Shown: positions 1-64,000 of the stretch, one piece after another
Position numbering within the stretch: the first letter of the stretch is position 1
Layout: each line of letters opens with the position of its first letter
Origin: an uncultured Planctomycetaceae bacterium
GTDB taxonomy: Bacteria > Planctomycetota > Phycisphaerae > SM23-33
Assembly: GCA_964401835.1 (NCBI GenBank)
Contig: CAYNZP010000006.1
Location: 34,020 to 98,019, forward strand
DNA: 64,000 nucleotides
Direction: 5' to 3'
Notes under the pieces: model-generated
The model's database searches: none
Seen by the model: only the letters and a program-made list of their open reading frames with translations
What the model was told of the DNA's origin: nothing
Position numbers and translations under genes: made by a program

Positions 1-2
1 AC

Positions 3-479
3 CATAGATTGAATATCGTACGGATAGAAGTTCCGCCACTGCGTAATCGGCCCGAAGATATTGAACCACTGCTGGACTTTTACCTGACCTTTTACGCTCA
101 GCAGTACAGCCTTGCTCGTCGTGAATTAGGGCAGCGATTGAGAAAACGTCTCACGGAATATCCCTGGCCGGGCAACGTGCGAGAACTCTGCGCTTATGTA
201 GAGCGGTTATATGCTACAAACCTGCCTCCCATGCCTCCGACCAGTAATTCCTGGAATAACGGCTATGTAAGCGAATCCAAGCCCATCGAGCCAGCGCCGG
301 GCCGGATGCCGCAGTTCGACAATTCGCCTGTTTGCTGTACTCTCGCCGAAGCGGAAGCTCAGACAATCCGCAACGCACTTGAGATGTCAGGCTATAACAG
401 ATCTGCCGCAGCCAGGGTCCTCAACATCCATAGAAGCACCTTAATCAGGAAGATTCGCCAGCTTGATATGGATGCCTGA
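3..479 (+). CDS. sigma-54-dependent transcriptional activator, C-terminal fragment (5' end lies outside the window)
   Basis: Translation carries the motif 'IEVPPLRNRPEDIEPLLDFYL', typical of the AAA+ sigma-54 activator domain. The C-terminus is a Fis-type HTH (AAARVLNIHRSTLIRKIRQL). The frame stays open to the window edge. Confidence 0.75.
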   Translation, partial: HRLNIVRIEVPPLRNRPEDIEPLLDFYLTFYAQQYSLARRELGQRLRKRLTEYPWPGNVRELCAYVERLYATNLPPMPPTSNSWNNGYVSESKPIEPAPGRMPQFDNSPVCCTLAEAEAQTIRNALEMSGYNRSAAARVLNIHRSTLIRKIRQLDMDA

Positions 480-816
480 TACGCAGCCGAAATCCTCGGA
501 CTGGTTTATTTACCTCGGGAGAAATTTGACACACACTTCTCCACAAAATGATATCCTGATTTGAACCATTGAGAAAATTTCCTAATCAAATCCAACCCAT
601 TCTTCCGAAATAATGCCAGTAACCTGCGGAAGATCACCGCGCCGTAACATGCGACACCCAGCGCCGCAAGCTGCAACAACAATTGTCGCCAAACGCGACA
701 CCTCAAAAGCATGCCAAAACCCGCCGAATCCTCCTCGATTTTTTTAAAAATTTATCTCCCTACAAAACAAGTAGTTAGGTTTTTATTTTTCAGAAAATCA
801 TCTTTAGGCACGCCCA

Positions 817-1317
817 TTGCTCTATATAAGGGCAGTTGAGGGAACTATATCGAGGAGCCTAATAGCTGTGGAACTACTGAGGGGTAGAAACACGGCGCGG
901 ATGAAGAGGTCTGCGCAGAGCGGTCTGTGCGTCGTAATGGCTTGCACGGACATGAGTGAAGCTGACCACGTCAGACGAGAGCTCTTAGAACTGAATACAG
1001 GATGCCTGGTTACCTACCGGCGGGCTGAAGATTTAATGCTTTATGCCCCGGCTGGAAAGGTAGCTCTGGTAATTCTCGCTACTAACGATACACCGGCTAA
1101 TTTGAGCCGGGTCCTCCAGTGGCTGCGGAATAAGTGGCGTCGTTGTCCGATTGCCGTAATAGGCAACGAGGGCGGAAACGATCACGAAGTTCTTGCACGC
1201 CAAGGTGGCGCGTTCTACTTGACTAGGCCGGTCGAACCTGAAACATGGTCCGCCCTACTCGCACACGTTTTGCGGGAGTCTGTCGAGCAGGAACAATTAA
1301 TAAGCCCAAAGGAGTAA
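817..1317 (+). CDS. hypothetical protein with a degenerate receiver-like (pseudo-receiver) fold
   Basis: Weak CheY-like layout (VVMACTD ... VALVILATND ... GGAFYLTRPV). The conserved phospho-acceptor Asp and Lys positions appear to be replaced. Start is uncertain. Confidence 0.3.
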   Translation: MLYIRAVEGTISRSLIAVELLRGRNTARMKRSAQSGLCVVMACTDMSEADHVRRELLELNTGCLVTYRRAEDLMLYAPAGKVALVILATNDTPANLSRVLQWLRNKWRRCPIAVIGNEGGNDHEVLARQGGAFYLTRPVEPETWSALLAHVLRESVEQEQLISPKE

Positions 1318-1701
1318 CTCGCTGCCGCTCGGTGGCGAGCTTATATGTTCATACGAGGAGCCTTAAAGGTGGTCACGCTTTGATGTGCTTGACTGCCAGG
1401 TAGCGACGAGCCTCACAGCAAAGGACGATTCATGGCGAAAAAAACAAGCGGAGTTGAGCGCCTGCTTGTCTTCATCCCCACTCCTCCTTGGGATGGATTT
1501 GTCATGGGTTCTTTGAGGTAGAGATCACTGTGAATTGCGAAAACCAGCGGAGATGAGCGCCCTCTGGTACTTTCTGATACTCCTCCATCAGATATTTCGC
1601 AACTTTTTGTCGAGCCTCACATTTGACAGAGGGGATCTCTACCAAGGCGAAGGGCGATGATGGTGCCTTGAGCAAGCAGCATCTCGCCCACTTTTATTCA
1701 A

Positions 1702-1741
1702 AAAGAAGGTCTTTCGTTCTCGCGGAAGGCCTTCTTTTTTT
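1702..1741 (+). terminator. rho-independent terminator-like hairpin (AAGAAGGTC...GGCCTTCTT followed by a T7 run); palindromic, so it could work on either strand
   Basis: Seen directly: ~9-bp GC-containing stem plus TTTTTTT, located 90 nt upstream of the pdxJ ATG. Confidence 0.5.
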
Positions 1742-1832
1742 GCGCATACAAAAATCATTTATGCTGACAATGCCCTCTGCTAAGTCTAAAATAACAGCCT
1801 TCTTACATGGAACACTTACAGGGATAATTTCT

Positions 1833-2558
1833 ATGGCAGGACTTGGTGTTAATATTGATCATGTTGCGACGGTTCGTCAGGCCCGCCAGACAGTTGAGCC
1901 GGACCCGGTATGGGCTGCGGCTGAGGCTGAACTTGGCGGTGCTGATTGTATCACCTTCCACCTACGCAAGGATCGCCGCCACATAAACGACCGCGATACG
2001 CGACTTCTGCGTCAAACGGTGAAGACAAAATTGAATATGGAAATGTCGATGGACGAGGAAATCGTCCAGATTGCCCTGGAAATAAAGCCTGACCAGGCCA
2101 CACTCGTCCCTGAAAAGCGCCAAGAGCTTACAACCGAGGGCGGCTTGGACTGTTTGGCAAATTTCGATCGGCTAGCGGAAGTGACAAAGGCACTTAAAGA
2201 TGCCGGAACTGTCGTAAGTGCGTTTATAGACCCCGTAGCGGAGCAAATTCAGGCCTCCAAGAAGGCCGGCTGCGATGCCATCGAGATACACACCGGCACT
2301 TATGCCAACGCAGCCGGAACGGCTGTACAGGAAACCATTGACGAAATAAGACAAGGCCTCGAGTTTGCCCTCTCAGAAGGCTTGATTGTACACGGCGGTC
2401 ATGGCCTTACCTATAACAACATTCACCCTATAGCAGCGATGCAAGGTTTTTGCGAATTCAATATCGGCCATTCGATAATTTCCCGAGCGGTCTTTGTTGG
2501 CATTCGCGAAGCCGTTGCCGAGATGAAAAGGCTGATAGAAAAGTCTGCAAAAGGCTAA
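1833..2558 (+). CDS. pdxJ: pyridoxine 5'-phosphate synthase
   Basis: N-terminus MAGLGVNIDHVATVRQARQTVEPDPV matches the canonical PdxJ N-terminus. Length is ~241 aa. The ORF-track start at 1623 is rejected because it runs through the terminator. An ATG at 1761 is an alternative start. Confidence 0.9.
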   Translation: MAGLGVNIDHVATVRQARQTVEPDPVWAAAEAELGGADCITFHLRKDRRHINDRDTRLLRQTVKTKLNMEMSMDEEIVQIALEIKPDQATLVPEKRQELTTEGGLDCLANFDRLAEVTKALKDAGTVVSAFIDPVAEQIQASKKAGCDAIEIHTGTYANAAGTAVQETIDEIRQGLEFALSEGLIVHGGHGLTYNNIHPIAAMQGFCEFNIGHSIISRAVFVGIREAVAEMKRLIEKSAKG

Positions 2559-2578
2559 AAAACGAAAGGTTCATATAA

Positions 2579-3469
2579 ATGGCAGAAAAGGTCCAATTCG
2601 AAGGTTCACTGGTAGCCCTGGTTACCCCCTTTAAAAATGGGGATATTGATTACGACGCTCTCAGAAAACTGATCGATTTCCAGATTGAAAATGGAACGCA
2701 AGGCATCGTTCCATGCGGCACGACGGGTGAATCTCCGACTCTGAATTACGAAGAGCACTACAAGGTTACCGAAGTAGTCGTCGAGCAGGCGGCCGGACGT
2801 GTTCCAGTTATTGCCGGTACAGGCAGCAATTCCACTGAAGAGGCTTTGCGTCAGACCAGGCACGCCAAAGAGGTCGGCGCTGACGGCTGCCTTTTAGTGA
2901 ACCCCTACTACAACAAGCCTACTCAACAGGGAATGTTCGAGCATGTCCAAACAGTAGCAGACGTGCACCTGCCAATTGTGCTTTACAACATACCCTCAAG
3001 AACCGGCATCGAGTTTGACGTCGAAACTGTTATCAGGATGTACGAGGAAATCGAGTTGGTCGTTGCCATTAAAGAGGCTACCGGCAAGCTTGACGTGGCC
3101 AGCGCCATAGCTGCCGGGTGTGACATAACAATTCTTTCCGGCGACGATTCACTCACACTGCCTATCTGCTCGGTCGGTGGTTCTGGCGTTATCAGCGTTC
3201 TTGCGAATATCCTGCCAGCCGAGGTCCGCAAGCTCTGTGACGCCATAAGTGCGTGGGACACGGCTGAGGCATGCCGGCAACACCTGAACCTGTTTCCACT
3301 TTTTAAAGGGATGTTTGTCGAGACAAATCCTATACCGGTAAAGGCTGCCATGGCGATGGCTGGCATGATCGAAAACGAACTCCGTCTGCCGATGACCCCA
3401 TTAAGCAATCAGTACAGAAAACCGCTCGCTGAGATGCTGAATAATTTCGGAGTAGAGGCCAAGGCTTAG
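2579..3469 (+). CDS. dapA: 4-hydroxy-tetrahydrodipicolinate synthase
   Basis: Motifs LVTPF, GIVPCGTTGE and active-site Lys in VVAIKEATG. SD-like AAAGG upstream of the ATG. Confidence 0.9.
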   Translation: MAEKVQFEGSLVALVTPFKNGDIDYDALRKLIDFQIENGTQGIVPCGTTGESPTLNYEEHYKVTEVVVEQAAGRVPVIAGTGSNSTEEALRQTRHAKEVGADGCLLVNPYYNKPTQQGMFEHVQTVADVHLPIVLYNIPSRTGIEFDVETVIRMYEEIELVVAIKEATGKLDVASAIAAGCDITILSGDDSLTLPICSVGGSGVISVLANILPAEVRKLCDAISAWDTAEACRQHLNLFPLFKGMFVETNPIPVKAAMAMAGMIENELRLPMTPLSNQYRKPLAEMLNNFGVEAKA

Positions 3470-3480
3470 ACAATCCTGTC

Positions 3481-5880
3481 TTATGCGCTTGTCGGTTCGC
3501 CGTTGAGGGCGGAGCTGCCGGACTGGTCGGCGGTTATCGACTGCTGCAAGGCCTGCCAGTCCTCAAGAGTCATGAGGCATTCTCTGGCTTGCGATCCCTT
3601 GTAGTCGCCAAGCAATCCTGAATCGGCCATCTGGTCGATTATCCTGCTGGCCCGGCTGTAGCCTATCTGCAAGCGCCGCTGCAATAATGAAACGCTGCCA
3701 CGCTGGCTGGCCAGGACTATTTCCACCGCCTTGTCGAACAGATCGTCTTTGTCCCCGCCAATCTCGCCGGATGGTCTGGAATTGAGCTTCATCAGTTCAA
3801 CGTTATATTGCGGATCACCGGCGGCGTTGCGCAGCTTCTTGACGACGGTGCGAATTTCCGAATCTTCCACGAATGTTCCCTGTGAACGGATAAGGTTGCT
3901 CGTGCCCGGCTGGAGGAAAAGCATATCGCCCTGGCCGAGAAGTACATCTGCTCCATTCTGGTCGAGTACGATTCGACTCTCCTGCCTCGATGCTACGCGG
4001 AAGCTAATTCGGCAAGGCATGTTGGATTTAATCAGGCCTGTAACCACGTTCACACTGGGCCGCTGCGTCGCAAGTACCAAATGTATGCCTACCGCACGTG
4101 CCTTTTGTGCGATTCTGATTATGTGCGACTCGACTTCCTTGCTGGAGGTCATCATCAGGTCGGCCAACTCGTCGATAATAATGATGTAATGCGGTATATG
4201 GAGCGGTATGCGGGCCTTTTCTTCGTCGGTCTCGGCATCGAACCGCTCATGAATTTCTTCCTTGTTGAGCTTGTTAAAACCGGCAATATTCCTGACGCCA
4301 GCTTCCTTGAATAACTCATAGCGCTCGTCCATCTTCGTCGCAGCCCATTCGAGAATTTCCTCTGCTTTGCGCATATCGTTGACAATCGGGCAAAGCAGAT
4401 GCGGCAGATTCTCGAACATGGCCATTTCGACCATCTTCGGATCGACCAGGATAAGCCGCACATCTTCGGGAGTCCTGGTCATCAACAGCGACATGATAAT
4501 CGCATTGATGCAGACACTCTTACCCGAACCGGTCGTGCCCGCGATAAGCATATGCGGCATGCCCCCAAGATCGGCGACAATCGCATCACCGCCGGCATCC
4601 TTGCCGAGGTAAAGCGGCAGGTACATCTGGGATTCCGACTGCGGGGACATATTCATCAGTTCTTTGATGCGGACCATTTCCTTGTCGAGGTTCGGAACCT
4701 CGATGCCGATGGTGTCCTTGCCCGGAATCGGCGAGACAATTCTAACAGCCGGCACGGCCAAACTACGGGCGATATCCGTTGACAGACTCGCTACATTGGC
4801 AACCTTGACGCCCGGTGAAACCGAAAGCTCGAAAAGCGTAATAACCGGGCCTGTCATGTGTCCGACAACTTCGGCTGCCACGTTAAAGTCGTTAAGCGTC
4901 TGCTGCAATACAGCCCTCTTTTCCAGGGCCTGGGCCTCCTGAAGCTCTTCGTAGCCGCCCTTCGGGTCGGCAAGTAAGTCGGCAGTAGGAAGCTCGTAAT
5001 TTTTCGCTCCCTTATTTTCAGGCTTTTTGACAATCTTCTTCTCAATCGGCCTGGGCTGAACTGGCTTGGGCCTGAGGCGTTGTGAAAGTTCCTTGACCTT
5101 TTCCTTCATGTCCAAGGCCGGCCTGGCAACTGGCTTGGGCTTGGCAACAGAGGTCGGAACGGCTGCGACCGCCCGGGGTGAAGCTGTCAGGTTGCGAGCA
5201 TCGGCAACGGCTGGGCTCTTTTCCCGCAGTTTTGAAAATATACTGGCCATTGATGGCAGATCGCTGCGCCGAGACCATACCTTCTTGCCAAAGCGCGGAA
5301 TTTGTAATACGAGATTCTCAGCTGTGAAAACCAGCCCAAGGCAAAAAGTAAGCGCTACAACTATCCACGCGCCCGGGCCAGCCAATTTTGAGAGCAAAAA
5401 CTCCCCTGACGCCGTTCCGAGTATTCCGGCAGGAAGAGCTGCGATATCGCCATTGCCGTCAGGGTTTTTCAGATAAAGTGCGGCACTGCCGGCAGCGATA
5501 AGCAGCGCCAAACCGACCACACGCCAAGTCAGATCTTTGATTCGTCCGCCAAGGACAAGGATAAACGAAGCAAAGCTGGCGAAAAGCAGTCCGATATAAA
5601 TACCGCTGCCCAGCCAATAACGAAGGAAATGCGAAATATAAGCACCAACCAAACCGGCTGCGTTGTCCACGGGACTTTGGGGCGGATATACGCTCTGCGA
5701 CGGCGGATCGGTCTGCGAAAATGTAAGCATACTCATCCAGACCAAAACCACCACCCCGGTTAGAACGAGGATAGAACAATAACGCCAGAATCGGCTACTG
5801 GCCTTTGGATGCTCAGCAGCGGTCTGTTTTACTTTTGCTTTTTTTGTTTCTCTTTTCGCCATCCCTAGCTTTTTCCTCAA
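3481..5880 (-). CDS. ftsK: DNA translocase FtsK (N-terminal TM region, Pro/Lys-rich linker, RecA-like motor, gamma domain)
   Basis: Walker [10 protein letters not shown], Walker [12 protein letters not shown], and a C-terminal winged-helix gamma domain ([23 protein letters not shown]). Confidence 0.9.
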
Positions 5881-6329
5881 ACTCCTGTATGACCAAATCC
5901 GCCCTTGCCGCGGTTGGTTTCGTCAAGCTTTTCCACCTGCACGACATCAGCCCGCGTTACCGGGGCAATTACCATCTGGGCAATTCTCATACCGCGTTTT
6001 ACAACAAAGGGCTCTCGCCCGACGTTACAGAGAATCACGCATACTTCGCCGCGATAGTCGGCATCAATCGTTCCCGGCGAGTTCGGCAGCGTAATTCCGT
6101 GCTTCAGTGACAGGCCGCTACGGGGCCTGACCTGCGCCTCATACCCGACCGGAATAGCCATGTAGAACCCGCAGGGAATAAGCTTTATTTCCCCAGGCTC
6201 GACAGGCACCTCAGCCTCGCAAGCGGCGCACAAATCCATGCCCGCCGCATGGTCGGACATATATTGAGGCAGCGGAACGTCCTCGCAGCCTTTCTTTTGC
6301 CTTATCTGTACTTTTATCGGACTGGCCAT
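5877..6329 (-). CDS. dut: dUTP diphosphatase
   Basis: Motifs [12 protein letters not shown] and [11 protein letters not shown]. The stop overlaps the ftsK start (ATGA). Confidence 0.9.
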
Positions 6330-6388
6330 CGATTTATCTCCATACTAAATGGCTATTGTTTGGAACCTGAATATGACAAATCACAATT

Positions 6389-7006
6389 CTAAAACAGGCC
6401 TACAATCGCTTCAGCCAGCTCTTTTTTATTGCGATTTGCCCAAGATAAAACTTCCTTTTCCTCTGAAAGGATACAAGCCTCGCTTTTTTCGCTGTCCATG
6501 GCAGCTGGAGTGTTTACTACTACGAAATCGGCGTTTTTGGTGGCCAACTCGGCCAGGGCCTTTTCTTCTATCTGCTCAAGCGAGCCATCTTCCACGCTGA
6601 AAGAGATAATTTTCTGATTAGCCTGTTTTTTCCTACCAAGGCCGGCCAGGATGTCGTCAGTCGGGAAAAGAGTAATTTGGACAGGCCCGCCGCTGCGGTG
6701 AAGCTTTGCGGGAAGAGTATTATCTACACGAAAATCCCCTACAGCAGCCGACATGACAAGCACATCGCAATCGTCGAAGAGTTTATCCAGCTCGCCGCCA
6801 AGATCATCGACAGTTACGAAAGGAACTACCTCGACACCATCGGGGGCTCGGCAGCTGCACTTGCCCAGCAGTAATGTTACCTCATGGCCGGCAGCGGAGG
6901 CAGCTGCGGCGACGGCGCAGCCCATCTGGCCGCTTGATGCATTGGAAATAAAACGCACAGTATCGATATACTCACGCGTTGGCCCAGCTGTAACGAGAAT
7001 CTTCAT
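6389..7006 (-). CDS. coaB: phosphopantothenate--cysteine ligase (CoaB domain) as a stand-alone ORF
   Basis: ILVTAGPTREYIDTVRFISNASSGQMG is the CoaB/DFP C-terminal domain signature. It is in the same frame as the upstream CoaC ORF but separated from it by two stop codons. Confidence 0.8.
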   Translation of the reverse strand: MKILVTAGPTREYIDTVRFISNASSGQMGCAVAAAASAAGHEVTLLLGKCSCRAPDGVEVVPFVTVDDLGGELDKLFDDCDVLVMSAAVGDFRVDNTLPAKLHRSGGPVQITLFPTDDILAGLGRKKQANQKIISFSVEDGSLEQIEEKALAELATKNADFVVVNTPAAMDSEKSEACILSEEKEVLSWANRNKKELAEAIVGLF

Positions 7007-7060
7007 GCAAATAGATTAACTTCTGGGCAAGTGGAGGTAAAAGAATTTCGGATTGCGGAT

Positions 7061-7651
7061 TTATCTTTTCTTTGGCGGGCGATTCAGAAGAATTGCCTTG
7101 ATAGCTTCGAATATGTCGGCTGGCTCGGACATTCTTCCCGGTCCAATGGTGCCGCAGGCAAGTCGGCCGGTTACCGGACCGATGGATTCGACGTTGACTT
7201 TATTGAGCCGTTCGAAATTTTCCTGCACAACCTGGCTGGACCACATGCGGGTATTCATCGCAGGTGCGATTAGTATCGGGCAGGCCCCGCTGGCCGAAAG
7301 TGCAAGCGTGCTGACAAGGTCGTCAGCCAATCCATTGGCCATCTTGCCGATGATGTTGGCTGTGGCTGGGGCGACGACCATGAGATCCGCTTGTTCCGTA
7401 AGCGAGACGTGTTGTGTGCTGTAGTCCTCAAGTGACTGCCACAAGCTTGTATGGACCGCCCTGTGCGTCACTGCCTGGAACGTCAACTGGCCGACGAACT
7501 TCTGAGCAGCCTCGGTCATCGCCACATCGACCTCGGCCCCGGCCTGGGTGAGCTTGCTGGCAAGGTCTGCAGACTTATAGCAGGCAACTCCACCCGTAAC
7601 GCAGAGCAGAACCCTGTATCCCGCAAGCGGCATGTTCGTTTTTTGGGCCAT
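7061..7651 (-). CDS. coaC: phosphopantothenoylcysteine decarboxylase (CoaC flavoprotein domain) as a stand-alone ORF
   Basis: YRVLLCVTGGVACYKSADLASKL is the flavoprotein/HFCD fold. It ends with TAA at 7061-7063. Confidence 0.8.
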   Translation of the reverse strand: MAQKTNMPLAGYRVLLCVTGGVACYKSADLASKLTQAGAEVDVAMTEAAQKFVGQLTFQAVTHRAVHTSLWQSLEDYSTQHVSLTEQADLMVVAPATANIIGKMANGLADDLVSTLALSASGACPILIAPAMNTRMWSSQVVQENFERLNKVNVESIGPVTGRLACGTIGPGRMSEPADIFEAIKAILLNRPPKKR

Positions 7652-7675
7652 GTTCTATTCTATTTCGCAGAAAAC

Positions 7676-7906
7676 CTACTTAAGGTCTTCAGGCCGAGGA
7701 ATGTCGGACTTTTCGTAATCGATGGCAATCTTGTCTTCCAGAATTTCCTGGATGACGATTTCCATGGTGGTCATGCCTTTGGGAACTTCGATAAGCGGCC
7801 TGGCACCCTGGATAATCTCGACCATACGTTTCTGGATTAAAGCGGTCAATTTGAATCTACCGCCGACCTTGTCTACGATTTCCTCGCTCTTTAGCGCTTC
7901 GATCAT
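7676..7906 (-). CDS. rpoZ: DNA-directed RNA polymerase subunit omega
   Basis: 76 aa with the omega-like motif [17 protein letters not shown]. Classic gmk-rpoZ adjacency. Confidence 0.8.
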
Positions 7907-8484
7907 ATCTTATTATACTCCTCGTTGATTATTTCAATTACTTGCCCGATTGCTTTTTCGAGCTCATCATTTACCACGTAAAACTCGTAAACACCGCTTT
8001 TTCTAGCTGTGTCGATTTCTTCCTGTGCTTTGTTCAGGCGTCTTTTCAGAGCTTCGGCATTTTCGCTTCCCCGGCCTCTCAGGCGGCTGGCAAGCTCGTC
8101 TACATCTGGTGCGACTATCATTATAAATTTTGCGTCAGGCTTTTTCTGGTGAACCTGAATGCCGCCCTGAACGTCAATGTCCAGCAAAACCGTCTTGCCG
8201 TCAGCGACTGACTCTTCGACAGATACCGCCGGCGTGCCATAATATTCGCCGAATACCTCAGCCCACTCCAGCATCTCGCCGTCAGCTATTCTTTTTTCAA
8301 ATTCGTCCCGGCTTACGAAATTGTAGTCTTTGCCATCCACTTCGCCTTTACGCTTGGGCCGGGTGGTAGCCGAAACGCTGAAAGTTGCGCCGCAGCGAGA
8401 GAGCACTTCTTTGACTATTGTGCTCTTGCCCACGCCGGATGGGCCGCTTATTACTACCAGTTTTCCCTTGCTACTCATTATCAT
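7903..8484 (-). CDS. gmk: guanylate kinase
   Basis: P-loop [10 protein letters not shown], plus [19 protein letters not shown]. Overlaps the rpoZ start. Confidence 0.9.
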
Positions 8485-8502
8485 TTAAAGCAGCCTGCCG
8501 GG

Positions 8503-9390
8503 CTACTCAATATTCTGCACTTGTTCTTTGATTCGATCGATGGCCGTCTTGATTTCCACGACCTTCTGGGCTATGTCGGCGTCATTGGCCTTGGAAGCTA
8601 TGGTATTTGCCTCCCGCAGCATCTCCTGGGCAATGAAGTCCAGCTTCCTGCCAGCCGGCTCGGAACCGTCAATCGCCTTACGCGCCTGTTTTATGTGCCC
8701 TGCCAGGCGGGAGAGTTCTTCGGCTATATCGCAACGCTCGGCGAAAATCGTAACCTCCCTGACAAAGCTATCGTGGTCTATATCTATCTTGCCGGCCCCG
8801 GTAAGGTCCTTCACACGAGCTACCAGACGGTCTTTATAATCCACGACTACCTGAGGGGCCAGCTTGGCGATGTCCGAGAGGTTTTCTTCTATGACCTTAA
8901 GGTTTTTCACCAAGTCAACCTCGACAGCCTTGCCTTCCTTGATCCGCATTTCGACGAGCTTATCCAGGGTCTCATCGATAAGCTTCAAAAGGCCCGAGCG
9001 TGTCTTTTCAACCACCTCTTCCATCGGCGGCGGCTCACAAACACCGGGCAACTGCAACAGCGAACCAAGATCTATGCGTAAAGTAGGGTTGGCCTCTATT
9101 TCGAGCGGACGCAGTTGGTCGATATAATTGCCCAGAGCAACCGCGTTGACCCGGTAGGAAGCCCGCTGGTCGGAGAATTTCATCTTCACGCCCAAAGTTA
9201 CAGTTCCGCGATAAAGCTTGCTGCGAAGTACTTTTTCTATCTCGCCCTCAGCCGAGGAGAAAAACTCAGGCAGCCTGATGGAAGCCTTGAAATAGCGATT
9301 GTTGACAGAACGGGCCTCGACAGCATATTCGACACCGTCGACTTCTCCCTGTGCGCTTCCGTATCCTGTCATAGATCGCAGCATATTCAA
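8503..9390 (-). CDS. yicC: YicC family stress-induced protein
   Basis: N-terminus MLRSMTGYG and overall YicC N/C domain layout. Sits in a conserved yicC-gmk-rpoZ context. Confidence 0.85.
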   Translation of the reverse strand: MNMLRSMTGYGSAQGEVDGVEYAVEARSVNNRYFKASIRLPEFFSSAEGEIEKVLRSKLYRGTVTLGVKMKFSDQRASYRVNAVALGNYIDQLRPLEIEANPTLRIDLGSLLQLPGVCEPPPMEEVVEKTRSGLLKLIDETLDKLVEMRIKEGKAVEVDLVKNLKVIEENLSDIAKLAPQVVVDYKDRLVARVKDLTGAGKIDIDHDSFVREVTIFAERCDIAEELSRLAGHIKQARKAIDGSEPAGRKLDFIAQEMLREANTIASKANDADIAQKVVEIKTAIDRIKEQVQNIE

Positions 9391-9411
9391 TGTCCCTTTA
9401 AAAAGTTGGTA

Positions 9412-9960
9412 TTATTCGCCTGTTTCGTCCGTTGCTGGCGTTTCCATTTCCGCTTCCGGTTCAGACTCAGCCGGCTTGGTTTCCGGCTGGCCATAGTAGC
9501 CCTCTGCAACCACACTGGGTTTCCAGTTGGGACGGAATCCACGCGCCTTCAGTGTCGTACCTTCGGTTATGCGTATGGCACTTTCGTAGGCTTTCGATTC
9601 CTCGGTCGGCTCGCTACCATCGAGAGTATAGAAAATATCAGCCCGCGGCGTGCCGGACTCGACCGTCACGAAGGCTTCGTCATCTTCAACAGGGCCGGGG
9701 GTGGGGTTAAAAACCGGCGCCATTACCGTGCCCGGCTCGGGCCTGTATGTAATCGAGGTGAAAACCGCAAGAATCAGGAACATCGCGGTTAAGACTATCG
9801 TCACCCAGGTAAGTACGTCACCCGTGCGTGTACCAAATGCACTGCTGCCGGCGCCGCCGAAAGCTGCACCAAGGCCGCCGCCTCTGCCCTTCTGCAGCAG
9901 GACGACAAGTACCAGCAGAACACATGTAATGATGAACAAAGTAAATAATGCGATATCCAT
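9412..9960 (-). CDS. secG: preprotein translocase subunit SecG with a ~110-aa C-terminal extension
   Basis: N-terminal SecG core (LLQKGRGGGLGAAFGG...FGTRTGD..LT) with two TM helices. Conserved secG-tpiA adjacency. The C-terminal tail resembles a chitobiase/hexosaminidase C-terminal beta-sandwich (FYTLDGSEPTEESKAYESAIRITEGTTLKARGF). Confidence 0.8.
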   Translation of the reverse strand: MDIALFTLFIITCVLLVLVVLLQKGRGGGLGAAFGGAGSSAFGTRTGDVLTWVTIVLTAMFLILAVFTSITYRPEPGTVMAPVFNPTPGPVEDDEAFVTVESGTPRADIFYTLDGSEPTEESKAYESAIRITEGTTLKARGFRPNWKPSVVAEGYYGQPETKPAESEPEAEMETPATDETGE

Positions 9961-10000
9961 AACTCAAACTCTCTCTATTTCAAATTCTATACTTTCCATA

Positions 10001-10762
10001 CTAAAAAGCTTTCGCGATCCCCGCAAAGTCATCTACCTTCAGGCTCGCTCCGCCGACAAGTGCGCCGTCTATATCTTCCTGTGACAAAAGCTCAGACGCG
10101 TTTGAAGGCTTGACCGAACCGCCATACTGAATTCTAACGCTCTGGGCAAGTTCTTCGTCGTACATATCAGTCAAAAGTCCGCGAATCATCGCGTGGATTT
10201 CCTGTGCCTGCTCGGGAGTCGCGGTAAGACCCGTGCCGATTGCCCATACAGGTTCGTACGCGATTGTTACGTTCATTGCGTCAGCCTTGCTGATGCCTTC
10301 CATGCCGACCTGAACCTGACGCTTGACAACTTCGATTGTCTGATTGGCCTCGCGCTCTTCCAGAAGCTCGCCTACACAGAGGATCGGCTTCAGGCCGTCA
10401 GCCAACGCCTTGGCAACCTTGCGGTTGATGAGTTCATCGGTCTCGCCGATTACATGCCGACGCTCGCTGTGACCAAGGATGACGTAAGTGCAGCCGACGT
10501 CTTTAAGCATCGCGGACGAAAGCTCGCCGGTAAATGCGCCGTTGTCCTCATAAAACATGTTCTGTGCGCCGAGGGCGATTTTGCTACTGTCGAGAGCCTG
10601 ACTTACTGATGCCAGATAAACCGCAGGCGGGCAGACAGCCAGATCTACCTCGTCAGTAAAGCCAAGCTGCTCCACGATAGCCTTGGCCAGCGACACTGCC
10701 TCGTCGCAGGACGTATTCATCTTCCAATTACCGGCAACAAACAACTTACGTGACATCTCCAA
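10001..10762 (-). CDS. tpiA: triose-phosphate isomerase
   Basis: Motifs AGNWKMN, ILGHSERR and AYEPVWAIGTG. Confidence 0.92.
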   Translation of the reverse strand: MEMSRKLFVAGNWKMNTSCDEAVSLAKAIVEQLGFTDEVDLAVCPPAVYLASVSQALDSSKIALGAQNMFYEDNGAFTGELSSAMLKDVGCTYVILGHSERRHVIGETDELINRKVAKALADGLKPILCVGELLEEREANQTIEVVKRQVQVGMEGISKADAMNVTIAYEPVWAIGTGLTATPEQAQEIHAMIRGLLTDMYDEELAQSVRIQYGGSVKPSNASELLSQEDIDGALVGGASLKVDDFAGIAKAF

Positions 10763-10785
10763 AAATCCTTTCAGCTTACTTTTTC

Positions 10786-11886
10786 TTAAACGGGCTCTGT
10801 CGCCTTGGGAAAACTTCCCAGAACGTGCATCTCACCACAATGGCTTCTCGCCGCTTCGAGGGCCTTGACGAAATTCTCGTCTTCAAAATGGCCGTCAGCA
10901 TCGACGAAGAAGTAATATTCCCAGTCGCGCCTCTTTGAAGGACGGGTATCGATATTCGTCAGATTAATTCCGAAACTTGCGAATACATTCAGAACATCCA
11001 CCAAGGCGCCTGACTTATGGGCTGTTGTGAACATAATCGCCGTCTTGTCATTACCGGTCCGTTTGGCAGGGGCCGGTGAAATGACAAAGAACCGCGTCAT
11101 GTTTTTCGGATTGTCCTCGATATTCGCAAAGACGGTCTTGAGTTCGTAAAGCTCTCCGGCCAGGCTTGAACCAATGGCGGCCAGTCCCTCATCAGCCCCG
11201 GCAGCGGCCATCTCGGCAGCCTTTGATGTACTGGCGACCGGAATAAGCTCAGCCTGTTTGAAGCTGGTCGAGAGCCAGTTTCGGCACTGGGCGAAAACTT
11301 CCGGCTTGGACGCTATAGACTTAATTTCCTCGGGTGCGCAATTAGCCAGGAGGTTATGATGAATCTCTACGATTACCTCGGCGTAGATATAAACGTGGGC
11401 GCCAATGAAAGAATCCAGCGTGTCAACCACGCCGCCGCCGACGTTGTTCTCTATCGGCACGAGCCCCAGGTCGCAATGGCCGCGGGCAACCTCTTCGAAA
11501 ACCGCCCTGATATCAGCCAGGGGACGGTACTCGACGGAGGCTCCAAATTTTTTCTGAGCTGCCAAGTTGGAAAAGCTACCTTCCGGGCCCAGATAACCTA
11601 TGCGAAGCGGTTTTTCGAGTGCAAACGAACCGCTCATCAGTTCACGGTAAATCGCCTGGAGTGTTTTTTGTGGAAGTGGGCCTTTATTGAGCTTGGCAAT
11701 CCTCTCGAACACGGCATGTTCCCGGTCGGGCGCGTAGATGGGCGCGTCGTTGGCGAGTTTAGTCTTGCCAACTTCGACAACTACATCCGCCCTGGCGTTG
11801 AGAAGCTCGACTATTTTTGCGTCCAACTCGTCGATTTTCTTCCGCAACTGCCCGAGGTCTTTATTCTTGCCTTTCTTATCGCTCAT
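10786..11886 (-). CDS. pheA: bifunctional chorismate mutase / prephenate dehydratase (P-protein)
   Basis: N-terminal CM helix (LRKKIDELDAKIVELLNARA), a PDT domain (IGYLGPEGSFS) and a C-terminal ACT-like region. Confidence 0.85.
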   Translation of the reverse strand: MSDKKGKNKDLGQLRKKIDELDAKIVELLNARADVVVEVGKTKLANDAPIYAPDREHAVFERIAKLNKGPLPQKTLQAIYRELMSGSFALEKPLRIGYLGPEGSFSNLAAQKKFGASVEYRPLADIRAVFEEVARGHCDLGLVPIENNVGGGVVDTLDSFIGAHVYIYAEVIVEIHHNLLANCAPEEIKSIASKPEVFAQCRNWLSTSFKQAELIPVASTSKAAEMAAAGADEGLAAIGSSLAGELYELKTVFANIEDNPKNMTRFFVISPAPAKRTGNDKTAIMFTTAHKSGALVDVLNVFASFGINLTNIDTRPSKRRDWEYYFFVDADGHFEDENFVKALEAARSHCGEMHVLGSFPKATEPV

Positions 11887-12013
11887 CGTTTTAGCTTCTT
11901 ATTTCCTAAGCGCAGGGAATTCCCGCAAATATAGACGGGTCTTTGTACCCGCGGTTGGCCTTTTGGTCAAGGTTTTTTGCAGCCCGAATGGGGCAAAAAC
12001 AGACCTAAAACGC

Positions 12014-14263
12014 CTAGACAAGGCTTATCGGGTCGACATCGGTGATAATCTCAGCCGGAATATGGCCGGTCAATTCAGCCATCCGAGGTGATATTATCTG
12101 CTGTACAAGGCCCGCCCTGGCGGACATCAGCATTATCTGGAAACGGAATTGCTTGCGAATCTTCAGGACGCCAGCCGGCATCGGGCCCATCATTGAAACT
12201 CCATCGGGCAGTAACTTTCTGAGCCGATCAGCCAGCATCTTGGCCCCCTCCTCGGCCCGTTCGATCTTTTCGTGGCGGATGACAAACCTTATCATGCGGG
12301 CAAATGGCGGTAAGTGCATTTGCTTACGAGGATTAAGCTCATAATTGGCAAAGCCGTCATAATCGTGATTCAAGGCGAATTGTATAGCCGGCTCTTCCTC
12401 ATGAAGCGTCTGGACGACAACCTCTCCGGGCACCTGTGCCCGCCCTGCCCGCCCGGCAACCTGGACTATCAGCTGGAATGTCCGCTCAGCCGCCCGGAAA
12501 TCGGGTATCGACAGTGAAGTGTCAGCTGAAACCACGCCGACGAGTGACACTCGCGGGAAGTCCAACCCCTTGGCAACCATCTGCGTTCCGAGCAAGATAT
12601 CCAGCTTGCCCTGAGAAAATTCCTCGAAGACCTTTTTGAATTGTTTCGGCGAGGTCATCGTGTCGCTGTCCATCCGGGCTACTTTCGCCTCCGGAAATTT
12701 GCGGTCAAGCTCATCCTCTATCCGCTGTATTCCCATGCCAAACAGCAGCAGCTTTCCTTTGCAGGCCGGGCAGTAATCCAGCAGAGTCTGCGTATGCTGG
12801 CAGTAGTGGCACATCGCCAACTGCGTCGCCTGGTGGAAAACCATCATCCGCGTGCAATGTTCGCACACCATCTCCCACTTGCACTTGGGGCAGAACACAT
12901 AGCTGGCGTAGCCGCGGCGGTTCATCAGCAGGATAATCTGCTCGCTACGATCCAGCGCGGCAGCCATCTTTTGCGTAAGCGTCCTGCCGATAAGTTCGAT
13001 CTTGCCCCGCTGGAGTTCCCTGCGAAGGTGCACTATCTGGAGCTTGGGCATCTCCAGGCCGCGGACACGTTTGGGCAGCCGCAGCATTTCGTATTTGTCG
13101 CTCTTGACATTTTGCAGCGATTCCAGCGAAGGCGTAGCCGAGCCAAGTACAATCGGCACGTCCGCAAGGGCTGCGCGTTTGACCGCGACATCTCTGCCGT
13201 GGTATCGCGGTGTGGTGTCCTGCTTGTAGGTCGGTTCGTGTTCCTCATCGACGATAATCAGGCCGAGTTTTCGTGTCGGCGCGAATATCGCACTTCTCGG
13301 GCCTACCACAACGCTTGCTCCCCCGCCGAGTATCTGCTGGTAATAGAAAGCCCGCTGTGCGTCGGTCAGACCACTGTGAAGCACCGCCACTCGAGGCAGC
13401 CGTTGTATGAGTCGTTCGAGTGTCTGGGTCGTCAGGGCGATTTCCGGCACGAGCAGAATTGTCTGTTTGCCGGCTGCAATCATTTTACGTATCGCACGAA
13501 TGTAAACTTCTGTTTTTCCGCTGCCGGTTACCCCATAAAGAAGTGATGCGGAAAAGCCGCCGCTGAGTTTCCCATCAAGTTCGGCAAGGACCTTTTGCTG
13601 GTCGCTATTAAGCTCGAATGAATCGCCCCCATCCTCATCGCTAAGTTCTGGAAGCGTTACAGGGTGGGTTTCCGTGCGGACAAGCTCTCTGCCGGAGAGG
13701 CGGCTGAAACTGTCACGCGATGCACCACTGTGCGAAAGCAGCTGTTCAAGAGTAAGCGGCTCGATTCCCTGTTTGCGGGCCTCGTAAAGCTCATCGAGAA
13801 TCTTTTTTTGCCGCAAACCAAGCCTCGCAGGCCAATCTTTGCGATTACTATCCAGAAATACGACGGTCTGATTTTTCGGGCCATGCCTGCCGACTGCCGA
13901 TGGGATCATAGCTGCCAGCGTCATTCCAGGCGGACTGATGTAATACCGGCTAATCCACTCGCCAAGTTCGAACAGCTGCGAATCGAGCTGAGCTTCCCTG
14001 TCGATTACCTCGCTGACAACTTTGAGCTTATGCCTGCCCGCCCGCCGGAGTGTATCTACGACAAAACCGAGCGTCTTGCGATTTGACCTGCCGAAAGGAA
14101 CGCGGACTCTCGCACCGACCTGTGGCTCGCCAAGTGCGTCAGGCCAAGCGTAGTCGAAGCTCTCCCAGACATTCGCAGCAACTGCTACCCCCACCACCCG
14201 CGCTTGTGAGGCCGGCTGGGACGCAGGAACATTCGAGTCCTTGTCTTCAAAAAGCACTCCCAT
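12014..14263 (-). CDS. priA: primosomal protein N' (replication restart helicase)
   Basis: Walker A GVTGSGKTEVY, DEEH box IVDEEHE, and a Cys-rich zinc-binding insertion (CPKCKWEMVCEHC...CHYCQ...CPACKG). Confidence 0.9.
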   Translation of the reverse strand: MGVLFEDKDSNVPASQPASQARVVGVAVAANVWESFDYAWPDALGEPQVGARVRVPFGRSNRKTLGFVVDTLRRAGRHKLKVVSEVIDREAQLDSQLFELGEWISRYYISPPGMTLAAMIPSAVGRHGPKNQTVVFLDSNRKDWPARLGLRQKKILDELYEARKQGIEPLTLEQLLSHSGASRDSFSRLSGRELVRTETHPVTLPELSDEDGGDSFELNSDQQKVLAELDGKLSGGFSASLLYGVTGSGKTEVYIRAIRKMIAAGKQTILLVPEIALTTQTLERLIQRLPRVAVLHSGLTDAQRAFYYQQILGGGASVVVGPRSAIFAPTRKLGLIIVDEEHEPTYKQDTTPRYHGRDVAVKRAALADVPIVLGSATPSLESLQNVKSDKYEMLRLPKRVRGLEMPKLQIVHLRRELQRGKIELIGRTLTQKMAAALDRSEQIILLMNRRGYASYVFCPKCKWEMVCEHCTRMMVFHQATQLAMCHYCQHTQTLLDYCPACKGKLLLFGMGIQRIEDELDRKFPEAKVARMDSDTMTSPKQFKKVFEEFSQGKLDILLGTQMVAKGLDFPRVSLVGVVSADTSLSIPDFRAAERTFQLIVQVAGRAGRAQVPGEVVVQTLHEEEPAIQFALNHDYDGFANYELNPRKQMHLPPFARMIRFVIRHEKIERAEEGAKMLADRLRKLLPDGVSMMGPMPAGVLKIRKQFRFQIMLMSARAGLVQQIISPRMAELTGHIPAEIITDVDPISLV

Positions 14264-14401
14264 GGATGCATAGTAATACAGAGCAGCAAAATTGCAAACA
14301 CGGCTCTGGCAAAGACTCGTCCCAAAAGCCGATAACCGCTGTTGCTATTCACATCTATCGAGGATAATCTTTATTGAGCCCCTGACAGGTCTTCCCGTGG
14401 T

Positions 14402-14650
14402 CGCGACGCTTGATTTTTTGGTCGCAGACAAGGAACGAGAAGGATAAGATGCCGAAGCATCATTGACTTTCGAGTGACGATGTATGCGGCCAAAAGGGCA
14501 TGCGTCCCTTCGCGTTGCAGCAAAAATCGGCGTCTACATTGTTGCGGCTCCTCACCATACCATCAAGGTATGGTGTCGTCGCCGACGCCTTGTATCCACT
14601 CGATTTTTGTTGCAACGCGGCTCACGCGAAGTCCTGTCAGGGGCTCTTGA
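14402..14650 (+). repeat. conserved ~250-nt intergenic element, copy A (putative structured RNA / 5'-leader element); its paralogue lies at 25589-25841
   Basis: ~80% nucleotide identity to copy B over ~250 nt. Contains a perfect hairpin CACCATACC-ATCAA-GGTATGGTG. The differences between copies are compensatory, as detailed in the findings. Confidence 0.6.
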
Positions 14651-14688
14651 GCACTGCATAACAGACACGGATGTAAGGAGAAGTTGAA

Positions 14689-15183
14689 ATGGCAGAAAAC
14701 ATAACGGGAAAACCGACAGGCCAGGAACCCCCTATCGAGGGCAGCAAGATACTGGTCGTTGACGACAACGCACAGAATCTCGAGCTAATCGTCGCTTATC
14801 TAGATACCATTGATTGCAAGATTTCCACCGCTGTCGACGGCGTCGAGGCTCTGGACAAAGTTCAAGCCGAGCAACCAGACCTTATCCTGCTTGATATCAT
14901 GATGCCTCGCATGAGCGGTTTTGAGGTTTGCCGCAAGCTTAAATCAGACCCGGCCACGCGGGATATCCCGATAATAATGGTCACTGCTCTGAACGAACTT
15001 GGCGATATCGAGCGAGGTGTCGAAAGCGGCACGGACGATTTTATTTCCAAGCCGGTAAATCGTCTCGAACTGCTTACACGCGTAAAGAGCCTGCTTCGCG
15101 TTCGCCACCTCAAGAGTGAACTCGACCGTACGCTCGCCTACCTCAATAGTGTTGAAAGCGAAAGCCAGCCATCAACCAACTGA
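14689..15183 (+). CDS. stand-alone CheY-like response regulator receiver protein
   Basis: ILVVDDN ... DLILLDIMMP ... KP receiver motifs. Strong SD AAGGAG 8 nt upstream. Confidence 0.8.
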   Translation: MAENITGKPTGQEPPIEGSKILVVDDNAQNLELIVAYLDTIDCKISTAVDGVEALDKVQAEQPDLILLDIMMPRMSGFEVCRKLKSDPATRDIPIIMVTALNELGDIERGVESGTDDFISKPVNRLELLTRVKSLLRVRHLKSELDRTLAYLNSVESESQPSTN

Positions 15184-15198
15184 TTTGGAGCAGCTCAT

Positions 15199-17925
15199 AT
15201 GAAACCCGGATTTTTTTTTGCGGCAATTCTAATCGCCTTCCTCGTTTTCGCCCCGCTATGCCTCGCTGATGCCCAGCCCTCAACCAAGCCGGCATCACTA
15301 GCCGTAGCAGAGACGCTCGTTTCTCAGCCGGGCCTGGTCGTAGCGAAACTGGAAAATGGGCTGACCGTGATTGTAAAACGCTCAGCCGGCACTGGAGTCG
15401 TTACTGTCCGAGGTTATGTGCGGGCTGGCAGCATTTTCGAAGATAAATGGCTGGGTTGCGGTGTAAGCCATCTGCTCGAGCACCTTGTCGCCGAAGGCGC
15501 CGAGCACGACGGCCAAGGCCCTACTGCTGATCAAGCAAAGAATGCGTCCTCGCGAGTTGCACAAATTGGCGGTCAGTCAAACGCCTATACATCGCTGAGC
15601 TATACCTGCTATTACATCTCCGCCGCTGCCGGAAAAACCGACGATTGCGTTGCGCTGGTGGCAGACTGGCTGGCCAGGCCGGAGATAACGAAAGAGGCTT
15701 TCGAGAGAGAACACGGGGTCGTGCAGCGCGAACTCGAGATGCGAAAGAACGAGCCCTCCCGACAAATATGGCAGGCCAACATGGCCAACGCCTTTGCCGG
15801 TCATCCCGCCGAAGTTCCGATCATCGGCTATCAAAGCCCCCTTTCAAAGCTTACACACGAAGACGTACTGGCTTACCACAAGAAAATGTACATCCCGCAG
15901 AATATGATCTTCTGCGTCGTCGGCGATATTGACCCTCGAAAAGTTTTGGAAAAGACCCGGCAGGAATTTGCAGGCATGGAACCGGGAAGAGTTCCCAGTC
16001 ATTCTCTGCCACAAGTTCCACCAATTTCCGGCGTCAAAAGAGCCCTGCGTCAAAGTCCAGCCATCAGTGAAATTATCGGGCGGATTAATTTCCGCACCAT
16101 CCCCCTTTTACATGAAGACCTGTATGCACTCGACGTGCTCTCGTACGTCCTGTCTGAAGGCAAATCCAGCCGCCTTTTCCGCAAAATACAGCGGGAAAAT
16201 AAACTGGTAACATCCATTAGCTCAGGTTCATGGACACCTGACTGGGGAAATGGGATATTTGTTGTTAGCTTCCGCGCAAAGCCCGAAAACGCAGACGCAG
16301 CAGAGGCTGCCATCATTGATGAGCTGAAAAAGATAGCCGCCGATGGCGTAACGGCTGATGAGCTCAAGCGGGCGAAGAGACAAAAAGTCGCCGACTTTGT
16401 TTATTCTCAACAGACAATCGAATCCCAGGCCCAAACACTCGCAGGCGATTTTCTTAGCACCGGCGATATAAACTTCAGCCAGGATTATACAGACAAAATC
16501 CAGGCTGTAACCGCCGAGCAGGTGCAAAAGGCTGCCAGGAAATATTTCACATTCGACAAGATGGCTGTAACGCTTATGGTGCCCAAGGCCGAAGCTCCTG
16601 CAACTCAGCCGACGACTCAAGCAGGCGAAAAAAACGAGGAAATCTCATTTGAGCTTCCAAATGGGCTCAGGGTCATCCTCCAGCCTACCAATGGCGGGCT
16701 GGTTTCCATGACCTTTGCGACCAAGGGTGGGCTGCTTCTGGAAGACGAGCGAACAAACGGCTTCGGCACATTGATGACCGCACTGAGTACCAAAGGCGCT
16801 GGCGAACTCTCGGCCGAGCAGATTGCAGAATTCTTCGACTCTGCCGGCGGGCAGATTGTGGCCAACTGCGGTAACAACACCTTCTACTGGCAGGCGACGG
16901 TCCTGGAAGATAGCTCCAGCCGCGCGTTGGATATCTTTGCAGACGTAATAATCCGGCCCACGCTTAGTGAAAAGGAACTGGAAATATTGCGGCCGGTGCA
17001 GCTGGCGAAGATAAGGATGGTCGATGAGAACTGGCAGTCGCAGTTGCAAAAGTTCTTCCGCAGCAACTTCTTTAATAATCCACAATACAAACTTCTTCCG
17101 GTCGGCAGCGAAGAGGTTGTCGCTTCGGCCACTGCCGAGCAGATAAAACAGTGGCACAAATCCATCCATGGTGGTGCAAGTGTACTGACAGTTTACGGGA
17201 AGTTTAATGCGGATGAAGCTCGCAAAAAGATAGAAACACTTTTCGAGGGCCTTCCCGCTGGGATGACAAAGCTGTCCGGACCGATTGAACCAAAAACTGT
17301 TCTGGTAGACGAAACTACAGTTCTCAAGACAAAAAATACCGTTGCGGGTGTGATAGTGGCCGTGCCTGGCATGACCCTGGATAACCTTGAGGACCGATTC
17401 GCGATCGACGTGTTGGATACAATAATAAGCGGCTATCATCTGCCCGATGGCTGGCTGCACAACGAACTACGCGGAAAGCAGCTGGTATATGTCGTCCACG
17501 CATATAACTGGATGGGGCTACTTCCAGGCGCATTTATTACCTATGCGGCCGGCCAGCCGGAAAACGTGGAAAAAGTCGTTGAGATAATCAAAGACAATCT
17601 CAGCAAGGCCTCCCAATACACGCCAACCCAGCAAGAGATTGACCGGGCGGTTAATGTGATTCTGACGGCTGAGCTTCTGGGCAACCAGGAGCTTTCGGCC
17701 AGAAGCCTTTCAGCGGCACTCGATGAGCTTTATTACGGTTTTAGTTTAAGAAGCAAACTCGAACAATATTATCGCAAGGTTACGCCGGCTGACGTCGCAC
17801 GTGTCGCGAAAAAATATCTTTCCGGGCCTTACGTTACAATCGTAACGAGCCCGCAGAATTTTGAGACGGAAGATTTGGAAGACAAAAATTCACAGGGGCT
17901 TCAAAAAGACGGCTCTTCAGAGTAA
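15199..17925 (+). CDS. secreted M16-family zinc peptidase (pitrilysin/insulinase-like, duplicated two-half architecture)
   Basis: Signal peptide. Inverted zinc-binding motif HLLEH in GVSHLLEHLVAEG. Two ~450-aa halves, each with the M16 fold (YGKFNADEARKKIETLFEGL in the second half). Confidence 0.85.
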   Translation: MKPGFFFAAILIAFLVFAPLCLADAQPSTKPASLAVAETLVSQPGLVVAKLENGLTVIVKRSAGTGVVTVRGYVRAGSIFEDKWLGCGVSHLLEHLVAEGAEHDGQGPTADQAKNASSRVAQIGGQSNAYTSLSYTCYYISAAAGKTDDCVALVADWLARPEITKEAFEREHGVVQRELEMRKNEPSRQIWQANMANAFAGHPAEVPIIGYQSPLSKLTHEDVLAYHKKMYIPQNMIFCVVGDIDPRKVLEKTRQEFAGMEPGRVPSHSLPQVPPISGVKRALRQSPAISEIIGRINFRTIPLLHEDLYALDVLSYVLSEGKSSRLFRKIQRENKLVTSISSGSWTPDWGNGIFVVSFRAKPENADAAEAAIIDELKKIAADGVTADELKRAKRQKVADFVYSQQTIESQAQTLAGDFLSTGDINFSQDYTDKIQAVTAEQVQKAARKYFTFDKMAVTLMVPKAEAPATQPTTQAGEKNEEISFELPNGLRVILQPTNGGLVSMTFATKGGLLLEDERTNGFGTLMTALSTKGAGELSAEQIAEFFDSAGGQIVANCGNNTFYWQATVLEDSSSRALDIFADVIIRPTLSEKELEILRPVQLAKIRMVDENWQSQLQKFFRSNFFNNPQYKLLPVGSEEVVASATAEQIKQWHKSIHGGASVLTVYGKFNADEARKKIETLFEGLPAGMTKLSGPIEPKTVLVDETTVLKTKNTVAGVIVAVPGMTLDNLEDRFAIDVLDTIISGYHLPDGWLHNELRGKQLVYVVHAYNWMGLLPGAFITYAAGQPENVEKVVEIIKDNLSKASQYTPTQQEIDRAVNVILTAELLGNQELSARSLSAALDELYYGFSLRSKLEQYYRKVTPADVARVAKKYLSGPYVTIVTSPQNFETEDLEDKNSQGLQKDGSSE

Positions 17926-17959
17926 GTTAGTTCAAAAGTCACCAGACAGGAGTAAAGAA

Positions 17960-18589
17960 GTGTCAGGAAACGAAGATATTCTTAATAAGTCCGTACGAGA
18001 ATTCGCCGCGGCTACCGCAGCCAAGAGCCCCACTCCAGGTGGCGGAAGTGTCGCAGGTGCAGTAGGTTCTCTCTCGGCTGCACTTGGTGAAATGTCGTTG
18101 AACTTCACGCGCGGCAAAAAGAAATACGCCGAGCACGAGGAATATTACGCACAGCTGGCCACCCGGCTGGAAAACGCCCGTAAGATGTTCGAAAACCTGG
18201 TCGCTGACGATATCCAGGCATATAAACTCTATCAGGAAGCGCAGAAGCAGGAAGACGGCCCAGACAAGCAGCAGGCCGTCCAGCTCGCCACAGCAGCGGC
18301 TATCGACGTTCCGCGCGAAACGACTAAGCTTTCGCTTGCCGTGCTGAAAGACCTCGAACAATTTGCCGACAAGTGTAACCCATGGCTGATTACCGACCTG
18401 ATGGCATCTGCGGCACTTGCCGTGGCAACAATTCAGCTTTCTGACTACAACGTCTGCGTAAACATACCGAGTGTTTCAGACAAGTCCGCTGCCGAAGAAA
18501 TCCTCCAAAGCTCCAAGGCCGACCTTGCAAAGGCGAAAGAGCTTTTCGAAATTATCGAAAAGGCCGGCTTTAAGATTCTCGGTTACTAA
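17960..18589 (+). CDS. FTCD_C-like cyclodeaminase/cyclohydrolase-domain protein
   Basis: PTPGGGSVAGAVGSLSAALGEMSLNFTRGKKKY matches the formiminotransferase-cyclodeaminase C-terminal (FTCD_C) signature. GTG start at 17960 with AGGAG 8 nt upstream. The ORF-track start at 17861 overlaps the M16 gene. Confidence 0.7.
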   Translation: MSGNEDILNKSVREFAAATAAKSPTPGGGSVAGAVGSLSAALGEMSLNFTRGKKKYAEHEEYYAQLATRLENARKMFENLVADDIQAYKLYQEAQKQEDGPDKQQAVQLATAAAIDVPRETTKLSLAVLKDLEQFADKCNPWLITDLMASAALAVATIQLSDYNVCVNIPSVSDKSAAEEILQSSKADLAKAKELFEIIEKAGFKILGY

Positions 18590-18597
18590 AAACTAAA

Positions 18598-19104
18598 ATG
18601 GCAAAAGAATATAGCGTTAACAAAACGGCTGGGCAGTGTTGTAACTGCGAAAAGCAGCTCGAAGTCGGTGTGGAATTCGTCGCCACGCTGAAAGAAGCGT
18701 CGGAAGAATTTCTTCGCGAAGACTTCTGCCTCTCTTGCTGGGAAAATCACAAAGACAACTGTCAGCCAGGCATGCTTGGCTTTTGGCACAGTAAAGTTGC
18801 ACAGCCGCAGGAAAAGAAAAAGTTATTTGTCGATAACGAGCTTTTAATAAACTTTTTTGAGCGATTGGATGGCTCGGAAGAACCGGCTAAGATTAATTTC
18901 CGTTTCGTTCTGGCTTTGATATTGATGCGAAAAAAATTGCTGGTTTATGAAGGCAGCTCAAAAATGGATGATGGCCGAGACACCTGGACGATGCACCTCA
19001 AGGGCAGCGAGGAAAAACACCAGGTTATCGACCCGAAGATGGACGATGAGAAAATTTCGCAGGTGAGCGAACAACTGAGCGAAATTCTGGAAGGTGAGTT
19101 TTGA
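18598..19104 (+). CDS. hypothetical Cys-rich cytoplasmic protein (CxxC ... CxxC zinc-ribbon-like N-terminus)
   Basis: QCCNCEK ... CLSCWENH. No recognisable family. Lies 9 nt after the FTCD_C gene. Confidence 0.5.
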   Translation: MAKEYSVNKTAGQCCNCEKQLEVGVEFVATLKEASEEFLREDFCLSCWENHKDNCQPGMLGFWHSKVAQPQEKKKLFVDNELLINFFERLDGSEEPAKINFRFVLALILMRKKLLVYEGSSKMDDGRDTWTMHLKGSEEKHQVIDPKMDDEKISQVSEQLSEILEGEF

Positions 19105-20030
19105 TAATCATTCGCAACATCGCGATATCAGCCCTGCTAATTCTGGCGGCGGTTTTCACCGGCTGCGAGTCGACCTGTCCGCCGGCAGAGACCATTATTT
19201 CCCGTCCGCAACTCGTCACGGAATACAACGCCAACGCAGCAGCCGTGCCACGTCTTTGGGCAAGAGCAAAGGTCAAGGTAAGCCTTAAAGGTTTAAGCTG
19301 GGGTTCGACAAGCCCCCTCTCGCCGCCTAACGGCCTGATGCTTTTGGCTAAAGGCAACGACAAACAAGGACCGCACGATTTCCTGCTCAAAGCCGGCGAA
19401 ATGGCTTCTATAGATTTATTCCGCCTGGGCAGCAATACAGAACCCGGCATCTACTATCTCCAATATCAACTTGGCGAGCAGGGCCAAGCCTGGTGGGGCT
19501 GGAATCATCTGGCCGGGGCGCCCGGAGTAGATATTCCAATCGACCCAAATCAGTTACTCGAAGTTTTGGGGATTTTCGAACTGCCAGACGACTTTACCAA
19601 ACTGCCCACAGTCGAAGTGACCATGAGCTGCAATCCGTGTGCTTATGTGCTGACCTATCTCGACACCCAGCCGATAAGCGGCAACATTGGTTTTAAGCGA
19701 GAGGTTTATATCAATTGGGACACAGCAAAACCTCGTCGGCCTTTCATGGTTAACTTCTTCGGCCCGGACGGCAGGAGAATCATGACCGCAAAGTTAAAAG
19801 ATTATAAACCGATCGACACGACCGGAATGGACAATCCGCCGGCAAGCCCGCCAATAATGCCGACCGATATCGAAATAGCTTGGCCGGAAAAGAAGACTTC
19901 CGTCCATATCATGCTATCCGAAATGACCACCGAAGAAAAATGGATGCGAGAGGCCTGCCAATTCAAGCCCGGCAACCTGCCACAGGTGCATGTAGACAGA
20001 GCCTTAATGGACGGAGGCGCAGCTAAGTGA
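19101..20030 (+). CDS. hypothetical lipoprotein
   Basis: Lipobox LLILAAVFTGC. TTG start overlaps the upstream stop (TTGA). No recognisable family. Confidence 0.5.
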   Translation: MIIIRNIAISALLILAAVFTGCESTCPPAETIISRPQLVTEYNANAAAVPRLWARAKVKVSLKGLSWGSTSPLSPPNGLMLLAKGNDKQGPHDFLLKAGEMASIDLFRLGSNTEPGIYYLQYQLGEQGQAWWGWNHLAGAPGVDIPIDPNQLLEVLGIFELPDDFTKLPTVEVTMSCNPCAYVLTYLDTQPISGNIGFKREVYINWDTAKPRRPFMVNFFGPDGRRIMTAKLKDYKPIDTTGMDNPPASPPIMPTDIEIAWPEKKTSVHIMLSEMTTEEKWMREACQFKPGNLPQVHVDRALMDGGAAK

Positions 20031-21646
20031 AAAACCAACGCCTCCTGATTACATTGGCCATACTGGGCATTCTTTTAACTATCCACAGCAGCGCAATTGC
20101 CGGACCGAATTCTCTTATGATCTCAGGCGAAGAAAAAGGTCTGTGGTTAGTCCGCAACAATCTGGCCCAAAATAATTTTGACGTTGTATTCAGGCCGACT
20201 GGCGAAGACTGGAAATGGATAGACAAAGGCCGAACAGGCCGACCGTCAGCCATCACGGCAATTGCTGGCCAGTTGCATGTCCTGCTCGAACCGGCAGGTT
20301 ATCTGATATTTGATCCGAGCTCAAAAAATAAGCCCACACCTTCTCTGACGCCAAATGCGCCGAATTGGCCCGCCGGTGTTGGTGCGTTGGCAGTGTGTGA
20401 CGCAAGCGGTCTGAATGGAAACCAAAACCTTGCTCTTTTGGCTATAGCAGCAATGGAAGAAAAGGTTGATACGGACCAGGTTCGGCAAGTGAAGCTGGGG
20501 GTTTTTGAGTATTCAGACGCCCAATGGCAATTTTTAACACAACTCGACGGCGTCACACTTCAAGCGGATAGTAAAATTCGGGCCGCGACCTTCAAGGGCA
20601 AGCTTTACGTGGCAATTTCTCCTTCCGAGAAAGATAAAAACCGCCTCTTGGTTTGGGATAAAGAAAAATGGCTGGACAAGGACCTGCCCGCCCAAGCCGC
20701 CACGGCAAAAGTGCTGGCCACGATGAACCTCAACGACGACTTGATCATCGCCCTGGCAAATGAGATTTCTCCCGACAAATATAAATTCTCACTCGCTGCC
20801 CTCAGCGACAGCGAAAAATTTATCCTCAAGCCGGTATTCTCTGACGATACAGTGCCGGAGCGAACTTTCGATTTTCCACCACTGGCGGGGAGACTCTCAA
20901 AAAGAATAGCGTTCCTGTGGCAACAGGAAGAAATTTTGGAACTAGCATCATGCGACCTTAACGGCCAAATGGTGATTCCATCGGAAGTGAACATCTTCAA
21001 GAAACCTCCGCTCAAGGGCGGCGGCGAAAAGATATTTGAATACTTCATGTTCGGCCTGATCATTGCGGTTTTTGTCCCGATGTTCGTCATTCGGCCGCGC
21101 AGACCTATTAAACCCCTCACGCTTCCTGAGACAATGAAACCAGCGCACCTTCTCAAAAGGCTCGCGGCAGCTATTATCGACCTGATTCCATTTTTAATCC
21201 TGATGAGCTTAATTTTCCTGTTTTCCCTGCCACCCATACCCGAAGGTGAGTTCGAATACCTTAAGCTTTTTGTTAAGCTTTTATTCACTCAACAAGCAGG
21301 TCCCGCAAGCGCCGCCTATGCGAAAATCGTGGGCATGGTGCTTTATGCGGTTTACTGCATAATCACGGAAAAACTCTTTAATGCCACGCCGGGTAAGATG
21401 CTGCTAAAGCTGCGAGTCGTGGCAGATGAGGGAAACCGGCCTCACCTGAGAGAGATTCTGCTGCGAAATTTTGTCAAGCTGATCGAGCTTTTTCAAATCA
21501 CCTTGCTGCCATTACTGGCTGCTTTTGTAATTATTACACGAAAGCATCAGCGACTCGGTGATATGGTAGCCAGGACGGTTGTTGTCGAAGAGAATAAGAC
21601 CCCTCCCAAAAAACCTCAAAAAAACGACGACAAAGCAAATTCGTAG
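20027..21646 (+). CDS. secreted/periplasmic domain protein with a C-terminal RDD-family membrane domain
   Basis: N-terminal signal peptide and a ~330-aa soluble region. The C-terminus has 3 TM helices with the RDD signature (LKRLAAAIIDLIPFLIL ... RLGDMVARTVVV). GTG start overlaps the upstream stop (GTGA). Confidence 0.6.
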   Translation: MKNQRLLITLAILGILLTIHSSAIAGPNSLMISGEEKGLWLVRNNLAQNNFDVVFRPTGEDWKWIDKGRTGRPSAITAIAGQLHVLLEPAGYLIFDPSSKNKPTPSLTPNAPNWPAGVGALAVCDASGLNGNQNLALLAIAAMEEKVDTDQVRQVKLGVFEYSDAQWQFLTQLDGVTLQADSKIRAATFKGKLYVAISPSEKDKNRLLVWDKEKWLDKDLPAQAATAKVLATMNLNDDLIIALANEISPDKYKFSLAALSDSEKFILKPVFSDDTVPERTFDFPPLAGRLSKRIAFLWQQEEILELASCDLNGQMVIPSEVNIFKKPPLKGGGEKIFEYFMFGLIIAVFVPMFVIRPRRPIKPLTLPETMKPAHLLKRLAAAIIDLIPFLILMSLIFLFSLPPIPEGEFEYLKLFVKLLFTQQAGPASAAYAKIVGMVLYAVYCIITEKLFNATPGKMLLKLRVVADEGNRPHLREILLRNFVKLIELFQITLLPLLAAFVIITRKHQRLGDMVARTVVVEENKTPPKKPQKNDDKANS

Positions 21647-22248
21647 AATCACCAGAAGACCCTTAACTAGAACCTGTTAAGCACACGCCATAAAACCACC
21701 CTGGAATTTTTTGCATAAAAAAGAGGGCGGCTGCCAAGCCAATGCGCGGGGGGAGACGCATCGACAAAGGCGAACCGCCCTCAATATCATGCATAAAAGA
21801 CACTTATACACTTAGAAAATCAAAGTGTCACAATCAGACCGGCCAACCGGAAAGACAGGAAACAAACAGGTGTAACTTATTGCAAACAATGGACTTTCCT
21901 GCTTAATCAAGCCTGAGTTTTGCTTGATCGGCGCTTCTAAAATTAAATAGGGCACCGTTGTGTAGCCGCGTCGAGGCCCGCCAAGGGCCCCCCCCATGGC
22001 ACACACAGACGGTGCCCAATATTGTTACATTGGGTACACCATTCCACGGCGGTCCGGGGAAGCTGATACTTGGCGGTTTTGACGCGGACGCCAAACAAAA
22101 AACCTTAACTCTATTCACTTGTAGGACACATACTCTATCAACCAACACAGAAAGGTCAAGGCTGTTGATGTTAATCCACAAAATTCTTTTGGGGAAAGTT
22201 TGATGGTTTGAAAGAACACGAATCTGACAGAATAAAGATTTTGCCACC

Positions 22249-22281
22249 CAAAATGGCCCGCAGTCTAAAGAGCTGGGGGCC
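22249..22281 (-). terminator. putative intrinsic terminator downstream of ppiB
   Basis: On the minus strand, a GGCCC...GGGCC stem is followed by a short U run (AUUUU). It lies just past the ppiB stop. Confidence 0.4.
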
Positions 22282-22317
22282 ATCGTGAAAGTGTCTGTAA
22301 TTTCTTAATCGAGACCT

Positions 22318-22752
22318 TTATTCCTCAGTTACAGTAACTTTTTCCATAACATCGCCCTGCTCGATAGTATCGACGACATCCTTGCCTTCCAAAACCTTAC
22401 CGAACACGGCATGTTTACCGTCAAGCCAGTCGCATACAACATGGGTGATAAAGAACTGCGAGCCATTTGTGTTCGGGCCTGCGTTGGCCATCGAAAGTAC
22501 ACCCGGGCCATCGTGTTTCAGGTCGGGATGAAATTCATCTTCAAATTTATAGCCAGGCCCGCCGGTTCCGTCACCTTTGGGACATCCGCCCTGGATCATA
22601 AAATCGGGGATAACGCGATGAAACTTCAGGCCGTCATAGAAGCCCTCGCCGGCCAACTTCTCAAAATTCGCACAGGTCTTCGGTGCTTTGTCGTCATGTA
22701 GCTGAATGCGTATGTTGCCTTTTGGAGTAACTATGGTTGCGACTTTCATCAA
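22318..22752 (-). CDS. ppiB: peptidyl-prolyl cis-trans isomerase, cyclophilin type
   Basis: Motifs [12 protein letters not shown] and [11 protein letters not shown]. Confidence 0.9.
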
Positions 22753-22884
22753 TTTTCCTTTCGCAAAACTTTTTCAAAATTTTTGCCAAAAAACGCCTTT
22801 CGGTCATTATCCGACTTTCTAGTTATTTTGAATCATACACTTTTCCAACTGGAAATGTCCAATAAGAGACTTAAGATTTAATCC

Positions 22885-23529
22885 ATGGCAACAAATTTAT
22901 GGGAATGGATAAACTCCGACACCGGCCTATTGGCCCGCATATTGACAGGTGTTGTCATATTCTCTGCATTTGCGATTTGGGATATTGCAAAAAACGGCAA
23001 AAACGCCCAGCGTTGGAGGGAGTATATATTCCTTCTTAGTGCCGTTGCGCTAGCTCTGGGTTATGGTATCCTGAACGATCAGGTTACAGTTTCGATCTCC
23101 TGGGAATATTTTCTTTTTGGTAAGGGCTTGGCTGACAAAATCGGCTACGAAATTCCTCCAGATTTCTCCATTTTGCGACTGGAGGCTGTCAAGATCGGAA
23201 TGAAGGCAACCTGGTGGGTAGGATTAATATTGGGTGTAGCCGTTTTGTTTGCCAATAACCCCAGAAGGAAATGTCTGAGGCTTCCTTATCGAAGTCTTTA
23301 CAGCCTTTTACCTTTACCAATTTTAATTGCGACATTATGGGCTGTAGTGCTTGGACTAGCCGGCTGGTTTGGAGCTTATGACGGTTTTATCCAAGCAGAA
23401 TTCATGCGCCCAAGGCACTTCGCCTGTGTATGGGGAATACATATTGGCGGTTATATCGGGGGTTTATTAGGCGGAATTACGACGGTATGGATAATCATTC
23501 GAAAACGATCTGCAAAGGCCTGTAAATAA
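22885..23529 (+). CDS. hypothetical integral membrane protein
   Basis: Multiple hydrophobic helices. No recognisable family. Confidence 0.5.
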   Translation: MATNLWEWINSDTGLLARILTGVVIFSAFAIWDIAKNGKNAQRWREYIFLLSAVALALGYGILNDQVTVSISWEYFLFGKGLADKIGYEIPPDFSILRLEAVKIGMKATWWVGLILGVAVLFANNPRRKCLRLPYRSLYSLLPLPILIATLWAVVLGLAGWFGAYDGFIQAEFMRPRHFACVWGIHIGGYIGGLLGGITTVWIIIRKRSAKACK

Positions 23530-23723
23530 ACCGACGTATTTTCGCCAAAAAAACAATTCCTCTGAAACAAACCCATGTTCTGTGCGTCTAATTAAACAGA
23601 GGATATGAACCTGAGACTTTTTGGGTTTTCCAGGCACACCGCGGCGCTTGGGGATTTCCGGGAGCGCCGCGTGTGCGGGGGGCAAAGACCGTCCCCTTGC
23701 ATGGGCAATAAGGTATGTCAGGA

Positions 23724-24920
23724 TTATTCGGCAGCAGTTTCAGCTTCCAAGGCTTTTTCCTCAACTGGCTGACCTCGGATAATCCGGTAAATATCGGTGT
23801 TATCCAACTGGCCGGAGACTTTTTCTGCATCTGCTCCCCAGCCGTAGAGAGTGACCGGCACAGGTGTGTGGTGGCCATTTTCCCAGGAAACTGTGGGGAA
23901 CTTGTTCTCGCCGTTATTTTTGAGCACCTTCAGACCGCCGGTTTCGTGGTCGGCTGTGACTAATATCAGCGTATCATCTCGCATCTTGGCCCACTGCCAG
24001 GCAACGCTGATAGCGGTATCGAATTCGATAGTCTCAAAGACAGCCGCAGCCAAATCGTTATCGTGGCAGGCATGGTCTATCCGCCCACCCTCAACCAGAA
24101 GGAAAAAGCCATTTTCACTGGCTGATAAAAGCTCCAAAGCTTTAGCCGTCATCTCCGAAAGGTGCGGCAGAGAGTCATAGGCTTTGTCCTGGCCCATCGA
24201 ATAATAAAATTCATACGGCATGTTACCTCTGCCGAACTGACCGCTGACGTGTTTGTCGACACCAGCCTGCAAGGCCTTCAATTGCTCGCGGTTTTCCACA
24301 ACGACATAGCCAGCCGCCCGGGCAGCTTTTTTCGTCATTCCCCCACCATTAGCATCTGCCCCGCCAAAAAGCAGATTCGGCCGCGTGCGAGAAAGGTAAT
24401 CCGATGCAATTTCTGAATAATTCCCTCGGCTGTCGGTATGGGCTCCAAATGCAGCTGGTGTGGCATGTGTAATATAAGCGGTTGTAACCAGCCCTGTCAT
24501 TCTGCCGGCTGCCTTGAATTGCTCCAGTACAGTCTCCAGATCCTTTTCGTCTCCTGGGATCGCCTTGCTTATAACGCCATTGGCAACCTTTTGTCCAGTA
24601 GCCATCGCCGTAGCGGCGGCAGCGGAATCTGTAACCTGTCCTTCAAGTGCGGTGTGATTTGTAACGACAGCTTGATATGGAAACGACTCGAAAAAAAGCG
24701 TCCCTTCCTCCCAGTAAGCAAACATACCGGCGGCCTTGACCTGCTCTGTCCCCATGCCGTCGCCGATAAAAAGGATCACATTTTTCGGTCCTTTGAGTTC
24801 TGTCGAGTCGCCTTTTACGGCCCCGCATCCCGGCAAAAAGGCCAACATCACCAGAATTGACAGGGAAATGATAACTGCAAACCTCTTCCGGCCAGCCCAG
24901 CATTTAAAACGACTCAACAT
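23724..24920 (-). CDS. phoA: alkaline phosphatase (PhoA family), secreted lipoprotein-like
   Basis: ILFIGDGMGTEQV and the active-site Ser region VTDSAAAATAMATGQK. Signal peptide with a Cys lipobox. Confidence 0.85.
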   Translation of the reverse strand: MLSRFKCWAGRKRFAVIISLSILVMLAFLPGCGAVKGDSTELKGPKNVILFIGDGMGTEQVKAAGMFAYWEEGTLFFESFPYQAVVTNHTALEGQVTDSAAAATAMATGQKVANGVISKAIPGDEKDLETVLEQFKAAGRMTGLVTTAYITHATPAAFGAHTDSRGNYSEIASDYLSRTRPNLLFGGADANGGGMTKKAARAAGYVVVENREQLKALQAGVDKHVSGQFGRGNMPYEFYYSMGQDKAYDSLPHLSEMTAKALELLSASENGFFLLVEGGRIDHACHDNDLAAAVFETIEFDTAISVAWQWAKMRDDTLILVTADHETGGLKVLKNNGENKFPTVSWENGHHTPVPVTLYGWGADAEKVSGQLDNTDIYRIIRGQPVEEKALEAETAAE

Positions 24921-24996
24921 AGTTCTCCTTGTCTGATTACAGGTTTGATGGTATTTTGCTTTATTCTCTTGGGTAATTGCAAGGAGAACCAGAAGT

Positions 24997-25557
24997 ATGA
25001 GTATAAAAGCAATCGAACTTCGTCGCGGGATGGCAGTTAATTACAAGGACGGAATCTGGGTCTGCCAGGAAAACGAAAAGGTCGCAAAGGGCAAGGGTCA
25101 GAGCTATCAGTCAATTTCCCTGAAGAATATCAAGACTGGCCAACTAATAAACGAAAGATTCCGCACGACAGCGGATTTTGAACAGGCAATCGTTGACCGC
25201 AAGCAGATGGAATACCTCTATTCCGACGGTTCGAATCATATTGTCATGGACAACGAATCATATGAGCAGTTCGAGCTGCCTGCCGAGTTAATTGGCGATA
25301 AGTCTGTCTACCTGACCGAAAATATCCAGATTGAGGTAACTTTCGTGGAAGGTCAGGCAGTCTCAGCAGAGTTACCCAATACTGTCGAGTTGGAAGTCGA
25401 AGATACGCCGCCCCAGGTCAAAGGGGCTACAGCTACAAACCAGCTTAAAGACGCCATCTGTGTCGGCGGTGCCAGGATAAAGGTTCCACCTTTTGTCGAA
25501 AATAGTGAAAAGGTCAAAGTCGACACGCGAACTGGCGATTATCTCGGCCGAGCCTGA
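24997..25557 (+). CDS. efp: elongation factor P
   Basis: KGKGQSYQSISLKNIKTGQ in the EF-P KOW domain. SD AAGGAGA upstream. Confidence 0.9.
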   Translation: MSIKAIELRRGMAVNYKDGIWVCQENEKVAKGKGQSYQSISLKNIKTGQLINERFRTTADFEQAIVDRKQMEYLYSDGSNHIVMDNESYEQFELPAELIGDKSVYLTENIQIEVTFVEGQAVSAELPNTVELEVEDTPPQVKGATATNQLKDAICVGGARIKVPPFVENSEKVKVDTRTGDYLGRA

Positions 25558-25588
25558 TTTTGAACCCCTAACAAAAACCTCCCGCGGA

Positions 25589-25841
25589 CGCGACGCCTGA
25601 TTTTTTGCTCGCAGACAAGGAGCGAGGAGGATACGATGCTTGTGGCATCATTGACGACGAGCGACGCCGTATGCGGACAAAAGGGCGGCGTCCCGAAGGG
25701 TTTTGCCGAAAATCGGCGTCTGCGGTGTTGCGGCTTCTCGCCATACCATCAAGGTATGGCATCGTCGCCGACGCCTTGCAGCCATCCGATTTCGGGCAAA
25801 ACGCGGCTAGCGCGAGATTTTTGTTTGGGGCTCTTGAAAAA
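25589..25841 (+). repeat. conserved ~250-nt intergenic element, copy B (paralogue of 14402-14650); it ends 4 nt before the kdsB ATG
   Basis: Aligns with copy A end to end and has the same hairpin (GCCATACC-ATCAA-GGTATGGC). The ORF-track N-terminal extension of kdsB (25605-25841) runs through it. That extension is considered non-coding because nucleotides, not amino acids, are conserved between copies. Confidence 0.6.
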
Positions 25842-26576
25842 ATGAGCACTATCGCGATAATTCCTGCACGCTACGCGTCAACTCGCCTGCCGGGCAAGCC
25901 CCTGCTGGACGAGACCGGAAAGACGCTGATCCAGCATGTGGTCGAAAACGCGAAACAATCCGCCAGCCTCGATCGCATTATCGTCGCGACCGACGATGAT
26001 CGCATTTTCAAAGCTGTCGAAACTTTTGGTGGCGAAGCCGTGATGACCGGCCAGTCCTGCAGGACCGGCACCGACCGGCTGGCTGAAGCTGCCCAAAAAC
26101 TCCAACTCGCACCAGACGACTTTATCGTCAACGTTCAGGGCGATGAACCGGACATCCCTCCTGCCTGCATCGATGAGCTGGTTAATCTGATTACAAGCTC
26201 CCAAGCCCCAATGGCCACGCTGGCAACCCATCTGCCAAATGACCAGGCTGGCGACCCGAACAAGGTAAAGGTCGTTCTGAACGGCAGCTCCAACGCCCTG
26301 TACTTCTCGCGTGCAAAGATCCCCCACCCGCGCGACGAAGAGGAAGTTACTTATCTTCTCCATCTCGGTATTTACGCTTACCGGGCTGAGTTTCTCCAGC
26401 AATTCACCACCCTGCCGTCAACACCGGCTGAGCAGGTGGAAAAACTCGAGCAACTTCGGGCCCTCGAGCATGGTTACAAAATCGCCGTAGCTGTCGTCGA
26501 ATACGAAGGAGGCGGCATAGACACACCCGAAGATTACGCGGAATTCGTCGATAAAATAAAAAATTTCCCAAAGTAA
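25842..26576 (+). CDS. kdsB: 3-deoxy-manno-octulosonate cytidylyltransferase (CMP-Kdo synthetase)
   Basis: IAIIPARYASTRLPGKPL ... VATDDDRI ... QGDEP. ~244 aa from the ATG at 25842. Confidence 0.85.
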   Translation: MSTIAIIPARYASTRLPGKPLLDETGKTLIQHVVENAKQSASLDRIIVATDDDRIFKAVETFGGEAVMTGQSCRTGTDRLAEAAQKLQLAPDDFIVNVQGDEPDIPPACIDELVNLITSSQAPMATLATHLPNDQAGDPNKVKVVLNGSSNALYFSRAKIPHPRDEEEVTYLLHLGIYAYRAEFLQQFTTLPSTPAEQVEKLEQLRALEHGYKIAVAVVEYEGGGIDTPEDYAEFVDKIKNFPK

Positions 26577-26716
26577 ATACGGAGCACTTACCGCGGCAAC
26601 TGTTTACTACAGTTGCCCCACGGTTGTCCGTAAAAAATTAAAAAAAACTCAAATTTGAATAAATGATACAACACTGCTCTTGTATAGGAGCGGAATATTC
26701 TGTAAATTTGGGGCCC

Positions 26717-28435
26717 ATGAGCAAAGCCATGGATTTATTGCGATCTGTAAAGGACCGCACAGACGAAACGGAATTCTACACCCCCCTTCCCGACGGATAT
26801 AAGGTCGGGTCCACCAAATACGTCGTTGTTCTCGGTACGGTCATGAGCGGACTCGGTAAAGGGATATTCTCTAGCAGTCTGGCCAAGATTCTAAAAGACA
26901 AAGGGCTGAATGTATCCGCAATTAAACTAGAGGGTTATCTCAATATCGACTCGGGAACACTCAATCCATTTCGCCACGGCGAGGTATTCGTCCTCGACGA
27001 CGGTATGGAAACCGACATGGACCTGGGCACCTACGAACGAATGCTGGATCAGGACCTAAGCCGGGCCAATTTCGCCACGAGCGGCCAAATTTTCTCGTCC
27101 ATCCTCACCAAGGAACGCGCCGGCAGCTATCTTGGCAGAGATGTCCAGATGATTCCGCACGTTACCGGAGAGGTCAAGCTTCGCCTGCGGGAGTTAGCTG
27201 TTAAAGACAAAGCCGACGTTGTCTTCGTTGAAGTCGGAGGCACGGTCGGCGACCTGGAAAATGCATTTTACATCGAAGCACTTCGCGAACTCTTCCATGA
27301 AGAAGGCGAAGGCTCGGTAGTCTTTGTCGCCCTTACCTACATCCTCTCCCCGCCGGCTCTTGGAGAACAGAAGTCAAAGGCAGCCCAGCTGGGCATAAAA
27401 AGGCTGATGGAATGCGGCATCCAGCCGGACATAATCGCCTGCCGTGCAGAGTCCAAGGTTACAGATAAGGTCCGCCAGAAGATATCGGTCTACACAAACG
27501 TTCCGATGGAACGCGTATTTTCAATGCACGACCTTCCGAGTATCTATCTGCTGCCCGAAATTATGCGAGAAGGCGGCATAGATAACGAAGTTGTCCAGCT
27601 TCTGAGTCTAGGCGGGAAGGTTAACTCCGCACAAGATGCACGAGCAGCCCAGCAGTGGTCAAAATTCGCTTCAAAGATTGGCAAGGCCAAAAAAACGGTT
27701 TCTATCGGCATTACGGGCAAATACACATCTCTGCGTGACAGCTACGCCAGCATAATCAAGGCACTTGAACACGCAGGAGTCGCCAACAACGCCAACGTCG
27801 AAGTCAAATGGATAGATACGACCGACATTACCGACAAAAACGCAGCCCAGGTGTTGGCCAGCGTCGATGGAATTATCGTGCCCGGCGGTTTTGGTGTCCG
27901 TGGTACGGCAGGCAAGATTGCGTGCATAAGGTATGCACGTGAAAAAAAAATGCCCTATCTGGGAATCTGCCTGGGCTTCCAGATGGCTGTTATCGAGTTT
28001 GCCCGTAGCGTTTGCGGCCTAGCCGATGCCGACAGCACGGAAATCAAACCAGATTGCAAAAACCCGGTCATAGATATCCTCCCTGAGCAGAAAAAGATCG
28101 AAGGTTTGGGCGGAAATATGCGTCTGGGCGGACAGGATATCGAACTCACTGCCGGTACGATGGCGAGCGAGATGTTTGACAATGAGAAAAACATACGTAT
28201 GCGTTTCAGACATCGTTATGAAGTTGATCCGAAGTACATTGAGACCCTGGAAAAGGCGGGCTTGATTTTCTCAGGCCGCCATCCGGAGCATCCTATAATG
28301 CAGATACTCGAACTACCGCGCGACCAGCACCCATACTTCGTCGGCACGCAGGCACATCCGTGCCTGACAAGCAGGCCCCTGCGGCCCCAGCCGATGTTCG
28401 TCGAACTCGTCGCAGCAGCACTCAAGGGAAAGTAA
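26717..28435 (+). CDS. pyrG: CTP synthase (glutamine hydrolysing)
   Basis: KYVVVLGTVMSGLGKGIFSSSLA ... GEVFVLDDGMETDMDLGTYER. GATase domain GICLGFQMAVIEFAR. The N-terminus is ~30 aa longer than typical. Confidence 0.9.
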   Translation: MSKAMDLLRSVKDRTDETEFYTPLPDGYKVGSTKYVVVLGTVMSGLGKGIFSSSLAKILKDKGLNVSAIKLEGYLNIDSGTLNPFRHGEVFVLDDGMETDMDLGTYERMLDQDLSRANFATSGQIFSSILTKERAGSYLGRDVQMIPHVTGEVKLRLRELAVKDKADVVFVEVGGTVGDLENAFYIEALRELFHEEGEGSVVFVALTYILSPPALGEQKSKAAQLGIKRLMECGIQPDIIACRAESKVTDKVRQKISVYTNVPMERVFSMHDLPSIYLLPEIMREGGIDNEVVQLLSLGGKVNSAQDARAAQQWSKFASKIGKAKKTVSIGITGKYTSLRDSYASIIKALEHAGVANNANVEVKWIDTTDITDKNAAQVLASVDGIIVPGGFGVRGTAGKIACIRYAREKKMPYLGICLGFQMAVIEFARSVCGLADADSTEIKPDCKNPVIDILPEQKKIEGLGGNMRLGGQDIELTAGTMASEMFDNEKNIRMRFRHRYEVDPKYIETLEKAGLIFSGRHPEHPIMQILELPRDQHPYFVGTQAHPCLTSRPLRPQPMFVELVAAALKGK

Positions 28436-28436
28436 G

Positions 28437-28835
28437 ATGACTGAGGAAAAAAAAGAAAAACCGAAAATAATCGTCGATGACGACTGGAAGACACAAGCCC
28501 AGGCCGAAAAGGAAAAACTCGAGGAAGAAGTTGAAAAAAGCGCCGAGCAGCAGCAAGCAGGACCAAGGGAAATACCCCCTGCCAGCTTGGTAACACTAAT
28601 CAGTTCGCTCGTTACCCAAATATTCATGGCACTTGGTGGCTATGAAGACCCCAAAACCAAGAAACGATACGTCGACCTGGAACTTGCCAAACATCACATA
28701 GATACGCTGTCCGTCCTGGAAGAAAAAACCAAGGGCAACCTGAGCGACGAAGAAAAGAAAATGCTCGACCAGGCCATCTATGAAGTTCGCATGCAATACG
28801 TCCAGATAGCCCAAAACGCAACAAAAAGCTCTTAG
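28437..28835 (+). CDS. DUF1844 domain protein
   Basis: Lys/Glu-rich N-terminus plus a conserved core (PASLVTLISSLVTQIFMALGG ... LEEKTKGNL). The ATG lies 1 nt after the pyrG stop codon. Confidence 0.6.
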   Translation: MTEEKKEKPKIIVDDDWKTQAQAEKEKLEEEVEKSAEQQQAGPREIPPASLVTLISSLVTQIFMALGGYEDPKTKKRYVDLELAKHHIDTLSVLEEKTKGNLSDEEKKMLDQAIYEVRMQYVQIAQNATKSS

Positions 28836-28948
28836 CCTCGAAGGCCCTCGTATCGGAAAATAATTCTGAAGATTTTCGAACAATTCTCATCCGAGATACG
28901 AACTAATAAAAATGAAAATAACAGGGCCTCCCTGATGAGCTCAAAATG

Positions 28949-28991
28949 AACCGGCGTTGGTTTTTCCTCCTTTCCCTCGCCGGTTTTTTTA
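28949..28991 (+). terminator. intrinsic terminator for the pyrG-DUF1844 transcript
   Basis: AACCGGCG ... CGCCGGTT stem followed by TTTTTTTT. Confidence 0.55.
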
Positions 28992-29003
28992 TTGCCAAAT
29001 CAT

Positions 29004-29034
29004 AAAAAAAGCGGCAGCCCTTCCAGACCGCCGC
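29004..29034 (-). terminator. intrinsic terminator for the convergent lipoprotein gene
   Basis: On the minus strand, a GCGGC ... GCCGC stem is followed by U7 (the A7 run at 29004-29010 on the plus strand). Confidence 0.5.
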
Positions 29035-29066
29035 ATTACTTCTCAAAATCTAAAAGAAATCCCTTG

Positions 29067-30047
29067 TTACTGCCCTGACAACTCCCCAATACGCCGCCTG
29101 GCGGTTGCTGCGTTGCCCAGCCGCGGAGGGTCCTGCTCCAGCGAAAGCTTGTAACATTCAAGAGCTTTTGTGTAATTGTGCAGCCGTATATCGTATATAG
29201 TTGCCGCCTGGAATCTTGCAGCCTCGGAAATATTTGGAGCCCACTGCCACGCGCGTTGATACCAGTGAACCGCCCGAACATTTTCGTTGAAGTATTCTTT
29301 GTAAATCTCCGCAATATAGTAAGCGGACATAGCGCTTTTCGTACTGTCGGGATACTTGTTGACCAATTCCAGAAAGAGCATCAAGGCTTCACGCTGCTTT
29401 TGATAATCTGTCACGCCGGGCAAGGGCTTGCCGAACATATAAAGCCTATACGCTTTTGTATAAAGCTCGTCGGCCTCAGATATAACCTTTGTGGGCTTAT
29501 AATCGGGGCCAGGAATTTCAGCATCCAGGAAGTACATGTAGGTACGGACCGGATCGAACCTCTTTTGCATATTCCCGATGAGTTTCGCCTTGAATTGGAG
29601 GTCTTCTCTCTCATAGAAGCCGGCAAGGGCTTCGAGATTCTTGTTGTACTGATTTCTTGCAGAAACCGCATATTCCGCCAGCAGCCGTTCGTCGGCACCT
29701 TCAAGTGACTCCGCGGCTGGCGGGACGATCTTGGGCATGTTGTCCCACTCGAATACTCGAGTCGCATTGAGATTCTTAATTTCCCGCTCTGACCAGCGAT
29801 GCTTATCCAGATTGCCGATTTTCAAATAGTAGTCCCGAAGAACCTTCAGGCGGAACATGTAGTTGACCCTTGCGGTTTCCATTGCTGTTACCGCATCGAG
29901 CTCAGCTGTGTTGTTTGGAGAAACCGCAACCACCCTGGCAATCTTGCCGTCAGCAGTCTTGGGGGGTTCAGGCGGCATATCGCAGCCTGAAATAACCAGT
30001 GAAATCAAAACGAAAAGACCTGTTGAACCGGAAAGAATCCTTCCCAT
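29067..30047 (-). CDS. TPR-like repeat lipoprotein (hypothetical)
   Basis: Lipobox LISLVISGC. The C-terminal half has TPR-like helical repeats (AYYIAEIYKEY...ALECYKLSLEQDP). Confidence 0.55.
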   Translation of the reverse strand: MGRILSGSTGLFVLISLVISGCDMPPEPPKTADGKIARVVAVSPNNTAELDAVTAMETARVNYMFRLKVLRDYYLKIGNLDKHRWSEREIKNLNATRVFEWDNMPKIVPPAAESLEGADERLLAEYAVSARNQYNKNLEALAGFYEREDLQFKAKLIGNMQKRFDPVRTYMYFLDAEIPGPDYKPTKVISEADELYTKAYRLYMFGKPLPGVTDYQKQREALMLFLELVNKYPDSTKSAMSAYYIAEIYKEYFNENVRAVHWYQRAWQWAPNISEAARFQAATIYDIRLHNYTKALECYKLSLEQDPPRLGNAATARRRIGELSGQ

Positions 30048-30189
30048 GGCGTCGCTCCTTACCCAAAAAAACCGTCAATTGGTGCTCAGGTATTATGCTC
30101 AACAGCTTGAATAGTTGCAAGGATTTCAAGGGGAATATGTTTAAGTAAATACAGAGAAGGCGTTCGGGTGAAACGGCCTGTGTCGGGTT

Positions 30190-31185
30190 TTATTGGGAAG
30201 GCTTTTTTGCTTTTCTCGCCAGTGGGTGCGTCTCGTCGTAAATTTCCTTGAGGCGGCTGGTGGACAGGTGCGTATAAATCTGTGTTGTAGAAAGGCTTTC
30301 GTGGCCGAGCATCTCCTGGAGGCTTCTGAGGTCGACTCCGGCATTGAGCATGTGGGTTGCAAAACTATGACGCAGCGCATGGGGGCTGATGTGGATGGGA
30401 ATGCCGGCAATCATCAAATATTTATCTAGCATCCTGCGAACGGACCTGTCCGAGAGTCGCTGTGATGATTTGTTAATGAACAGCGGTCCCCTCTTGGTCG
30501 AGCCCAGAATCCCCCGCCGCTTTTCAAGATAAGCCTCAATGGCTTCAACCGCCTTGTTACCAAGCGGAACAATACGCTCCTTTTTGCCCTTGCCGCGAAT
30601 CCTCAAGGCTTCTGCAAATTCGTCAAGATCCTCGATATTAAGCGATACGAGTTCACTGATTCGCAACCCTGCCGAATAAATCGTCTCCAGTATCGCCTTG
30701 TCACGAGCACCCAGAATTGTCGCGGTATCGGGAGCCTCCAACAATGCTGCTACCTGGTCAACATCCAGGCACTTCGGCAGGCGTTTATCCTGGCGAGGGC
30801 TCCGAATCGCACTGGCAGGCGATGCCTGCAGAAATTCGACACGAACCAGGAATTTGTAAAAACTCCGCAAGGTTGCAAGTTTCCTGGCGATTGTAGCCTT
30901 GGAATAATTACTGTTCCGCATTATCGCGAGATAGCCGCGAATTTCAGTCGGCGTCACCGCCAGCATCATCTTCTCTACCTTGCTGACGGGAAGTTCCACA
31001 TCGGGAAGATCGCCGGCTGTTACTTCAGAAAGGTCGCCCGGACCTTCTTCCATGATGCCGAAAGACGCGATAAATTGAACAAATTGAGTCAGATCCGCTG
31101 AATACGATTTGACAGTATGCGCGGAAAAGTTCCGTTCGCTTTCGAGGTATTCAAGAAATCTGGAAATAACAGGTAAAATGTGCAT
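30190..31185 (-). CDS. tyrosine site-specific recombinase, XerC/XerD type
   Basis: C-terminal catalytic box HALRHSFATHMLNAGVDLRSLQEMLGHESLSTTQIYTHL (R..H..R..Y). XerC/D-like N-terminal core-binding domain. Confidence 0.85.
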   Translation of the reverse strand: MHILPVISRFLEYLESERNFSAHTVKSYSADLTQFVQFIASFGIMEEGPGDLSEVTAGDLPDVELPVSKVEKMMLAVTPTEIRGYLAIMRNSNYSKATIARKLATLRSFYKFLVRVEFLQASPASAIRSPRQDKRLPKCLDVDQVAALLEAPDTATILGARDKAILETIYSAGLRISELVSLNIEDLDEFAEALRIRGKGKKERIVPLGNKAVEAIEAYLEKRRGILGSTKRGPLFINKSSQRLSDRSVRRMLDKYLMIAGIPIHISPHALRHSFATHMLNAGVDLRSLQEMLGHESLSTTQIYTHLSTSRLKEIYDETHPLARKAKKPSQ

Positions 31186-31227
31186 CCAACTTTCCTGGAA
31201 TTCTGAAACAGTCAGAGAATCTCGGCT

Positions 31228-31467
31228 TTAGTCCTGAAAATCTCGTGAACTATTGGTCGGCTCGGGACAAATTACATCCAAGCCATCAATCGCGGCTGTA
31301 TGGGCTACTTGCAGACCAAGCTTGGCCGCATCAAGCCAGTCCAGACCGCTTTGTGGGTCTTTTGCGCTTGAAACGACTTGTTCCATGACCTCGTCTTCAC
31401 AGCCGGAAATGTATTCAAAGACAAATTCCTGCTTGCCCTTACCGAGCCTTATCGTGCGTTTTGACAT
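31228..31467 (-). CDS. hypothetical small protein
   Basis: 79-aa ORF 43 nt upstream of the recombinase on the same strand. No family recognised. Confidence 0.3.
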   Translation of the reverse strand: MSKRTIRLGKGKQEFVFEYISGCEDEVMEQVVSSAKDPQSGLDWLDAAKLGLQVAHTAAIDGLDVICPEPTNSSRDFQD

Positions 31468-31760
31468 AAAGAACCTTTAAGCAATCCAATAACTCATTAA
31501 GTACAAAGCGACCTTGGGGTTATAAAGTAATCACAGGTTGCAATATGGTTATCGGACTAATGGGGCGAAAACTTCAGTAGCAATTTGAGAAAGCGAACAG
31601 CTTTTTTGACATGGAGTTGAGCTAATAGCCTCTATTTTGTATACTTAGAGCCTGTCCTGATAACAATGCGGCTCCGCGTGGTTATTAGGAAACCTGCTAA
31701 CCTATCAGCAGCAAAGTGGAGCAGTTGATTCGGGCATTTCTTTTTTATAAGGGTGAAAAC

Positions 31761-32615
31761 ATGAAACGTCTTATCCGAAAAATTATCTTCCTGATCCTGG
31801 GTGTAATAGTTCTGGTCGGGGCGGTTTCCTGGCTGTTTATCGATCCAATAGCAAAAGCTGGTGTTGAAAAAGGTGCCGGTTTCGCCCTTGGCGTAGAAAC
31901 AAGTGTCGATGATCTCGACCTGAGCCTAATCAGCGGAGACTTGACCATGGACGGATTGACCATCAGCAATCCGGAAGGTTTCAAGAGCCCCCACCTGATG
32001 CGCTACGAGCATTTCGAGTTAAACCTCCAGCCGGGGAGTGTCTTTTCTGACACCATCGTACTAGAAAAGTTCCAGATGGACGGGCTCGAAGTAAATATCG
32101 ATCAAAAGCTGACAAAAAATAACATTTCCGTGATTCTCGACAACCTGAAGAAGTTCGAAAGCGAGGATAAGGAAAAAAGCCCCTCGCAAAAGAAACTCCA
32201 ATTGGACCACCTCTTGATAAACAATGTTGTTGCCAACGTTCACGTGCTCTCTGGAAGAGAAGACTCCAAGCCAATAACAATTAAGATCGACAAGATTGAG
32301 TTAAAAGACGTAACTACAGGCCAGGATGACGGCATTTTGATAAGCGACCTGACGGCCAAGATAGTTGTGGCTGTTATCAATGCGATTGTCGAAAACGGAG
32401 AGGTAAACATTCCTGATGATCTTAATAAAAGCCTGAAGGCCGGCTTGGCCGACACAAAAAAGGCCCTGGAGTCCGCCGCTGACGATTTATTAAAGAAGGC
32501 ATCAGCTGAACTGGAAAAATACAAACCCAAAGAAGGCGAAGATGCCGAAAATGCCGAAAAGTCCCCCGCCGGTGGTTTGTTCGATATACTTGGCGGCTCG
32601 AAGGACGAAGAATAA
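31761..32615 (+). CDS. hypothetical N-terminally membrane-anchored protein
   Basis: MKRLIRKIIFLILGVIVLVGAVSW is a TM anchor. The C-terminus is acidic and low-complexity. Confidence 0.45.
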   Translation: MKRLIRKIIFLILGVIVLVGAVSWLFIDPIAKAGVEKGAGFALGVETSVDDLDLSLISGDLTMDGLTISNPEGFKSPHLMRYEHFELNLQPGSVFSDTIVLEKFQMDGLEVNIDQKLTKNNISVILDNLKKFESEDKEKSPSQKKLQLDHLLINNVVANVHVLSGREDSKPITIKIDKIELKDVTTGQDDGILISDLTAKIVVAVINAIVENGEVNIPDDLNKSLKAGLADTKKALESAADDLLKKASAELEKYKPKEGEDAENAEKSPAGGLFDILGGSKDEE

Positions 32616-32710
32616 GGCAAACACCAGTATCCAGTAGCCTGTAGTTATAATTTACATTGGTACGATATGCGAAGATAGTTGTGGACGAATATTAGTAAGG
32701 AGACAGAAAA

Positions 32711-32950
32711 ATGCGTTTAAGCTTTGGTGATAAGAGGGAAAAAATACGCCTTTTATGTTTGCTGCTTTTGGGGATTTTGTGGTTTGTTCTATATTTACTT
32801 GAAGTCAAAATGATATTTCATCTTATTGCAGTATTAGGTGTATGTGCTTATTTTGCTTCTTTTATCCTATTGCCACCCAAAAAGCATAGGCATCATCTAG
32901 GCAAAAGTGGCGATGATGAAAAAAAGGCGTGTGGAATGGAGATTAGGTGA
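32711..32950 (+). CDS. hypothetical small membrane protein (in the AT-rich island)
   Basis: Two predicted TM helices. Local GC is much lower than the surroundings. Confidence 0.3.
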   Translation: MRLSFGDKREKIRLLCLLLLGILWFVLYLLEVKMIFHLIAVLGVCAYFASFILLPPKKHRHHLGKSGDDEKKACGMEIR

Positions 32951-33122
32951 GGGATCACCACGAAGCAGTGAGTAGGCCATGCAACTTGCCACATGGCAAC
33001 AAAACATTACGACAGATACCGCATTATTGCGGGAAGATGCGATTTGTTATGCAACGAGTTGCATAACCTACAAACTGCCGTTCTCATGGACGATAGTGCA
33101 AGGGGAATAGTTCGGGACAGTT

Positions 33123-33764
33123 ATGAATAAAATGCCTAAAAACCCTCGACTAATGGAAGTTTTAATTAATAACTTACCAAAACCACCCAAGGGTGTTTAC
33201 TTTAGGTACATAGCTCGGAAGAAACAGCTTTACATAAAAGCTGGCATACACCCTCATATTCTCTTTGCATGCCTACTTTGGGTATGGGTACCTATCTATT
33301 TGTTTCTTATGGTACCCTGTGGGGGCAAGGATCTGCTTTTTAAACTTGTTGATGTTATTGTTAATCCAATAGCCTCATATCTTTCTACCTCATCCCTTGT
33401 TATTATAGATATCATTGTGTCCTTGACGCTGCTTTGTCTATCTGTGGCGATTTTGGGTTTACCACTTATTTTCATCATCCGCTTTTTTCGGGCAAGACTC
33501 TGTATCGCGGATTCAAGTCTAAGTATTTCAGGAATTCGTACCCAACGATGGGATTGGAATAGGAACAGAACGATCCAACTTGTTCGGGCAAATAAGAGAA
33601 GGGGTGGCGCGAAAACTATTGCTCAACCCGAGAACACATCAAGAGAAGAACTCGTGATTAATGTAGGCAAAATGAGAATTAATTCCGACCAACTCGAATG
33701 GATTAATAACGTTTTAGTTGAACTTGCTAAACTGTCGCAGGGCAATACGGGGACGGAGCACTAA
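33123..33764 (+). CDS. hypothetical membrane protein (in the AT-rich island)
   Basis: 3-4 hydrophobic helices. AT-rich codon usage unlike the neighbouring genes. Confidence 0.4.
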   Translation: MNKMPKNPRLMEVLINNLPKPPKGVYFRYIARKKQLYIKAGIHPHILFACLLWVWVPIYLFLMVPCGGKDLLFKLVDVIVNPIASYLSTSSLVIIDIIVSLTLLCLSVAILGLPLIFIIRFFRARLCIADSSLSISGIRTQRWDWNRNRTIQLVRANKRRGGAKTIAQPENTSREELVINVGKMRINSDQLEWINNVLVELAKLSQGNTGTEH

Positions 33765-34420
33765 TAAGGGAACATCCCAACGCACTAAAACCCGCCACGA
33801 AACAGAATAACCAAGAAAGCAATTTAAGCAGCATTTCAAATAACCAAAAGGGCAGCTGACTTCTATAAAAGCTTGGCTGCCTTTCCATAGCTCGAATATT
33901 TTGCAAAAATTCTAGGTTTTCGCGCCCTTCGACCTCGCAGGGCAGATCTTTGACAATTGAATATGGGTTAAAATCCGGTACATAGTAGCCCGTGGCCGGT
34001 AGTCAGTAGTCTGGCCGACGTGACAGCGTGGATGAAAGCGGCGGGTGGCATGGCTAGCTTGCAAGCCATGTTCTCGATTCAGGCAACACGCCTTGCGAGC
34101 AAGACGTGCCACACAAAAATCCCAAAAATTTCGGCATAGCGTGCCAACCCGGCGGTGTTTTTCAACGTCGATTGATAGAGCACAGCGTTTAAATGCGGTG
34201 TTAAAAATTTCGAAAAATTCTTCTCATGGCCCGGCCGGGGTTTAGATGCACTGCCGAATTTTTACGTTACCGCTTTGCGCGCGAAGTGGGGGTTTGGGCA
34301 GGTATATATGGAAGGACTATCTTTCCCGAAAAACTTCAGCATTTTTCGTTTTTTGACAATTAAATAGGCGATTTTGAACTCAAGTCCATCAACAGCCACG
34401 GCTTAAGCCATTTAAAAACT

Positions 34421-34520
34421 GGGCAGTTTTGGGCAGAATCGGGCACATTTGGGCAGAACTGGGCAGAACTGGGCAGTATTGGGTAGATTTGGGCAGAATT
34501 GGGCAGTTTCGGGCAGCTTT
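34421..34520 (+). repeat. 10 tandem copies of a 10-bp unit GGGCAGNNNY (perfect 10-bp phasing)
   Basis: Read directly: gggcagtttt gggcagaatc gggcacattt gggcagaact gggcagaact gggcagtatt gggtagattt gggcagaatt gggcagtttc gggcagcttt. Confidence 0.9.
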
Positions 34521-34584
34521 CGGCAAAGAGGCAGCTCGGTTTCGCTGGAGGCTAGGCCGTGGCCAGGGTTCAAAATACAAAAAA

Positions 34585-35991
34585 CTAAATAACCTCAGCC
34601 AGCGTCGTTTTGCCGAGAGATTCACGGGCCAGGCCCTCTACTCGTGATATCCGTTGCGATATCTGCAAATCGAAATTTTCGACAGATAGATCCTTTTCGA
34701 CCGTGCTGATTTCCATCAGTTCCAGCAGCGATATCTTCTCAGCCGGGCGGGCAAGGACGTATGCCTCCTGCAGGTCCGATTCCACTGGATAGACAATTCC
34801 GATGGCCCGCAGTCGTGTCATAATCTTCCCGACCGACGATTCAGGCAAATCAAGCGCGGCAGCTATTTGCTCCATGCTCACCGGCCCGCTACCCTGGCTG
34901 TATGGCTGGGCGACAGCGAAAGCTGCTCCGAGCAACCGGGAATAACTGACTGGCTCTCCCTCTTCGACTGCGTGAATATTCATCCCGGATAAACTTATTG
35001 CGGCATGGGCAAGCTCCGCACCAAAAAGGAATATCAGCCATGAGAGGTTCAGATACAGTAAAAATATTGGAAGCAGGCCCAACGCTCCATACAGGCTGTT
35101 CTTGCCGACCTCGCTGACATAAAGCCCGAACCCCCACCGCGCGACCAGCCAAAGTGGAAGCGCCACAATCGCACCGCCGGCTGCAGCGCGAAATGGTACG
35201 CGAGTGTTTGGCATCAGAGAGTAAATCGCCGCAAGCAAAATCAATCCGATAATCACAGGCCCGATCCATATGGCTGCGGAAACTATCCAGGATACTCCGT
35301 CGTTATCCTCTATCCCGCCCATTATCTGCTTGCCAGCGTAAATCGCACCAGCCATCGCCACCGGTACCAGTGTCAAAACGGACCAATAGACCAAAATCCT
35401 CCGCACAAGAGACCTGCTGCGTGGAGCGGCAAAAATCCGGTTAAGCGACCTTTCTATTGTGGTCAACAAGGTAAGCGCCGTCCAAATCAACAAGACAACG
35501 CCGATGGGACCGATTTTTCCAAGAGTGAGTTTTCGCTCGATCTTCTTTACGAGTTTTTCAATGTGGCCGGATACGGTTATCACATCATTTTCTCTGCGGC
35601 GTCTCCTTGGCCTTTGAGTTTCCTGCTCACCCAGCTGGGATGTTGAAGCATCTTTAAAAGATTCTCTTGCAGGTCGCTTTTCGGTCACGATCTGTATCTG
35701 CGAAAAGCCAACTCCCTCCAGAATATCGCTGAGACGTATATCGCTTTTTTCCACAACACCTACAGATTTCAGCACAAGCAGCGATAGCACAAGAACAGGA
35801 ATCATCGCAAAAAGTGTTCTGAACGAAAGCGCCGCGCTCATCGCCATGGCGTTATGCTCATGAAGCCGCCGGCCACAGAGTCGCCAGAGTTGGATATTAA
35901 TCTTTACAAGCTTTGCCCATCGGCCTAACTCGTCTCCTGGTGCGGTAAGAAGTGTTCTTATACGTTGGCGGAGCTTGCTGATTATTTTCAT
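34585..35991 (-). CDS. YihY/BrkB (virulence factor BrkB / RNase BN-like) family membrane protein with a C-terminal extension
   Basis: Six TM helices with the YihY signature (MSAALSFRTLFAMIPVLVL ... NLSWLIFLFGAELAHA). Confidence 0.75.
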   Translation of the reverse strand: MKIISKLRQRIRTLLTAPGDELGRWAKLVKINIQLWRLCGRRLHEHNAMAMSAALSFRTLFAMIPVLVLSLLVLKSVGVVEKSDIRLSDILEGVGFSQIQIVTEKRPARESFKDASTSQLGEQETQRPRRRRRENDVITVSGHIEKLVKKIERKLTLGKIGPIGVVLLIWTALTLLTTIERSLNRIFAAPRSRSLVRRILVYWSVLTLVPVAMAGAIYAGKQIMGGIEDNDGVSWIVSAAIWIGPVIIGLILLAAIYSLMPNTRVPFRAAAGGAIVALPLWLVARWGFGLYVSEVGKNSLYGALGLLPIFLLYLNLSWLIFLFGAELAHAAISLSGMNIHAVEEGEPVSYSRLLGAAFAVAQPYSQGSGPVSMEQIAAALDLPESSVGKIMTRLRAIGIVYPVESDLQEAYVLARPAEKISLLELMEISTVEKDLSVENFDLQISQRISRVEGLARESLGKTTLAEVI

Positions 35992-38900
35992 TCCGGCTTT
36001 TCCTTTTTGTCTTCGTCTTCAAGTGTGCCGCGAAGAATATCAAATATTGTATCGCCAATATCCTTGTCTTTGGAAGGACGCTTTTGGGGTTTATCTTCGC
36101 CTGGCGGAAGTTGGGAAGGAGATTCTCCGCCGGGAATTTTGAAAATGTCGCCGACCTCCCCGGCTTGTTCGAGAATTAATATTTGAATCGCCCGCCTGAT
36201 AAGACCATCAACATTGACCCGCACAAAGTCCAGAACTGGATTGAGGCGGCTGCCGACAATTGGTATGTCTATCCGCGTTCCATTCAGCACGCGCGCATAA
36301 TCGATAACAGGCCCGCCCACACCAAGTTTATCCAGAAGCTCCGGGCTGATTGGCAGTGAGACGACCAGGTTAACCGTGTCGTCGAAACCGACCGAACCGT
36401 AAAACTTCATATCGAAATCATCGCTAAGTCTCATGACGAAGTTGTCATACTGAATTCGGCCGTTCCTTATCACAAAGTCGACACCGTCAACTTCGACAGT
36501 CTGTTTTTCCTGGCTGGAAAGCGTGCTTAAAAGCAACAGCTGCCTGAAAAGGCCGGTCGGCTGAATCTTCAGATTCCTTAAATCCATATATCCCCTGCCC
36601 CCGCCACCTTGCTTGATGCTTTCACCCAGCGGCAGCGATATATCCCAAGTCTTTAGCGAGACCTTGCCTTCAATTTCCGCCTGACGTGCAAAAATGGGGT
36701 TTATCCTGCTTAATAATTCATCAGCCAGCTCACGGTTGATTTCGACATCTTCCATAACCTGCACGACCCCCGGCAACTGATAGCGAGGCTCGGTCGGCTG
36801 AAAGTCTACCAGGCCCCCCATACGCAACTTTCCGCCCGAAGCGGCAACCGCCGAAACTGGAATGTTGACTCGGCCATCGTCCAGCTTCGCTTCCAGTGTC
36901 GCCCGGCCAAGATTCAGGCCATAAAGCCTGCCGCTATCCCAGCCGAAATTGCTTTGAGCATCGAGACCTTTAAAACCAGGCCTGACGTCTTGCTGACTTG
37001 TCGGGCCGGTCGCACTGAAACTGCTGTTGCGAGAACCCGTGAAGCTGATATTGTCGGCCATCGAAGGGGAAAACTCGCCAAGAAGAGTGGAAAGGCGGTC
37101 CATGTTAACCGTGTAATTTCCGGTAAGTTCGACGATGCGGTCCGTGTCATAGCGCTTTAAATTTCCCGACATTTTTCCGCTTACGAGCCTGGAATTCACC
37201 TCTGCTCTTCGCAGCACAAGGGATTTTTCCTGCTGGTCCAACTCAGCTTCGTAACTAAATTGTGCTTTGGGCTCGCTGAATTGCTTTTCCTCTCCGATGA
37301 CAAAGTTTGCGATTTCGCCTCTGCCGGTGCTGGTAACGGCAGAACCTTTTGAATCAAAGCGACCCGTCCATTGCAGCTCGCCTTCTATAGCAGGCTGCTT
37401 CTTTAGTTCCAAGGTTTTCTTGATTGCGGGCATCGCTTTGCTTAGGTCGCTGTTAATATCGAACGTACCGTTAAGGCTGAGTGGTTCTGTCAGCTTGCAA
37501 TTGATTCCCCGAAAATCGACCCTGGCAACATCACTATCGACAGAGGCCTGTGGAATCTTCAGAGTCTTGTGTTTCCGGGCAAAAGTACTCTCAGCCATAT
37601 TAAAAAGGATATTCCTTTGCGTCACATTCTGGCCATTTACCCGCAGGTCCTCTATTCGCCCGTTTGCGGAAACTGTGATTATCTCTTTCAGAGAAGCCTT
37701 GCCGACTTTCGCATCTGCGGCCAAAATGCCTGAATACTTTTTCAAACCCTCCATACCAAAATAGTCTGCCCGTCGGCCGAGGTAGGCAATTTCGGATGTA
37801 AGTTTTGCGTCGCCTTCAAAAGTCTTCTGCTTGAAATCGTACCAGCCGTCGCCGGAGACAAAAACCGACTCATCAATGCCAAGCTCATTTTCGCTGGCGA
37901 TATACCGCACGGGCTTTTTGTCTTTCAAAACCAGATTGCCTTTATGGCTGAAATCCGCTTTGGCAAAATCCAGATCCCGCTTAGGTGTTTCATATCTGAA
38001 TGAAGAAATATTTGCTTTAACCGCAAAATCAAGCCGGTCTTTTTGAGGGCGGATCACATCAAGTCTTCCTGTCAGATCACCCCAGAGCCGCCCGTCAGTA
38101 AGCTCGAAAATTTCGCCAAATTGCCTGTCAAGTTGCTCAAGGTTCAGGCTGAAATCCGTAGTCATATTATCTGCGGACGCATTTACCTCCGCATTTCCGA
38201 ATCCGGTTTTGATATCCCCGAAAAGTAACACGCCCCGCTGCTCTTGGGAATCGGCGGAGATTCTCAAGACAATAGGCTCGGAGCGGATTATTCTGCCGGC
38301 TTTGGTAGCCTGCAAATCTTTTAGTTCCACTCTCGCTTTGGCAGTCGGTGTTTCACCGCCAATGACAAGGAATTCCGAAATATCCAAGCGCCCCTGTTGA
38401 ATATCAACGTCTCGTTTGAGTTTCATAACAGCCGGAATCGAATCGCCAAGAGTAGGAAGATCGATTTTCCCGGACGCCTCAAGATTGAACTCAGACAATT
38501 CAAGATGCTCGCCAGCCATGGCCGCTGAGGCAATCTTGTCCGCCTTGAACTTCGGAAATCCCTTATCACGCGGATAGATGAGCAAGGCCTGGAATTCACC
38601 CGCCCTACTGGCAACGGAAAGCTCACCTTTGACATTTGACTCATCCGGCAAAAGCCTGCCGACAACTGAAACATCTATAGGCTTTATTTCTACCGCCCCA
38701 TCGCGCGGGGTGTGAAGATCGGTTATCGTGGCATCAAGGTTGCCAGTTAGCTGCCGGCCTTGCTTGAGGGTCGCGTCAATTTCCAGACTCAGCTTGCCGG
38801 CTACCACGGCATCTTCCAGTGCGAACTCTGTCAACGACGCCAGGTCGATATTGTAATCGCTGAAGACCCTCACCTCCCCGTTGGCCCGGTCAGGGGTTAA

Positions 38901-39641
38901 TTTGCCGTCCTGCAAAAGCTCCCTTATCTCGAGCTCGCCGCTCAGAACCCCCTGCTGGCCAAGTTTTGCCTTCAGACCGCCAGTGATTTCGTTGAGCGTA
39001 TTGAGCTCAAATCCACCGTTGATATCACGAACGTCATAACTCCGCCCATCTTCTCTGACAAGTTGAACATTCATATCCCGCAGAATCAATTTGCCTTTGG
39101 GTTGGGGCATGGGTTCGTCGTGGTCGTAAGGTTTTGGTTTGCTTGGCTCTAGCGCCTGAACTAATGATATTCCGCCGTCATCAGAGATATGAAGAACCGC
39201 ACTGGAATCATCAAGGTTAACCTGTTCAAAATTTTCGACTTCTGTAACAGCTCTCCAGACACCGCCAGCCCAGCTTATATTCTCAACTTCCAGAACATTC
39301 CGACCGCCGACGTCCTTTACGCTCAAGCTGTTAATCTTTGTAGGTCCAAGCCACGAAATTGAAAGGTCTTCGGCCTCGATGTCTCCCTTTACCTGCCCGC
39401 TGAGAATTGAAAAGGCCAAACTTGTTCCGGGCCCGGTGGAAATCAAATATGGCAGGATGAAAACGAGCATCGTGAGGAACACCGATAAAGAAACAATCCA
39501 AATCAATCGCCTGTGTTTGCGCTTTTTACTAACGGTAGCTTTTTTTATACCGTGTTTCATAGCCCGCCTCCCCATTAAGAAATGACCCCTACAAGGGCCA
39601 AACGTAAGCCAGAATTCTTCATAACATTCTATCAACGACAC
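35988..39641 (-). CDS. AsmA/TamB-like giant envelope protein (1217 aa)
   Basis: N-terminal TM anchor followed by a long beta-rich region with an AsmA/TamB-like N-terminus. Overlaps yihY by 4 nt. Confidence 0.7.
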   Translation of the reverse strand: MSLIECYEEFWLTFGPCRGHFLMGRRAMKHGIKKATVSKKRKHRRLIWIVSLSVFLTMLVFILPYLISTGPGTSLAFSILSGQVKGDIEAEDLSISWLGPTKINSLSVKDVGGRNVLEVENISWAGGVWRAVTEVENFEQVNLDDSSAVLHISDDGGISLVQALEPSKPKPYDHDEPMPQPKGKLILRDMNVQLVREDGRSYDVRDINGGFELNTLNEITGGLKAKLGQQGVLSGELEIRELLQDGKLTPDRANGEVRVFSDYNIDLASLTEFALEDAVVAGKLSLEIDATLKQGRQLTGNLDATITDLHTPRDGAVEIKPIDVSVVGRLLPDESNVKGELSVASRAGEFQALLIYPRDKGFPKFKADKIASAAMAGEHLELSEFNLEASGKIDLPTLGDSIPAVMKLKRDVDIQQGRLDISEFLVIGGETPTAKARVELKDLQATKAGRIIRSEPIVLRISADSQEQRGVLLFGDIKTGFGNAEVNASADNMTTDFSLNLEQLDRQFGEIFELTDGRLWGDLTGRLDVIRPQKDRLDFAVKANISSFRYETPKRDLDFAKADFSHKGNLVLKDKKPVRYIASENELGIDESVFVSGDGWYDFKQKTFEGDAKLTSEIAYLGRRADYFGMEGLKKYSGILAADAKVGKASLKEIITVSANGRIEDLRVNGQNVTQRNILFNMAESTFARKHKTLKIPQASVDSDVARVDFRGINCKLTEPLSLNGTFDINSDLSKAMPAIKKTLELKKQPAIEGELQWTGRFDSKGSAVTSTGRGEIANFVIGEEKQFSEPKAQFSYEAELDQQEKSLVLRRAEVNSRLVSGKMSGNLKRYDTDRIVELTGNYTVNMDRLSTLLGEFSPSMADNISFTGSRNSSFSATGPTSQQDVRPGFKGLDAQSNFGWDSGRLYGLNLGRATLEAKLDDGRVNIPVSAVAASGGKLRMGGLVDFQPTEPRYQLPGVVQVMEDVEINRELADELLSRINPIFARQAEIEGKVSLKTWDISLPLGESIKQGGGGRGYMDLRNLKIQPTGLFRQLLLLSTLSSQEKQTVEVDGVDFVIRNGRIQYDNFVMRLSDDFDMKFYGSVGFDDTVNLVVSLPISPELLDKLGVGGPVIDYARVLNGTRIDIPIVGSRLNPVLDFVRVNVDGLIRRAIQILILEQAGEVGDIFKIPGGESPSQLPPGEDKPQKRPSKDKDIGDTIFDILRGTLEDEDKKEKPE

Positions 39642-39966
39642 TATTGATGGGCTAATTATTCAGCATTGAATTTCAGAAAATACAGAAGTTAGCCCTGCTT
39701 GAGCCAGGAGCTCCCTAGTATTTTTTCCTATAAGAAAGACGTCCATTTTAGGGTTTAAAATCCTGTCCGGAATTTGGGTTAGCGAATTTTGCATGGATAT
39801 AATTAACACGGAAAAGGTCACTTCCCTATGGGCTTCTATTGTATCAGGGGACTTTGCAGGCAACTTAATAGGGATTTCCGGGGAACAAGCATTTCGGGAA
39901 AGAATTGTAAATTTGGTCAGGACGTATCCTGATTCTATTTGGCTTTCTTTTTAAAGGGGTGTAAAA

Positions 39967-42240
39967 ATGAACAGTCACACAAGAACAATTCTGATTGCAA
40001 TGGCACTGCTCAGCTGTGCAATGTTTGTGGGATGTCGCGAGCACATGCCGCATTCATTCACGGTGGCGACAGGTGACCTGCAACGGGTACACGCCGAACC
40101 TGCCGAAGGGGGCTACTATACAAATTGGGACCCCTACGCAGCTGAGGTGGAAGTTAAACCCGTCGTGGACACCAATCCGGTCATGACACAGCACGTCCTT
40201 ATAGCTACTGTCAGGGACAAGGACGGCAAGCCGCTGCCCAACAGGAGAGTTGAGTGGATACTCACGGGCGATAGCGTTGGGACAATTGTCGAGGTGGATG
40301 AAAGCGGTTGGCGTGCCAGTAGAGGCTACAAGATTGACGACCACTACGCGGTCACGCACACGAACAACTTCGAACACGTCCTGACTCGTGGCAACGACGA
40401 CCCCGATGACGACATCTATCTCGAAGTCGGCCAGACATGGTGCGTAATCTCCTCGCCGACAGAAGGTGCCAGCCATGTCGTTGTTTATGCGCCAGGAATA
40501 TACAACTGGGACAAACATAAAGTCTTTGTGACAAAGAACTGGTACGACGTGACCTGGGATTGGCCCGGTGCTGCGACAAACCGCGTCGGCTCCGACCACA
40601 CCTTTACGACGAAGGTCATGAAGTACTCCGATAGTACACCCCTTCAAAATTACGAAGTAACATATAAAATCTCCGACGGCCCGGCGGCAAGTTTTGCCGG
40701 GAGCAACTCGACTACTCAAATGGTCAAGACCAACTCACAAGGCCTGGCAACTGTAACACTCAGGCAGGCCTCGGCCGTCGAAGGTACCAACAATGTCGAG
40801 ATCCAGATTGTCCGGCCTGGCAATATCCCATGCTGCGAAGATCCAGCGCTTATAGCTACCGGATATACCAGGAAGACCTGGGTAGCCCCTCAGCTGTCGT
40901 TGACCAAGTCTGCACCGGCCACGGCGAGGATAGGCGATACGTTCAGCTATGACATGCAGGTAGGCAACCCGAGCAACACCTACGCAAGCAATGTCATGGT
41001 CACGGACGATCTGCCAGATGGTCTGGAATATGTCTCCAGCAGCCCGAATGCCCAAATGAGAGGACGTCAGCTGACTTGGTCGCTCGGTTCGATGGATCCC
41101 AACGAAACCAGGACCATCAATGTTACCGTCAAAGGAAACTACACAGGCAAGTTTGACAACTGTGCGATTGCCAGAGCTGACCTGGGCCTTGAAGATACGG
41201 CTTGTGCTTCAACGGTTATATCCGCACCAGCACTTGCCCTGAGTAAGGAAGCTCCGTCTGAAATACTCATCTGTGACCAGATTCCTTACACCATTACCAT
41301 CACGAATACCGGGGATGCCTCAGCGACAAATGTCGAAATTCGCGACGACTTCCCATCTGGCATGAAGACCCTCGAAGGCCAGGAAGGCAAGAAGTTCGCG
41401 ATCGGCACCTTGAATCCGGGCGAGTCGCGGCAGGTCACATTCAACACCACGGTGTCCGATACGGGACGATACGTCAACACCGCGATGGCTTCATGTGATT
41501 TGGCACGCTCGAATGAGGCGAGTGCCAAGACGATGGTACGCCAGCCTATGCTGGTAATGACAAAGATGGGCCCGCAACAGAGGTACCTCGGCCTGCCTGC
41601 TTCGTTTGAGATATCGCTGACCAATAAGGGCGACACGGCAGCACGTCAGGTACAGATAGTAGATTCACTGCCAAGCGGCATGACGTTCATCTCTGCCGAT
41701 CAGGGAGGAACACTCTCCGGCAGCGATGTGATCTGGAATATTGGCGATCTCGCCATCAACCAGACCAAGACTGTCAGCGTCAAGGTGCGTGTGGATAAGG
41801 TTGGCACATTACATAACACCGCAAGAGCAAGCGGTGTCTGTGCTGATGCCGCCACAGAAGTAACCACCGCCGTTACCGGCATACCGGCAATTTTGCTGGA
41901 GTGCATCGATACCGCCGACCCGATCCTGGTTGGCGAAAACGAGACTTATATCATCACCGTTACCAACCAGGGAACGGCTGAAGATACAAATATCGTTATC
42001 CAATGCATGCTGCCAGCCGAGCAGGAGTTTGTCTCAGGCAGAGGCCCGACAGACATCAAGGCTGAAGGCAGGAAGGTATGGTTCGCTCCTCTTTCGAGGT
42101 TGGCGCCTAAAGACAAGGCAACCTTCCATGTGGTCGTCAGAGGTAACAGGACCGGCGACGTTCGGTTCGGCGTGAAACTGACCAGCGACCAGATGACATC
42201 GCCAGCCAGCGAGACGGAGAGCACGAGAATTTACGAATAG
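39967..42240 (+). CDS. DUF11 (conserved repeat domain) surface protein
   Basis: Signal peptide. At least five repeats of the DUF11 pattern (LSLTKSAP...GDTFSYDMQVGNPSNTYASNVMVTDDLPDGLEYVSS, and others). Confidence 0.75.
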   Translation: MNSHTRTILIAMALLSCAMFVGCREHMPHSFTVATGDLQRVHAEPAEGGYYTNWDPYAAEVEVKPVVDTNPVMTQHVLIATVRDKDGKPLPNRRVEWILTGDSVGTIVEVDESGWRASRGYKIDDHYAVTHTNNFEHVLTRGNDDPDDDIYLEVGQTWCVISSPTEGASHVVVYAPGIYNWDKHKVFVTKNWYDVTWDWPGAATNRVGSDHTFTTKVMKYSDSTPLQNYEVTYKISDGPAASFAGSNSTTQMVKTNSQGLATVTLRQASAVEGTNNVEIQIVRPGNIPCCEDPALIATGYTRKTWVAPQLSLTKSAPATARIGDTFSYDMQVGNPSNTYASNVMVTDDLPDGLEYVSSSPNAQMRGRQLTWSLGSMDPNETRTINVTVKGNYTGKFDNCAIARADLGLEDTACASTVISAPALALSKEAPSEILICDQIPYTITITNTGDASATNVEIRDDFPSGMKTLEGQEGKKFAIGTLNPGESRQVTFNTTVSDTGRYVNTAMASCDLARSNEASAKTMVRQPMLVMTKMGPQQRYLGLPASFEISLTNKGDTAARQVQIVDSLPSGMTFISADQGGTLSGSDVIWNIGDLAINQTKTVSVKVRVDKVGTLHNTARASGVCADAATEVTTAVTGIPAILLECIDTADPILVGENETYIITVTNQGTAEDTNIVIQCMLPAEQEFVSGRGPTDIKAEGRKVWFAPLSRLAPKDKATFHVVVRGNRTGDVRFGVKLTSDQMTSPASETESTRIYE

Positions 42241-42388
42241 TCTCGTAAAAAACTGAAGAAAAGTTCCCCGAGTTTTGTCGGGGGTTGAAAAAGAGGTGGC
42301 TGCTGGTTTGGGGGTTTAAGCGGCCACCTCACTTTTATGCGCTCTTTGGCCATCAGTTACGCGAACATTTGCTGAATATGCTTTTAAA

Positions 42389-43009
42389 TCAAGTGCCATT
42401 ACATTCCTTGTTTCTGCAAACCAATTCGCCTTTGCCAATTGGAACAATCAAGGAATCGACTCTTTCGTCGCTCAATGCCCGGTTCAGCATCGGCTGGAGT
42501 GTTTCGGCGTGGTTGATTGCATTGTCGGCCACAAGGATTCCCCCGGGGACAAGCTTGGGGACGACGGCTTCATAGCAGTCGGCGTAGACATCCTTCTCGG
42601 CGTCGAGAAAACAGAAGGAGATTCCCTCAATATTGCCCAGGTGCTTACGGGCATCGCCGACAATAAGCTCCACCACGTCATCCACGCCCGCTAGCTTGAA
42701 GGTCTCGCGGGCCAGCGTTGCTTTCTCTTCCAACACCTCGAACGTCGTAAGCTTTCGACTTACTTCTCGGCAGGCAATGGCAAGCCAAAGAGCTGAATAT
42801 CCCGCACTTGTGCCGATCTCGATGTATTTTCCCTCCGGGCCGCTTGCGGCCAGCAGCGCCAGGAACTTTCCCGTTTCCGGGGGGATTTGACGTAGCCGTT
42901 GCATGCGTTCCGTTCCGTCGGCCCTATCGCGGGCGTCCATCTCTTCCAATTGCCGCATGCGATTCAGGATTTTTTCAGGTATTTCGCGAAACATTATTGG
43001 TGCTTTCAT
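42389..43009 (-). CDS. class I SAM-dependent O-methyltransferase (family 3, caffeoyl-CoA OMT-like)
   Basis: [25 protein letters not shown] and GGILVADN. Confidence 0.8.
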
Positions 43010-43510
43010 TATTGACTGTTGCTGGCTTGTATTTAAGTAAATTCATTGCGAATAAAGTATTTTTTCTCGCCCCGATTCGCCTACCACCGGTCCAAATCGT
43101 ACCTTTTCTCTGCAGGAAAAAAACCGGAGGAATTGTACTTTGCGGGATTGGATTACCCCAAATAAAGCGGTCGTTATCATTCTTGCAGTTATGCTGGGTT
43201 CGGTTTGCTATATTGCCAGGATGACCCACCAGGCAGCTAGGGCAGCTGATTCTCAGCAGGACAGCGTCGGTCATGTCGAACGTGTAAACATGGCCCTTAG
43301 CGAGGCTGAGCAAACTTTCGCAGGCAATTAATCTGCAAGATTTTCACTTTTAACACATCCCATTTACCATTGCGGCTAAGCTGCCGGATTGGCAATTTCA
43401 CTATGACTGCAGTTCATTCTGGCAGACAACATCGCTAACAAACCTGTTTTTTACAAAGACTTACAATCAAGGGCATATCCATTGCATATTATAATTATGG
43501 AGAGATTATT

Positions 43511-46135
43511 ATGCGATTAGACAAACTGACAGTCAAAGCACAGGAAGCAATCGTTACCGCCCAGGCAACAGCTGCAGAGAAAGGCCATGCGCAGATGACG
43601 CCGCTTCATCTGCTCGACGCCCTCTTGAAGCAGGAGAACGGCCTGGCCGAGCCGATTTTGGAAAAAATCGGCGTATCGGCTGAGAGAATCCGTTCTATCG
43701 TCGATTCAGAACTTTCCCGTCTGCCGAGTCAGTCAGCCCAGGCTGGACTGGCACCCGACGCCCAGTTGGTTGCTGTGATGACCCGAGCCGGCAAAGAGGC
43801 AAGCGACCTCAAGGACGAATATATTTCCGTTGAGCATTTCCTGCTTGCCCTGGCCGAGGAATCTTCAACGGCCAAGGAGGTTCTGTCCGCGCTGGGTGTA
43901 ACCCCCGAAACCATTATGTCTGCCCTTAAAGAAATACGCGGTTCCCAGCGAGTTACCGACCAAAGCCCGGAAGATAAGTATCAGGCGCTCGAACGCTATG
44001 GCCGGGATTTGTGCGAAATGGCCAAACAGGGCAAGCTCGACCCTGTTGTCGGAAGAGACGACGAAATACGCCGCTGCATGCAGGTACTCAGCAGGCGGAC
44101 AAAAAACAACCCGGTACTTATCGGCCTGCCGGGGGTTGGTAAGACGGCTATCGTAGAAGGCCTAGCCCAGCGGATAGTAAACCGCGACATACCGGCGGGC
44201 CTGAGCGGAAAAACGGTAATCGCGCTGGATATGGGCGCCCTGCTTGCGGGCGCGAAATTCCGCGGCGAATTTGAAGACCGCCTGAAAGCTGTCCTTAAGG
44301 AAGTAACCGAATCCGACGGACAGATAATTCTGTTTATCGATGAGCTTCACACGGTTGTCGGCGCCGGCGCTGCCGAGGGTGCGATATCGGCTGGCAATTT
44401 AATCAAACCCGCCCTGGCCCGCGGCGAGTTGCGTTGTATCGGCGCAACAACTCTCGACGAATACCGCAAGCATGTCGAAAAAGATGCAGCCCTGGAACGA
44501 CGCTTCCAGCCTGTACTTGTCGACGAGCCAACCGTTGAAGATACGATAGCTATACTTCGCGGCCTCAAGCCCCGCTACGATGCACACCATGGCGTGCGTA
44601 TCCAGGACGCCGCCCTCGTAGCTGCCGCTACGATGAGTCACCGCTACATCTCGGACAGATTCCTGCCTGACAAGGCAATCGACCTTATAGACGAGGCTGC
44701 CTCGCGACTGAGGATCGAAAACGATTCAATGCCGGCAGAGCTCGACGAAATGAAACGCCGGATAATGCAACTTCAGATCGAACGGGAAGCATTGCGCAAA
44801 GAAACCGACGAACCAAGCAAAGAGCGGCTCGGAATTCTTGAAAAACAGTTGGCGGATTTACAGAGCCAGTTCGATTCCCTTTTTGCCCGCTGGGAAAGCG
44901 AACAGAGCTCGTTGAAGAATATAAAACAGCTCAAGGAGCAGATAGAGGCTAAGAATACGGAATTCGAACAGGCCCAGCGCGATGGGGATTTGGAAAAGGC
45001 TGCCCGCATACAGTACGGTGAACTTACCGAGCTTGAAGGCAAGCTCCAAAGTCTCGAGCAGGAACTTGCAAATCGTCGAAGCGAAGGAGGCATGACCAGC
45101 GAAGAGGTAACGCCTGAACAAATCGCCGAAGTTGTAGCAAAATGGACCCACATCCCGGTCGCCAGATTGATGGAATCTGAACGCGAAAAACTTTTGTGCA
45201 TGGAAGAGAGATTGCAAAATCGCGTTATCGGACAGGACGACGCCTTACGGGTGGTCAGCGAAGCGGTACGTCGCAACCGTGCCGGCTTGGGCGACCCGCG
45301 CAGACCTATCGGCAGCTTTATATTCCTCGGCCCAACAGGTGTCGGAAAGACTGAGTTGTGCAAGGCACTGGCTGAACTTCTGTTCGATAGCGAAGATGCG
45401 ATGATACGCATTGATATGAGCGAGTTCATGGAACAACACTCGGTTGCCCGACTTATAGGCGCCCCTCCCGGATACGTCGGCTACGAAGAAGGCGGCCGCC
45501 TGACCGAGGCTGTCCGCCGCAAACCATATTCGGTTCTCCTCTTTGACGAAGTCGAAAAAGCTCATCGCGATGTGTTCAACGTACTGCTGCAGGTTCTTGA
45601 CGACGGCAGACTCACTGACGGCCAGGGCCGAACTGTCGACTTTAAAAACACCATAATCGCAATGACCAGCAATATAGCTTCTCAGTATATTCACGAACTG
45701 ACCGAACACGAGGCTGAGGACTGGGAAATTGAGGTCAAACTCAATGAAGCTCTCAAGACAAAGTTCCAGCCGGAGTTCCTCAACCGCATCGACGAGATTG
45801 TTATCTTCCACACCCTCAGCAAGGAAAACCTCGCCTCGATTGTCGATATCCAGATGGGCGAGCTTGCTAATCGTTTGGCGGACAGAAAAATATCTATCGC
45901 GGTAACTGAAGCTGCCAAGGCTCTTGTAGCAGAGCTGGGTTACGACCCTAGCTTCGGCGCAAGACCTTTAAAACGGCTGATACAGCAGAAACTCGAAAAC
46001 CAGATTGCTTCCAAAATACTCAAAGGGGAAGTGCCTGACGGTTCAAGCGTATCAGTTGACGCAAGCGGCAAGAGCTTTATTTTTTCCGTAATGCCTGACA
46101 AATCGGAAGATATTGAAGGTGAGGGCGAAGAATAA
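43511..46135 (+). CDS. clpB: ATP-dependent chaperone ClpB
   Basis: Clp N-domain, two AAA+ modules ([15 protein letters not shown]; [15 protein letters not shown]), and the long coiled-coil middle domain typical of ClpB. Confidence 0.95.
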
Positions 46136-46192
46136 CCTCATAAGGCTCCATTCATAAATTAATGCCATATAATTTAGCCTGCATATAATTAG

Positions 46193-46564
46193 TTGGAATT
46201 TAAGATTCCAGTTTATTTAAAACTGGGGGCTATTATGGCTACTTCATTAACGGCTACGAAATGGCGCAGCGTAACCGCGGGGATTCTTTCGGGTTTTGGT
46301 TTGCTGCTATATCTGCTTGGTCTCGTAGCTGGAAATACCCAAGGCGGCATTGCTCTTAAGGTGGCGGCGGGAGTTTGTCTTGGGCTGGCACTTTTATCGC
46401 TTGGGTGGGCCTTGCTCGCAGAATTCAGGCGAAAATCAGTCAGAAACGAACTCAAAGCCTACGCTTGCCCGCAATGCGGATACGCACCGACTGTCAAAGA
46501 TATGGAAACCAAGGAAGCTTTTCCCTGCCCTCGTTGCGGCCAACCGATTTACAGGGAAGATTAG
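46193..46564 (+). CDS. hypothetical membrane protein with a C-terminal zinc ribbon
   Basis: Two TM helices, then CPQCGY ... CPRCGQ. Confidence 0.5.
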   Translation: MEFKIPVYLKLGAIMATSLTATKWRSVTAGILSGFGLLLYLLGLVAGNTQGGIALKVAAGVCLGLALLSLGWALLAEFRRKSVRNELKAYACPQCGYAPTVKDMETKEAFPCPRCGQPIYRED

Positions 46565-46578
46565 ACCCGCGCTTAGAG

Positions 46579-47865
46579 CTAATCGTAGCGGCATATTATG
46601 AGCGTGTCGTTCTGCCCGCCGAAGCCGAAACTGTTCGACATAACCACATCGACCTTAGCCTTGCGAGGCTCGTTGGGAATGTAATCCAAATCGCATACCG
46701 GATCGGGTGTGCTGTAGTTTGTCGTAGGCGGTAGTATCTGGTCGCGAATTGCCATAATGCCAGTGATTAGTTCAGTTGCACCAGCTGCCGCAATCAGGTG
46801 GCCCAGCATGCTCTTGACGCTGGAAATCGGGACCTTTGTGGCGAACTCACCAAAGACCTGCTTGACAGCCTTCGATTCCACTTCGTCGTTCTGCTGCGTG
46901 CTCGTGCCGTGCGCTGAGATATAATCAATATCTTCCGGTTTGACCTTGGCATCGGCCAGGGCTGCTCTCATGCTCGCAGCTGCACCATCGCCCTGTGGGT
47001 CCTGGTCGGTAATACGGAAGGCATCTGCACTTGAACCGAAGCCGATGATTTCGGCCAGGATATTTGCTCCGCGAGCTTTGGCCAGTTCGTAATCTTCGAG
47101 AATAATTATGCTCGAGCCCTCGCCGAGGACGAAGCCGTCTCGCGTTAAATCGAACGGCCGTGATGCCGTTTCAAAGCCCTCATTGCGGGTCGAAAGCGCG
47201 TTGAGGCGGTTAAAGCCCGTAACGCCGTATGGATGGATCATGCTGTGCGCGCCGCCGGAAATAATCGCGTCACAATCGCCATGACGGATCTGCATCGCTG
47301 CTTCGCCAAGGGCCTGCGTGCTGGCGGCACAGGCTGTGAGTACATTAAAGGCCGGCCCCTTTGCGCCGAACTGGCCGGCGATGTGGGCCACGACCATATT
47401 GGACTCCTGGGCGATTTCGCGATAAACGTCCATACGCTCCAAGGCCAGGTCAGCCCAGACCTTTGTATCCACCTTGCCGTCATTCCAAGCGTCCACCATC
47501 AACGAGGTGAAGTTGTCGAAGTCGAGACTTCCTTCACCGCTGCCGAGATAGACGCCCAACCGGGAGTAATCCAACTTGTCATATTCACCAAGACCCGATT
47601 GCATCCACGCTTGATGACCGGCTGCCAATGCAAATGTGCAGTGTCGGCCAGCGTGCTTGTGTTGTTCGGCGTTAGGAAAATGATCTTTAAGGTCGAAATT
47701 TTTTACGTTCGCACAAAAAGTCGTCGGGAAATGGCTGGCGTCGAACAGCTGGTTCTTGTTGACCCCGCTCTTGCACTCGAGCAGCGCAGCCCAGGTGCCT
47801 TCCACATCATGGGCGAGTGGATTAACCGTTCCAATTCCCGTTATGACTACGCGTCTTTTTGCCAT
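46579..47865 (-). CDS. beta-ketoacyl-ACP synthase (KAS I/II type) with a canonical catalytic triad
   Basis: Active-site Cys in LTACAAS, His in AHGTSTQQND, and His in SVKSMLGHLIAAAG. Confidence 0.85.
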   Translation of the reverse strand: MAKRRVVITGIGTVNPLAHDVEGTWAALLECKSGVNKNQLFDASHFPTTFCANVKNFDLKDHFPNAEQHKHAGRHCTFALAAGHQAWMQSGLGEYDKLDYSRLGVYLGSGEGSLDFDNFTSLMVDAWNDGKVDTKVWADLALERMDVYREIAQESNMVVAHIAGQFGAKGPAFNVLTACAASTQALGEAAMQIRHGDCDAIISGGAHSMIHPYGVTGFNRLNALSTRNEGFETASRPFDLTRDGFVLGEGSSIIILEDYELAKARGANILAEIIGFGSSADAFRITDQDPQGDGAAASMRAALADAKVKPEDIDYISAHGTSTQQNDEVESKAVKQVFGEFATKVPISSVKSMLGHLIAAAGATELITGIMAIRDQILPPTTNYSTPDPVCDLDYIPNEPRKAKVDVVMSNSFGFGGQNDTLIICRYD

Positions 47866-47872
47866 TTTTTTC

Positions 47873-49186
47873 TTAGTTAACTTTTTTAAATACGCACGCG
47901 GCGCTCTGTCCGCCGACGCTGAATGCGGCGGTCACTATATGATTAATTTCGCACTTTCGAGGCTCGGATGAGAAGTTCAGGTTGCATCCATCCGCCGCAG
48001 AAGTGAAATTCACTGTCGGCGGTACGGCTTGAGCTTCCATCGCCTTTGCTGCAACAGCCATCTCAACACCACCTGCACCGGCAAAGAGCGAACCAATCGA
48101 GCCGGTAATGCAGACAGCCGGAATTTTTTCTGCCGCGTCCCCAAGAGCCACCTGCCAGGCCTTCGCCTCGCAAATGTCTTCGCCAGCCACGCCCGTGCCG
48201 TGAGCAATAATCATATCTACCTTGTCTGGTGTTATCTTCGCTTCGGTCATCGCCTTTGCAACAGCCAGGTCCAACGAGCCGGCGTTCGATTTGGTGATAT
48301 CGAAGCCTGTCGGATCACAGGCTGCACCAAAGCCAGCCATTTCGGCATATATTTTCGCACCGCGCGATTTAGCACGGTCCATATCTTCGAGAATTAAAAG
48401 TCCCCCACCTTCACCGACAACAGTTCCATCATGATCGGCATTGAAAGGTCGGCATGCAGTTTCGGGGCTTTCGTTTCGGCTTATACAAATTCGTTTGAGA
48501 AGCAACTGGCGAAGCAGCACCATCGGGTTGACCTTGCTCTCGGCTCCGCCGGCAATAGACACATCCGCATCGCCCCGCTGAATGACCCTCGCACCCTCTC
48601 CGACCGAGAGGTGCCCTGAAGCGTCGCCGCAGGTAATGGTATTGCTGGGCCCTTCGGCTCCATGAATAATCGTAACGTGGCAGGAAAGCATGTTCGGCAG
48701 ATACTTCAAAAGCCAAAGCGGTGTGAGATTGCTACTTCCTGTATGGCCCCACGCCTTGATATCAAATTTGCCGTCAACAACAGCCGTGTTGACAGCCATG
48801 CCTAGTTCATCGAGGTCGGTACAGATAAGCCCCGCCCCAATATTGCAACCCAGACGGCCGGGCTCGATATCCATCTCGCCATCCATGCCGTGAGTTGTAA
48901 TTCCTGAATCTTTAAATGCGAAGTCCGCAGCGGCTACGGCGAGTTCTATATCTCTGGCCATGACCTTGACCGACTTGCGGTAAGTTTTGGGGACAAACTT
49001 GCGGGCGGAAAAATTATCTATCTGTCCGCCTGCGTGGCATGGAAAATGACTTGGATCGAACAGGTCGATCGTTTTGACACCCTGGTGAGAGGATAAAAGT
49101 GCCTCCCAAAGAGCATCAATGCCGAGCCCGGAAGGCGTAACTACCCCAAGGCCTGTAATAGCAACTCGGCGTTCAGCCATTGCCAC
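47873..49186 (-). CDS. beta-ketoacyl synthase-like protein, partly degenerate (chain-length-factor-like partner)
   Basis: KS fold with a Cys (ITCGDAS) and the first His (AHGTG). The second catalytic-His motif reads GSIGSLFAGAGG, not GHxxGAAG. Lies 8 nt upstream of the canonical KS. Confidence 0.75.
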   Translation of the reverse strand: MAMAERRVAITGLGVVTPSGLGIDALWEALLSSHQGVKTIDLFDPSHFPCHAGGQIDNFSARKFVPKTYRKSVKVMARDIELAVAAADFAFKDSGITTHGMDGEMDIEPGRLGCNIGAGLICTDLDELGMAVNTAVVDGKFDIKAWGHTGSSNLTPLWLLKYLPNMLSCHVTIIHGAEGPSNTITCGDASGHLSVGEGARVIQRGDADVSIAGGAESKVNPMVLLRQLLLKRICISRNESPETACRPFNADHDGTVVGEGGGLLILEDMDRAKSRGAKIYAEMAGFGAACDPTGFDITKSNAGSLDLAVAKAMTEAKITPDKVDMIIAHGTGVAGEDICEAKAWQVALGDAAEKIPAVCITGSIGSLFAGAGGVEMAVAAKAMEAQAVPPTVNFTSAADGCNLNFSSEPRKCEINHIVTAAFSVGGQSAACVFKKVN

Positions 49187-49649
49187 CCTCCACGAATGGC
49201 GCTATCAGCCGTTCGAACTGGCCGGTAAAGACGAAATTTTCTTCGGGGAATTTGATTCCAGCCTGGTTCTGGTCAACATGCGAGAACATCAGGTCTATCT
49301 GACCTATCTGCTGGCCGTTTTTCTCGACGATGCCCTTGGTAGATGCAGCCTGTTCGCTGACTACGTCTATCTCTGCCTTGTAAAGAATCTGATCGCCTGG
49401 GACGACGATATCATCAATTTGGGCCTTGGTAACTTTTGCCAGGACTACCTTTTCCTCGAAATTACGAGCCTGTCCGACAAGAATTCCAGCAGTCTGTGCC
49501 ATGCCCTCTATCATCAGTGACATAGGCATTATCGGATACGCTTCCCAATGGTCATGAAGATGCTCCTCAGCGAGGGAAACGTTCTTTACCGCCACGGCCT
49601 TTTTACCGGGCTCGAACTGCTCAAATCGGTCAATCCAAATCCAGCGCAT
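49173..49649 (-). CDS. FabZ/FabA-like hot-dog 3-hydroxyacyl-ACP dehydratase
   Basis: HLHDHWEAYPIMPMSLMIEGMAQTAG. Overlaps the KS-like gene by 14 nt. Confidence 0.8.
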   Translation of the reverse strand: MRWIWIDRFEQFEPGKKAVAVKNVSLAEEHLHDHWEAYPIMPMSLMIEGMAQTAGILVGQARNFEEKVVLAKVTKAQIDDIVVPGDQILYKAEIDVVSEQAASTKGIVEKNGQQIGQIDLMFSHVDQNQAGIKFPEENFVFTGQFERLIAPFVEGGNG

Positions 49650-49754
49650 AGTGATTCTCGATTAGCTAGTGACGAAAAATCTTTTGTGGGAATTGCCCCT
49701 AACGGCGCATTGCATCCGGCCACAACCGACAATTCGTCAATCGACAATAAACAA

Positions 49755-50141
49755 TTAGCCAACTTTGCCAACGACATAGTTGACGATTGTCTGGACCTTG
49801 AACAACTCGGCCATCTTGTTGATGTCCGGGTCCTGCTCAAAATCGCTGAAGTCGGCGTGGGGCATCTTTTCCTTCAGTTCGGCCAGGCCTACATCGGTAA
49901 GTTTGCCATCCTGAACGAATTCCGGATTATTAAGAATGTTGTCCGGGAAAAGCTCGCCTCTGGGGATCTTAATGTCGAAGGCTTTTTCAAGCCTGAAGAC
50001 GATGTCCAAAAAGTCGATGGACTCGGCGCCAAGGTCACCTGTCAGAGTCGCTTGGGGGGTGACTTCGTCGTCGTCAACACCCAGAGCCTCAACCAGAGTT
50101 TCCTGAACTTTCTCGAAGACTTCTGCTTCGCTCATCGGCAT
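49755..50141 (-). CDS. acyl carrier protein (extended, 128 aa)
   Basis: Phosphopantetheine attachment motif DLGAESIDFLD. Confidence 0.75.
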   Translation of the reverse strand: MPMSEAEVFEKVQETLVEALGVDDDEVTPQATLTGDLGAESIDFLDIVFRLEKAFDIKIPRGELFPDNILNNPEFVQDGKLTDVGLAELKEKMPHADFSDFEQDPDINKMAELFKVQTIVNYVVGKVG

Positions 50142-50280
50142 AACCTGCTATCTCCTCTATTTTTTCCAAATCTAGCTTCCGGCCCTGTCTTCCATGTGCA
50201 TCGCCGGAGTCATATGTATAGGAATTTAACCGTCAAAAGTCAACTTTACAAAAACCTTTAAGGCGGACTTTAAGACTTTC

Positions 50281-50775
50281 TCAAGCTTTGCAAGCCTCCA
50301 GGGCCTCGGGGCCGCCGGCCAGCTTGAAGTTGTCTTTAAGCTGCTGGATTATCTTCTCGTCAGCCCAAGCGAGCTTGGGATCACGATCAGCCAGATTAAA
50401 ACTCTCAAGTTCCAGCCTTGCCGAAACGGTCTGGGCATCGCCAACATAGGCTGCAGCTTTGAACTTTGCGCCGCTTTCATCGATCGACATTGCCTCAATT
50501 TCACAGCGCATCATATCGCCCGGCTTGACAAAATTCGCATAACGTGCATTTCTGACTGCTTTTAGCTTCACGATGCTCTTGGCAAAATCCTGCTCAACTC
50601 GAACCAACCAGGCCGCGGACTGAACCATAGCCTCGATCATCATCACCCCCGGCAAGACAGGAAAAGCCGGAAAATGGTCGGCCAGATACTCCTCGGCAAG
50701 CGACAGCGCCTTGGTGGTCACTATTCCCTTACCGGGTTCGATAGATTCAATTTTATCTACCAGAATAAATTTCAT
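50281..50775 (-). CDS. FabZ/FabA-like hot-dog dehydratase (second copy)
   Basis: LADHFPAFPVLPGVMMIEAMVQSAAWL. Confidence 0.8.
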   Translation of the reverse strand: MKFILVDKIESIEPGKGIVTTKALSLAEEYLADHFPAFPVLPGVMMIEAMVQSAAWLVRVEQDFAKSIVKLKAVRNARYANFVKPGDMMRCEIEAMSIDESGAKFKAAAYVGDAQTVSARLELESFNLADRDPKLAWADEKIIQQLKDNFKLAGGPEALEACKA

Positions 50776-50880
50776 TTTTTGCCCTGTAAATAATTTGGAT
50801 TTGGGGCCTTTTATTCACTTTTTGCCCTTTATGCAAGACTTTTTTGTTTTCACAGGTCCTAATTTAGCCTGGCAAAAGGG

Positions 50881-51996
50881 TTAAGACGCCAAATCGACCA
50901 GGATATCCAACCCTTCGGCGAGTTTCTCATCGCTCGTTGCATACGATATCCTGAAGTGGCTGTCCTGCTTGGAAAATACATTCCCGGGAATTACCAAAAC
51001 ATTCTTCTCTATTGCCTTTTTGACGAAATCAGTGGCATTTCCGCCCGGAGCCGGAACAAAGGAATAAAACGCCCCGCCGGGTTTTGTAAGCCCAAAGGCC
51101 GGACTCAGCTTTTCGAATACCATGTCACGTTTTCTCTTATAGTCCCCCACCTGCTTCGACATATCTGTATTGAGAGCTACCACCCCTGCCGGCTGGGCCA
51201 TGCTCGGAGCACAGACAAAGCTGTACTGTTGCAGCATGGTCATCTTTTCGATTATCGGCCTGGGCCCGGTGCACCAGCCAAGCCGCCACCCCGTCATGGC
51301 ATAACTCTTCGAGAAGCCTCGCATCAGCAATGTATTCTCGTATATCGATGCCATGGAGACAAAGGGCTCGTCGTAACAAAAAAGATTGTATATTTCGTCG
51401 GAAATAACTAGCAGGTCGTGGGTGGCTGCGATCTCGGCGATTGCCCTCAGCTCATCCTCGCTATAAATAGCACCGGTCGGGTTGGCAGGTGAGTTTACTA
51501 TCAGCATTCGGGTCTTGTCAGTGATTGCGGCCTCGATTTTTTCCGGGCTCGGCCTGAAGTCCGGATAAGTGTCCACCGGAACCGGCACACCGCCAGCAAG
51601 ATTGACCAGGTGAGAGTACATCACGAAATACGGATCGGCGAATACGACCTCCTGGCCGGGATCGACCAGTGTCAGCATCGCCAGCATCAACGCTCCACTG
51701 ACTCCGGAGGTTATCAGGTAAGGCCTTTCATTATCCCAGCCAAACTCTTGTCCGCACGCTTGTGCGATGGCTTGACGAAGTTCGAGAGTTCCCTGAGTCT
51801 GCGTATAGCGGTTCTCGCCACGCCTGATCGCCTCAATTGCCTCGTCTTTGATACCTTGGGGCACTTCAAAGTCAGGCTGACCGATAGAAAGATTTATCGG
51901 ATCTTTCATCTTCGTAGCCAGATCAAACACCTTGCGTATGCCAGAGGCGTCAATCAGATTCATTCGATTCGATATTGAATTGATCTTTTCGCTCAT
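50881..51996 (-). CDS. class I/II PLP-dependent aminotransferase (AspAT-like)
   Basis: NPTGAIYSEDEL. PLP-Lys region GFSKSYAMTGWRLGW. Confidence 0.85.
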   Translation of the reverse strand: MSEKINSISNRMNLIDASGIRKVFDLATKMKDPINLSIGQPDFEVPQGIKDEAIEAIRRGENRYTQTQGTLELRQAIAQACGQEFGWDNERPYLITSGVSGALMLAMLTLVDPGQEVVFADPYFVMYSHLVNLAGGVPVPVDTYPDFRPSPEKIEAAITDKTRMLIVNSPANPTGAIYSEDELRAIAEIAATHDLLVISDEIYNLFCYDEPFVSMASIYENTLLMRGFSKSYAMTGWRLGWCTGPRPIIEKMTMLQQYSFVCAPSMAQPAGVVALNTDMSKQVGDYKRKRDMVFEKLSPAFGLTKPGGAFYSFVPAPGGNATDFVKKAIEKNVLVIPGNVFSKQDSHFRISYATSDEKLAEGLDILVDLAS

Positions 51997-52097
51997 TGGA
52001 CGAGATTTTTACGGCACGTTTTGGGCTAAGAAAACCGCCCGTCCCAATGGGACGAGCGGAACTGTCGAAATATCTTTATTCAGGCAGCGGAATTATT

Positions 52098-52370
52098 TTA
52101 TTCAGCTTTTTCCTCAGCAGGTGCTTCCGCAGCTTCTGCTCCTTCTACACCTTCTGCAGCTTCGGGGGCTGCTTCTTCGGCGGCGGCCTTCTTGGATTTG
52201 CTGCCAGCCTTGGATTGGCGCACCTTTGTCTTCTGCAGGCCTATAGGAGAGTCCTTGTCCGGGTCAAACTTACCTTCTTCTGTCATCATGGCAATCCGCT
52301 CCGCACGCGTCAGTACGCTACGAACCCCTTTAAGCCCGCCATGAACCTTCAATGTTCTGTCAATCGACAT
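52098..52370 (-). CDS. small basic protein (Planctomycetes-type 'Sbp'-like), 90 aa
   Basis: N-terminus MSIDRTLKVHGGLKGVRSVLTRAERI, followed by a Lys/Ala/Glu-rich tail. The family assignment is from memory only. Confidence 0.5.
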   Translation of the reverse strand: MSIDRTLKVHGGLKGVRSVLTRAERIAMMTEEGKFDPDKDSPIGLQKTKVRQSKAGSKSKKAAAEEAAPEAAEGVEGAEAAEAPAEEKAE

Positions 52371-52414
52371 CTTTTAAACTCCGAAAATAATAAAGTTAAA
52401 CTTCTTCTCTCTTA

Positions 52415-53161
52415 TTAGTTATGTGGAAGATACCAGGGATTTTCTGGATCGTTCTGCTTAAAATTGTAAGTCCTGAATTTCTTAAAATAAAGTTTCCCGA
52501 CATTTTCAATCAGCCCGGCATGCTCAAGAGCACCATCACTACTGCCAGAGTCGAATCCAGTCAAAGACCAGACAGCGACTTTCTTACGCCTTGGAAATTC
52601 AACTACGTCGGCATACTCACCATGCTGCTTACAGAAATCTACGATTCTCCAAGCCTCAGCCTGATCCTGCGGGCTGTTGCCTTTGAGTTCCTGTATTACA
52701 AGGTACCATTTACCTGTTTGTCTTACGCCGCCAGCAGAGGAACCTGCAGCTTCCGAGGCTGATGCATTGCCAGCATCACCCATCAGGTCCGTGTTCAGTG
52801 CCGCGTCCAGGCTGTCGGTAACTGGCGCCGAAGGCTGGGCAGTTTTACGTCCCAACATAAAAGCAGCCGCTATTACCAGCACCAATACAACTGCAATGAC
52901 GGTTCCGCCTGTATAACTCAGCGACAATTGTAACCGACCCTCGGTTGTAGATACAACAGGTGCAGAACCTTCCTTCTGCTGGCTCGACACGCCGCCGAGG
53001 GGTTTCAATTTCGGCCGGGCTGTCGGCTCGAGGCTCGCAGCACTTTCGTCATTTTTATTGTCCATCCACCCCGGAACGTCAAGTCCAGACTCCGAGTCAG
53101 ACTGTCTTGCCTTCGAGATGACCTCGAACAAGGCTGCTGAGTCTTTTCTCTTAGCCACCAT
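52415..53161 (-). CDS. hypothetical membrane-anchored protein with a possible SPOR-like C-terminal domain
   Basis: One TM helix mid-protein. The C-terminal ~80 aa has a beta-alpha-beta-beta-alpha-beta-like pattern (GKWYLVIQELKG...VAVWSLTGF). Weak. Confidence 0.45.
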   Translation of the reverse strand: MVAKRKDSAALFEVISKARQSDSESGLDVPGWMDNKNDESAASLEPTARPKLKPLGGVSSQQKEGSAPVVSTTEGRLQLSLSYTGGTVIAVVLVLVIAAAFMLGRKTAQPSAPVTDSLDAALNTDLMGDAGNASASEAAGSSAGGVRQTGKWYLVIQELKGNSPQDQAEAWRIVDFCKQHGEYADVVEFPRRKKVAVWSLTGFDSGSSDGALEHAGLIENVGKLYFKKFRTYNFKQNDPENPWYLPHN

Positions 53162-53366
53162 TGCGCTCCTCTCTGCCTGACCGGCAGCAATTTAAGGTAA
53201 CCTGTAAACCAAGGGAATCTAACCAACAAGCCCCGAACTGTCAAGGTTTCTGTGTTCTTTACTTGCCCCCCTTGACGCTGATGGCAGGGTAAACTAGACT
53301 TGGCGTTTGAGTAGTTTAGCAAGACTTTTATATCGGCTTAAGGGCCGAGTTAAGGAAAACCAGGCA

Positions 53367-54143
53367 ATGGCAAATGGCTTCATAGGTGATTTCAGGAGAT
53401 TCTTTGTCCGCGGGCTTGCGGTCGTACTACCTCCGCTGCTTACAATTGTTATCCTGGTCTGGATTTTCAGATGGGTAAATAATTACATAGCCCAATATAC
53501 CAATATCGCCGCCCAGTGGGTTGTCGTTCAGTATCTGGCAATAATGGAAAAGGTACCCTTCAGCCTGGCTGGAAAAAATGAACTTTGGGATGCTACAAAA
53601 GCTCTCTGGGAACAATACCATCTTTGGTGGATAGGCTTTATTTTAGCATTTGCAGGCATTTATGTGCTTGGCAAATTCATGGCTTCCTTCCTCGGCAGAG
53701 GCACATGGCGGATTATCGAACGAACTTTCTTCAGTCTGCCCGGAATCAAGGCGATATATCCATATGTCAAGCAAGTAACAGACTTTCTGTTATCTGAGCA
53801 GCGAGTGGAATTTTCCCGCGTTGTTGCTGTAGAATATCCACGTAAGGGACTTTGGTCGATCGGGCTCGTAACCGGCCCCGGCATGCGGAAATTAAGGAGC
53901 GCCGCAAACAGCGATTTGCTGACAATTTTTATTCCATCAAGTCCTACGCCGGTTACCGGGTATACAATTACAGTGAAGAAGGATGAAGTTATCGACCTGC
54001 CAATAACCATTGAAGAAGCACTTAAATTCACGGTTAGCGGGGGCGTGATTATGCCAATAAATCAAATGTTGAGCGAAGCGGAAATAGACAAGGCCAGACA
54101 GGGCGTATTTCCCGCTTCTCAGCGAAAGGAGACGCAAGAGTGA
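53367..54143 (+). CDS. DUF502 family membrane protein
   Basis: LAVVLPPLLTIVILVWIF ... SRVVAVEYPRKGLWSIGLVTG ... IPSSPTPVTGYTITV. ATG at 53367 with an AAGGA SD. The ORF-track start at 53307 is less likely. Confidence 0.7.
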   Translation: MANGFIGDFRRFFVRGLAVVLPPLLTIVILVWIFRWVNNYIAQYTNIAAQWVVVQYLAIMEKVPFSLAGKNELWDATKALWEQYHLWWIGFILAFAGIYVLGKFMASFLGRGTWRIIERTFFSLPGIKAIYPYVKQVTDFLLSEQRVEFSRVVAVEYPRKGLWSIGLVTGPGMRKLRSAANSDLLTIFIPSSPTPVTGYTITVKKDEVIDLPITIEEALKFTVSGGVIMPINQMLSEAEIDKARQGVFPASQRKETQE

Positions 54144-54493
54144 ATATTAACCTAAAGTGCCGTCACATGGACGTCACGGCAGCAATGAAAGAGTACGCTG
54201 AAACAAAGATTTCAAAGCTGACAAAGTACTACGATAACCTCCATTCCGTCGAGGTTATTTTTGATATCGAGGCAGAGCAACCCCTTGTAGAAATAATCGT
54301 AACTGCTTCCCGCAAAGCAACTTTCGTCGCCACCCATCGAAACGATGACCTGTATGCCTGTATTGATGTCTGCTCAGATAAGATATCCCAGCAATTAAGG
54401 CGTCATAAGGATAAGGTCAGAAACCGCCATAGCGCACCCCTGAGTGAGACGAGCATGTCCCAAAGCAAAACGCTCGAGTCAGAAGGCGAATAG
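54140..54493 (+). CDS. hpf: ribosome hibernation promoting factor (HPF/RaiA, sigma-54 modulation protein family)
   Basis: MNINLKCRHMDVTAAMKEYAETKISKL ... YACIDVCSDKI. GTG start with AAGGAG 8 nt upstream. Overlaps the DUF502 stop (GTGA). Confidence 0.85.
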   Translation: MNINLKCRHMDVTAAMKEYAETKISKLTKYYDNLHSVEVIFDIEAEQPLVEIIVTASRKATFVATHRNDDLYACIDVCSDKISQQLRRHKDKVRNRHSAPLSETSMSQSKTLESEGE

Positions 54494-54702
54494 GTAGTAT
54501 TCCGGCATATTATCGCCAGCATCCACTAGCGGGGAAGAAGGAAAAAAGTTAAACTCTTATCCGTCAAGCTGTACACTTTGGGCGCCTGTATATGTTTGGA
54601 CAAGGCCAGGTGGTTTCATGAAAACGTCCAAAACCTGTGGCTGCAGGTAATGAAAAAGAAAATTAGTTGAGAATAAACCATAGATAGTAGCAGGAGTAAC
54701 GA

Positions 54703-55170
54703 ATGAAACTTTCGGATATTGTGGTAGCTGACGCCATTGTGCCAGAACTCGATTCAAAAAACCGTAACGAAGCAATTACAGAGCTTATCGGGGCCTTGGC
54801 CTCTGCCGGTGCGATTGCAAAGAAAAATGTCCCGGAGATAACCAAGGCTGTTTTGTCAAGAGAATCTCAGGCGACAACTGGCATTGGTAAAGGCGTAGCC
54901 CTTCCGCACGCAAAGATGAAGGGAATCAAAAAACCAATTTGCACCTTTGGCCGCAGCTCAGAGGGAATTGACTTTTCGGCTTTGGATTCCAAGCCGGTCT
55001 ATTCTGTTATCCTTCTTCTCTCGAGCCCCGATAATCCGGATGAGCACCTCCAGGCTATGGAAACGATATTTAAGCACGTTCAGCGGGATATCTTCAGAAA
55101 ATTCCTTCGCCAGAGCGAAACCAAGGAAGCTATCGAAGATCTTATTAAGGAAGCTGACGAACAGAGTTAA
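54703..55170 (+). CDS. ptsN: PTS EIIA(Ntr)-type protein
   Basis: GKGVALPHAKMKG ... SVILLLSSP is the EIIA-fructose/nitrogen fold. AGGAG SD. Confidence 0.8.
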   Translation: MKLSDIVVADAIVPELDSKNRNEAITELIGALASAGAIAKKNVPEITKAVLSRESQATTGIGKGVALPHAKMKGIKKPICTFGRSSEGIDFSALDSKPVYSVILLLSSPDNPDEHLQAMETIFKHVQRDIFRKFLRQSETKEAIEDLIKEADEQS

Positions 55171-55233
55171 TAAAAACCGGGCCTGACTTGCCTGAATTGG
55201 TAAAGCGGCTTGGAAATAAATCGGTATGAACAA

Positions 55234-55515
55234 TTGGCTACTGTCGAATGCGAAGTAAAAATTCCGAATAAATACGGCCTGCATGCAAGACCTGCGATGC
55301 AGCTTGTTGAAATTGCGAATCAGTTCAATAGCAAAGTTGAAGTTAGTACGGATGCGTTGACTGTTGATGCCAAGAGCATTATGTCTGTAATGAGGCTCGC
55401 TGCGACGAAGGGAACCGTATTAAAAATCGTTGCTGACGGGAGCGACTCTGAGCAGGCTGCCAAGGCCTTGGCGAAGTTGATAAAAGCCGGCTTCGGGGAA
55501 ATGGAAGACGAATAG
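55234..55515 (+). CDS. ptsH: HPr/NPr phosphocarrier protein
   Basis: VKIPNKYGLHARPA carries the His phosphorylation site. Start is uncertain between TTG at 55234 and TTG at 55210. Confidence 0.75.
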   Translation: MATVECEVKIPNKYGLHARPAMQLVEIANQFNSKVEVSTDALTVDAKSIMSVMRLAATKGTVLKIVADGSDSEQAAKALAKLIKAGFGEMEDE

Positions 55516-55601
55516 TTTTCCAGGACATTTCGGCGTTTATCGGCATTTGTCAGAAAAATAGCATTCGCCCCGGCAGAATCGGGCAATTGGAATAAAATTT
55601 T

Positions 55602-57344
55602 ATGAAAATCAAAAAGGGCATCGGCGTTTCACCGGGCGTGGCATTCGGCCCCGCCGTGGTGCTGGATACTGAGGAGTTTGAAATTCCTCAGCGTCATGTG
55701 CCCGTTGACCATGCCCAGGCTGAATTCACTCGACTGAAAAAAGCCATTTCCGTATCCAAGAGCGAGATCAAGGACCTTCAAAAACGTAGTGCTGAGAGAC
55801 TTGGCAAGGAAACCGCGAGGATTTTTGATTTCCACCTCGGCATGCTCGATGACAAAGACCTTCAGAAAAAGTTCTCCGAGACGATACTTGGCGGAAATGT
55901 TACTGCTGAATATGCGGTCGCTACGGTACTGAGAGGTTATGCTAAAGAATTTCACACAATGCCGGACTACTTTGCGGACCGCGTAAAGGACGTCTACGAT
56001 ATAGAAAAACGTCTTCTCAGGAATCTAATCGGCCAGCACCGCCAGTCTCTCTCGCATCTCAAGCAGGATGTTGTCGTGTTGGCTCACGATATGACTCCTT
56101 CTCAGGCGGCGGCAATGGACAGAGGGCACATCAATGCCATTGCAGTGGATGCCGGCGGTGCGACGTCTCATACCGCAATTGTCGCCCGTGCCCTGGGCAT
56201 CCCCGCCGTTGTCGGCCTAAATGACGTAACCACCGAGGCATCAGCCGGTGATACAGTCATTATTGACGGTAATCGCGGGATAGTCGTTGTTGACCCGGAT
56301 GAAAGCACCCTTGAAGAATATCGCAGCTATGCTAAACAGCAGGTCGAATTCATACACAGCCTGGACGCACTGCGAGACCTACCGGCGGTCACTCGTGACG
56401 GACATGAGATTACGCTTCTGGGCAATATCGAATTTCCCGATGAAGTGCACACCGTCATAGATAAAGGCGCCTTGGGAGTCGGGCTTTATCGTACGGAATT
56501 CCTCTATATCGGGGCTGATACCGAGCCCTCAGAAGAAGACCACTACAATGCTTACAAAAAGGTGGTCGAAACGTGTCAGAATCGGCCGGTGGTTATCCGC
56601 ACGCTAGACCTGGGTGCAGACAAATATACACAGTCGCGGGCACGAGAACCCGAGAGAAACCCGTTTTTGGGTTGCCGCAGTATCAGATTCTGTTTGCAGA
56701 ACCTTCCCATGTTCAAAACGCAGATAAGAGCAATTTTGCGGGCAAGCGTTGACGCCAACACTTCCATGCTTTTCCCGTTGATAACAAATATCCTGGAACT
56801 GCGTCAGGCCAAGACAATTGTCCGCGATGTCATAGAAGACCTCGAAGAAGAAGGAATCGAGCATCGCAACGACGTGCCGATTGGAATGATGGTCGAGGCG
56901 CCTTCAGCGGCGCTTCAGTGCGGTTCTTTCGCACAGGAGGTCGACTTCTTCTCCATAGGAACAAATGACCTCATCCAGTACACACTGGCTGTCGACAGGG
57001 GCAATGAAAGGGTCGCGTCATTATTTTCAGCCGCCCATCCGGCGGTTTTGAAGCTTATTAAAGATATTATTCGCGCAGGCCAAAGGTATGATGTGCCGGT
57101 CAGCTTGTGCGGCGAAATGGCTGGTGATCCTCAATTCACCCTGCTGCTGCTTGGTATGGGCCTGAGGGTTTTCTCATGCGCCCCGCCGGCCGTACCTGAA
57201 ATTAAGAAAGTTATCCGCTCGGTGACCCTCAAGCAGGCAATGGAGGTCGCCCGGCGTGTTATGAGCTTTGATTCGGACAACGAAACAATCAATTTCCTGC
57301 GGGCCGAGACTCGCGAACTGTTACCGGAAGTCTATCTGGAATAG
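55602..57344 (+). CDS. ptsI: phosphoenolpyruvate--protein phosphotransferase (Enzyme I)
   Basis: GGATSHTAIVARALGIPAVVG is the phospho-His domain. C-terminal PEP-utilising TIM barrel (CGEMAGDP). Confidence 0.9.
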   Translation: MKIKKGIGVSPGVAFGPAVVLDTEEFEIPQRHVPVDHAQAEFTRLKKAISVSKSEIKDLQKRSAERLGKETARIFDFHLGMLDDKDLQKKFSETILGGNVTAEYAVATVLRGYAKEFHTMPDYFADRVKDVYDIEKRLLRNLIGQHRQSLSHLKQDVVVLAHDMTPSQAAAMDRGHINAIAVDAGGATSHTAIVARALGIPAVVGLNDVTTEASAGDTVIIDGNRGIVVVDPDESTLEEYRSYAKQQVEFIHSLDALRDLPAVTRDGHEITLLGNIEFPDEVHTVIDKGALGVGLYRTEFLYIGADTEPSEEDHYNAYKKVVETCQNRPVVIRTLDLGADKYTQSRAREPERNPFLGCRSIRFCLQNLPMFKTQIRAILRASVDANTSMLFPLITNILELRQAKTIVRDVIEDLEEEGIEHRNDVPIGMMVEAPSAALQCGSFAQEVDFFSIGTNDLIQYTLAVDRGNERVASLFSAAHPAVLKLIKDIIRAGQRYDVPVSLCGEMAGDPQFTLLLLGMGLRVFSCAPPAVPEIKKVIRSVTLKQAMEVARRVMSFDSDNETINFLRAETRELLPEVYLE

Positions 57345-57402
57345 TCAGAAAAATTCAAAAATTCTCGGCCGGGGAGATTGGCAAAACTTGGAAAGGCAGA
57401 AT

Positions 57403-58086
57403 TTGTCACAGAGATGGGGTATATGGTTGGCCATTGAGGGCGACCTGCGTTTTTTGTCGCATCATGATACAATTCGTTTAATCGAACGTATCACCTCGAG
57501 GGCACAGATAGCGGTCAAGTATTCTCAGGGGTTTAATCCCCGGCCGATCTTTTCGTTAGCATCTCCTCGCTCGGTCGGAATAGCAACTGAGGGCGATTTA
57601 TTGGTGATTTCCCTCAACGAACCGCTCGAAAGCGACAAATCCCCCGAATTACTGCAACGCCTGAATGAGCAGGCGCCCAGGGGCCTGCGATTTCTGCAAG
57701 CCAGGCCCATAACAGCCAAACCTACCCCCCGCCCACGGCGGAGTTTCTATGAAATCGAACTTTCGCCGGAAAAACTGTCTGCGGTGAGTAAGAAGATCGA
57801 ACAGCTCACCAATCTGGATCTCTGGGAAATCCAACGACAAAAACCATCAAAAAAACGTGGCCGGTCTATAATGACTCGGCATATAAATTTAAAGCCGCTA
57901 GTTGAGCAACTCAAAATCGACGGAAATCTGCTTCGTATTACACTTATCCCTCAAGGCGACCTTTGGGCCCGCCCGGGAGAAGTGCTAAGGCTTCTGGGCC
58001 TGGACGAACAGACAGATCTGGCGAATGTAATTCGCTCAGAAGTCGACTACGGCTTAGGCAATGAAAACTTGGCAGCAACTGCTTAG
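57403..58086 (+). CDS. DUF2344 (TIGR03936-like) protein, often found next to RNase E/G
   Basis: LAIEGDLRFLSHHDTIRLIERITSRAQIAVKYSQGFNPRP. The start is uncertain: there is no in-frame ATG and it is probably TTG at 57403 or 57427. The track ORF overlaps ptsI. Confidence 0.55.
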   Translation: MSQRWGIWLAIEGDLRFLSHHDTIRLIERITSRAQIAVKYSQGFNPRPIFSLASPRSVGIATEGDLLVISLNEPLESDKSPELLQRLNEQAPRGLRFLQARPITAKPTPRPRRSFYEIELSPEKLSAVSKKIEQLTNLDLWEIQRQKPSKKRGRSIMTRHINLKPLVEQLKIDGNLLRITLIPQGDLWARPGEVLRLLGLDEQTDLANVIRSEVDYGLGNENLAATA

Positions 58087-58105
58087 TAGGATGCGAGATT
58101 AAAGT

Positions 58106-59974
58106 ATGACAAAGGAAATGTTAATAGATACGGTAAAGGGGTTTGAAAGCCGAATAGCTATCGTCATTGACGGGGTGCTGGAGGAGCTTTACATAGAAAG
58201 AGCCTCAAACGGATACAACGTCAGCAACATCTACAAGGGAAAGGTTACGAACGTCGAGCCATCGATACAGGCTGCTTTCGTAGACTTCGGGCACGGCAAA
58301 AACGGCTTTCTGCATATATCAGACCTCAGCCATCAGTATTTCCCCAAGGCCCAGCAAAAGACCGAACCGGTCGGCCGGAAAAGATCCCACAGGGAAAGGC
58401 CCCCTATCCAGGAGTGTCTGCGCCGTGGGCAGGAAGTTGTCGTTCAGCTGACAAAAGAAGGAATCGGCACCAAGGGCCCGACACTTACGACATATCTTTC
58501 CGTACCGGGCAGATTGTTAGTGATGATGCCGGGAATGACCAAGCTCGGAATTTCGAGAAAAATCGAAGACGAAGAAGCCCGCCTTAAAAGCAGGAAGCTA
58601 CTTGGCGAACTGAAGCTACCGCCGGACATAGGCTTTATTGTTCGAACAGCGGGAATCGACAAGAGCAAGAGAGAGCTTCAGCGAGACCTGAATTACCTGC
58701 TTCGTTTGTGGAAAGGAATCAAGAAACGCATCAAGAGCTGCCCCGCTCCATGCGAAATTTACCGCGAATCCGATCTGGTCATCCGCACCAGCCGCGATAT
58801 CTACAACTCCGACATCGACAGAATTATATGCGATAACGAATCAGTGGCGCGCCGCGTCAAGGAATTTCTCGATGCCGCCATGCCACGAAGCAAAAACCTT
58901 GTCGAAGTCTATAAAGGCAGGGAAGGTCTCTTCCACGATTACGGTCTGGAAGGCGAAATCGAAAAAATCTACTCGCGTCGAGTTGAATTGCCCTCGGGCG
59001 GTTCTTTGGTTATCGACCAGACTGAAGCTCTCGTCGCCGTGGACGTCAACTCCGGGAAATACAGAGAACATTCCGACGCCGAAACTACTGCGCTAAAGAT
59101 CAATACCGAAGCTGCTAAAGAAATCGCACGACAATTGAGGCTTCGTGACCTTGGTGGTGTCGTCGCCATGGATTTCATCGATATGCGGGAGGAAAAAAAC
59201 CGCCGTACTATCGAAAAAACCGTCCGGGAAGCGATCAAGAAAGACCGTGCAAAGAGCAAGGTCCTAAAGATGAGCAGCTTCGGAATAATCGAAATGACAC
59301 GCCAGCGGGTCAGGCCGTCTCTGAAACACAGTTTCTATGAAACCTGTAATTACTGCAAAGGGTCAGGGTTGATAAAATCCGAGGAATCGCAATCGCTAGC
59401 TGTTATGAGATGCCTGAGGCGAGCGTGTGCCCATGAAGATATCCAGAATATTGAGATAGTGGTAACCCCAGCGGTTCAGAATTATCTGGTAAACGATCAA
59501 AGGCAGGAGATCGGCCGGCTGGAAGATGAGTCTGGAAAAAAGATTATGATCCGTTCCGATATGAGCCTTGGCGGTGATGATATTCGTGTGACTTGTCGAA
59601 ACGCTCGCGGTTCGAAAGTTACTTGCGAGCATCCCGAGCCTAAAACTAAGGGGCAAATTGAAGTTGAGACTGTCGATATAAGAGATATTCCGGAAACACC
59701 CGAGCCGTTATCCGAACAAAAAACGCCAGAGAAAACCAAAGCAGAAACAAAACCAAAAGCAAAAAAGATGAGGAAAAGAAGCAGACGGTCATCGAAGAAA
59801 CAGGGAAAGGCAACTCAGGAAGAAACAAAGCCCAAAAGCAAAGACCTAGTCGAAAAAAAGCAAGAGGAAGCAAAAAAGTCTGCCCCGAAAAAAGCTAAAA
59901 GAGGTCCCAGAAGAAGGTCTAGACGAACCAAGCCCAAAGCCCAGGGCAAAGACAGAAAAAAAGCCGAAGATTAA
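58106..59974 (+). CDS. ribonuclease E/G family endoribonuclease
   Basis: S1 domain (GKVTNVEPSIQAAFVDFGHGKNGFLHISDL), RNase E/G catalytic core, and a Lys-rich C-terminal tail. Confidence 0.85.
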   Translation: MTKEMLIDTVKGFESRIAIVIDGVLEELYIERASNGYNVSNIYKGKVTNVEPSIQAAFVDFGHGKNGFLHISDLSHQYFPKAQQKTEPVGRKRSHRERPPIQECLRRGQEVVVQLTKEGIGTKGPTLTTYLSVPGRLLVMMPGMTKLGISRKIEDEEARLKSRKLLGELKLPPDIGFIVRTAGIDKSKRELQRDLNYLLRLWKGIKKRIKSCPAPCEIYRESDLVIRTSRDIYNSDIDRIICDNESVARRVKEFLDAAMPRSKNLVEVYKGREGLFHDYGLEGEIEKIYSRRVELPSGGSLVIDQTEALVAVDVNSGKYREHSDAETTALKINTEAAKEIARQLRLRDLGGVVAMDFIDMREEKNRRTIEKTVREAIKKDRAKSKVLKMSSFGIIEMTRQRVRPSLKHSFYETCNYCKGSGLIKSEESQSLAVMRCLRRACAHEDIQNIEIVVTPAVQNYLVNDQRQEIGRLEDESGKKIMIRSDMSLGGDDIRVTCRNARGSKVTCEHPEPKTKGQIEVETVDIRDIPETPEPLSEQKTPEKTKAETKPKAKKMRKRSRRSSKKQGKATQEETKPKSKDLVEKKQEEAKKSAPKKAKRGPRRRSRRTKPKAQGKDRKKAED

Positions 59975-60837
59975 CGTCCGCAATAATCGATTAATCGAGC
60001 AAGCTCGCTTCGAAGTTCTTTGCGATGGACTATCATATCTATGAAGCCATGCTCTACCAGGAACTCCGCCCTTTGGAATCCATCAGGCAATTCAGTCTTG
60101 ATAGTATTTGCGATCACACGCTGGCCTGCAAAACCGATAATGGCTCCAGGTTCGGCCATTATGATGTCGCCCAGCATTGCAAAACTCGCGGTCGTTCCTC
60201 CCGTGGTCGGATCAGTCAGAAGCGAAATATAAAATCCGCACTCCTCGTCGAACTTACCCAAGGCTGCGGACGTCTTAGCCATTTGCATCAGGCTCAATGC
60301 TCCTTCGTGCATTCTTGCGCCACCCGAAACACAAACGATGATCAACGGCAACTTCGATGACGTTGCTTCTTCGATAATCAGGGTGAGTTTCTCTCCGAGC
60401 ACCGATCCCATCGAGCCCATCAGAAAATCACCGTCCATTACACCAAGTGCGACACGGCGGCCCTTGATATAGGCTATGCCGGTCAACACAGCTTCGGTCT
60501 GGCCGGTTTTGTCCTGCTCTTTACGAATTCTCTGGGAATACTCCTGCCCAAGCCATTTGAAGTCCAACGGATCGGCTGGCGCTATATCAGCAAAATGTTC
60601 CTCAAAGCTGTCCGGGTCCGTCAGGAGTTCTATCCTCTTTCGAGCATTAATCCTGAAATGATACTCGCACTTCGGGCATACGCTGATGTTTTCCTCAACC
60701 GCTTTGCGATAGAGCATTTCTTCGCAGCCCGGACACCTCAGCCACAAACCGTCGGGAATATCCCTCTTTTGACGTTGGGCTGGTCCTTCGAATACTGAAG
60801 AATCAAACGGGCTTGTTGCTGGGTTCGTCTCTGCCAT
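59971..60837 (-). CDS. accD: acetyl-CoA carboxylase carboxyltransferase subunit beta
   Basis: N-terminal zinc ribbon CPGCEEMLYRK...CPKCEYHF plus the CT-beta domain. Start placed at MAETNP (ATG at 60835-60837), which is preceded by GGAGATAAAA. The longer track ORF overlaps the upstream gene. Confidence 0.85.
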   Translation of the reverse strand: MAETNPATSPFDSSVFEGPAQRQKRDIPDGLWLRCPGCEEMLYRKAVEENISVCPKCEYHFRINARKRIELLTDPDSFEEHFADIAPADPLDFKWLGQEYSQRIRKEQDKTGQTEAVLTGIAYIKGRRVALGVMDGDFLMGSMGSVLGEKLTLIIEEATSSKLPLIIVCVSGGARMHEGALSLMQMAKTSAALGKFDEECGFYISLLTDPTTGGTTASFAMLGDIIMAEPGAIIGFAGQRVIANTIKTELPDGFQRAEFLVEHGFIDMIVHRKELRSELARLIDYCGR

Positions 60838-60865
60838 TTTTATCTCCGGCTCCGACATCAGCTTG

Positions 60866-61435
60866 TCAGAGCGATTTTGAGTCTGCCTCGTAGCTGGCCC
60901 ATACCATCGGCTGGCTAACATTTTTCCAAAGGCTGCTTATTGAATCTCGTTTCAGCAAACAAAGAGCCAATCCAAGTGCGACCGGTCTTAGTGTAAGCAA
61001 AATTGCCTCATCCTTATGTCGCTTGAGAATATCACGCAAAGCCAATTTCAAGCGATCAGCGGCCTGCTCAAGCGTCTCGCCACCCGGGGGCTTGGCGCTG
61101 GCGGGGTCGTCCTGCCATTGCCTGTAGACTTTTGGTTGACGATGCTTGATCTCTTTTAAAGTCAGTCCCTGCCATAGACCGTAGTCAATTTCTCTCAGGC
61201 CGGCCCTTTTCTTCACTTTTAGCTTAAGCGATTTGCCCAGAAGCCTGGCTGTTTCAATTTCAGCCTCGCCCGTTCCTGCATAAACCGCCCTGATTTCATG
61301 TCGCTGCAAATCCCTAGCCGCTGCTTTTACCTGCTTGACTCCCTGCTCGCTCAAAGGAGCACCTGAAGAAGATTCCACACGCTGATCCTTTTCCCAGGTA
61401 GTCTCACCGGTCCGAATTATGAAAAGCTTGGCCAT
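60866..61435 (-). CDS. histidine phosphatase family protein (phosphoglycerate-mutase-like)
   Basis: LFIIRTGETTWE carries the catalytic His-motif (RHG variant). Start is uncertain between ATG at 61435 and TTG at 61453. Confidence 0.7.
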   Translation of the reverse strand: MAKLFIIRTGETTWEKDQRVESSSGAPLSEQGVKQVKAAARDLQRHEIRAVYAGTGEAEIETARLLGKSLKLKVKKRAGLREIDYGLWQGLTLKEIKHRQPKVYRQWQDDPASAKPPGGETLEQAADRLKLALRDILKRHKDEAILLTLRPVALGLALCLLKRDSISSLWKNVSQPMVWASYEADSKSL

Positions 61436-61460
61436 AACCAGGATTCGCACCAAAAAACCA

Positions 61461-62150
61461 CTATTGGCTTATCGCGTCACGTAAGTTACTTACCGCTTTA
61501 GAGATATCGCCCGAACCAAAAATATTTTCGCCGGCTACAAAAACATCTGCGCCCGCCTGGAAACACTTGCGGGCAGTAGCCGGGTTTATTCCGCCATCAA
61601 CCTGAAGTCGTTGATTGTCATTAAGCATACCACGCACAGTAGCAATCTTGTCCAGCATATTTTCCATAAAGCCCTGACCGCCAAAACCGGGCTCTACCGT
61701 CATTATAAGCACCATATCCACATCTTTTATAACCGGCTCCAGGGTCTGGGCCGACGTGCCGGGCTTCAAAGTAACTGCGGCACCTAATCCAAGTTGCCTC
61801 AATCGCTCAATCAACTTTTGGGGTTCTTTGGTCGCCTCGATATGGAAGTTTATGCTGTCAGCACCAGCCTCTGCAAATCGCTCAAGATAAAATGCCGGGT
61901 CATCGACCATCAGATGTACGTCAAGCACGGCATCGGTATATTGGCGTATCTTTTTAGCAAAGCCAGGACCCACAGAAAGGTTCGGCACGAAATGGGCATC
62001 CATTATGTCCACATGAAGGACATCCGCGCCGGCAGCGAGAACTTCGTCTATCTGCTCGCCGGCTCGGGCAAAATCGACAGCCAACAGCGAAGGGGCTATA
62101 AGAGCGCCTTTCGGCAATTGGCCCCACGGATTTTTTCCTTTAACTCTCAT
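61461..62150 (-). CDS. rpe: ribulose-phosphate 3-epimerase
   Basis: IAPSLLAVDFARAGEQIDEV, HVDIMDAHFVPNLSVGP and MTVEPGFGGQ. Confidence 0.9.
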   Translation of the reverse strand: MRVKGKNPWGQLPKGALIAPSLLAVDFARAGEQIDEVLAAGADVLHVDIMDAHFVPNLSVGPGFAKKIRQYTDAVLDVHLMVDDPAFYLERFAEAGADSINFHIEATKEPQKLIERLRQLGLGAAVTLKPGTSAQTLEPVIKDVDMVLIMTVEPGFGGQGFMENMLDKIATVRGMLNDNQRLQVDGGINPATARKCFQAGADVFVAGENIFGSGDISKAVSNLRDAISQ

Positions 62151-62165
62151 TTTGTTTGGAACTTT

Positions 62166-63374
62166 CTATTTTTGGTCTAGTATTTCAATCGGCGGCATGG
62201 GCTTGCCTTCCAGGTAAGTCAAAGACGCACCACCACCGGTGGAAACGTGAGTCATCCTGTCGCCGAGTTTCATCAGCTCGACAGCTGCGGCCGAATCGCC
62301 ACCGCCTATCACGCTTACTGCCCCGCCGTCAGTAGCCTTTGCAACAGCTTCGGCTACCGCTTTTGTTCCAGTAGCATATTGCTCTTTCTCAAATACACCC
62401 ATCGGGCCGTTCCAGACAACCGTGCCCGCTGAAGCAATCTGAGAGCTGAATTGCTCGACGCTCTTTGGGCCAATGTCCATTCCCATCAAATCTGCGGGAA
62501 TGTTCACGTCTTTGACATTGGTCGGCACTCCTGCCGCGAAATCGTCAGTAGCAACATGGTCGCATGGCAGCATTATCTTATCTCCCGCCTTTTCAAGCAG
62601 GGCCTTCATTTCCTCGACCTGATCTTCTTCTACAAGGCTCTTGCCAACTTCCACGCCCCTGGCCTTTAGAAGAGTATATGCCATTGCCCCACCGATAAGA
62701 ATGCGGTCAACCTTATCCAGCAAACTCGAGATGAGTTTGATCTTATCGGAGACCTTTGCCCCACCGAGAATAGCTACGAAAGGCTGAGCGGGCTGGGCTA
62801 CTGCCTCGTGCAGATACCTGATTTCCTTTTCAACCAGACAGCCCGCAACTGCATCGCCGCCTTTTTCCTTTATAACCTGAGGAACGCCCCACATGCTGGC
62901 GTGCTTGCGGTGACAGGTTCCGAACGCGTCATTTACATAAACGTCAGCCATCGCACTAAGAGCCCTAGCCAATTCCATTACCTCGGCTTCGTCTTTGCTG
63001 TCCTCACGCTTATCGAAGCGGACGTTTTCCAGCAGCACTACATCGCCCGAGCCAAGTTCATCGGCCAACTGTTTTGCCTCGTCGCCTGCAACGTCTGTCG
63101 GACCAAGCTTGATTTGCTTACCCAGAAGCTCAGATAGCCTGTCGGCGACGGGCTTGAGCGAGAATTCCATATTGGCCTGGCCCTTTGGCCTGCCGAGATG
63201 GCTGGCGAGTACTAGCTTGCCTTCGCCTTCGATAACCTTTTTTATGCTCGGCAAGGCTGCGACGATACGCTTGTCATCGGTAATCTTCCCGTTGGATAAA
63301 GGAACGTTAAAGTCAACCCGCATGAATACTTTCTTTCCAGCAACGTTAATGTCTGCAATGGTCTTTGTGGCCAT
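62166..63374 (-). CDS. pgk: phosphoglycerate kinase
   Basis: [20 protein letters not shown] and GGGASL. Confidence 0.95.
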
Positions 63375-63481
63375 AAATTTTAAATCCCTTACAAATTTCC
63401 ATCAGTAAAAAGGCCTGGCCACATCAAAGTGACCAGGCCGGATATTTTCAGCGAATATCGCCTTATTTTCAAGCTTGCAGC

Positions 63482-64000
63482 TTAAAGTGCAGCCAGCTTT
63501 TCGATGAGATCGGCTGTGCGGTTCGAATAACCCCATTCGTTGTCGTACCACATGGTTACCTTGGCCAGGTCGCCATCGATAACCATAGTGTTGTTTGAAT
63601 CGAAGATCGAGCTGTACGGGTTGTGAACGACGTCAGACGAAACAATCGGGTCGGTGACATACTCAATGATACCCTTCATCGGGCCTTCGGAAGCAGCCTT
63701 GATAGTCTCGTTAATCTCTTCGATGCTGGTCTTCTTGGTGAGGTTAATTGTCAGGTCGGTAATCGAACCAACCGGAACAGGAACGCGAAGAGCAAAGCCG
63801 TCGAGCTTGCCATTGAGTTCCGGAAGAACTTTGCCGACCGCAACAGCAGCACCGGTGGATGTCGGAATGATATTGACTGCAGCTGCACGTGCACGAGGCT
63901 TATCAGCGTGTACCAGGTCGAGAATCTTCTGGTCGTTGGTGTAACCGTGACATGTGGTCATCAGGCCTTTGACGATGCCAAATTTCTCGTGCAGGATCTT
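63482..64000 (-). CDS. gap: glyceraldehyde-3-phosphate dehydrogenase (type I), C-terminal part; the N-terminus lies beyond the window
   Basis: [26 protein letters not shown] and [11 protein letters not shown]. The ORF continues to the window edge. Confidence 0.9.

Follow-up and report, generated by a model that had tools for sequence, protein, structure and literature searches.

A dispersed structured repeat fills the efp-kdsB spacer of an uncultured marine planctomycete and gives rise to a falsely extended KdsB

Genes and features of the locus

The DNA examined here (the window) is a 64,000-nt stretch of a contig from an uncultured marine Planctomycetaceae bacterium (Phycisphaerae, Planctomycetota), within which the gene order efp-kdsB-pyrG is found. 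The efp reading frame closes with the TGA at 25555-25557, leaving a spacer of 284 nt before kdsB, and this spacer is filled along its whole length by one copy (copy B) of a structured element that is most likely co-transcribed with efp and kdsB (Table 1). The element is about 275 nt long overall and takes the shape of a Y, in which a closing stem (P1) of some 30 bp carries two arms, each about 100 nt long. The last in-frame stop codon upstream of kdsB (TAA, 25567-25569) lies inside the 5' strand of P1, arm 1 contains a Shine-Dalgarno (SD)-like GGAGGA-N6-ATG at 25625-25639, and the apical hairpin of arm 2 reads CCATACC-ATCAA-GGTATGG (25741-25759).

At the 3' end of copy B, the motif GGGGCTCTTGA is followed by AAAA (25838-25841) and then by the kdsB ATG at 25842. 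This layout, with 4 nt between the motif and the start codon, had been described in an earlier note made from the letters alone, and all of its details are correct by coordinates. The same note placed the corresponding motif of a second copy (copy A) 38 nt before the ATG of a response-regulator gene, with an AAGGAG in between; this too is accurate, the ATG lying at 14689 and the AAGGAG at 14675-14680. The kdsB leader is A-rich and lacks an SD sequence, as is the case for about half of the genes in the window.

The start and integrity of the downstream pyrG gene (window 26663-28435) vary by annotation. The mechanical ORF begins at ATG 26663 (590 aa), the JGI call begins at ATG 26717 (572 aa), and in one ENA assembly (L001, 99.95% identical) pyrG is split in two (366 and 193 aa), pointing to an indel there.

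Table 1. Coordinates of the features discussed, in positions of the window.
Feature	Position	Strand	Basis or remark
Copy A of the repeat, between priA (minus strand) and the response-regulator gene	14374..14650	+	blastn against copy B; fold
Response-regulator gene downstream of copy A	14689..15183	+	Pfam Response_reg
efp (elongation factor P), upstream of the spacer	24997..25557	+	ORF; Pfam EFP_N, EFP, and Elong-fact-P_C on identical product
Copy B, Y-shaped structured repeat filling the efp-kdsB spacer	25560..25837	+	278 nt; 78% identity to copy A
P1 closing stem, 5' strand	25562..25591	+	helix 1: 28 pairs, 15 with compensatory changes
Arm 1, long hairpin of copy B	25603..25682	+	helices 2-4
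Spurious N-terminal extension	25605..25841	+	79 codons from TTG 25605 (JGI) or 39 codons from GTG 25725 (ENA/NCBI)
Internal ORF of copy B, behind SD-like GGAGGA	25636..25845	+	69 codons; TGA overlaps the kdsB ATG (ATGA)
Arm 2 of copy B, highest sequence conservation	25700..25802	+	helices 6-8; invariant columns; covariance model R1, 130 bits
P1 closing stem, 3' strand	25803..25833	+	end 8 nt from the kdsB ATG; consensus structure
Conserved 3' motif GGGGCTCTTGA of copy B	25827..25837	+	sequence and copy alignment
True kdsB (CMP-Kdo synthetase, 244 aa)	25842..26576	+	TIGR00466/NF003952 from profile position 1; PDB KdsB chains; orthologue N-termini

The start of kdsB and its annotation

Downstream of the TAA at 25567-25569, copy B stays open in the kdsB frame, so ORF-based gene callers extend kdsB upstream to TTG 25605 or GTG 25725. 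The six-frame ORF at 25605-26576, which begins with TTG and encodes 323 aa, joins 79 codons of the element to KdsB, and homology to KdsB starts at residue 80 of this ORF, corresponding to ATG 25842. Four NCBIfam profiles (NF003952, NF009905, NF003950, and TIGR00466) align their first position at residue 80 onward; NF003952 scores 303 bits against the 323-aa ORF, and TIGR00466 scores 247.6 bits (cutoff 155), pairing residues 80-311 with profile positions 1-240. KdsB chains in the PDB align from residues 79-85 (E = 1e-62), with residue 1 of 1vh1_A paired to residue 80 and residue 1 of E. coli KdsB placed likewise.

A homologue search of 5.8 billion proteins gave the same answer. Among the 120 homologues listed, many of which are labelled Phycisphaerae, all 119 that are not the query's own sequence are 241-277 aa long and cover only the C-terminal 72-76% of the 323-aa ORF. 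The motif IIPAR lies at offset 4 in 103 of the 120, as it does in MSTIAIIPAR, with N-termini of the form MxxIAIIPAR, and one orthologue (P0019) begins with the same MSTIAIIPARYAS as KdsB read from ATG 25842. The proposal that KdsB homology begins at this ATG is therefore borne out by profiles, structures, and homologue N-termini alike.

The earlier note had also predicted that automated pipelines would annotate the extended ORF, and they have done so. The JGI/IMG entry (P0125, 323 aa, found on three contigs) equals the window ORF at all residues except the first, where the start is TTG, while the ENA and NCBI entry (P0001, 283 aa) starts at GTG 25725. The two pipelines thus disagree on the start codon, and neither chose the one supported by homology. 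Among the listed homologues, the extension is present only in this self cluster (P0001 and P0125), which comes from the same genome, and the comparison of KdsB N-termini found no homologous extension in orthologues. The extension also lacks the properties of coding sequence: its codon log-odds are 0.006 per codon, compared to 0.33 for kdsB and efp, and its GC content at second codon positions (GC2) is 0.52, compared to 0.34-0.39 in real genes. When its 78 residues were run with HMMER against the full set of 1.84 billion representative proteins, there were four matches, none of them a KdsB: three were short ORFs within further copies of the element, located at unrelated loci, and the fourth was an unrelated repeat protein.

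The N-terminal extension is spurious, as had been claimed, and the true start of kdsB is ATG 25842. The opposite view, that the 323-aa or 283-aa protein is real and represents a KdsB with an extra N-terminal domain, can point to the frame being open from 25605 and to the lengthened forms annotated by two pipelines. It is already close to refuted, however, by the lack of the extension in any other KdsB, the absence of codon bias, the disagreement of the two pipelines over the start codon, and the recurrence of the segment as a repeat at unrelated loci, where it carries frameshifts and stop codons. The lengthened KdsB is an annotation artefact of an ordinary sort, produced by a repeat. As a result, the KdsB entries for this organism in JGI/IMG, ENA, and NCBI begin with 39 or 79 residues that do not belong to the protein. 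Any copy of the repeat with an open frame will yield similar errors, and masking of the repeat before gene calling would remove them.

Copies of the repeat and their distribution

Eight copies of the element are known, five of them full length (Table 2). Copies A and B are 78% identical over 280 nt (blastn E = 2e-57). Copy C was found via P0121, a spurious 48-aa gene called inside it, and so a further copy of the repeat stands annotated as a gene, in this case within the dcw operon. The remaining copies are diverged and come from a second metagenomic lineage (L006, which is full length, L010, and L015) and a third (L027 and L028). Copies are 76-96% identical within a lineage and 56-70% identical between lineages, and they group by genome rather than by locus.

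Table 2. Copies of the repeat beyond the window.
Copy	Location and neighbours	Orientation to neighbours
Copy C	L025/L026 4926-5198; occupies the 283-nt spacer between murF and mraY in the dcw operon; same samples/population as the window	sense
L006	between an aminotransferase gene and serA, both on the opposite strand	antisense
L010, L015	second metagenomic lineage	antisense
L027	third lineage; 5'-truncated	sense
L028	third lineage	sense

The three copies of the second lineage are antisense to their neighbouring genes; all five of the others, which belong to marine lineages, run in the sense direction and lie immediately before or after genes. Copy A contains stop codons in all six frames, and the open ORFs of copies B and C are in different frames; the element is therefore non-coding. 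No relatives were found for a 93-aa ORF on its minus strand. Assemblies break within the element, and one Logan contig spans from inside copy A to inside copy B, which is behaviour typical of a repeat. That the element is a repeat is a direct observation from these copies.

Additional copies were sought in two ways. The covariance model of arm 2 (R1) found none in approximately 237 kb of retrieved sequence. Scans for the 19-mer of the apical hairpin gave no match in viral contigs (two scans), only three chance matches in the genome collection, and, in metagenomes, three true copies together with seven chance matches.

Two of the copies have peculiarities of their own. The murF gene, as called, ends at a TAA in the first stem strand of copy C, and a TAG lies directly after the 3' end of this copy, such that exact removal of the element would leave a murF stop codon at the junction. 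In the L028 copy, arms 1 and 2 are separated at about 195-235 by an additional perfect hairpin (about 40 nt, CCCAATCGCAACGTATTGCGATTGGG) that has the look of a small palindrome inserted into the repeat.

Secondary structure and covariation

Copy B is predicted to fold with a free energy of -123 kcal/mol (z = -4.7) and copy A with -149.6 kcal/mol (z = -12.3). A consensus structure of 94 pairs was built on the five full-length copies, and in these 91.2% of cells are paired, compared to about 40% when the partners are slid by 1-3 columns. Double changes occur in 41 of the 94 pairs, compared to 4-10 when slid, and none of 500 shuffles reached the observed values for pairing and covariation. The covarying fold is thus an observed property of the element. 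The termini keep complementarity but not sequence (GAGCCCC, GAGCCTA, and GGCACTC in different copies), and 15 of the 28 P1 pairs covary.

Sequence conservation is concentrated in arm 2, at its apical hairpin and internal loops, and in distant comparisons unpaired sites change less than paired sites. Both strands of the element fold about equally well. Watson-Crick pairs account for 400 of 468 cells, and the exceptions include 27 G-U pairs on the plus strand and 15 A-C combinations, the latter being G-U on the minus strand.

The SD-like sequence of arm 1 (GAGGAGGA, 25625-25639) has an anti-SD-like counterpart, CUCCUC or CUUCUC, in a loop of arm 2 (25733-25738), and both occur at the same positions in copies A and C. 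A tertiary pairing between GAGGAG of arm 1 and CUCCUC of arm 2 was considered and rejected, since the variants show no covariation by eye across the eight copies.

Relationship of the element to kdsB translation

The tight junction between the element and the kdsB start codon had suggested control of kdsB translation initiation, for instance by occlusion of the ribosome-binding region. Partial occlusion holds up in silico: positions -20 to -9 relative to kdsB lie in the 3' strand of P1, where the fold prediction gives an unpaired probability of approximately 0. The start codon itself and the A-rich positions -8 to -1 are predicted to have no pairing with the element. Partial occlusion of the ribosome-binding region in this model is physically plausible; it has the appearance of a side effect of the repeat's location and not of a designed switch.

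The broader proposal, in which the element is a dedicated cis-regulatory RNA, similar to a riboswitch or thermometer, that occludes the ribosome-binding region of the gene downstream, draws on several observations besides this pairing. Four copies (A, B, C, and L028) run in the sense direction with a start codon 8-55 nt beyond their ends, the covariation is very strong and accompanied by conserved unpaired loops, and both kdsB and mraY are cell-envelope genes. We nevertheless regard it as unlikely. The distance from the end of P1 to the downstream start is not conserved (8, 22, and 42 nt for copies B, C, and A, respectively), the other genes nearby are unrelated (a response regulator, and serA in antisense), and three copies are antisense to their neighbours altogether. 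The element is absent upstream of kdsB in the nearest relatives found (L019 and L021, at most 70% aa identity), where the spacers are 77 and 162 nt. The pairing appears to lack strand asymmetry, as expected of a DNA palindrome and not of an RNA that works in one orientation, and the grouping of copies follows the genome, not the locus. There was no Rfam match even at E = 10, and about half of the genes in the window share with kdsB an A-rich leader without an SD sequence. The comparative evidence does not support the element as a controller of kdsB translation, and because of this copy B is read as the insertion of a dispersed structured repeat.

A different route to kdsB control would run through the internal ORF of copy B. 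Here, translation from ATG 25636 would melt the structure and deliver ribosomes via the ATGA overlap onto the SD-less kdsB start. This coupling is attractive for copy B alone, with its strong SD-like sequence and ATG in arm 1 and a stop codon overlapping the kdsB ATG; moreover, the GGAGGATACGATG block is intact in copies B, C, and L028 and almost so in copies A and L027, and the equivalent ORF of copy C was called as a gene (P0121). Across the family it becomes very unlikely, as neither the length nor the frame of the ORF is constant: it has 69 aa in copy B, 48 aa in copy C, where it ends inside arm 2, and only five codons in copy A. In addition, the corresponding ATG is missing from the L006 lineage, the stretch with the SD-like sequence and ATG is itself partly paired, and the peptide is not conserved.

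In one of the two relatives examined (L021, whose KdsB is 70% identical), the kdsB spacer contains, instead of the element, a tandem array of GAATGACGAAAT-like units (2838-2930).

Comparison with known repeats and structured RNAs

Correia elements of Neisseria and the ERIC (or IRU) sequences of enterobacteria are dispersed, non-coding, intergenic inverted repeats that occur within operons in either orientation; they are co-transcribed, form long hairpins in mRNA, and can alter the stability or translation of flanking cistrons. The element described here resembles them in being dispersed, non-coding, and intergenic within operons, with copies that cluster by genome. It differs in being about twice as long and in its three-helix Y shape; in addition, its termini are not conserved in sequence, and no duplication of TA or of another target was found. 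A likeness of another sort exists with the Rickettsia palindromic elements (RPE), which are in-frame insertions inside genes and are translated within annotated proteins. The present element is also a palindromic repeat whose sequence enters annotated protein sequences, but it lies upstream of the real start and is fused to KdsB only by the ORF caller.

Repetitive extragenic palindromes and their mosaics (REP/BIME), the palindromes tagged with GTAG or CGTC, and other stem-loop families are intergenic families defined by a common secondary structure (PMC3733652; PMC2267715). Such repeats often combine into larger composite folds and have been reported across phyla, including the PVC group (PMC3733652; PMC2267715). 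The units of REP families are 20-40 nt long, carry a terminal GTAG or CGTC tag, and reach high copy numbers (PMC3733652), whereas this element is a single 275-nt unit without a terminal GTAG or CGTC tag and was seen in three copies in about 90 kb. No RAYT/Y1 transposase gene was seen near true copies of the element.

With riboswitch-type leaders of the kind collected in Rfam, the element shares a multi-helix junction, heavy covariation, conserved loops, and four copies in sense orientation upstream of genes. Unlike those leaders, it has unrelated genes downstream, three antisense copies, and symmetric folding of its strands; it has no Rfam match and is absent from the orthologous kdsB leaders examined (L019 and L021). 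Over the whole window, Rfam gave no match at the gathering threshold, and a search of Rfam 15 with copies A, B, L006, and L028 down to E = 10 returned only noise (at most 17 bits, E of at least 0.58). BLAST of the element against phage and plasmid collections produced nothing similar, and no description of this element was found in the literature searched.

Nature and possible origin of the repeat

Taken together, these comparisons indicate that the repeat forms a new structured family with good support; its general kind is known, but it belongs to no named family. Two defining features of a miniature inverted-repeat transposable element (MITE), target-site duplications and conserved terminal sequences, were missing. 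Inspection of the flanks of all copies revealed no consistent target-site duplication; only L006 has matching flanks (TTA/TTA), and copies A, B, C, and L028 do not. Sequence-conserved terminal inverted repeats, which would serve as transposase binding sites, were not found, the termini instead drifting with compensatory changes. Every retrieved contig carried the insertions, such that neither an empty site nor a presence/absence polymorphism was seen, and there was no autonomous partner element in the sequence within reach. Variable termini combined with conserved loops in arm 2 are the opposite of what a classical transposase-bound inverted-repeat element displays, and resemble a functional RNA. 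Because these two MITE features are missing and unpaired sites are the more conserved in distant comparisons, the family is best described as working like REP/BIME, ERIC, and Correia-type repeats, without assignment to any of them.

We therefore favour, with a probability of roughly 0.7, the reading that copy B represents a single insertion of a dispersed repeat, about 275 nt long, non-coding, and rich in palindromes, that works in the manner of REP/BIME, ERIC, Correia, and MITE-type repeats, and that the kdsB start was artefactually extended across it. The element would have spread as mobile or recombining DNA, and any effect on kdsB would be incidental. Such an effect might arise if the 3' strand of P1 sequesters kdsB positions -20 to -9, or the long duplex might act as an RNase III or stability determinant in the operon mRNA. 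The repeat may influence expression of the operons that contain it (efp-kdsB-pyrG and murF-mraY), both of them essential, in this uncultured marine planctomycete.

The conservation of loops leaves some room for a more specific role. Possible, if doubtful, is a previously undescribed three-helix module of about 275 nt with the core CCAUACC-AUCAA-GGUAUGG, whose loops would be recognised by a protein and which would act either in operon transcripts, through their processing or stability or through translational coupling of the downstream cistron, or as folded single-stranded DNA (ssDNA), having spread through the Phycisphaerae as a functional mobile unit. A role wholly independent of the neighbouring genes, in which the copies are genes for a trans-acting structured RNA or serve as an ssDNA recognition module for some enzyme, would account for arm 2 loops that are conserved across lineages only 56-70% identical overall, for unpaired sites that change less than paired ones in distant comparisons, and for the lack of an Rfam family. 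Yet no promoter or terminator signals were detected in or after the element at copies A and B, the element abuts the stop and start codons of flanking genes, and it occurs in either orientation within operons, all of which make this highly improbable.

Just upstream of the 5'-truncated L027 copy is an unrelated insertion sequence (IS; 329-1713) with a 422-aa ORF that has no Pfam match. This ORF was considered as an autonomous partner and rejected; the IS that encodes it is an element in its own right, with 26-bp inverted repeats (GGGTGCATGTCATGTTTGTAGGTAGA) and a target duplication of 9 bp (TATCGCCGC), and its ends are unrelated to the repeat. The 19-mer CCATACCATCAAGGTATGG also occurs in three contigs of 36-39% GC, at L007 1288-1306, L009 684-702, and L014 201-219, about 35 nt upstream of a divergent Y1 transposase-like gene with the HUH motif MPNHFH; in L007 and L014 this gene adjoins a putative penicillin-binding protein 1C (pbpC-like) gene. 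Although the 19-mer is kept in all three contigs, a link of the element to Y1 (IS200-like) transposases was rejected, because three related AT-rich contigs amount to one event and the total number of matches outside the family fits random expectation. Finally, about 2-6 kb past the 3' end of the window, a region encoding a tyrosine integrase, a DUF3987 protein, and small ORFs (L029 3900-8000) looks like an integrated mobile element.

Follow-up and report, generated by a model that had tools for sequence, protein, structure and literature searches.

Among the described systems to which the array reported here comes close are the plasmid centromeres bound by ribbon-helix-helix proteins, in which the box is read directly, the spacer indirectly and the DNA is coated cooperatively, and among which parH is tolerant in unit number and arrangement (PMC3130281, PMC2241845, PMC5016525). 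The centromeres of the ParG/parH (TP228) and ParR/parC (R1, pSK41) systems span about 100 bp and carry 8-12 direct-repeat boxes with regular, A/T-leaning spacers. Operators of the OmpR/PhoB family, such as the PHO boxes of Streptomyces PhoP, are likewise arranged head-to-tail, each unit combining a conserved part of 6-7 bp with a looser part of 4 bp, and PhoB-type sites share this core-plus-A/T-spacer design. PhoP-type operators usually comprise 2-6 units, with up to 8 reported, and occupy defined promoter positions. In those of PhoP itself, conserved "core" units are followed by degenerate "extension" units, the poor ones being filled cooperatively, and the units are 11 nt long, a 10-nt repeat drastically reducing binding (PMC2275107).

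The locus described here is the sole array of GGGCAG decamers in the window, by which we mean the whole 64-kb stretch of DNA that was analysed. Direct reading and Tandem Repeats Finder agree with the initial annotation, which had described ten units of GGGCAG plus four nucleotides with exact 10-bp periodicity, T or C at position 10 of every unit, and a degenerate eleventh unit (Table 1). From 34421 on the plus strand, the units read GGGCAGTTTT GGGCAGAATC GGGCACATTT GGGCAGAACT GGGCAGAACT GGGCAGTATT GGGTAGATTT GGGCAGAATT GGGCAGTTTC GGGCAGCTTT. Eight of the ten cores are exact, and units 3 (GGGCAC) and 7 (GGGTAG) have one mismatch each. Tandem Repeats Finder reports a period of 10, 10.2 copies, 78% matches and no real indels, together with a higher-order periodicity of 20 and 30 bp. 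The repeat pattern is far beyond chance: the window holds 56 copies of GGGCAG against 35 expected, the eight exact copies of the array all lying on the plus strand, and a two-unit pattern with at most two mismatches gave 17 matches against 5.6 expected, ten of which are consecutive array positions. Variation is concentrated in the spacers, as mismatches to the consensus over the 11 units fall on 4/66 core positions vs 16/44 spacer positions (Fisher p=7.6e-5). The position weight matrix gives positions 1-6 an information content of 1.1-2.0 bits and positions 7-10 one of only 0.3-0.4 bits; G2 and C4 of the core are essentially invariant, while the spacers prefer AAT(C/T), a preference that persists in genomes of 63-71% GC.

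With ten to eleven units over 100-110 bp, the array resembles parH and parC in extent, number of boxes and spacer composition, but its 10-bp period and 6-bp core differ from the 4-bp boxes and 4-bp spacers of parH, and it is unlike the two sets of five repeats of R1 parC. It also shares with OmpR/PhoB-family operators a conserved 6-bp part and a weak, A/T-leaning 4-bp segment, as judged from the position weight matrix; in contrast, the centre-to-centre spacing is 10 bp rather than 11 bp in every array, the 10-13 units found here exceed the usual number, and the arrays appear not to occupy defined promoter positions.

Table 1. Features of the array region and its neighbours, in window coordinates
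Feature	Position	Strand	Remarks
Ten-unit array	34421..34520	+	GGGCAG core + 4-nt spacer, consensus GGGCAG-A-W-T-Y, exact 10-bp register
Decaying 3' edge	34521..34534	+	Eleventh unit CGGCAAAGAG (34521-34530), then GGCAG out of register from 34530
Upstream stretch, 656 nt	33765..34420	.	Lacks a convincing gene, an Rfam match and significant predicted RNA structure
Isolated GGGCAG	33850..33855	+	5' arm of small hairpin GGCAGC...GCTGCC
Isolated GGGCAG, then TTGACAATT	33940..33958	+	TCGCAGGGCA also exactly 200 bp upstream, at 33735
Isolated GGGCAG	34296..34301	+	125 nt upstream of array; counterpart in L252 132 nt upstream of the L252 array
TTGACAATT, -35-box-like	34353..34361	+	68 nt upstream of array, without acceptable -10 element
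Long imperfect inverted repeat	34044..34112	.	In the only part of the spacer region with genome-typical GC
Weak terminator-like hairpin and T-run	34113..34147	-	1 site vs 1.9 expected in shuffles, not significant
yihY/BrkB membrane protein with C-terminal Rrf2-like winged helix	34585..35991	-	Stop codon 34585-34587; convergent neighbour, not linked to array in relatives
Orphan 213-aa ORF, membrane-like	33123..33764	+	Upstream neighbour on array strand; no homologue outside own species
XerC, housekeeping	30190..31185	-	Equivalog TIGR02224, 341 bits vs cut-off 335

The array forms the right end of about 820 nt without a convincing gene, between the orphan ORF and the 3' end of yihY. This stretch had been called gene-free with artefact frames only, and the ORF listing confirms it: 33765-34584 holds short ORFs only, and the frames across the array encode repetitive peptides. 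A coding repeat peptide (GQNWAELGRI-type, in all three frames) was rejected, as there is no consistent ORF and the copy number shifts by 20 bp. Related arrays likewise lie at the right end of long non-coding stretches (about 920 nt in L252, at least 450 nt in L222 and about 465 nt in L249; loci are given by our handles). Three isolated copies of GGGCAG precede the array, all on its strand, where about 0.18 would be expected per strand in 656 nt (Poisson p ~8e-4, calculated from the window's GGGCAG counts). The non-coding RNA that had been proposed for 33780-34400 found no support: Rfam gave no match at gathering score and nothing above noise at E<=10, both strands of 33960-34420 folded without excess stability (z-scores -1.19 and -0.77), and Rfam searches of the whole window and of 11 related loci, as well as a tRNA/tmRNA scan, returned nothing at the arrays. 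No promoter-like site was found on either strand in the window region around the array; use of the weak hairpin at 34113..34147 would make the array part of a yihY 3' UTR of about 470 nt. Comparison of the sequence upstream of the window's array with the other loci, by local alignment and blastn-short, gave chance-level scores only. The sole 9-mer common to three lineages, TTGACAATT, is about what chance or -35 boxes would yield, and a by-eye similarity to L144 (TTTGACAAYYGAATA ... CCCGTRGCCGGTAG) proved statistically unremarkable. Counts of GGGCAG across the window gave no convincing strand switch of the KOPS-like kind.

What is new here is that at least four Phycisphaerae lineages carry arrays built on this core, beside unrelated genes (purD, miaA, xylB-like). 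Such arrays, all with variable spacers, were found in L018 (Phycisphaerae), at L144/L252, where the purD protein is named Phycisphaerae bacterium, at L194/L249/L250, where the miaA protein is named Phycisphaerales/Phycisphaerae, and on the GC-rich contigs L222/L251, L231 and L128/L234. Most arrays outside the window were found via three exact cores, so that their core conservation is partly built in, except for L249, L251 and L252, which were fetched through proteins and are hence free of pattern selection. Between L249 and L194, the four cores are identical (24/24 bases) whereas the spacers agree at 7/16, in an intergenic region of about 75-82% identity. L251 and L222, homologous in their upstream flank, carry 8 vs 12 units, all with a GGGCAG core, and L252 has 11 units vs 13 in L144/L255, one 20-bp block having been gained or lost between near-identical strains with an identical purD protein. 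Across all arrays the number of units ranges from 4 to 13, but the period is exactly 10 bp in each, with no spacer-length change inside any of them despite heavy spacer substitution. A sharp 5' edge and a decaying 3' edge are common to L144/L252, L222, L251 and the window array. Non-homologous loci of several lineages, with 50-71% GC, share the same core.

The three other assemblies of the window's strain are uninformative on copy-number variation: they show 0-1 mismatch where aligned without gaps (L002 over 21.4 kb, L003 over 17.5 kb), and L001 carries an indel, some 7 kb upstream of the array. Contigs break inside the arrays of L004, L253 and L231. About 100 kb of unbiased Phycisphaerae DNA held no array, and the element is rare; many other short tandem arrays, including heptamers of varied sequence, populate GC-rich Phycisphaerae intergenic regions. 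Pattern scans also returned repeats unrelated to the window element. Among the matches listed, those from genomes were mostly GC-rich microsatellites, (GGGCA)n or perfect decamers, and those from metagenomes included alga-associated GGGCAGTA[AC]G satellites, organelle-like AT-rich contigs and one array beside a Bacteroidetes-type integrase.

The neighbouring genes differ between loci, so that the array is not an operator dedicated to any one gene. In other Phycisphaerae, six loci anchored on yihY showed neither an array nor synteny downstream of yihY, and the closest YihY homologues are only 50-52% identical, so that there is no orthologous intergenic DNA. The next start codon lies 17 to 340 nt from the array, depending on the locus, three or four loci have nothing but the end of a convergent gene downstream, and no fixed promoter geometry is apparent. 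Where a gene starts within about 350 nt, the G-rich strand is sense in 6/7 loci (L144/L252, L222, L251, L231, L194/L249 and L018), the array of L196 being oriented the other way relative to the gene that follows it; downstream on the G-rich strand, the window, L128 and L234 have no gene. At L194/L249, the last unit abuts the miaA Shine-Dalgarno sequence, 17 nt from the ATG, placing this array at least partly in a leader or promoter, and the L252 array is preceded, about 60 nt upstream, by a sigma-70-like promoter (TTGACA-17-GACAAT) directed into it.

Several readings of these arrays have to be weighed. The context raised in the initial annotation, a partition or replication site of an integrated element, would make the array a centromere or iteron remnant of plasmid or prophage origin, and the architecture does recall the parH array of about 100 bp with its 12 short boxes and AT-rich spacers (PMC3130281), as well as the 10-bp repeats bound by ParR (PMC5016525). 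Regular short repeats over 50-150 bp are typical of partition centromeres, and an AT-rich stretch with orphan ORFs lies upstream of the array. In contrast to plasmid centromeres, however, the array has no partner gene for ParA/ParM or a centromere-binding protein, and its setting is chromosomal housekeeping: gene calls and Pfam/NCBIfam scans over ±10 kb identified ClpB, a methyltransferase, a CLIPPER-domain protein, a DUF748 protein, YihY, XerC, CTP synthase, KdsB, EF-P and orphans, and neither a par, rep or ribbon-helix-helix gene nor an adjacent binder with a ParA/ParM/TubZ NTPase. Par genes are likewise absent around L249, L251 and L252. The 213-aa ORF was rejected as a partner because it is an orphan, and the recombinase, once read as a sign of a mobile element, is the housekeeping XerC. 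No mobile replicon is apparent: the array matched none of 72,556 plasmids and 50,697 phage records, a search in which the low-complexity filter could hide weak matches, there were three unrelated matches in 2.9 million viral contigs, and contigs of 104-150 kb carry housekeeping genes, with same-core arrays beside unrelated genes across the bacterial class and homologous arrays surrounded by housekeeping genes. Iterons are typically 17-22 bp long and adjoin a rep gene, and DnaA boxes and an AT-rich element for unwinding belong to such origins, whereas here the units measure 10 bp, no DnaA box with at most one mismatch occurs between 29811 and 35747, and no GC-skew turn marks the array. A remnant is already close to being refuted, and we regard it as extremely improbable. 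Nor is the array a CRISPR, as had been stated before: CRISPR repeats of about 23-50 bp alternate with unique spacers of similar length, whereas 10-bp units with 4-nt spacers are found here, and Rfam gave no significant CRISPR repeat match. Very unlikely, too, is a C-rich, G-poor yihY 3' trailer on which Rho would load as on a rut site. On the minus strand, the array contains about 40% C and 10% G and reads (AWWWCUGCCC)n, beginning 55-65 nt beyond the yihY stop, the L128 and L234 arrays lie 3-44 nt past the stop of a convergent gene, and a weak terminator-like site follows further along the yihY strand; but Rho is not known to need a conserved hexamer or a strict period, the C-rich strand is antisense to the 5' region of the adjacent gene in most other loci, and yihY homologues elsewhere lack the array. 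We find it similarly hard to credit a purely structural role, as a G-quadruplex-prone (G3N7)n tract or through intrinsic curvature. The plus strand fits the formal G3-N7 rule, and every 10 bp a GC-rich core gives way to an A/T-rich spacer, but the curvature prediction proposed in the initial annotation was unremarkable (83rd percentile of the window, computed with wedge parameters). In addition, units of L128/L234 such as TGTCAG and CGTCAC keep G2-C4-A5 while losing the G-run, and the spacers of L018 and L194 are GC-rich, so that what is conserved is the base identity of the core rather than G-runs or A-tracts.

Two further readings deserve more weight. TRAP, an 11-mer ring, targets the (G/U)AG repeats of the Bacillus trp leader and of the trpG and trpP mRNAs, where about 9-11 short motifs with non-conserved spacers lie in 5' leaders or overlap the ribosome-binding site. 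By analogy, putatively transcribed, unstructured GGGCAG repeats might bind an oligomeric RNA-binding protein and so control termination or ribosome access, a possibility that we consider rather unlikely; the array would then be a 5' leader in most loci and a long 3' trailer or a separate transcript in the window. The prevailing sense orientation, the miaA Shine-Dalgarno contact and the promoter pointing into the L252 array fit such a role, the array strand, being without complementary CUGCCC, would stay single-stranded, and the 10-13 units of the long arrays resemble the stoichiometries of ring proteins. TRAP recognises triplets with spacers of 2-3 nt and variable length, whereas the array has hexamers whose spacers are always 4 nt; changes in spacer length, of which there are none, would be tolerated by an RNA ligand, and a range of 4 to 13 units is hard to square with a fixed ring. 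Moreover, the window region is devoid of promoter-like sites on either strand and of Rfam families, the array strand leads into no gene in the window, L128 and L234, L196 is oriented the other way, and we know of no TRAP-like protein in this lineage. Unlikely as well, in our estimate, is a slippage-driven satellite (VNTR) without a ligand, serving at most as a copy-number "rheostat" for the distance between flanking signals. Tandem intergenic repeats are familiar from the heptamer STRR arrays of cyanobacteria. Prokaryotic satellites resemble the present arrays in being tandem, intergenic, strain-variable in copy number and assembly-breaking (PMC6749651). The 20- and 30-bp higher-order periodicity, the 20-bp block by which L252 differs from L144/L255, the 8 vs 12 units of orthologous arrays, the contig breaks and the heptamer arrays in the same kind of intergenic regions all agree with slippage. 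Neutral decay, however, should strike cores and spacers equally, whereas the substitutions are uneven over the unit both in the window and in the pattern-independent orthologues, an invariant core with free spacers being kept across orthologues. The same core at non-homologous loci over 50-71% GC, an AAT-leaning spacer that runs counter to genome base composition and the rarity of the element are also unlike a generic slippage product.

Our preferred explanation, which we put forward tentatively, is that the phased sites of the array serve as a platform for a putative DNA-binding protein with sequence-specific, cooperative binding. We infer that the ligand is a protein and that it binds DNA, not RNA, in a cooperative manner. 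Such a protein would read the 6-bp core GGGCAG in the major groove once per 10 bp and the A/T-leaning 4-bp spacer indirectly only, its protomers binding head-to-tail and coating about 100 bp; the protein filament would wind slowly round the DNA, the helical repeat being longer than 10.0 bp. The element would be autonomous and chromosomal in Phycisphaerae, neither plasmid nor prophage, and might act as a roadblock or insulator between transcription units, control an adjacent promoter or leader, or provide a structural or tethering site. We favour this docking platform because ten cores stand in exact register, because variation is concentrated in the spacers of the window array and of L249 vs L194, because same-core arrays with variable spacers but unchanged spacer length recur in other Phycisphaerae beside genes that differ from locus to locus, because the AAT(C/T) preference at 63-71% GC matches the design of ParG/parH and PhoB-type sites, and because three further same-strand copies of GGGCAG lie upstream in the window. 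Of the helix-face, cooperative-binder class proposed in the initial annotation, the part that stands is a sequence-specific ligand reading a 6-base core per 10 bases, which the constraint pattern fits; the link to an integrated element or to partition or replication finds no support. Against the docking platform, no candidate binder gene is consistently adjacent across the loci examined, and the variable distance to the next gene, with no fixed promoter geometry, counts against it. Tandem duplication gives exact register automatically and few indels are expected, making the persistence of the register weak evidence, and the abundance of other tandem arrays raises the prior for neutral slippage products. 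The sense orientation of the G-rich strand would also fit a role at the RNA level, and the documented OmpR/PhoB case binds a 10-nt repeat much worse than an 11-nt one (PMC2275107).

Taken more broadly, and with greater reserve, the arrays may represent a rare, class-wide Phycisphaerae cis-element of 4-13 phased GGGCAG decamers, not previously described, at which a putative oligomerising DNA or RNA binder controls or insulates housekeeping units. If true, this would be a chromosomal counterpart of the plasmid centromere or of TRAP-type multivalent sites, with a new ligand; should the arrays instead be neutral satellites, some mutational process would still have to account for the partition of variation between core and spacer. 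In Planctomycetota, gene regulation and chromosome organisation have hardly been explored, and the 10-mer consensus, which can be synthesized, offers a handle for fishing out the putative nucleic-acid-binding protein, while the array also gives a way to ask whether chromosomal "coated" arrays serve bacteria in roles other than plasmid partition.

The ten tandem decamers proposed in the initial annotation, each a GGGCAG core followed by a 4-nt spacer, were confirmed as written, since the units can be read directly and Tandem Repeats Finder returned a period of 10 with 10.2 copies, the 20- and 30-bp periodicities being weaker; the pyrimidine at unit position 10 likewise held. After the array come a degenerate CGGCAAAGAG and, out of register, GGCAG. 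All exact cores in the array (n=8) lie on the same strand, no comparable array occurs in the rest of the window, and the two-unit pattern far exceeds the shuffled expectation, an excess due to this array alone. Mismatches against the consensus fall on 4/66 core but 16/44 spacer positions (p=7.6e-5). Furthermore, three extra GGGCAG copies lie upstream on the array strand (33850, 33940 and 34296), where ~0.18 are expected (Poisson p ~8e-4). Two copies of TTGACAATT (33950-33958 and 34353-34361) lie 403 bp apart, the second 68 nt 5' of the array; this motif also occurs upstream of the arrays of contigs L252 and L194, forming palindromic clusters there. In addition, TCGCAGGGCA is found at 33735-33744 and 33935-33944, exactly 200 bp apart.

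Features in the window and repeat arrays on the comparison contigs (L-numbers)
Feature	Position	Strand	Description
213-aa membrane-like ORF	33123-33764	+	left neighbour
Ten-decamer array	34421-34520	+	GGGCAGTTTT, GGGCAGAATC, GGGCACATTT, GGGCAGAACT, GGGCAGAACT, GGGCAGTATT, GGGTAGATTT, GGGCAGAATT, GGGCAGTTTC, GGGCAGCTTT
yihY/BrkB with C-terminal Rrf2-like winged helix	34585-35991	-	right neighbour
L144 array			13 units; 150 nt upstream of purD
L222 array			12 units
L231 array			at least 6 units; at contig end
L128, L234 arrays			10 units each; variant cores including TGTCAG, CGTCAC, GGGCAC
L194 array			4 units; ends 1 nt before miaA Shine-Dalgarno sequence
L018 array			5-6 units; Phycisphaerae MAG
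Heptamer arrays	L249 519-635, 2087-2156, 5464-5539, 5757-5825; L005 924-1016; L018 7871-7907; L251 1371-1403

Two convergent ORFs are separated by 820 nt (33765-34584), whose right end is formed by the array. As previously stated, this stretch holds no convincing ORF: those within it are short and implausible, and those crossing the array are three cyclic readings of a single decapeptide. An ncRNA upstream of the array had also been suggested, which found no support, as Rfam gave no family at gathering score (noise only at E<=10) and the 461 upstream nt fold much like shuffled sequences (z -1.19 and -0.77 for the two strands). A tRNA/tmRNA scan found none at the array stretch, and a weak terminator-like hairpin on the yihY strand (34147-34113, n=1) is statistically unremarkable. 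The left neighbour has neither Pfam nor NCBIfam matches, and a search of 5.8 billion proteins gave it no homologue beyond its own species. It belongs to the orphan ORFs of an AT-rich segment (31000-33900; GC 0.36-0.47 vs ~0.51), which include two 79-aa ORFs without family match; GC is back at genome level within 33850-34300.

The recombinase 3.2 kb from the array, earlier cited as raising the possibility of an integrated element, meets the XerC equivalog threshold. The other genes called within ±10 kb are housekeeping or orphan (ClpB, a methyltransferase, a CLIPPER-domain protein, a giant DUF748-like protein, YihY, an AsmA/DUF748 protein, DUF1844, CTP synthase, KdsB, EF-P and orphans), with no partition genes or mobile context among them. 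No DnaA box was found between 29811 and 35747, and the GC skew does not turn at the array, so that the suggested partition or replication remnant was not borne out. Plasmid and phage collections gave no match to the array, with the low-complexity filter as a caveat, and among viral contigs the core pattern matched just three, all unrelated. A mobile-element remnant was thus rejected.

Four assemblies from different samples contain the window's locus, with an identical array and 0-1 mismatch wherever the alignment is gap-free, and are therefore uninformative on population variation. One contig of this locus, L004, ends inside the array (at window 34496), and L253 and L231 break inside arrays at their starts; metagenome assemblies therefore tend to truncate or under-represent such arrays. 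The nearest YihY homologues (labelled Phycisphaerae, Phycisphaerales or Planctomycetota) are ~50% identical, which indicates a deep-branching, Phycisphaerae-like organism without close sequenced relatives. Six loci anchored on YihY homologues (~100 kb in total, six lineages) had no array, nor was gene order downstream of yihY conserved; the array is rare and no accessory of yihY. Most Phycisphaerae homologues carry the YihY/BrkB-winged-helix fusion. In the window, yihY overlaps by 4 nt a 1217-aa ORF without Pfam match (35988-39641, minus strand), and a giant or DUF748-type protein precedes yihY in contigs L007, L256 and L258 also, suggesting a conserved gene pair.

Most matches listed in both collection scans are unrelated to the window's element, namely (GGGCA)n and perfect decamer microsatellites of GC-rich genomes, GGGCAGTA[AC]G satellites of alga-associated contigs, and AT-rich organelle-like contigs. 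A coherent set among the matches listed (L144, L222, L231, L128, L234, L194 and L018) has the exact core and varied spacers leaning to AAT(C/T), as in the window. By exact-sequence cluster look-up, purD of L144 belongs to a 'Phycisphaerae bacterium' and miaA of L194 to a 'Phycisphaerales/Phycisphaerae bacterium', which together with the window and L018 gives at least four lineages within one class. Also among the unrelated matches, the low-GC contig L225 (1577-1646) has seven GGG[CA]AG decamers in tandem just 3' of the gene for a Bacteroidetes-type tyrosine integrase; they resemble arm-type sites, a similar array in a different biological setting.

Free of pattern ascertainment are the contigs L249/L250, L251 and L252, which were retrieved by protein identity. 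L249/L250 are orthologous to L194 and carry a four-unit array in the same place; aligned with L194, the four cores of L249 are identical at 24/24 positions and the spacers at 7/16, the whole intergenic region being ~75-82% identical. L251, which shares a ~100-nt upstream flank with its ortholog L222, has 6 exact and 2 degenerate units vs 12, and L252, with the same purD protein as L144, has 11 vs 13, the difference being one 20-bp block. In a lineage-weighted matrix, positions 1-6 hold 1.1-2.0 bits, with G2 and C4 nearly invariant, and positions 7-10 hold 0.3-0.4 bits; spacer length did not change in any array examined. Taken with the mismatches in the window, these comparisons argue that slippage changes the number of units while core and register are maintained, which reads as the signature of a core-reading ligand. 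A ferritin-like gene directly downstream of the array is present in one and absent from the other of L222 (579-1664) and L251 (200-331), array and upstream flank being kept in both.

A long non-coding stretch (656 nt in the window, ~920 in L252, at least 450 in L222, ~465 in L249) runs up to each array, which occupies its right end. In part of the loci a co-directional gene (purD, miaA, ferritin-like, nitrilase, aldo-keto-reductase-like or xylulokinase-like) starts 17-340 nt after the array; in the window, L128, L234 and L196 the 3' end of a convergent gene follows. A good sigma-70-like promoter is directed into the L252 array; for the window, L249 and L222 no such promoter was detected, and a consensus scan of the window region found none at all. 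No long upstream sequence is common to the lineages. Perfect palindromes CACGTTTG-N6-CAAACGTG lie ~300 nt 5' of the arrays in the unrelated loci L252 (7416-7439) and L222 (156-177), with a second, partial copy in L252 within a ~45-nt repeated segment. L222 also encodes, ~2 kb downstream of its array (2694-3110), a bacterial RNase P RNA (219 bits) and a tRNA, unrelated but useful for placing the contig. GC-rich intergenic regions of Phycisphaerae are densely populated by heptamer tandem arrays that vary widely in sequence and recall the STRR repeats of cyanobacteria; upstream of miaA, some are of GGAAC type and face GTTCC copies in inverted orientation.

Our preferred, albeit tentative, reading makes the array a platform on DNA for cooperative coating by a putative sequence-specific protein, which would contact the 6-bp core once every 10 bp and read the A/T-leaning spacer indirectly. 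The binding-array class initially proposed thus stands in part: spared cores with the register kept would fit a core-reading ligand, whereas the partition or mobile context is absent. The main rival, which we consider rather improbable, would place the same multivalent logic on RNA, analogous to TRAP and its repeated triplets, and may draw on the sense-strand bias of the arrays, the abutment of the L194-type array on the ribosome-binding site of miaA, and the promoter directed into the array of L252. A neutral satellite seems unlikely: it would account for the copy-number turnover and accord with the abundance of heptamer arrays, but does not explain the spared cores. Minor alternatives are a C-rich rut-like trailer of yihY, a plasmid remnant, and curvature or G-quadruplex effects, against which stand a predicted curvature at the 83rd percentile and the loss of G-runs in L128 and L234.

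Among known systems, the parH centromere consists of 12 short boxes with AT-rich spacers, is coated by ParG and tolerates rearrangement (PMC3130281); the Phycisphaerae array resembles it in its short repeated boxes and A/T-leaning spacers over ~100 bp, and resembles ParR sites in that ParR contacts 10-bp repeats (PMC5016525), but differs from both in lacking partition genes and mobile context. PhoP operators share the core-plus-extension direct repeats, but their period is 11 rather than 10 bp, and PhoP binds very poorly to units of 10 nt (PMC2275107); furthermore, the arrays lack a fixed promoter geometry. Membership in the centromere, ParR or PhoP operator families fails on the tested features. 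Literature searches turned up no account of arrays like these, but general studies of prokaryotic satellites, of centromeres and of operators bound by response regulators. The case for a function is comparative and draws on a sample of modest size. Although phased direct-repeat binding arrays are an already known kind of element, what appears to be new is a chromosomal, class-wide array without known partner that holds 4-13 units in a 10-bp register.

Follow-up and report, generated by a model that had tools for sequence, protein, structure and literature searches.

The minus strand of the window, the whole 64,000-nucleotide stretch of planctomycete DNA that was analysed, carries a five-gene unit (DH1-ACP-DH2-CLF-KS) that most likely serves as an elongation module dedicated to a core lipid. 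We give about an even chance to the full reading, in which the unit is a self-contained module that extends and dehydrates acyl chains on its own carrier protein for a core lipid, with the adjoining aminotransferase a bystander. An earlier note on this DNA had described six co-directional minus-strand open reading frames between 46579 and 51996. All six are present, and Pfam and NCBIfam assign them in order to a class I/II aminotransferase, a FabA/FabZ-like hot-dog protein, a PP-binding acyl carrier protein (ACP), a second FabA/FabZ-like hot-dog protein and two ketosynthases (Table 1). Hundreds of conserved homologues were found for each gene, and the genes are thus not chance reading frames.

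Table 1. Features of the cassette and its upstream neighbour, in window coordinates
Feature	Coordinates	Strand	Basis or remark
Class I/II (AspC-like) aminotransferase, neighbour of the cassette	50881..51996	-	Pfam Aminotran_1_2, 222 bits
DH1, FabZ/FabA-like hot-dog dehydratase, 164 aa	50281..50775	-	Pfam FabA, 55 bits
DH1-ACP spacer, 139 nt	50142..50280	-	Possible internal promoter for the ACP gene, read by eye
Dedicated ACP, 128 aa	49755..50141	-	PP-binding match, residues 10-65 only
DH2, second FabZ-like hot-dog protein, 158 aa	49173..49649	-	Pfam FabA, 52.9 bits
CLF-like dead ketosynthase paralogue, 435 aa from ATG 49180	47873..49180	-	Alignments
KS, active FabF-type ketosynthase, 428 aa	46579..47865	-	NCBIfam and residues

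The tight packing that had been attributed to all six genes holds for DH2-CLF-KS only, an abutting arrangement seen again across loci; the aminotransferase-DH1, DH1-ACP and ACP-DH2 spacers are 105, 139 and 105 nt. The DH2 stop does overlap the CLF start. The previously given overlap of 14 nt needs a GTG start at 49186 and a CLF of 437 aa, whereas the start at ATG 49180, with GGAGG about 7 nt upstream and in agreement with a 435-aa database protein (P0001), gives 8 nt (ATGGCTGA). The CLF-KS spacer measures 7 nt instead of the reported 8. The ACP gene is possibly driven by its own promoter inside the DH1-ACP spacer, where the sequence TTGACT-17 nt-TATACA, which is sigma-70-like, and the ribosome-binding site GGAGA can be read by eye (the promoter is absent from the consensus-scan listing). 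As stated earlier, none of fabH, fabD, fabG and fabI is found among the large open reading frames of the window, and the search around the cluster that had been proposed for ketoreductase, thioesterase and transferase genes shows that no ketoreductase, enoyl reductase, malonyl transferase, ketosynthase III, thioesterase or acyltransferase is linked to the cassette at this locus. None of the five proteins reaches the NCBIfam equivalog cut-offs of the FabF, FabZ and AcpP models.

Alignment confirms that the downstream ketosynthase keeps the full Cys-His-His triad, together with the lysine and the gating phenylalanine (Cys179, His319, Lys351, His356 and Phe413); the first four are retained in 65 of 65 orthologues and the phenylalanine in 62. 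It scores 350 bits against Escherichia coli FabF and 454.8 bits against the PRK07314 subfamily model (cut-off 387), and falls below the TIGR03150 cut-off (471.3 against 493.75 bits). The upstream ketosynthase had been called degenerate for its missing second histidine, a call that is correct but incomplete: careful alignment reads Asp-His-Thr-Ser at the positions of FabF Cys163, His303, Lys335 and His340, so that the nucleophile and the lysine are gone as well. Asp188 occupies the nucleophile position both in the HMMER alignment to Thermus FabF (1j3n) and in MAFFT alignments, with Cys186, in a TCGD motif, lying two residues upstream. This column holds Glu in 47, Asp in 32 and Ala in two of 81 sequences (80 orthologues and the window), and never Cys, while the His and Lys columns drift across the same set. 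The predicted model (pLDDT 82) is full-length with a FabF-like fold (TM 0.83-0.90 to FabF), and by its sequence this protein is a partner resembling a chain-length factor (CLF). The KS/CLF-type pairing is better supported than in the earlier note, since the nucleophile cysteine is missing from the partner as well. KS and CLF have in common an insertion of about 13 residues, in a segment of 42-44 residues compared with 29 in FabF, which adjoins the acyl-pocket and dimer-interface segment.

The two dehydratases are distinct paralogues (39% identical), as had been proposed. DH1 has both the catalytic His (DHFP) and Glu (IEAMVQ) and a C-terminal tail of about 40 residues, and the solved structures that match it best are those of FabZ and the anammox amxFabZ; DH2 of the window likewise has its His (DHWE) and Glu (IEGMAQ). 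Against the NCBIfam FabZ model (cut-off 113 bits) they score 94.6 and 84.1 bits, respectively. In FabA and FabZ each active site combines the histidine of one protomer with the acid of the other. The DH1 histidine is invariant (63/63), with its Glu kept in 57 and replaced by Gln in six; the DH2 glutamate is invariant (75/75), with its His gone in 22 of the 75 lineages. At two loci (L026 and L053) neither homodimer would be active, yet the mixed site is intact, and a site formed by DH1 His and DH2 Glu is intact at every locus. The residue patterns thus argue for two heterodimers, KS with CLF and DH1 with DH2.

The ACP had been described as dedicated and extended. It is dedicated and divergent, with the DLGAESID motif and its phosphopantetheine serine (Ser41, kept in 70 of 70), but the extra residues are a conserved insertion of about 45 residues (roughly 66-110) that an AF2 model examined with Foldseek places between helices III and IV, before the last helix, and not a terminal extension. 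The protein scores 64.8 bits against the NCBIfam ACP model (cut-off 66). Helix II, with Arg and Lys at positions that are acidic in AcpP, has less acidic character than its counterpart in general ACPs; Glu, not Asp, precedes the serine.

In other Planctomycetota genomes the DH1-ACP-DH2-CLF-KS order is kept at 53 of the 62 informative loci, i.e. those with enough flanking DNA, and part of it is missing at nine. At least 598 Planctomycetota species have a genome with a confirmed relative of the CLF gene, and the labelled homologues belong mostly to the class Phycisphaerae, in line with the planctomycete origin assumed earlier. The cassette is flanked by housekeeping genes, with accD 8 kb away. 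Given these neighbours and this distribution the locus is unlike the cryptic accessory cluster that had been suggested. A related metagenomic variant (L085) carries a B12 radical-SAM gene within the cassette.

In the proposed mechanism KS and its dead paralogue would form a KS/CLF-type heterodimer in which the condensation of malonyl-ACP with the growing chain falls to KS alone and the substrate tunnel is shaped by the dead subunit and by the insertion common to both. DH1 and DH2 would pair around an obligatory active site made of the DH1 His and the DH2 Glu. Malonyl loading by FabD, keto-reduction by FabG, any enoyl reduction by FabI and phosphopantetheinylation would be supplied by genes elsewhere in the genome. 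The product may be an acyl chain that is special in its length or unsaturation, and it would go into a core (probably envelope) lipid of these bacteria and not into an accessory natural product.

Modules with a dedicated ACP, a dehydratase and a ketosynthase pair that borrow FabG and FabI are represented by the rhizobial acpXL cluster (PMC11901934) and the anammox amxACP/amxFabZ set (PMC10139942). The rhizobial very-long-chain cluster, acpXL-fabZXL-fabF2XL-fabF1XL(-adhA2XL-lpxXL), lies on the core chromosome and feeds lipid A; it has the same relative order of a dedicated ACP, a FabZ-type dehydratase and two adjacent FabF-type genes (KS2, KS1), and also lacks its own ketoreductase and enoyl reductase (PMC11901934). 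The cassette differs in having two dehydratases flanking the ACP and the long ACP insertion, and no lpxXL acyltransferase or dehydrogenase is linked to it. Its proteins are far below the cut-offs of PRK06508 (46 of 83 bits), PRK06519 (87 of 320) and PRK06501 (324 of 629), which we take to be the NCBIfam models of the acpXL cluster.

The anammox 'ladderane' core (amxACP, amxFabZ, FabF2 and FabF), from the same phylum, combines a dedicated ACP and a divergent FabZ with one degenerate and one intact FabF, as in the cassette (PMC10139942, PMC2649909), and amxFabZ refuses canonical ACP and accepts only its own amxACP (PMC10139942). The cassette, in contrast, has two dehydratases instead of one and no B12 radical-SAM or phytoene-desaturase-like gene, and its CLF reads Asp/His/Thr/Ser where the anammox degenerate ketosynthase Kuste3606 reads Val/Asn/Lys/Glu. 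Solved structures of amxFabZ rank with the best matches to both DH1 and DH2, yet amxFabZ offers no real gain in score over ordinary FabZ (58.9 against 58.0 bits), so that orthology is unsupported.

The cassette could instead be the principal fatty-acid elongation machinery of Phycisphaerae-type Planctomycetota, with the insertion-bearing ACP as the general ACP, KS and dead KS as FabF, DH1/DH2 as FabZ, and FabH, FabD, FabG and FabI scattered elsewhere in the genome. We consider this rather unlikely. Every component finds its best match in sequence and fold among housekeeping FabF, FabZ and AcpP, and the catalytic apparatus of FabF is identical to that of KS. In favour of this reading, KS clears the FabF-type PRK07314 model. 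The core-chromosome location near accD, the many species genomes with CLF relatives and the possible dedicated promoter ahead of the ACP gene also favour it. Database homologues of the ACP are 84-93% identical over their full length, compared with about 65% for CLF of the same contigs, much like AcpP versus FabF in housekeeping systems. The ACP is also the best conserved of the five proteins (mean 68%, compared with 51-61% for the enzymes), as expected of a hub ACP that serves many partners, so that a housekeeping role fits this feature at least as well; this was counted against a specialised module, as were the lack of a linked product-handling gene and the nine loci with incomplete order. 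Counted for a specialised module were the five sub-cut-off equivalog scores, which favour the non-housekeeping view of the earlier note, and the Arg and Lys in ACP helix II, which is less acidic and has Glu before the serine. Housekeeping type II systems also differ in lacking the inferred heterodimeric architecture, with its dead ketosynthase and partly dead dehydratase subunits, and the insertions in both KS-family proteins and the ACP; catalytic decay of the kind seen in DH2 and CLF is commoner in specialised modules. Moreover, canonical FabF and ACP are reported to coexist with divergent sets in other Planctomycetota (Kuenenia, Scalindua and Rhodopirellula; PMC2649909, PMC10139942).

It is improbable that the locus is an aryl-polyene (APE)-like or highly reducing polyketide synthase (PKS) cluster of type II making a conjugated polyene pigment or lipid, a reading that rests on the KS/CLF and dehydratase pairs and an ACP without an enoyl reductase. 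The parts list does resemble the APE core (ApeO/ApeC, a dehydratase pair and ApeE/ApeF; PMC8358021), with the same logic of heterodimeric KS, heterodimeric DH and dedicated ACP; Pfam ApeI-like matches are on record for hot-dog proteins of homologues, and antiSMASH 'arylpolyene' regions, not tied to this locus, occur in some Phycisphaerae isolates (PMC13514998, PMC8882080). However, the kinship suggested earlier failed every test that was run. The APE CLF, ApeC, comprises one thiolase domain and is of roughly half size (PMC8358021), whereas the cassette CLF is full-length; the ApeI-like model gives 14.3 bits on DH1 (cut-off 28.5) and no match on DH2; the adenylating starter enzyme, ketoreductase, second KS, thioesterase and LolA/MMPL export genes of APE loci are all missing nearby; and FabF, not a PKS or APE enzyme, gives the top score for each of the two KS proteins. 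The housekeeping setting in mostly non-pigmented anaerobic lineages is also unlike that of an accessory pigment cluster. Type II PKS pairs (actinorhodin, 1TQY; the highly reducing Iga11-Iga12, 6KXD; AntDE, 6SMO) likewise join an active KS and an adjacent full-length paralogue lacking the nucleophile Cys to a dedicated ACP. Both cassette subunits are nevertheless nearer to FabF than to PKS KS or CLF (233 bits for FabF, 139 for Act CLF), and the cassette has no cyclase, aromatase or PKS ketoreductase. Gln is typical of classical CLFs at the nucleophile position, where the cassette partner has Asp or Glu; the His and Lys that decarboxylation requires are missing from this subunit too.

Of the two suggestions made earlier for the aminotransferase, that it aminates the product or is unrelated, the second stands: the enzyme is a bystander outside the cassette. 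A six-gene amino-lipid pathway in which it aminates a keto or acyl product is very improbable, since, although it is co-directional, lies 105 nt upstream of DH1 and adjoins the cassette again in close relatives (L006, L007, L012 and L013, four of 81 loci), it is missing from the neighbourhood in about 75 of the 81, the families it matches best are those of general aspartate/aromatic-type aminotransferases, and it does not belong to the alpha-oxoamine synthase type used in sphingolipid-like pathways. At two more loci an aminotransferase lies kilobases upstream, and in L001 the gene upstream of the cassette is a Peptidase_M90.

The six co-directional minus-strand genes first read from the sequence at 46579-51996 are real, as judged by their open reading frames and by the Pfam and NCBIfam identities of their products (see table). 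Along the six genes the spacers are 105, 139 and 105 nt, followed by an overlap of the DH2 and CLF genes and a spacer of 7 nt between CLF and KS. The overlap has the 14 nt originally claimed for it if CLF starts at GTG 49186, but it shrinks to 8 nt (ATGGCTGA) if CLF starts at ATG 49180, which is preceded by GGAGG about 7 nt upstream and agrees with the 435-aa database protein P0001. A strong terminator-like hairpin at 52035-52059 on the minus strand (11 pairs, nine of them G-C, followed by a T-run) lies between the gene for a 90-aa small protein (52098-52370) and the aminotransferase gene, which would therefore open a new transcription unit. Inspection by eye of the spacer between DH1 and ACP (about 50204-50232, minus strand) revealed a sigma-70-like TTGACT-17 nt-TATACA arrangement followed by GGAGA before the ACP start, which is absent from the list of the consensus scan; this candidate internal promoter suggests that the dosage of ACP could be raised. 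An Rfam search of the window gave no RNA family above threshold.

Genes of the cassette (DH1, ACP, DH2, CLF and KS) and the adjoining aminotransferase gene, identified with Pfam and NCBIfam; identity is the mean to the window protein over 53 complete loci
Feature	Coordinates	Strand	Length (aa)	Mean identity (%)
Class I/II aminotransferase	50881-51996	-	371	
DH1, FabA/FabZ-like hot-dog protein	50281-50775	-	164	51
ACP, phosphopantetheine-binding, DLGAESID	49755-50141	-	128	68
DH2, second FabA/FabZ-like protein	49173-49649	-	158	61
CLF-like beta-ketoacyl synthase, upstream of pair	47873-49186	-	437	51
KS, beta-ketoacyl synthase, downstream of pair	46579-47865	-	428	60

KS and CLF are 34% identical. 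The catalytic set of KS is complete (Cys179, His319, Lys351 and His356, with Phe413 as the gating residue), and its Cys, His, Lys and His are retained in 65 of 65 orthologues. HMMER alignment of CLF to Thermus FabF (1j3n; 'tcgdasg' versus 'tacatga'), with which MAFFT concurs, places Asp188 opposite the nucleophile cysteine and Cys186 two residues upstream of it; Thr and Ser occupy the positions equivalent to Lys335 and His340, giving an overall Asp-His-Thr-Ser pattern. The earlier note had correctly recognized the loss of the second histidine, but the cysteine of CLF is not at the nucleophile position and the lysine is also lost. Because the nucleophile cysteine, the lysine and the second histidine are all replaced, CLF is predicted to be a catalytically dead partner of the chain-length-factor kind. 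The nucleophile column of 81 CLF-like sequences contains Glu in 47, Asp in 32, Ala in two and Cys in none, which is the pattern to be expected of a putative non-catalytic subunit kept for structure; the His, Lys and second-His columns vary freely across the sequences compared. The KS/CLF-type pairing proposed from the sequence is supported, and the missing nucleophile makes the evidence for it stronger than was claimed. The Cys186 column is invariant (81/81) despite the drift of the catalytic columns.

CLF is a full-length protein (435-437 aa), and its AF2 model (pLDDT 82) superimposes on FabF structures with Foldseek TM values of 0.83-0.90. KS and CLF have an insertion in common: the stretch from the GSGIGG loop to the ISPFF segment is 42-44 residues long in both, versus 29-30 in Escherichia coli FabF and five other canonical FabFs. 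This stretch presumably borders the acyl pocket at the interface of the dimer, as in FabF and the actinorhodin KS-CLF. The CLF monomer model has a pLDDT of 40-59 around this insertion, which would fit an interface without being evidence of one. As in KS-CLF systems, an active KS adjoins a paralogue without the nucleophile cysteine, the two genes being 7 nt apart and their adjacency conserved. This adjacency, the probable translational coupling, the KS-CLF analogy and the shared insertion together suggest that KS and CLF pair as a heterodimer. In a rough neighbour-joining tree without support values, the cassette KS lies beside the canonical FabFs, and the E/D-type dead KS proteins form a large radiation with the insertion in every member. 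The FabF-like representatives nearest the query that lack the insertion are from Eremiobacterota or Fusobacterium where they are named.

Each active site of a FabA/FabZ dimer is formed by the histidine of one protomer and the acidic residue of the other. DH1 and DH2 are 39% identical. The DH1 histidine is retained in 63 of 63 sequences and its glutamate in 57 (Gln in the other six); the DH2 glutamate is retained in 75 of 75, with the DH2 histidine replaced in 22 of these, mostly by Leu or Asn. Given these counts and the shared-site geometry, the site composed of the DH1 histidine and the DH2 glutamate appears never to be lost and the reciprocal site appears to be dispensable. Two loci from other genomes or metagenomes (L026 and L053) have His/Gln in DH1 and Asn/Glu in DH2, such that either homodimer would be dead and the mixed DH1-His/DH2-Glu site would be intact. 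DH1 and DH2 probably form a heterodimer.

The ACP contains the DLGAESID motif and is longer than usual, as first noted, but it does not carry a C-terminal extension: its last 16 residues (LFKVQTIVNYVVGKVG) correspond in the alignment to helix IV of ordinary ACPs, which puts an insertion of about 45 residues behind helix III. Foldseek matches only ordinary ACPs of 75-85 residues to the AF2 model, which is of moderate confidence (pLDDT 71), with the insert gapped out; no solved ACP among these matches has an insertion of about 45 residues between helices III and IV. The phosphopantetheine serine is kept in 70 of 70 sequences, and the insertion is itself conserved, with a mean identity of 58% versus 73% for the core. 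ACP is the most conserved cassette protein in the 53 complete loci, and its database matches are 84-93% identical over their full length, with CLF about 65% identical in the same genomes. The residue preceding the serine is Glu instead of Asp, and helix II (ESIDFLDIVFRLEKAF) has Arg and Lys at positions that are acidic in E. coli AcpP. A search of all retrieved loci for ACPs, with E. coli AcpP as the query, found only those of the cassette.

The closest homologues of the dead KS share 63-69% identity with it and, where named, are from Phycisphaerae or Planctomycetota MAGs. A species scan with CLF, using one genome per species, gave at least 600 pattern matches, of which at least 598 were confirmed. 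The best 80 of these at least 598 species genomes are all labelled Planctomycetota, except for one Acidobacteriota MAG and one 'uncultured bacterium'; the database labels, as given, include Phycisphaerae, Sedimentisphaerales, Tepidisphaerales and Phycisphaerales, with some Pirellulales or Planctomycetales MAGs. Among loci searched with the six window proteins the order DH1-ACP-DH2-CLF-KS is found nearly everywhere, and all five genes are present in this order in 53 of the 62 loci with enough flanking DNA. With its insertion-bearing ACP and two inferred heterodimers, the cassette has an architecture of its own, and it is a fixed feature of a large bacterial lineage that is mostly uncultured; a literature search found no paper describing it.

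The aminotransferase gene adjoins the cassette in four loci, all from close relatives, and lies kilobases upstream in two more; in another locus (L001) the gene upstream of the cassette encodes a peptidase. Synteny thus rules out the aminotransferase as a cassette member, and of the two roles offered for it in the earlier note, that of an unrelated neighbour holds and that of an aminating member of the unit does not. Housekeeping genes flank the cassette in other loci, where the only recurrent neighbours are serS (seryl-tRNA synthetase), comEC, GNAT, ABC-2 protein and Band-7 genes, ruling out further conserved members. The flanks in the window are clpB, a small zinc-ribbon protein, the aminotransferase and a small basic protein. 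The window also contains pdxJ, dapA, ftsK, tpiA, pheA, priA, kdsB, pyrG, an HPF-EIIA-HPr-EI block, RNase G, accD, rpe and pgk, and is core chromosome.

None of the five cassette proteins reaches the NCBIfam equivalog cut-offs for the housekeeping proteins FabF, FabZ and AcpP. KS scores 471.3 against TIGR03150 (cut-off 493.75) and passes the subfamily model PRK07314 (454.8 versus 387), CLF scores 304.8 against the FabF equivalog model, DH1 and DH2 score 94.6 and 84.1 against a FabZ cut-off of 113, and ACP scores 64.8 against an AcpP cut-off of 66. Because all five proteins fall below these cut-offs and the cassette is fixed in the core chromosome, the best reading, to which we give an even chance, is a module dedicated to elongation for a core lipid, probably one of the envelope. 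The cassette would supply condensation and dehydration on a private ACP, and other parts of the genome would have to provide malonyl transfer, phosphopantetheinylation, keto-reduction and, if it occurs, enoyl reduction. The large ORFs of the window encode no ketoreductase, enoyl reductase, malonyl transferase, KS III, thioesterase or acyltransferase, which bears out the absence of the first four reported earlier. The description 'cryptic specialised cluster' is better replaced by 'lineage-wide core cassette of unknown product' in view of the at least 598 species and the core-chromosome setting. The product, once identified, would close a gap in the biochemistry of planctomycete envelope lipids and would also tell whether the anammox cluster is a specialized offshoot of a wider planctomycete theme.

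To our knowledge, modules with a dedicated ACP and a KS pair are known in only a few cases: rhizobial lipid A very-long-chain fatty acids, the unproven anammox ladderane cluster and aryl polyenes. The first two, the acpXL and amxACP clusters, are precedents for the design of the cassette. The rhizobial acpXL-fabZXL-fabF2XL-fabF1XL cluster makes the very-long-chain acid of lipid A (PMC11901934); the LpxXL acyltransferase and alcohol dehydrogenase linked to it are not found in the window neighbourhood, and the cassette proteins all score far below the cut-offs of the AcpXL-cluster models PRK06508, PRK06519 and PRK06501. In the anammox amxACP-amxFabZ-FabF2-FabF cluster the dehydratase acts on amxACP and not on the canonical ACP of the organism (PMC10139942); neither the window locus nor the Phycisphaerae loci contain the B12 radical-SAM and phytoene-desaturase-like genes of that cluster. 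Orthology to amxFabZ and amxACP is not supported, as amxFabZ is a top solved match but scores no better than ordinary FabZ and no ACP match is prominent. Scores against the cispentacin (Amc) pathway models are also below cut-off (AmcE, 46.6 and 46.8 versus 140; AmcF, 128 and 203 versus 325; AmcB, 23 versus 80).

Classical CLFs have Gln at the cysteine position and retain the decarboxylation residues. The CLF of the cassette differs from these type II PKS proteins in having Asp-His-Thr-Ser, and its family has Glu or Asp with variable His, Lys and Asn columns. The commonest pattern among cassette CLFs is Glu-His-Lys-Asn, as at the four catalytic positions of the Rhodopirellula baltica FabF paralogue RB4527, which was noted by Rattray et al. 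(2009) but given no function there. A catalogue of type II PKSs includes an uncharacterized non-actinobacterial clade of 'FAS-FAS' KS pairs, some of them from Planctomycetes.

The hub-like conservation of ACP would suit a cassette that is the housekeeping fatty-acid set of these bacteria, but canonical sets have been reported alongside divergent ones in other Planctomycetota (PMC2649909, PMC10139942), which lowers this explanation to a rather unlikely one. We also consider it unlikely that the cassette is the sole ACP/KS/DH set, with core fatty-acid synthesis rebuilt across a class-level Planctomycetota lineage. In that case the general ACP would have 128 residues with a 45-residue insertion, the elongating condensing enzyme would exist only as a pair of one active and one dead subunit, and the dehydratase only as a heterodimer in which a single site is essential; such re-engineering of a core pathway would be rare. 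An aryl polyene (APE)-like cluster is very improbable: the APE chain-length factor ApeC is half-size, with a single thiolase domain (PMC8358021), whereas CLF has a complete FabF fold, DH1 scores 14.3 bits against the ApeI-like family PF22818 (cut-off 28.5) and DH2 does not match it, and none of the APE accessory genes (starter-activating enzyme, ketoreductase, second KS, thioesterase and export) is linked to the window cassette. Membership of this class was rejected on these three grounds. antiSMASH 'arylpolyene' regions have been called in some Phycisphaerae isolates (PMC13514998, PMC8882080), with no established link to the cassette locus. A six-gene amino-lipid pathway including the aminotransferase is contradicted by the synteny and is scarcely credible.

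Several related loci differ from the cassette of the window. A distant variant in a JGI metagenome (L085, 5102-15225), the only locus with a B12 radical-SAM gene in the cassette, encodes a DH, a B12-binding radical-SAM protein, a 127-aa ACP, a DH, a dead KS (Asp-His-Lys-His) and a KS, with an alpha/beta-hydrolase, a GH3-family enzyme and two methyltransferases beyond the KS; it recalls the clusters of anammox bacteria and Deltaproteobacteria. Locus L086 opens with a phosphopantetheinyl transferase gene. L087 (3-3914) has a dead KS-like gene and a KS that shares the insertion, and after these come a weak match to the LpxL family of lipid A acyltransferases and a PhyH-family hydroxylase, an arrangement that parallels the rhizobial acpXL/lpxXL cluster. 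An orphan dead KS with Glu-His-Lys-Asn, the family of database protein P0179, is conserved in Planctomycetia of the Pirellulales and Thermoguttaceae (L084, 8001-9272; L091, 10001-11254; L092, 10001-11272). It has no KS, DH or ACP neighbour in these three loci; therefore, its KS partner, if any, would be encoded elsewhere, and the family, having no cassette, gives no information on cassette function.

Elsewhere in the window, the plus-strand block at 54140-57344 has genes for a ribosome hibernation/sigma-54 modulation protein, PTS EIIA-2, HPr and Enzyme I; these form a regulatory set that resembles the nitrogen PTS and includes no sugar permeases. A tyrosine recombinase gene (30190-31185) adjoins the stretch of lowest GC content in the window (32001-34000, GC 0.424), which contains ORFs without Pfam matches, and the region 30190-34000 may be a small integrated element. 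Weak DUF748 matches are found in the proteins encoded at 31716-32615 (plus strand) and 35988-39641 (minus strand), one of which is 1217 aa long, and this pair adjoins a BrkB/Rrf2 fusion-like ORF at 34585-35991.
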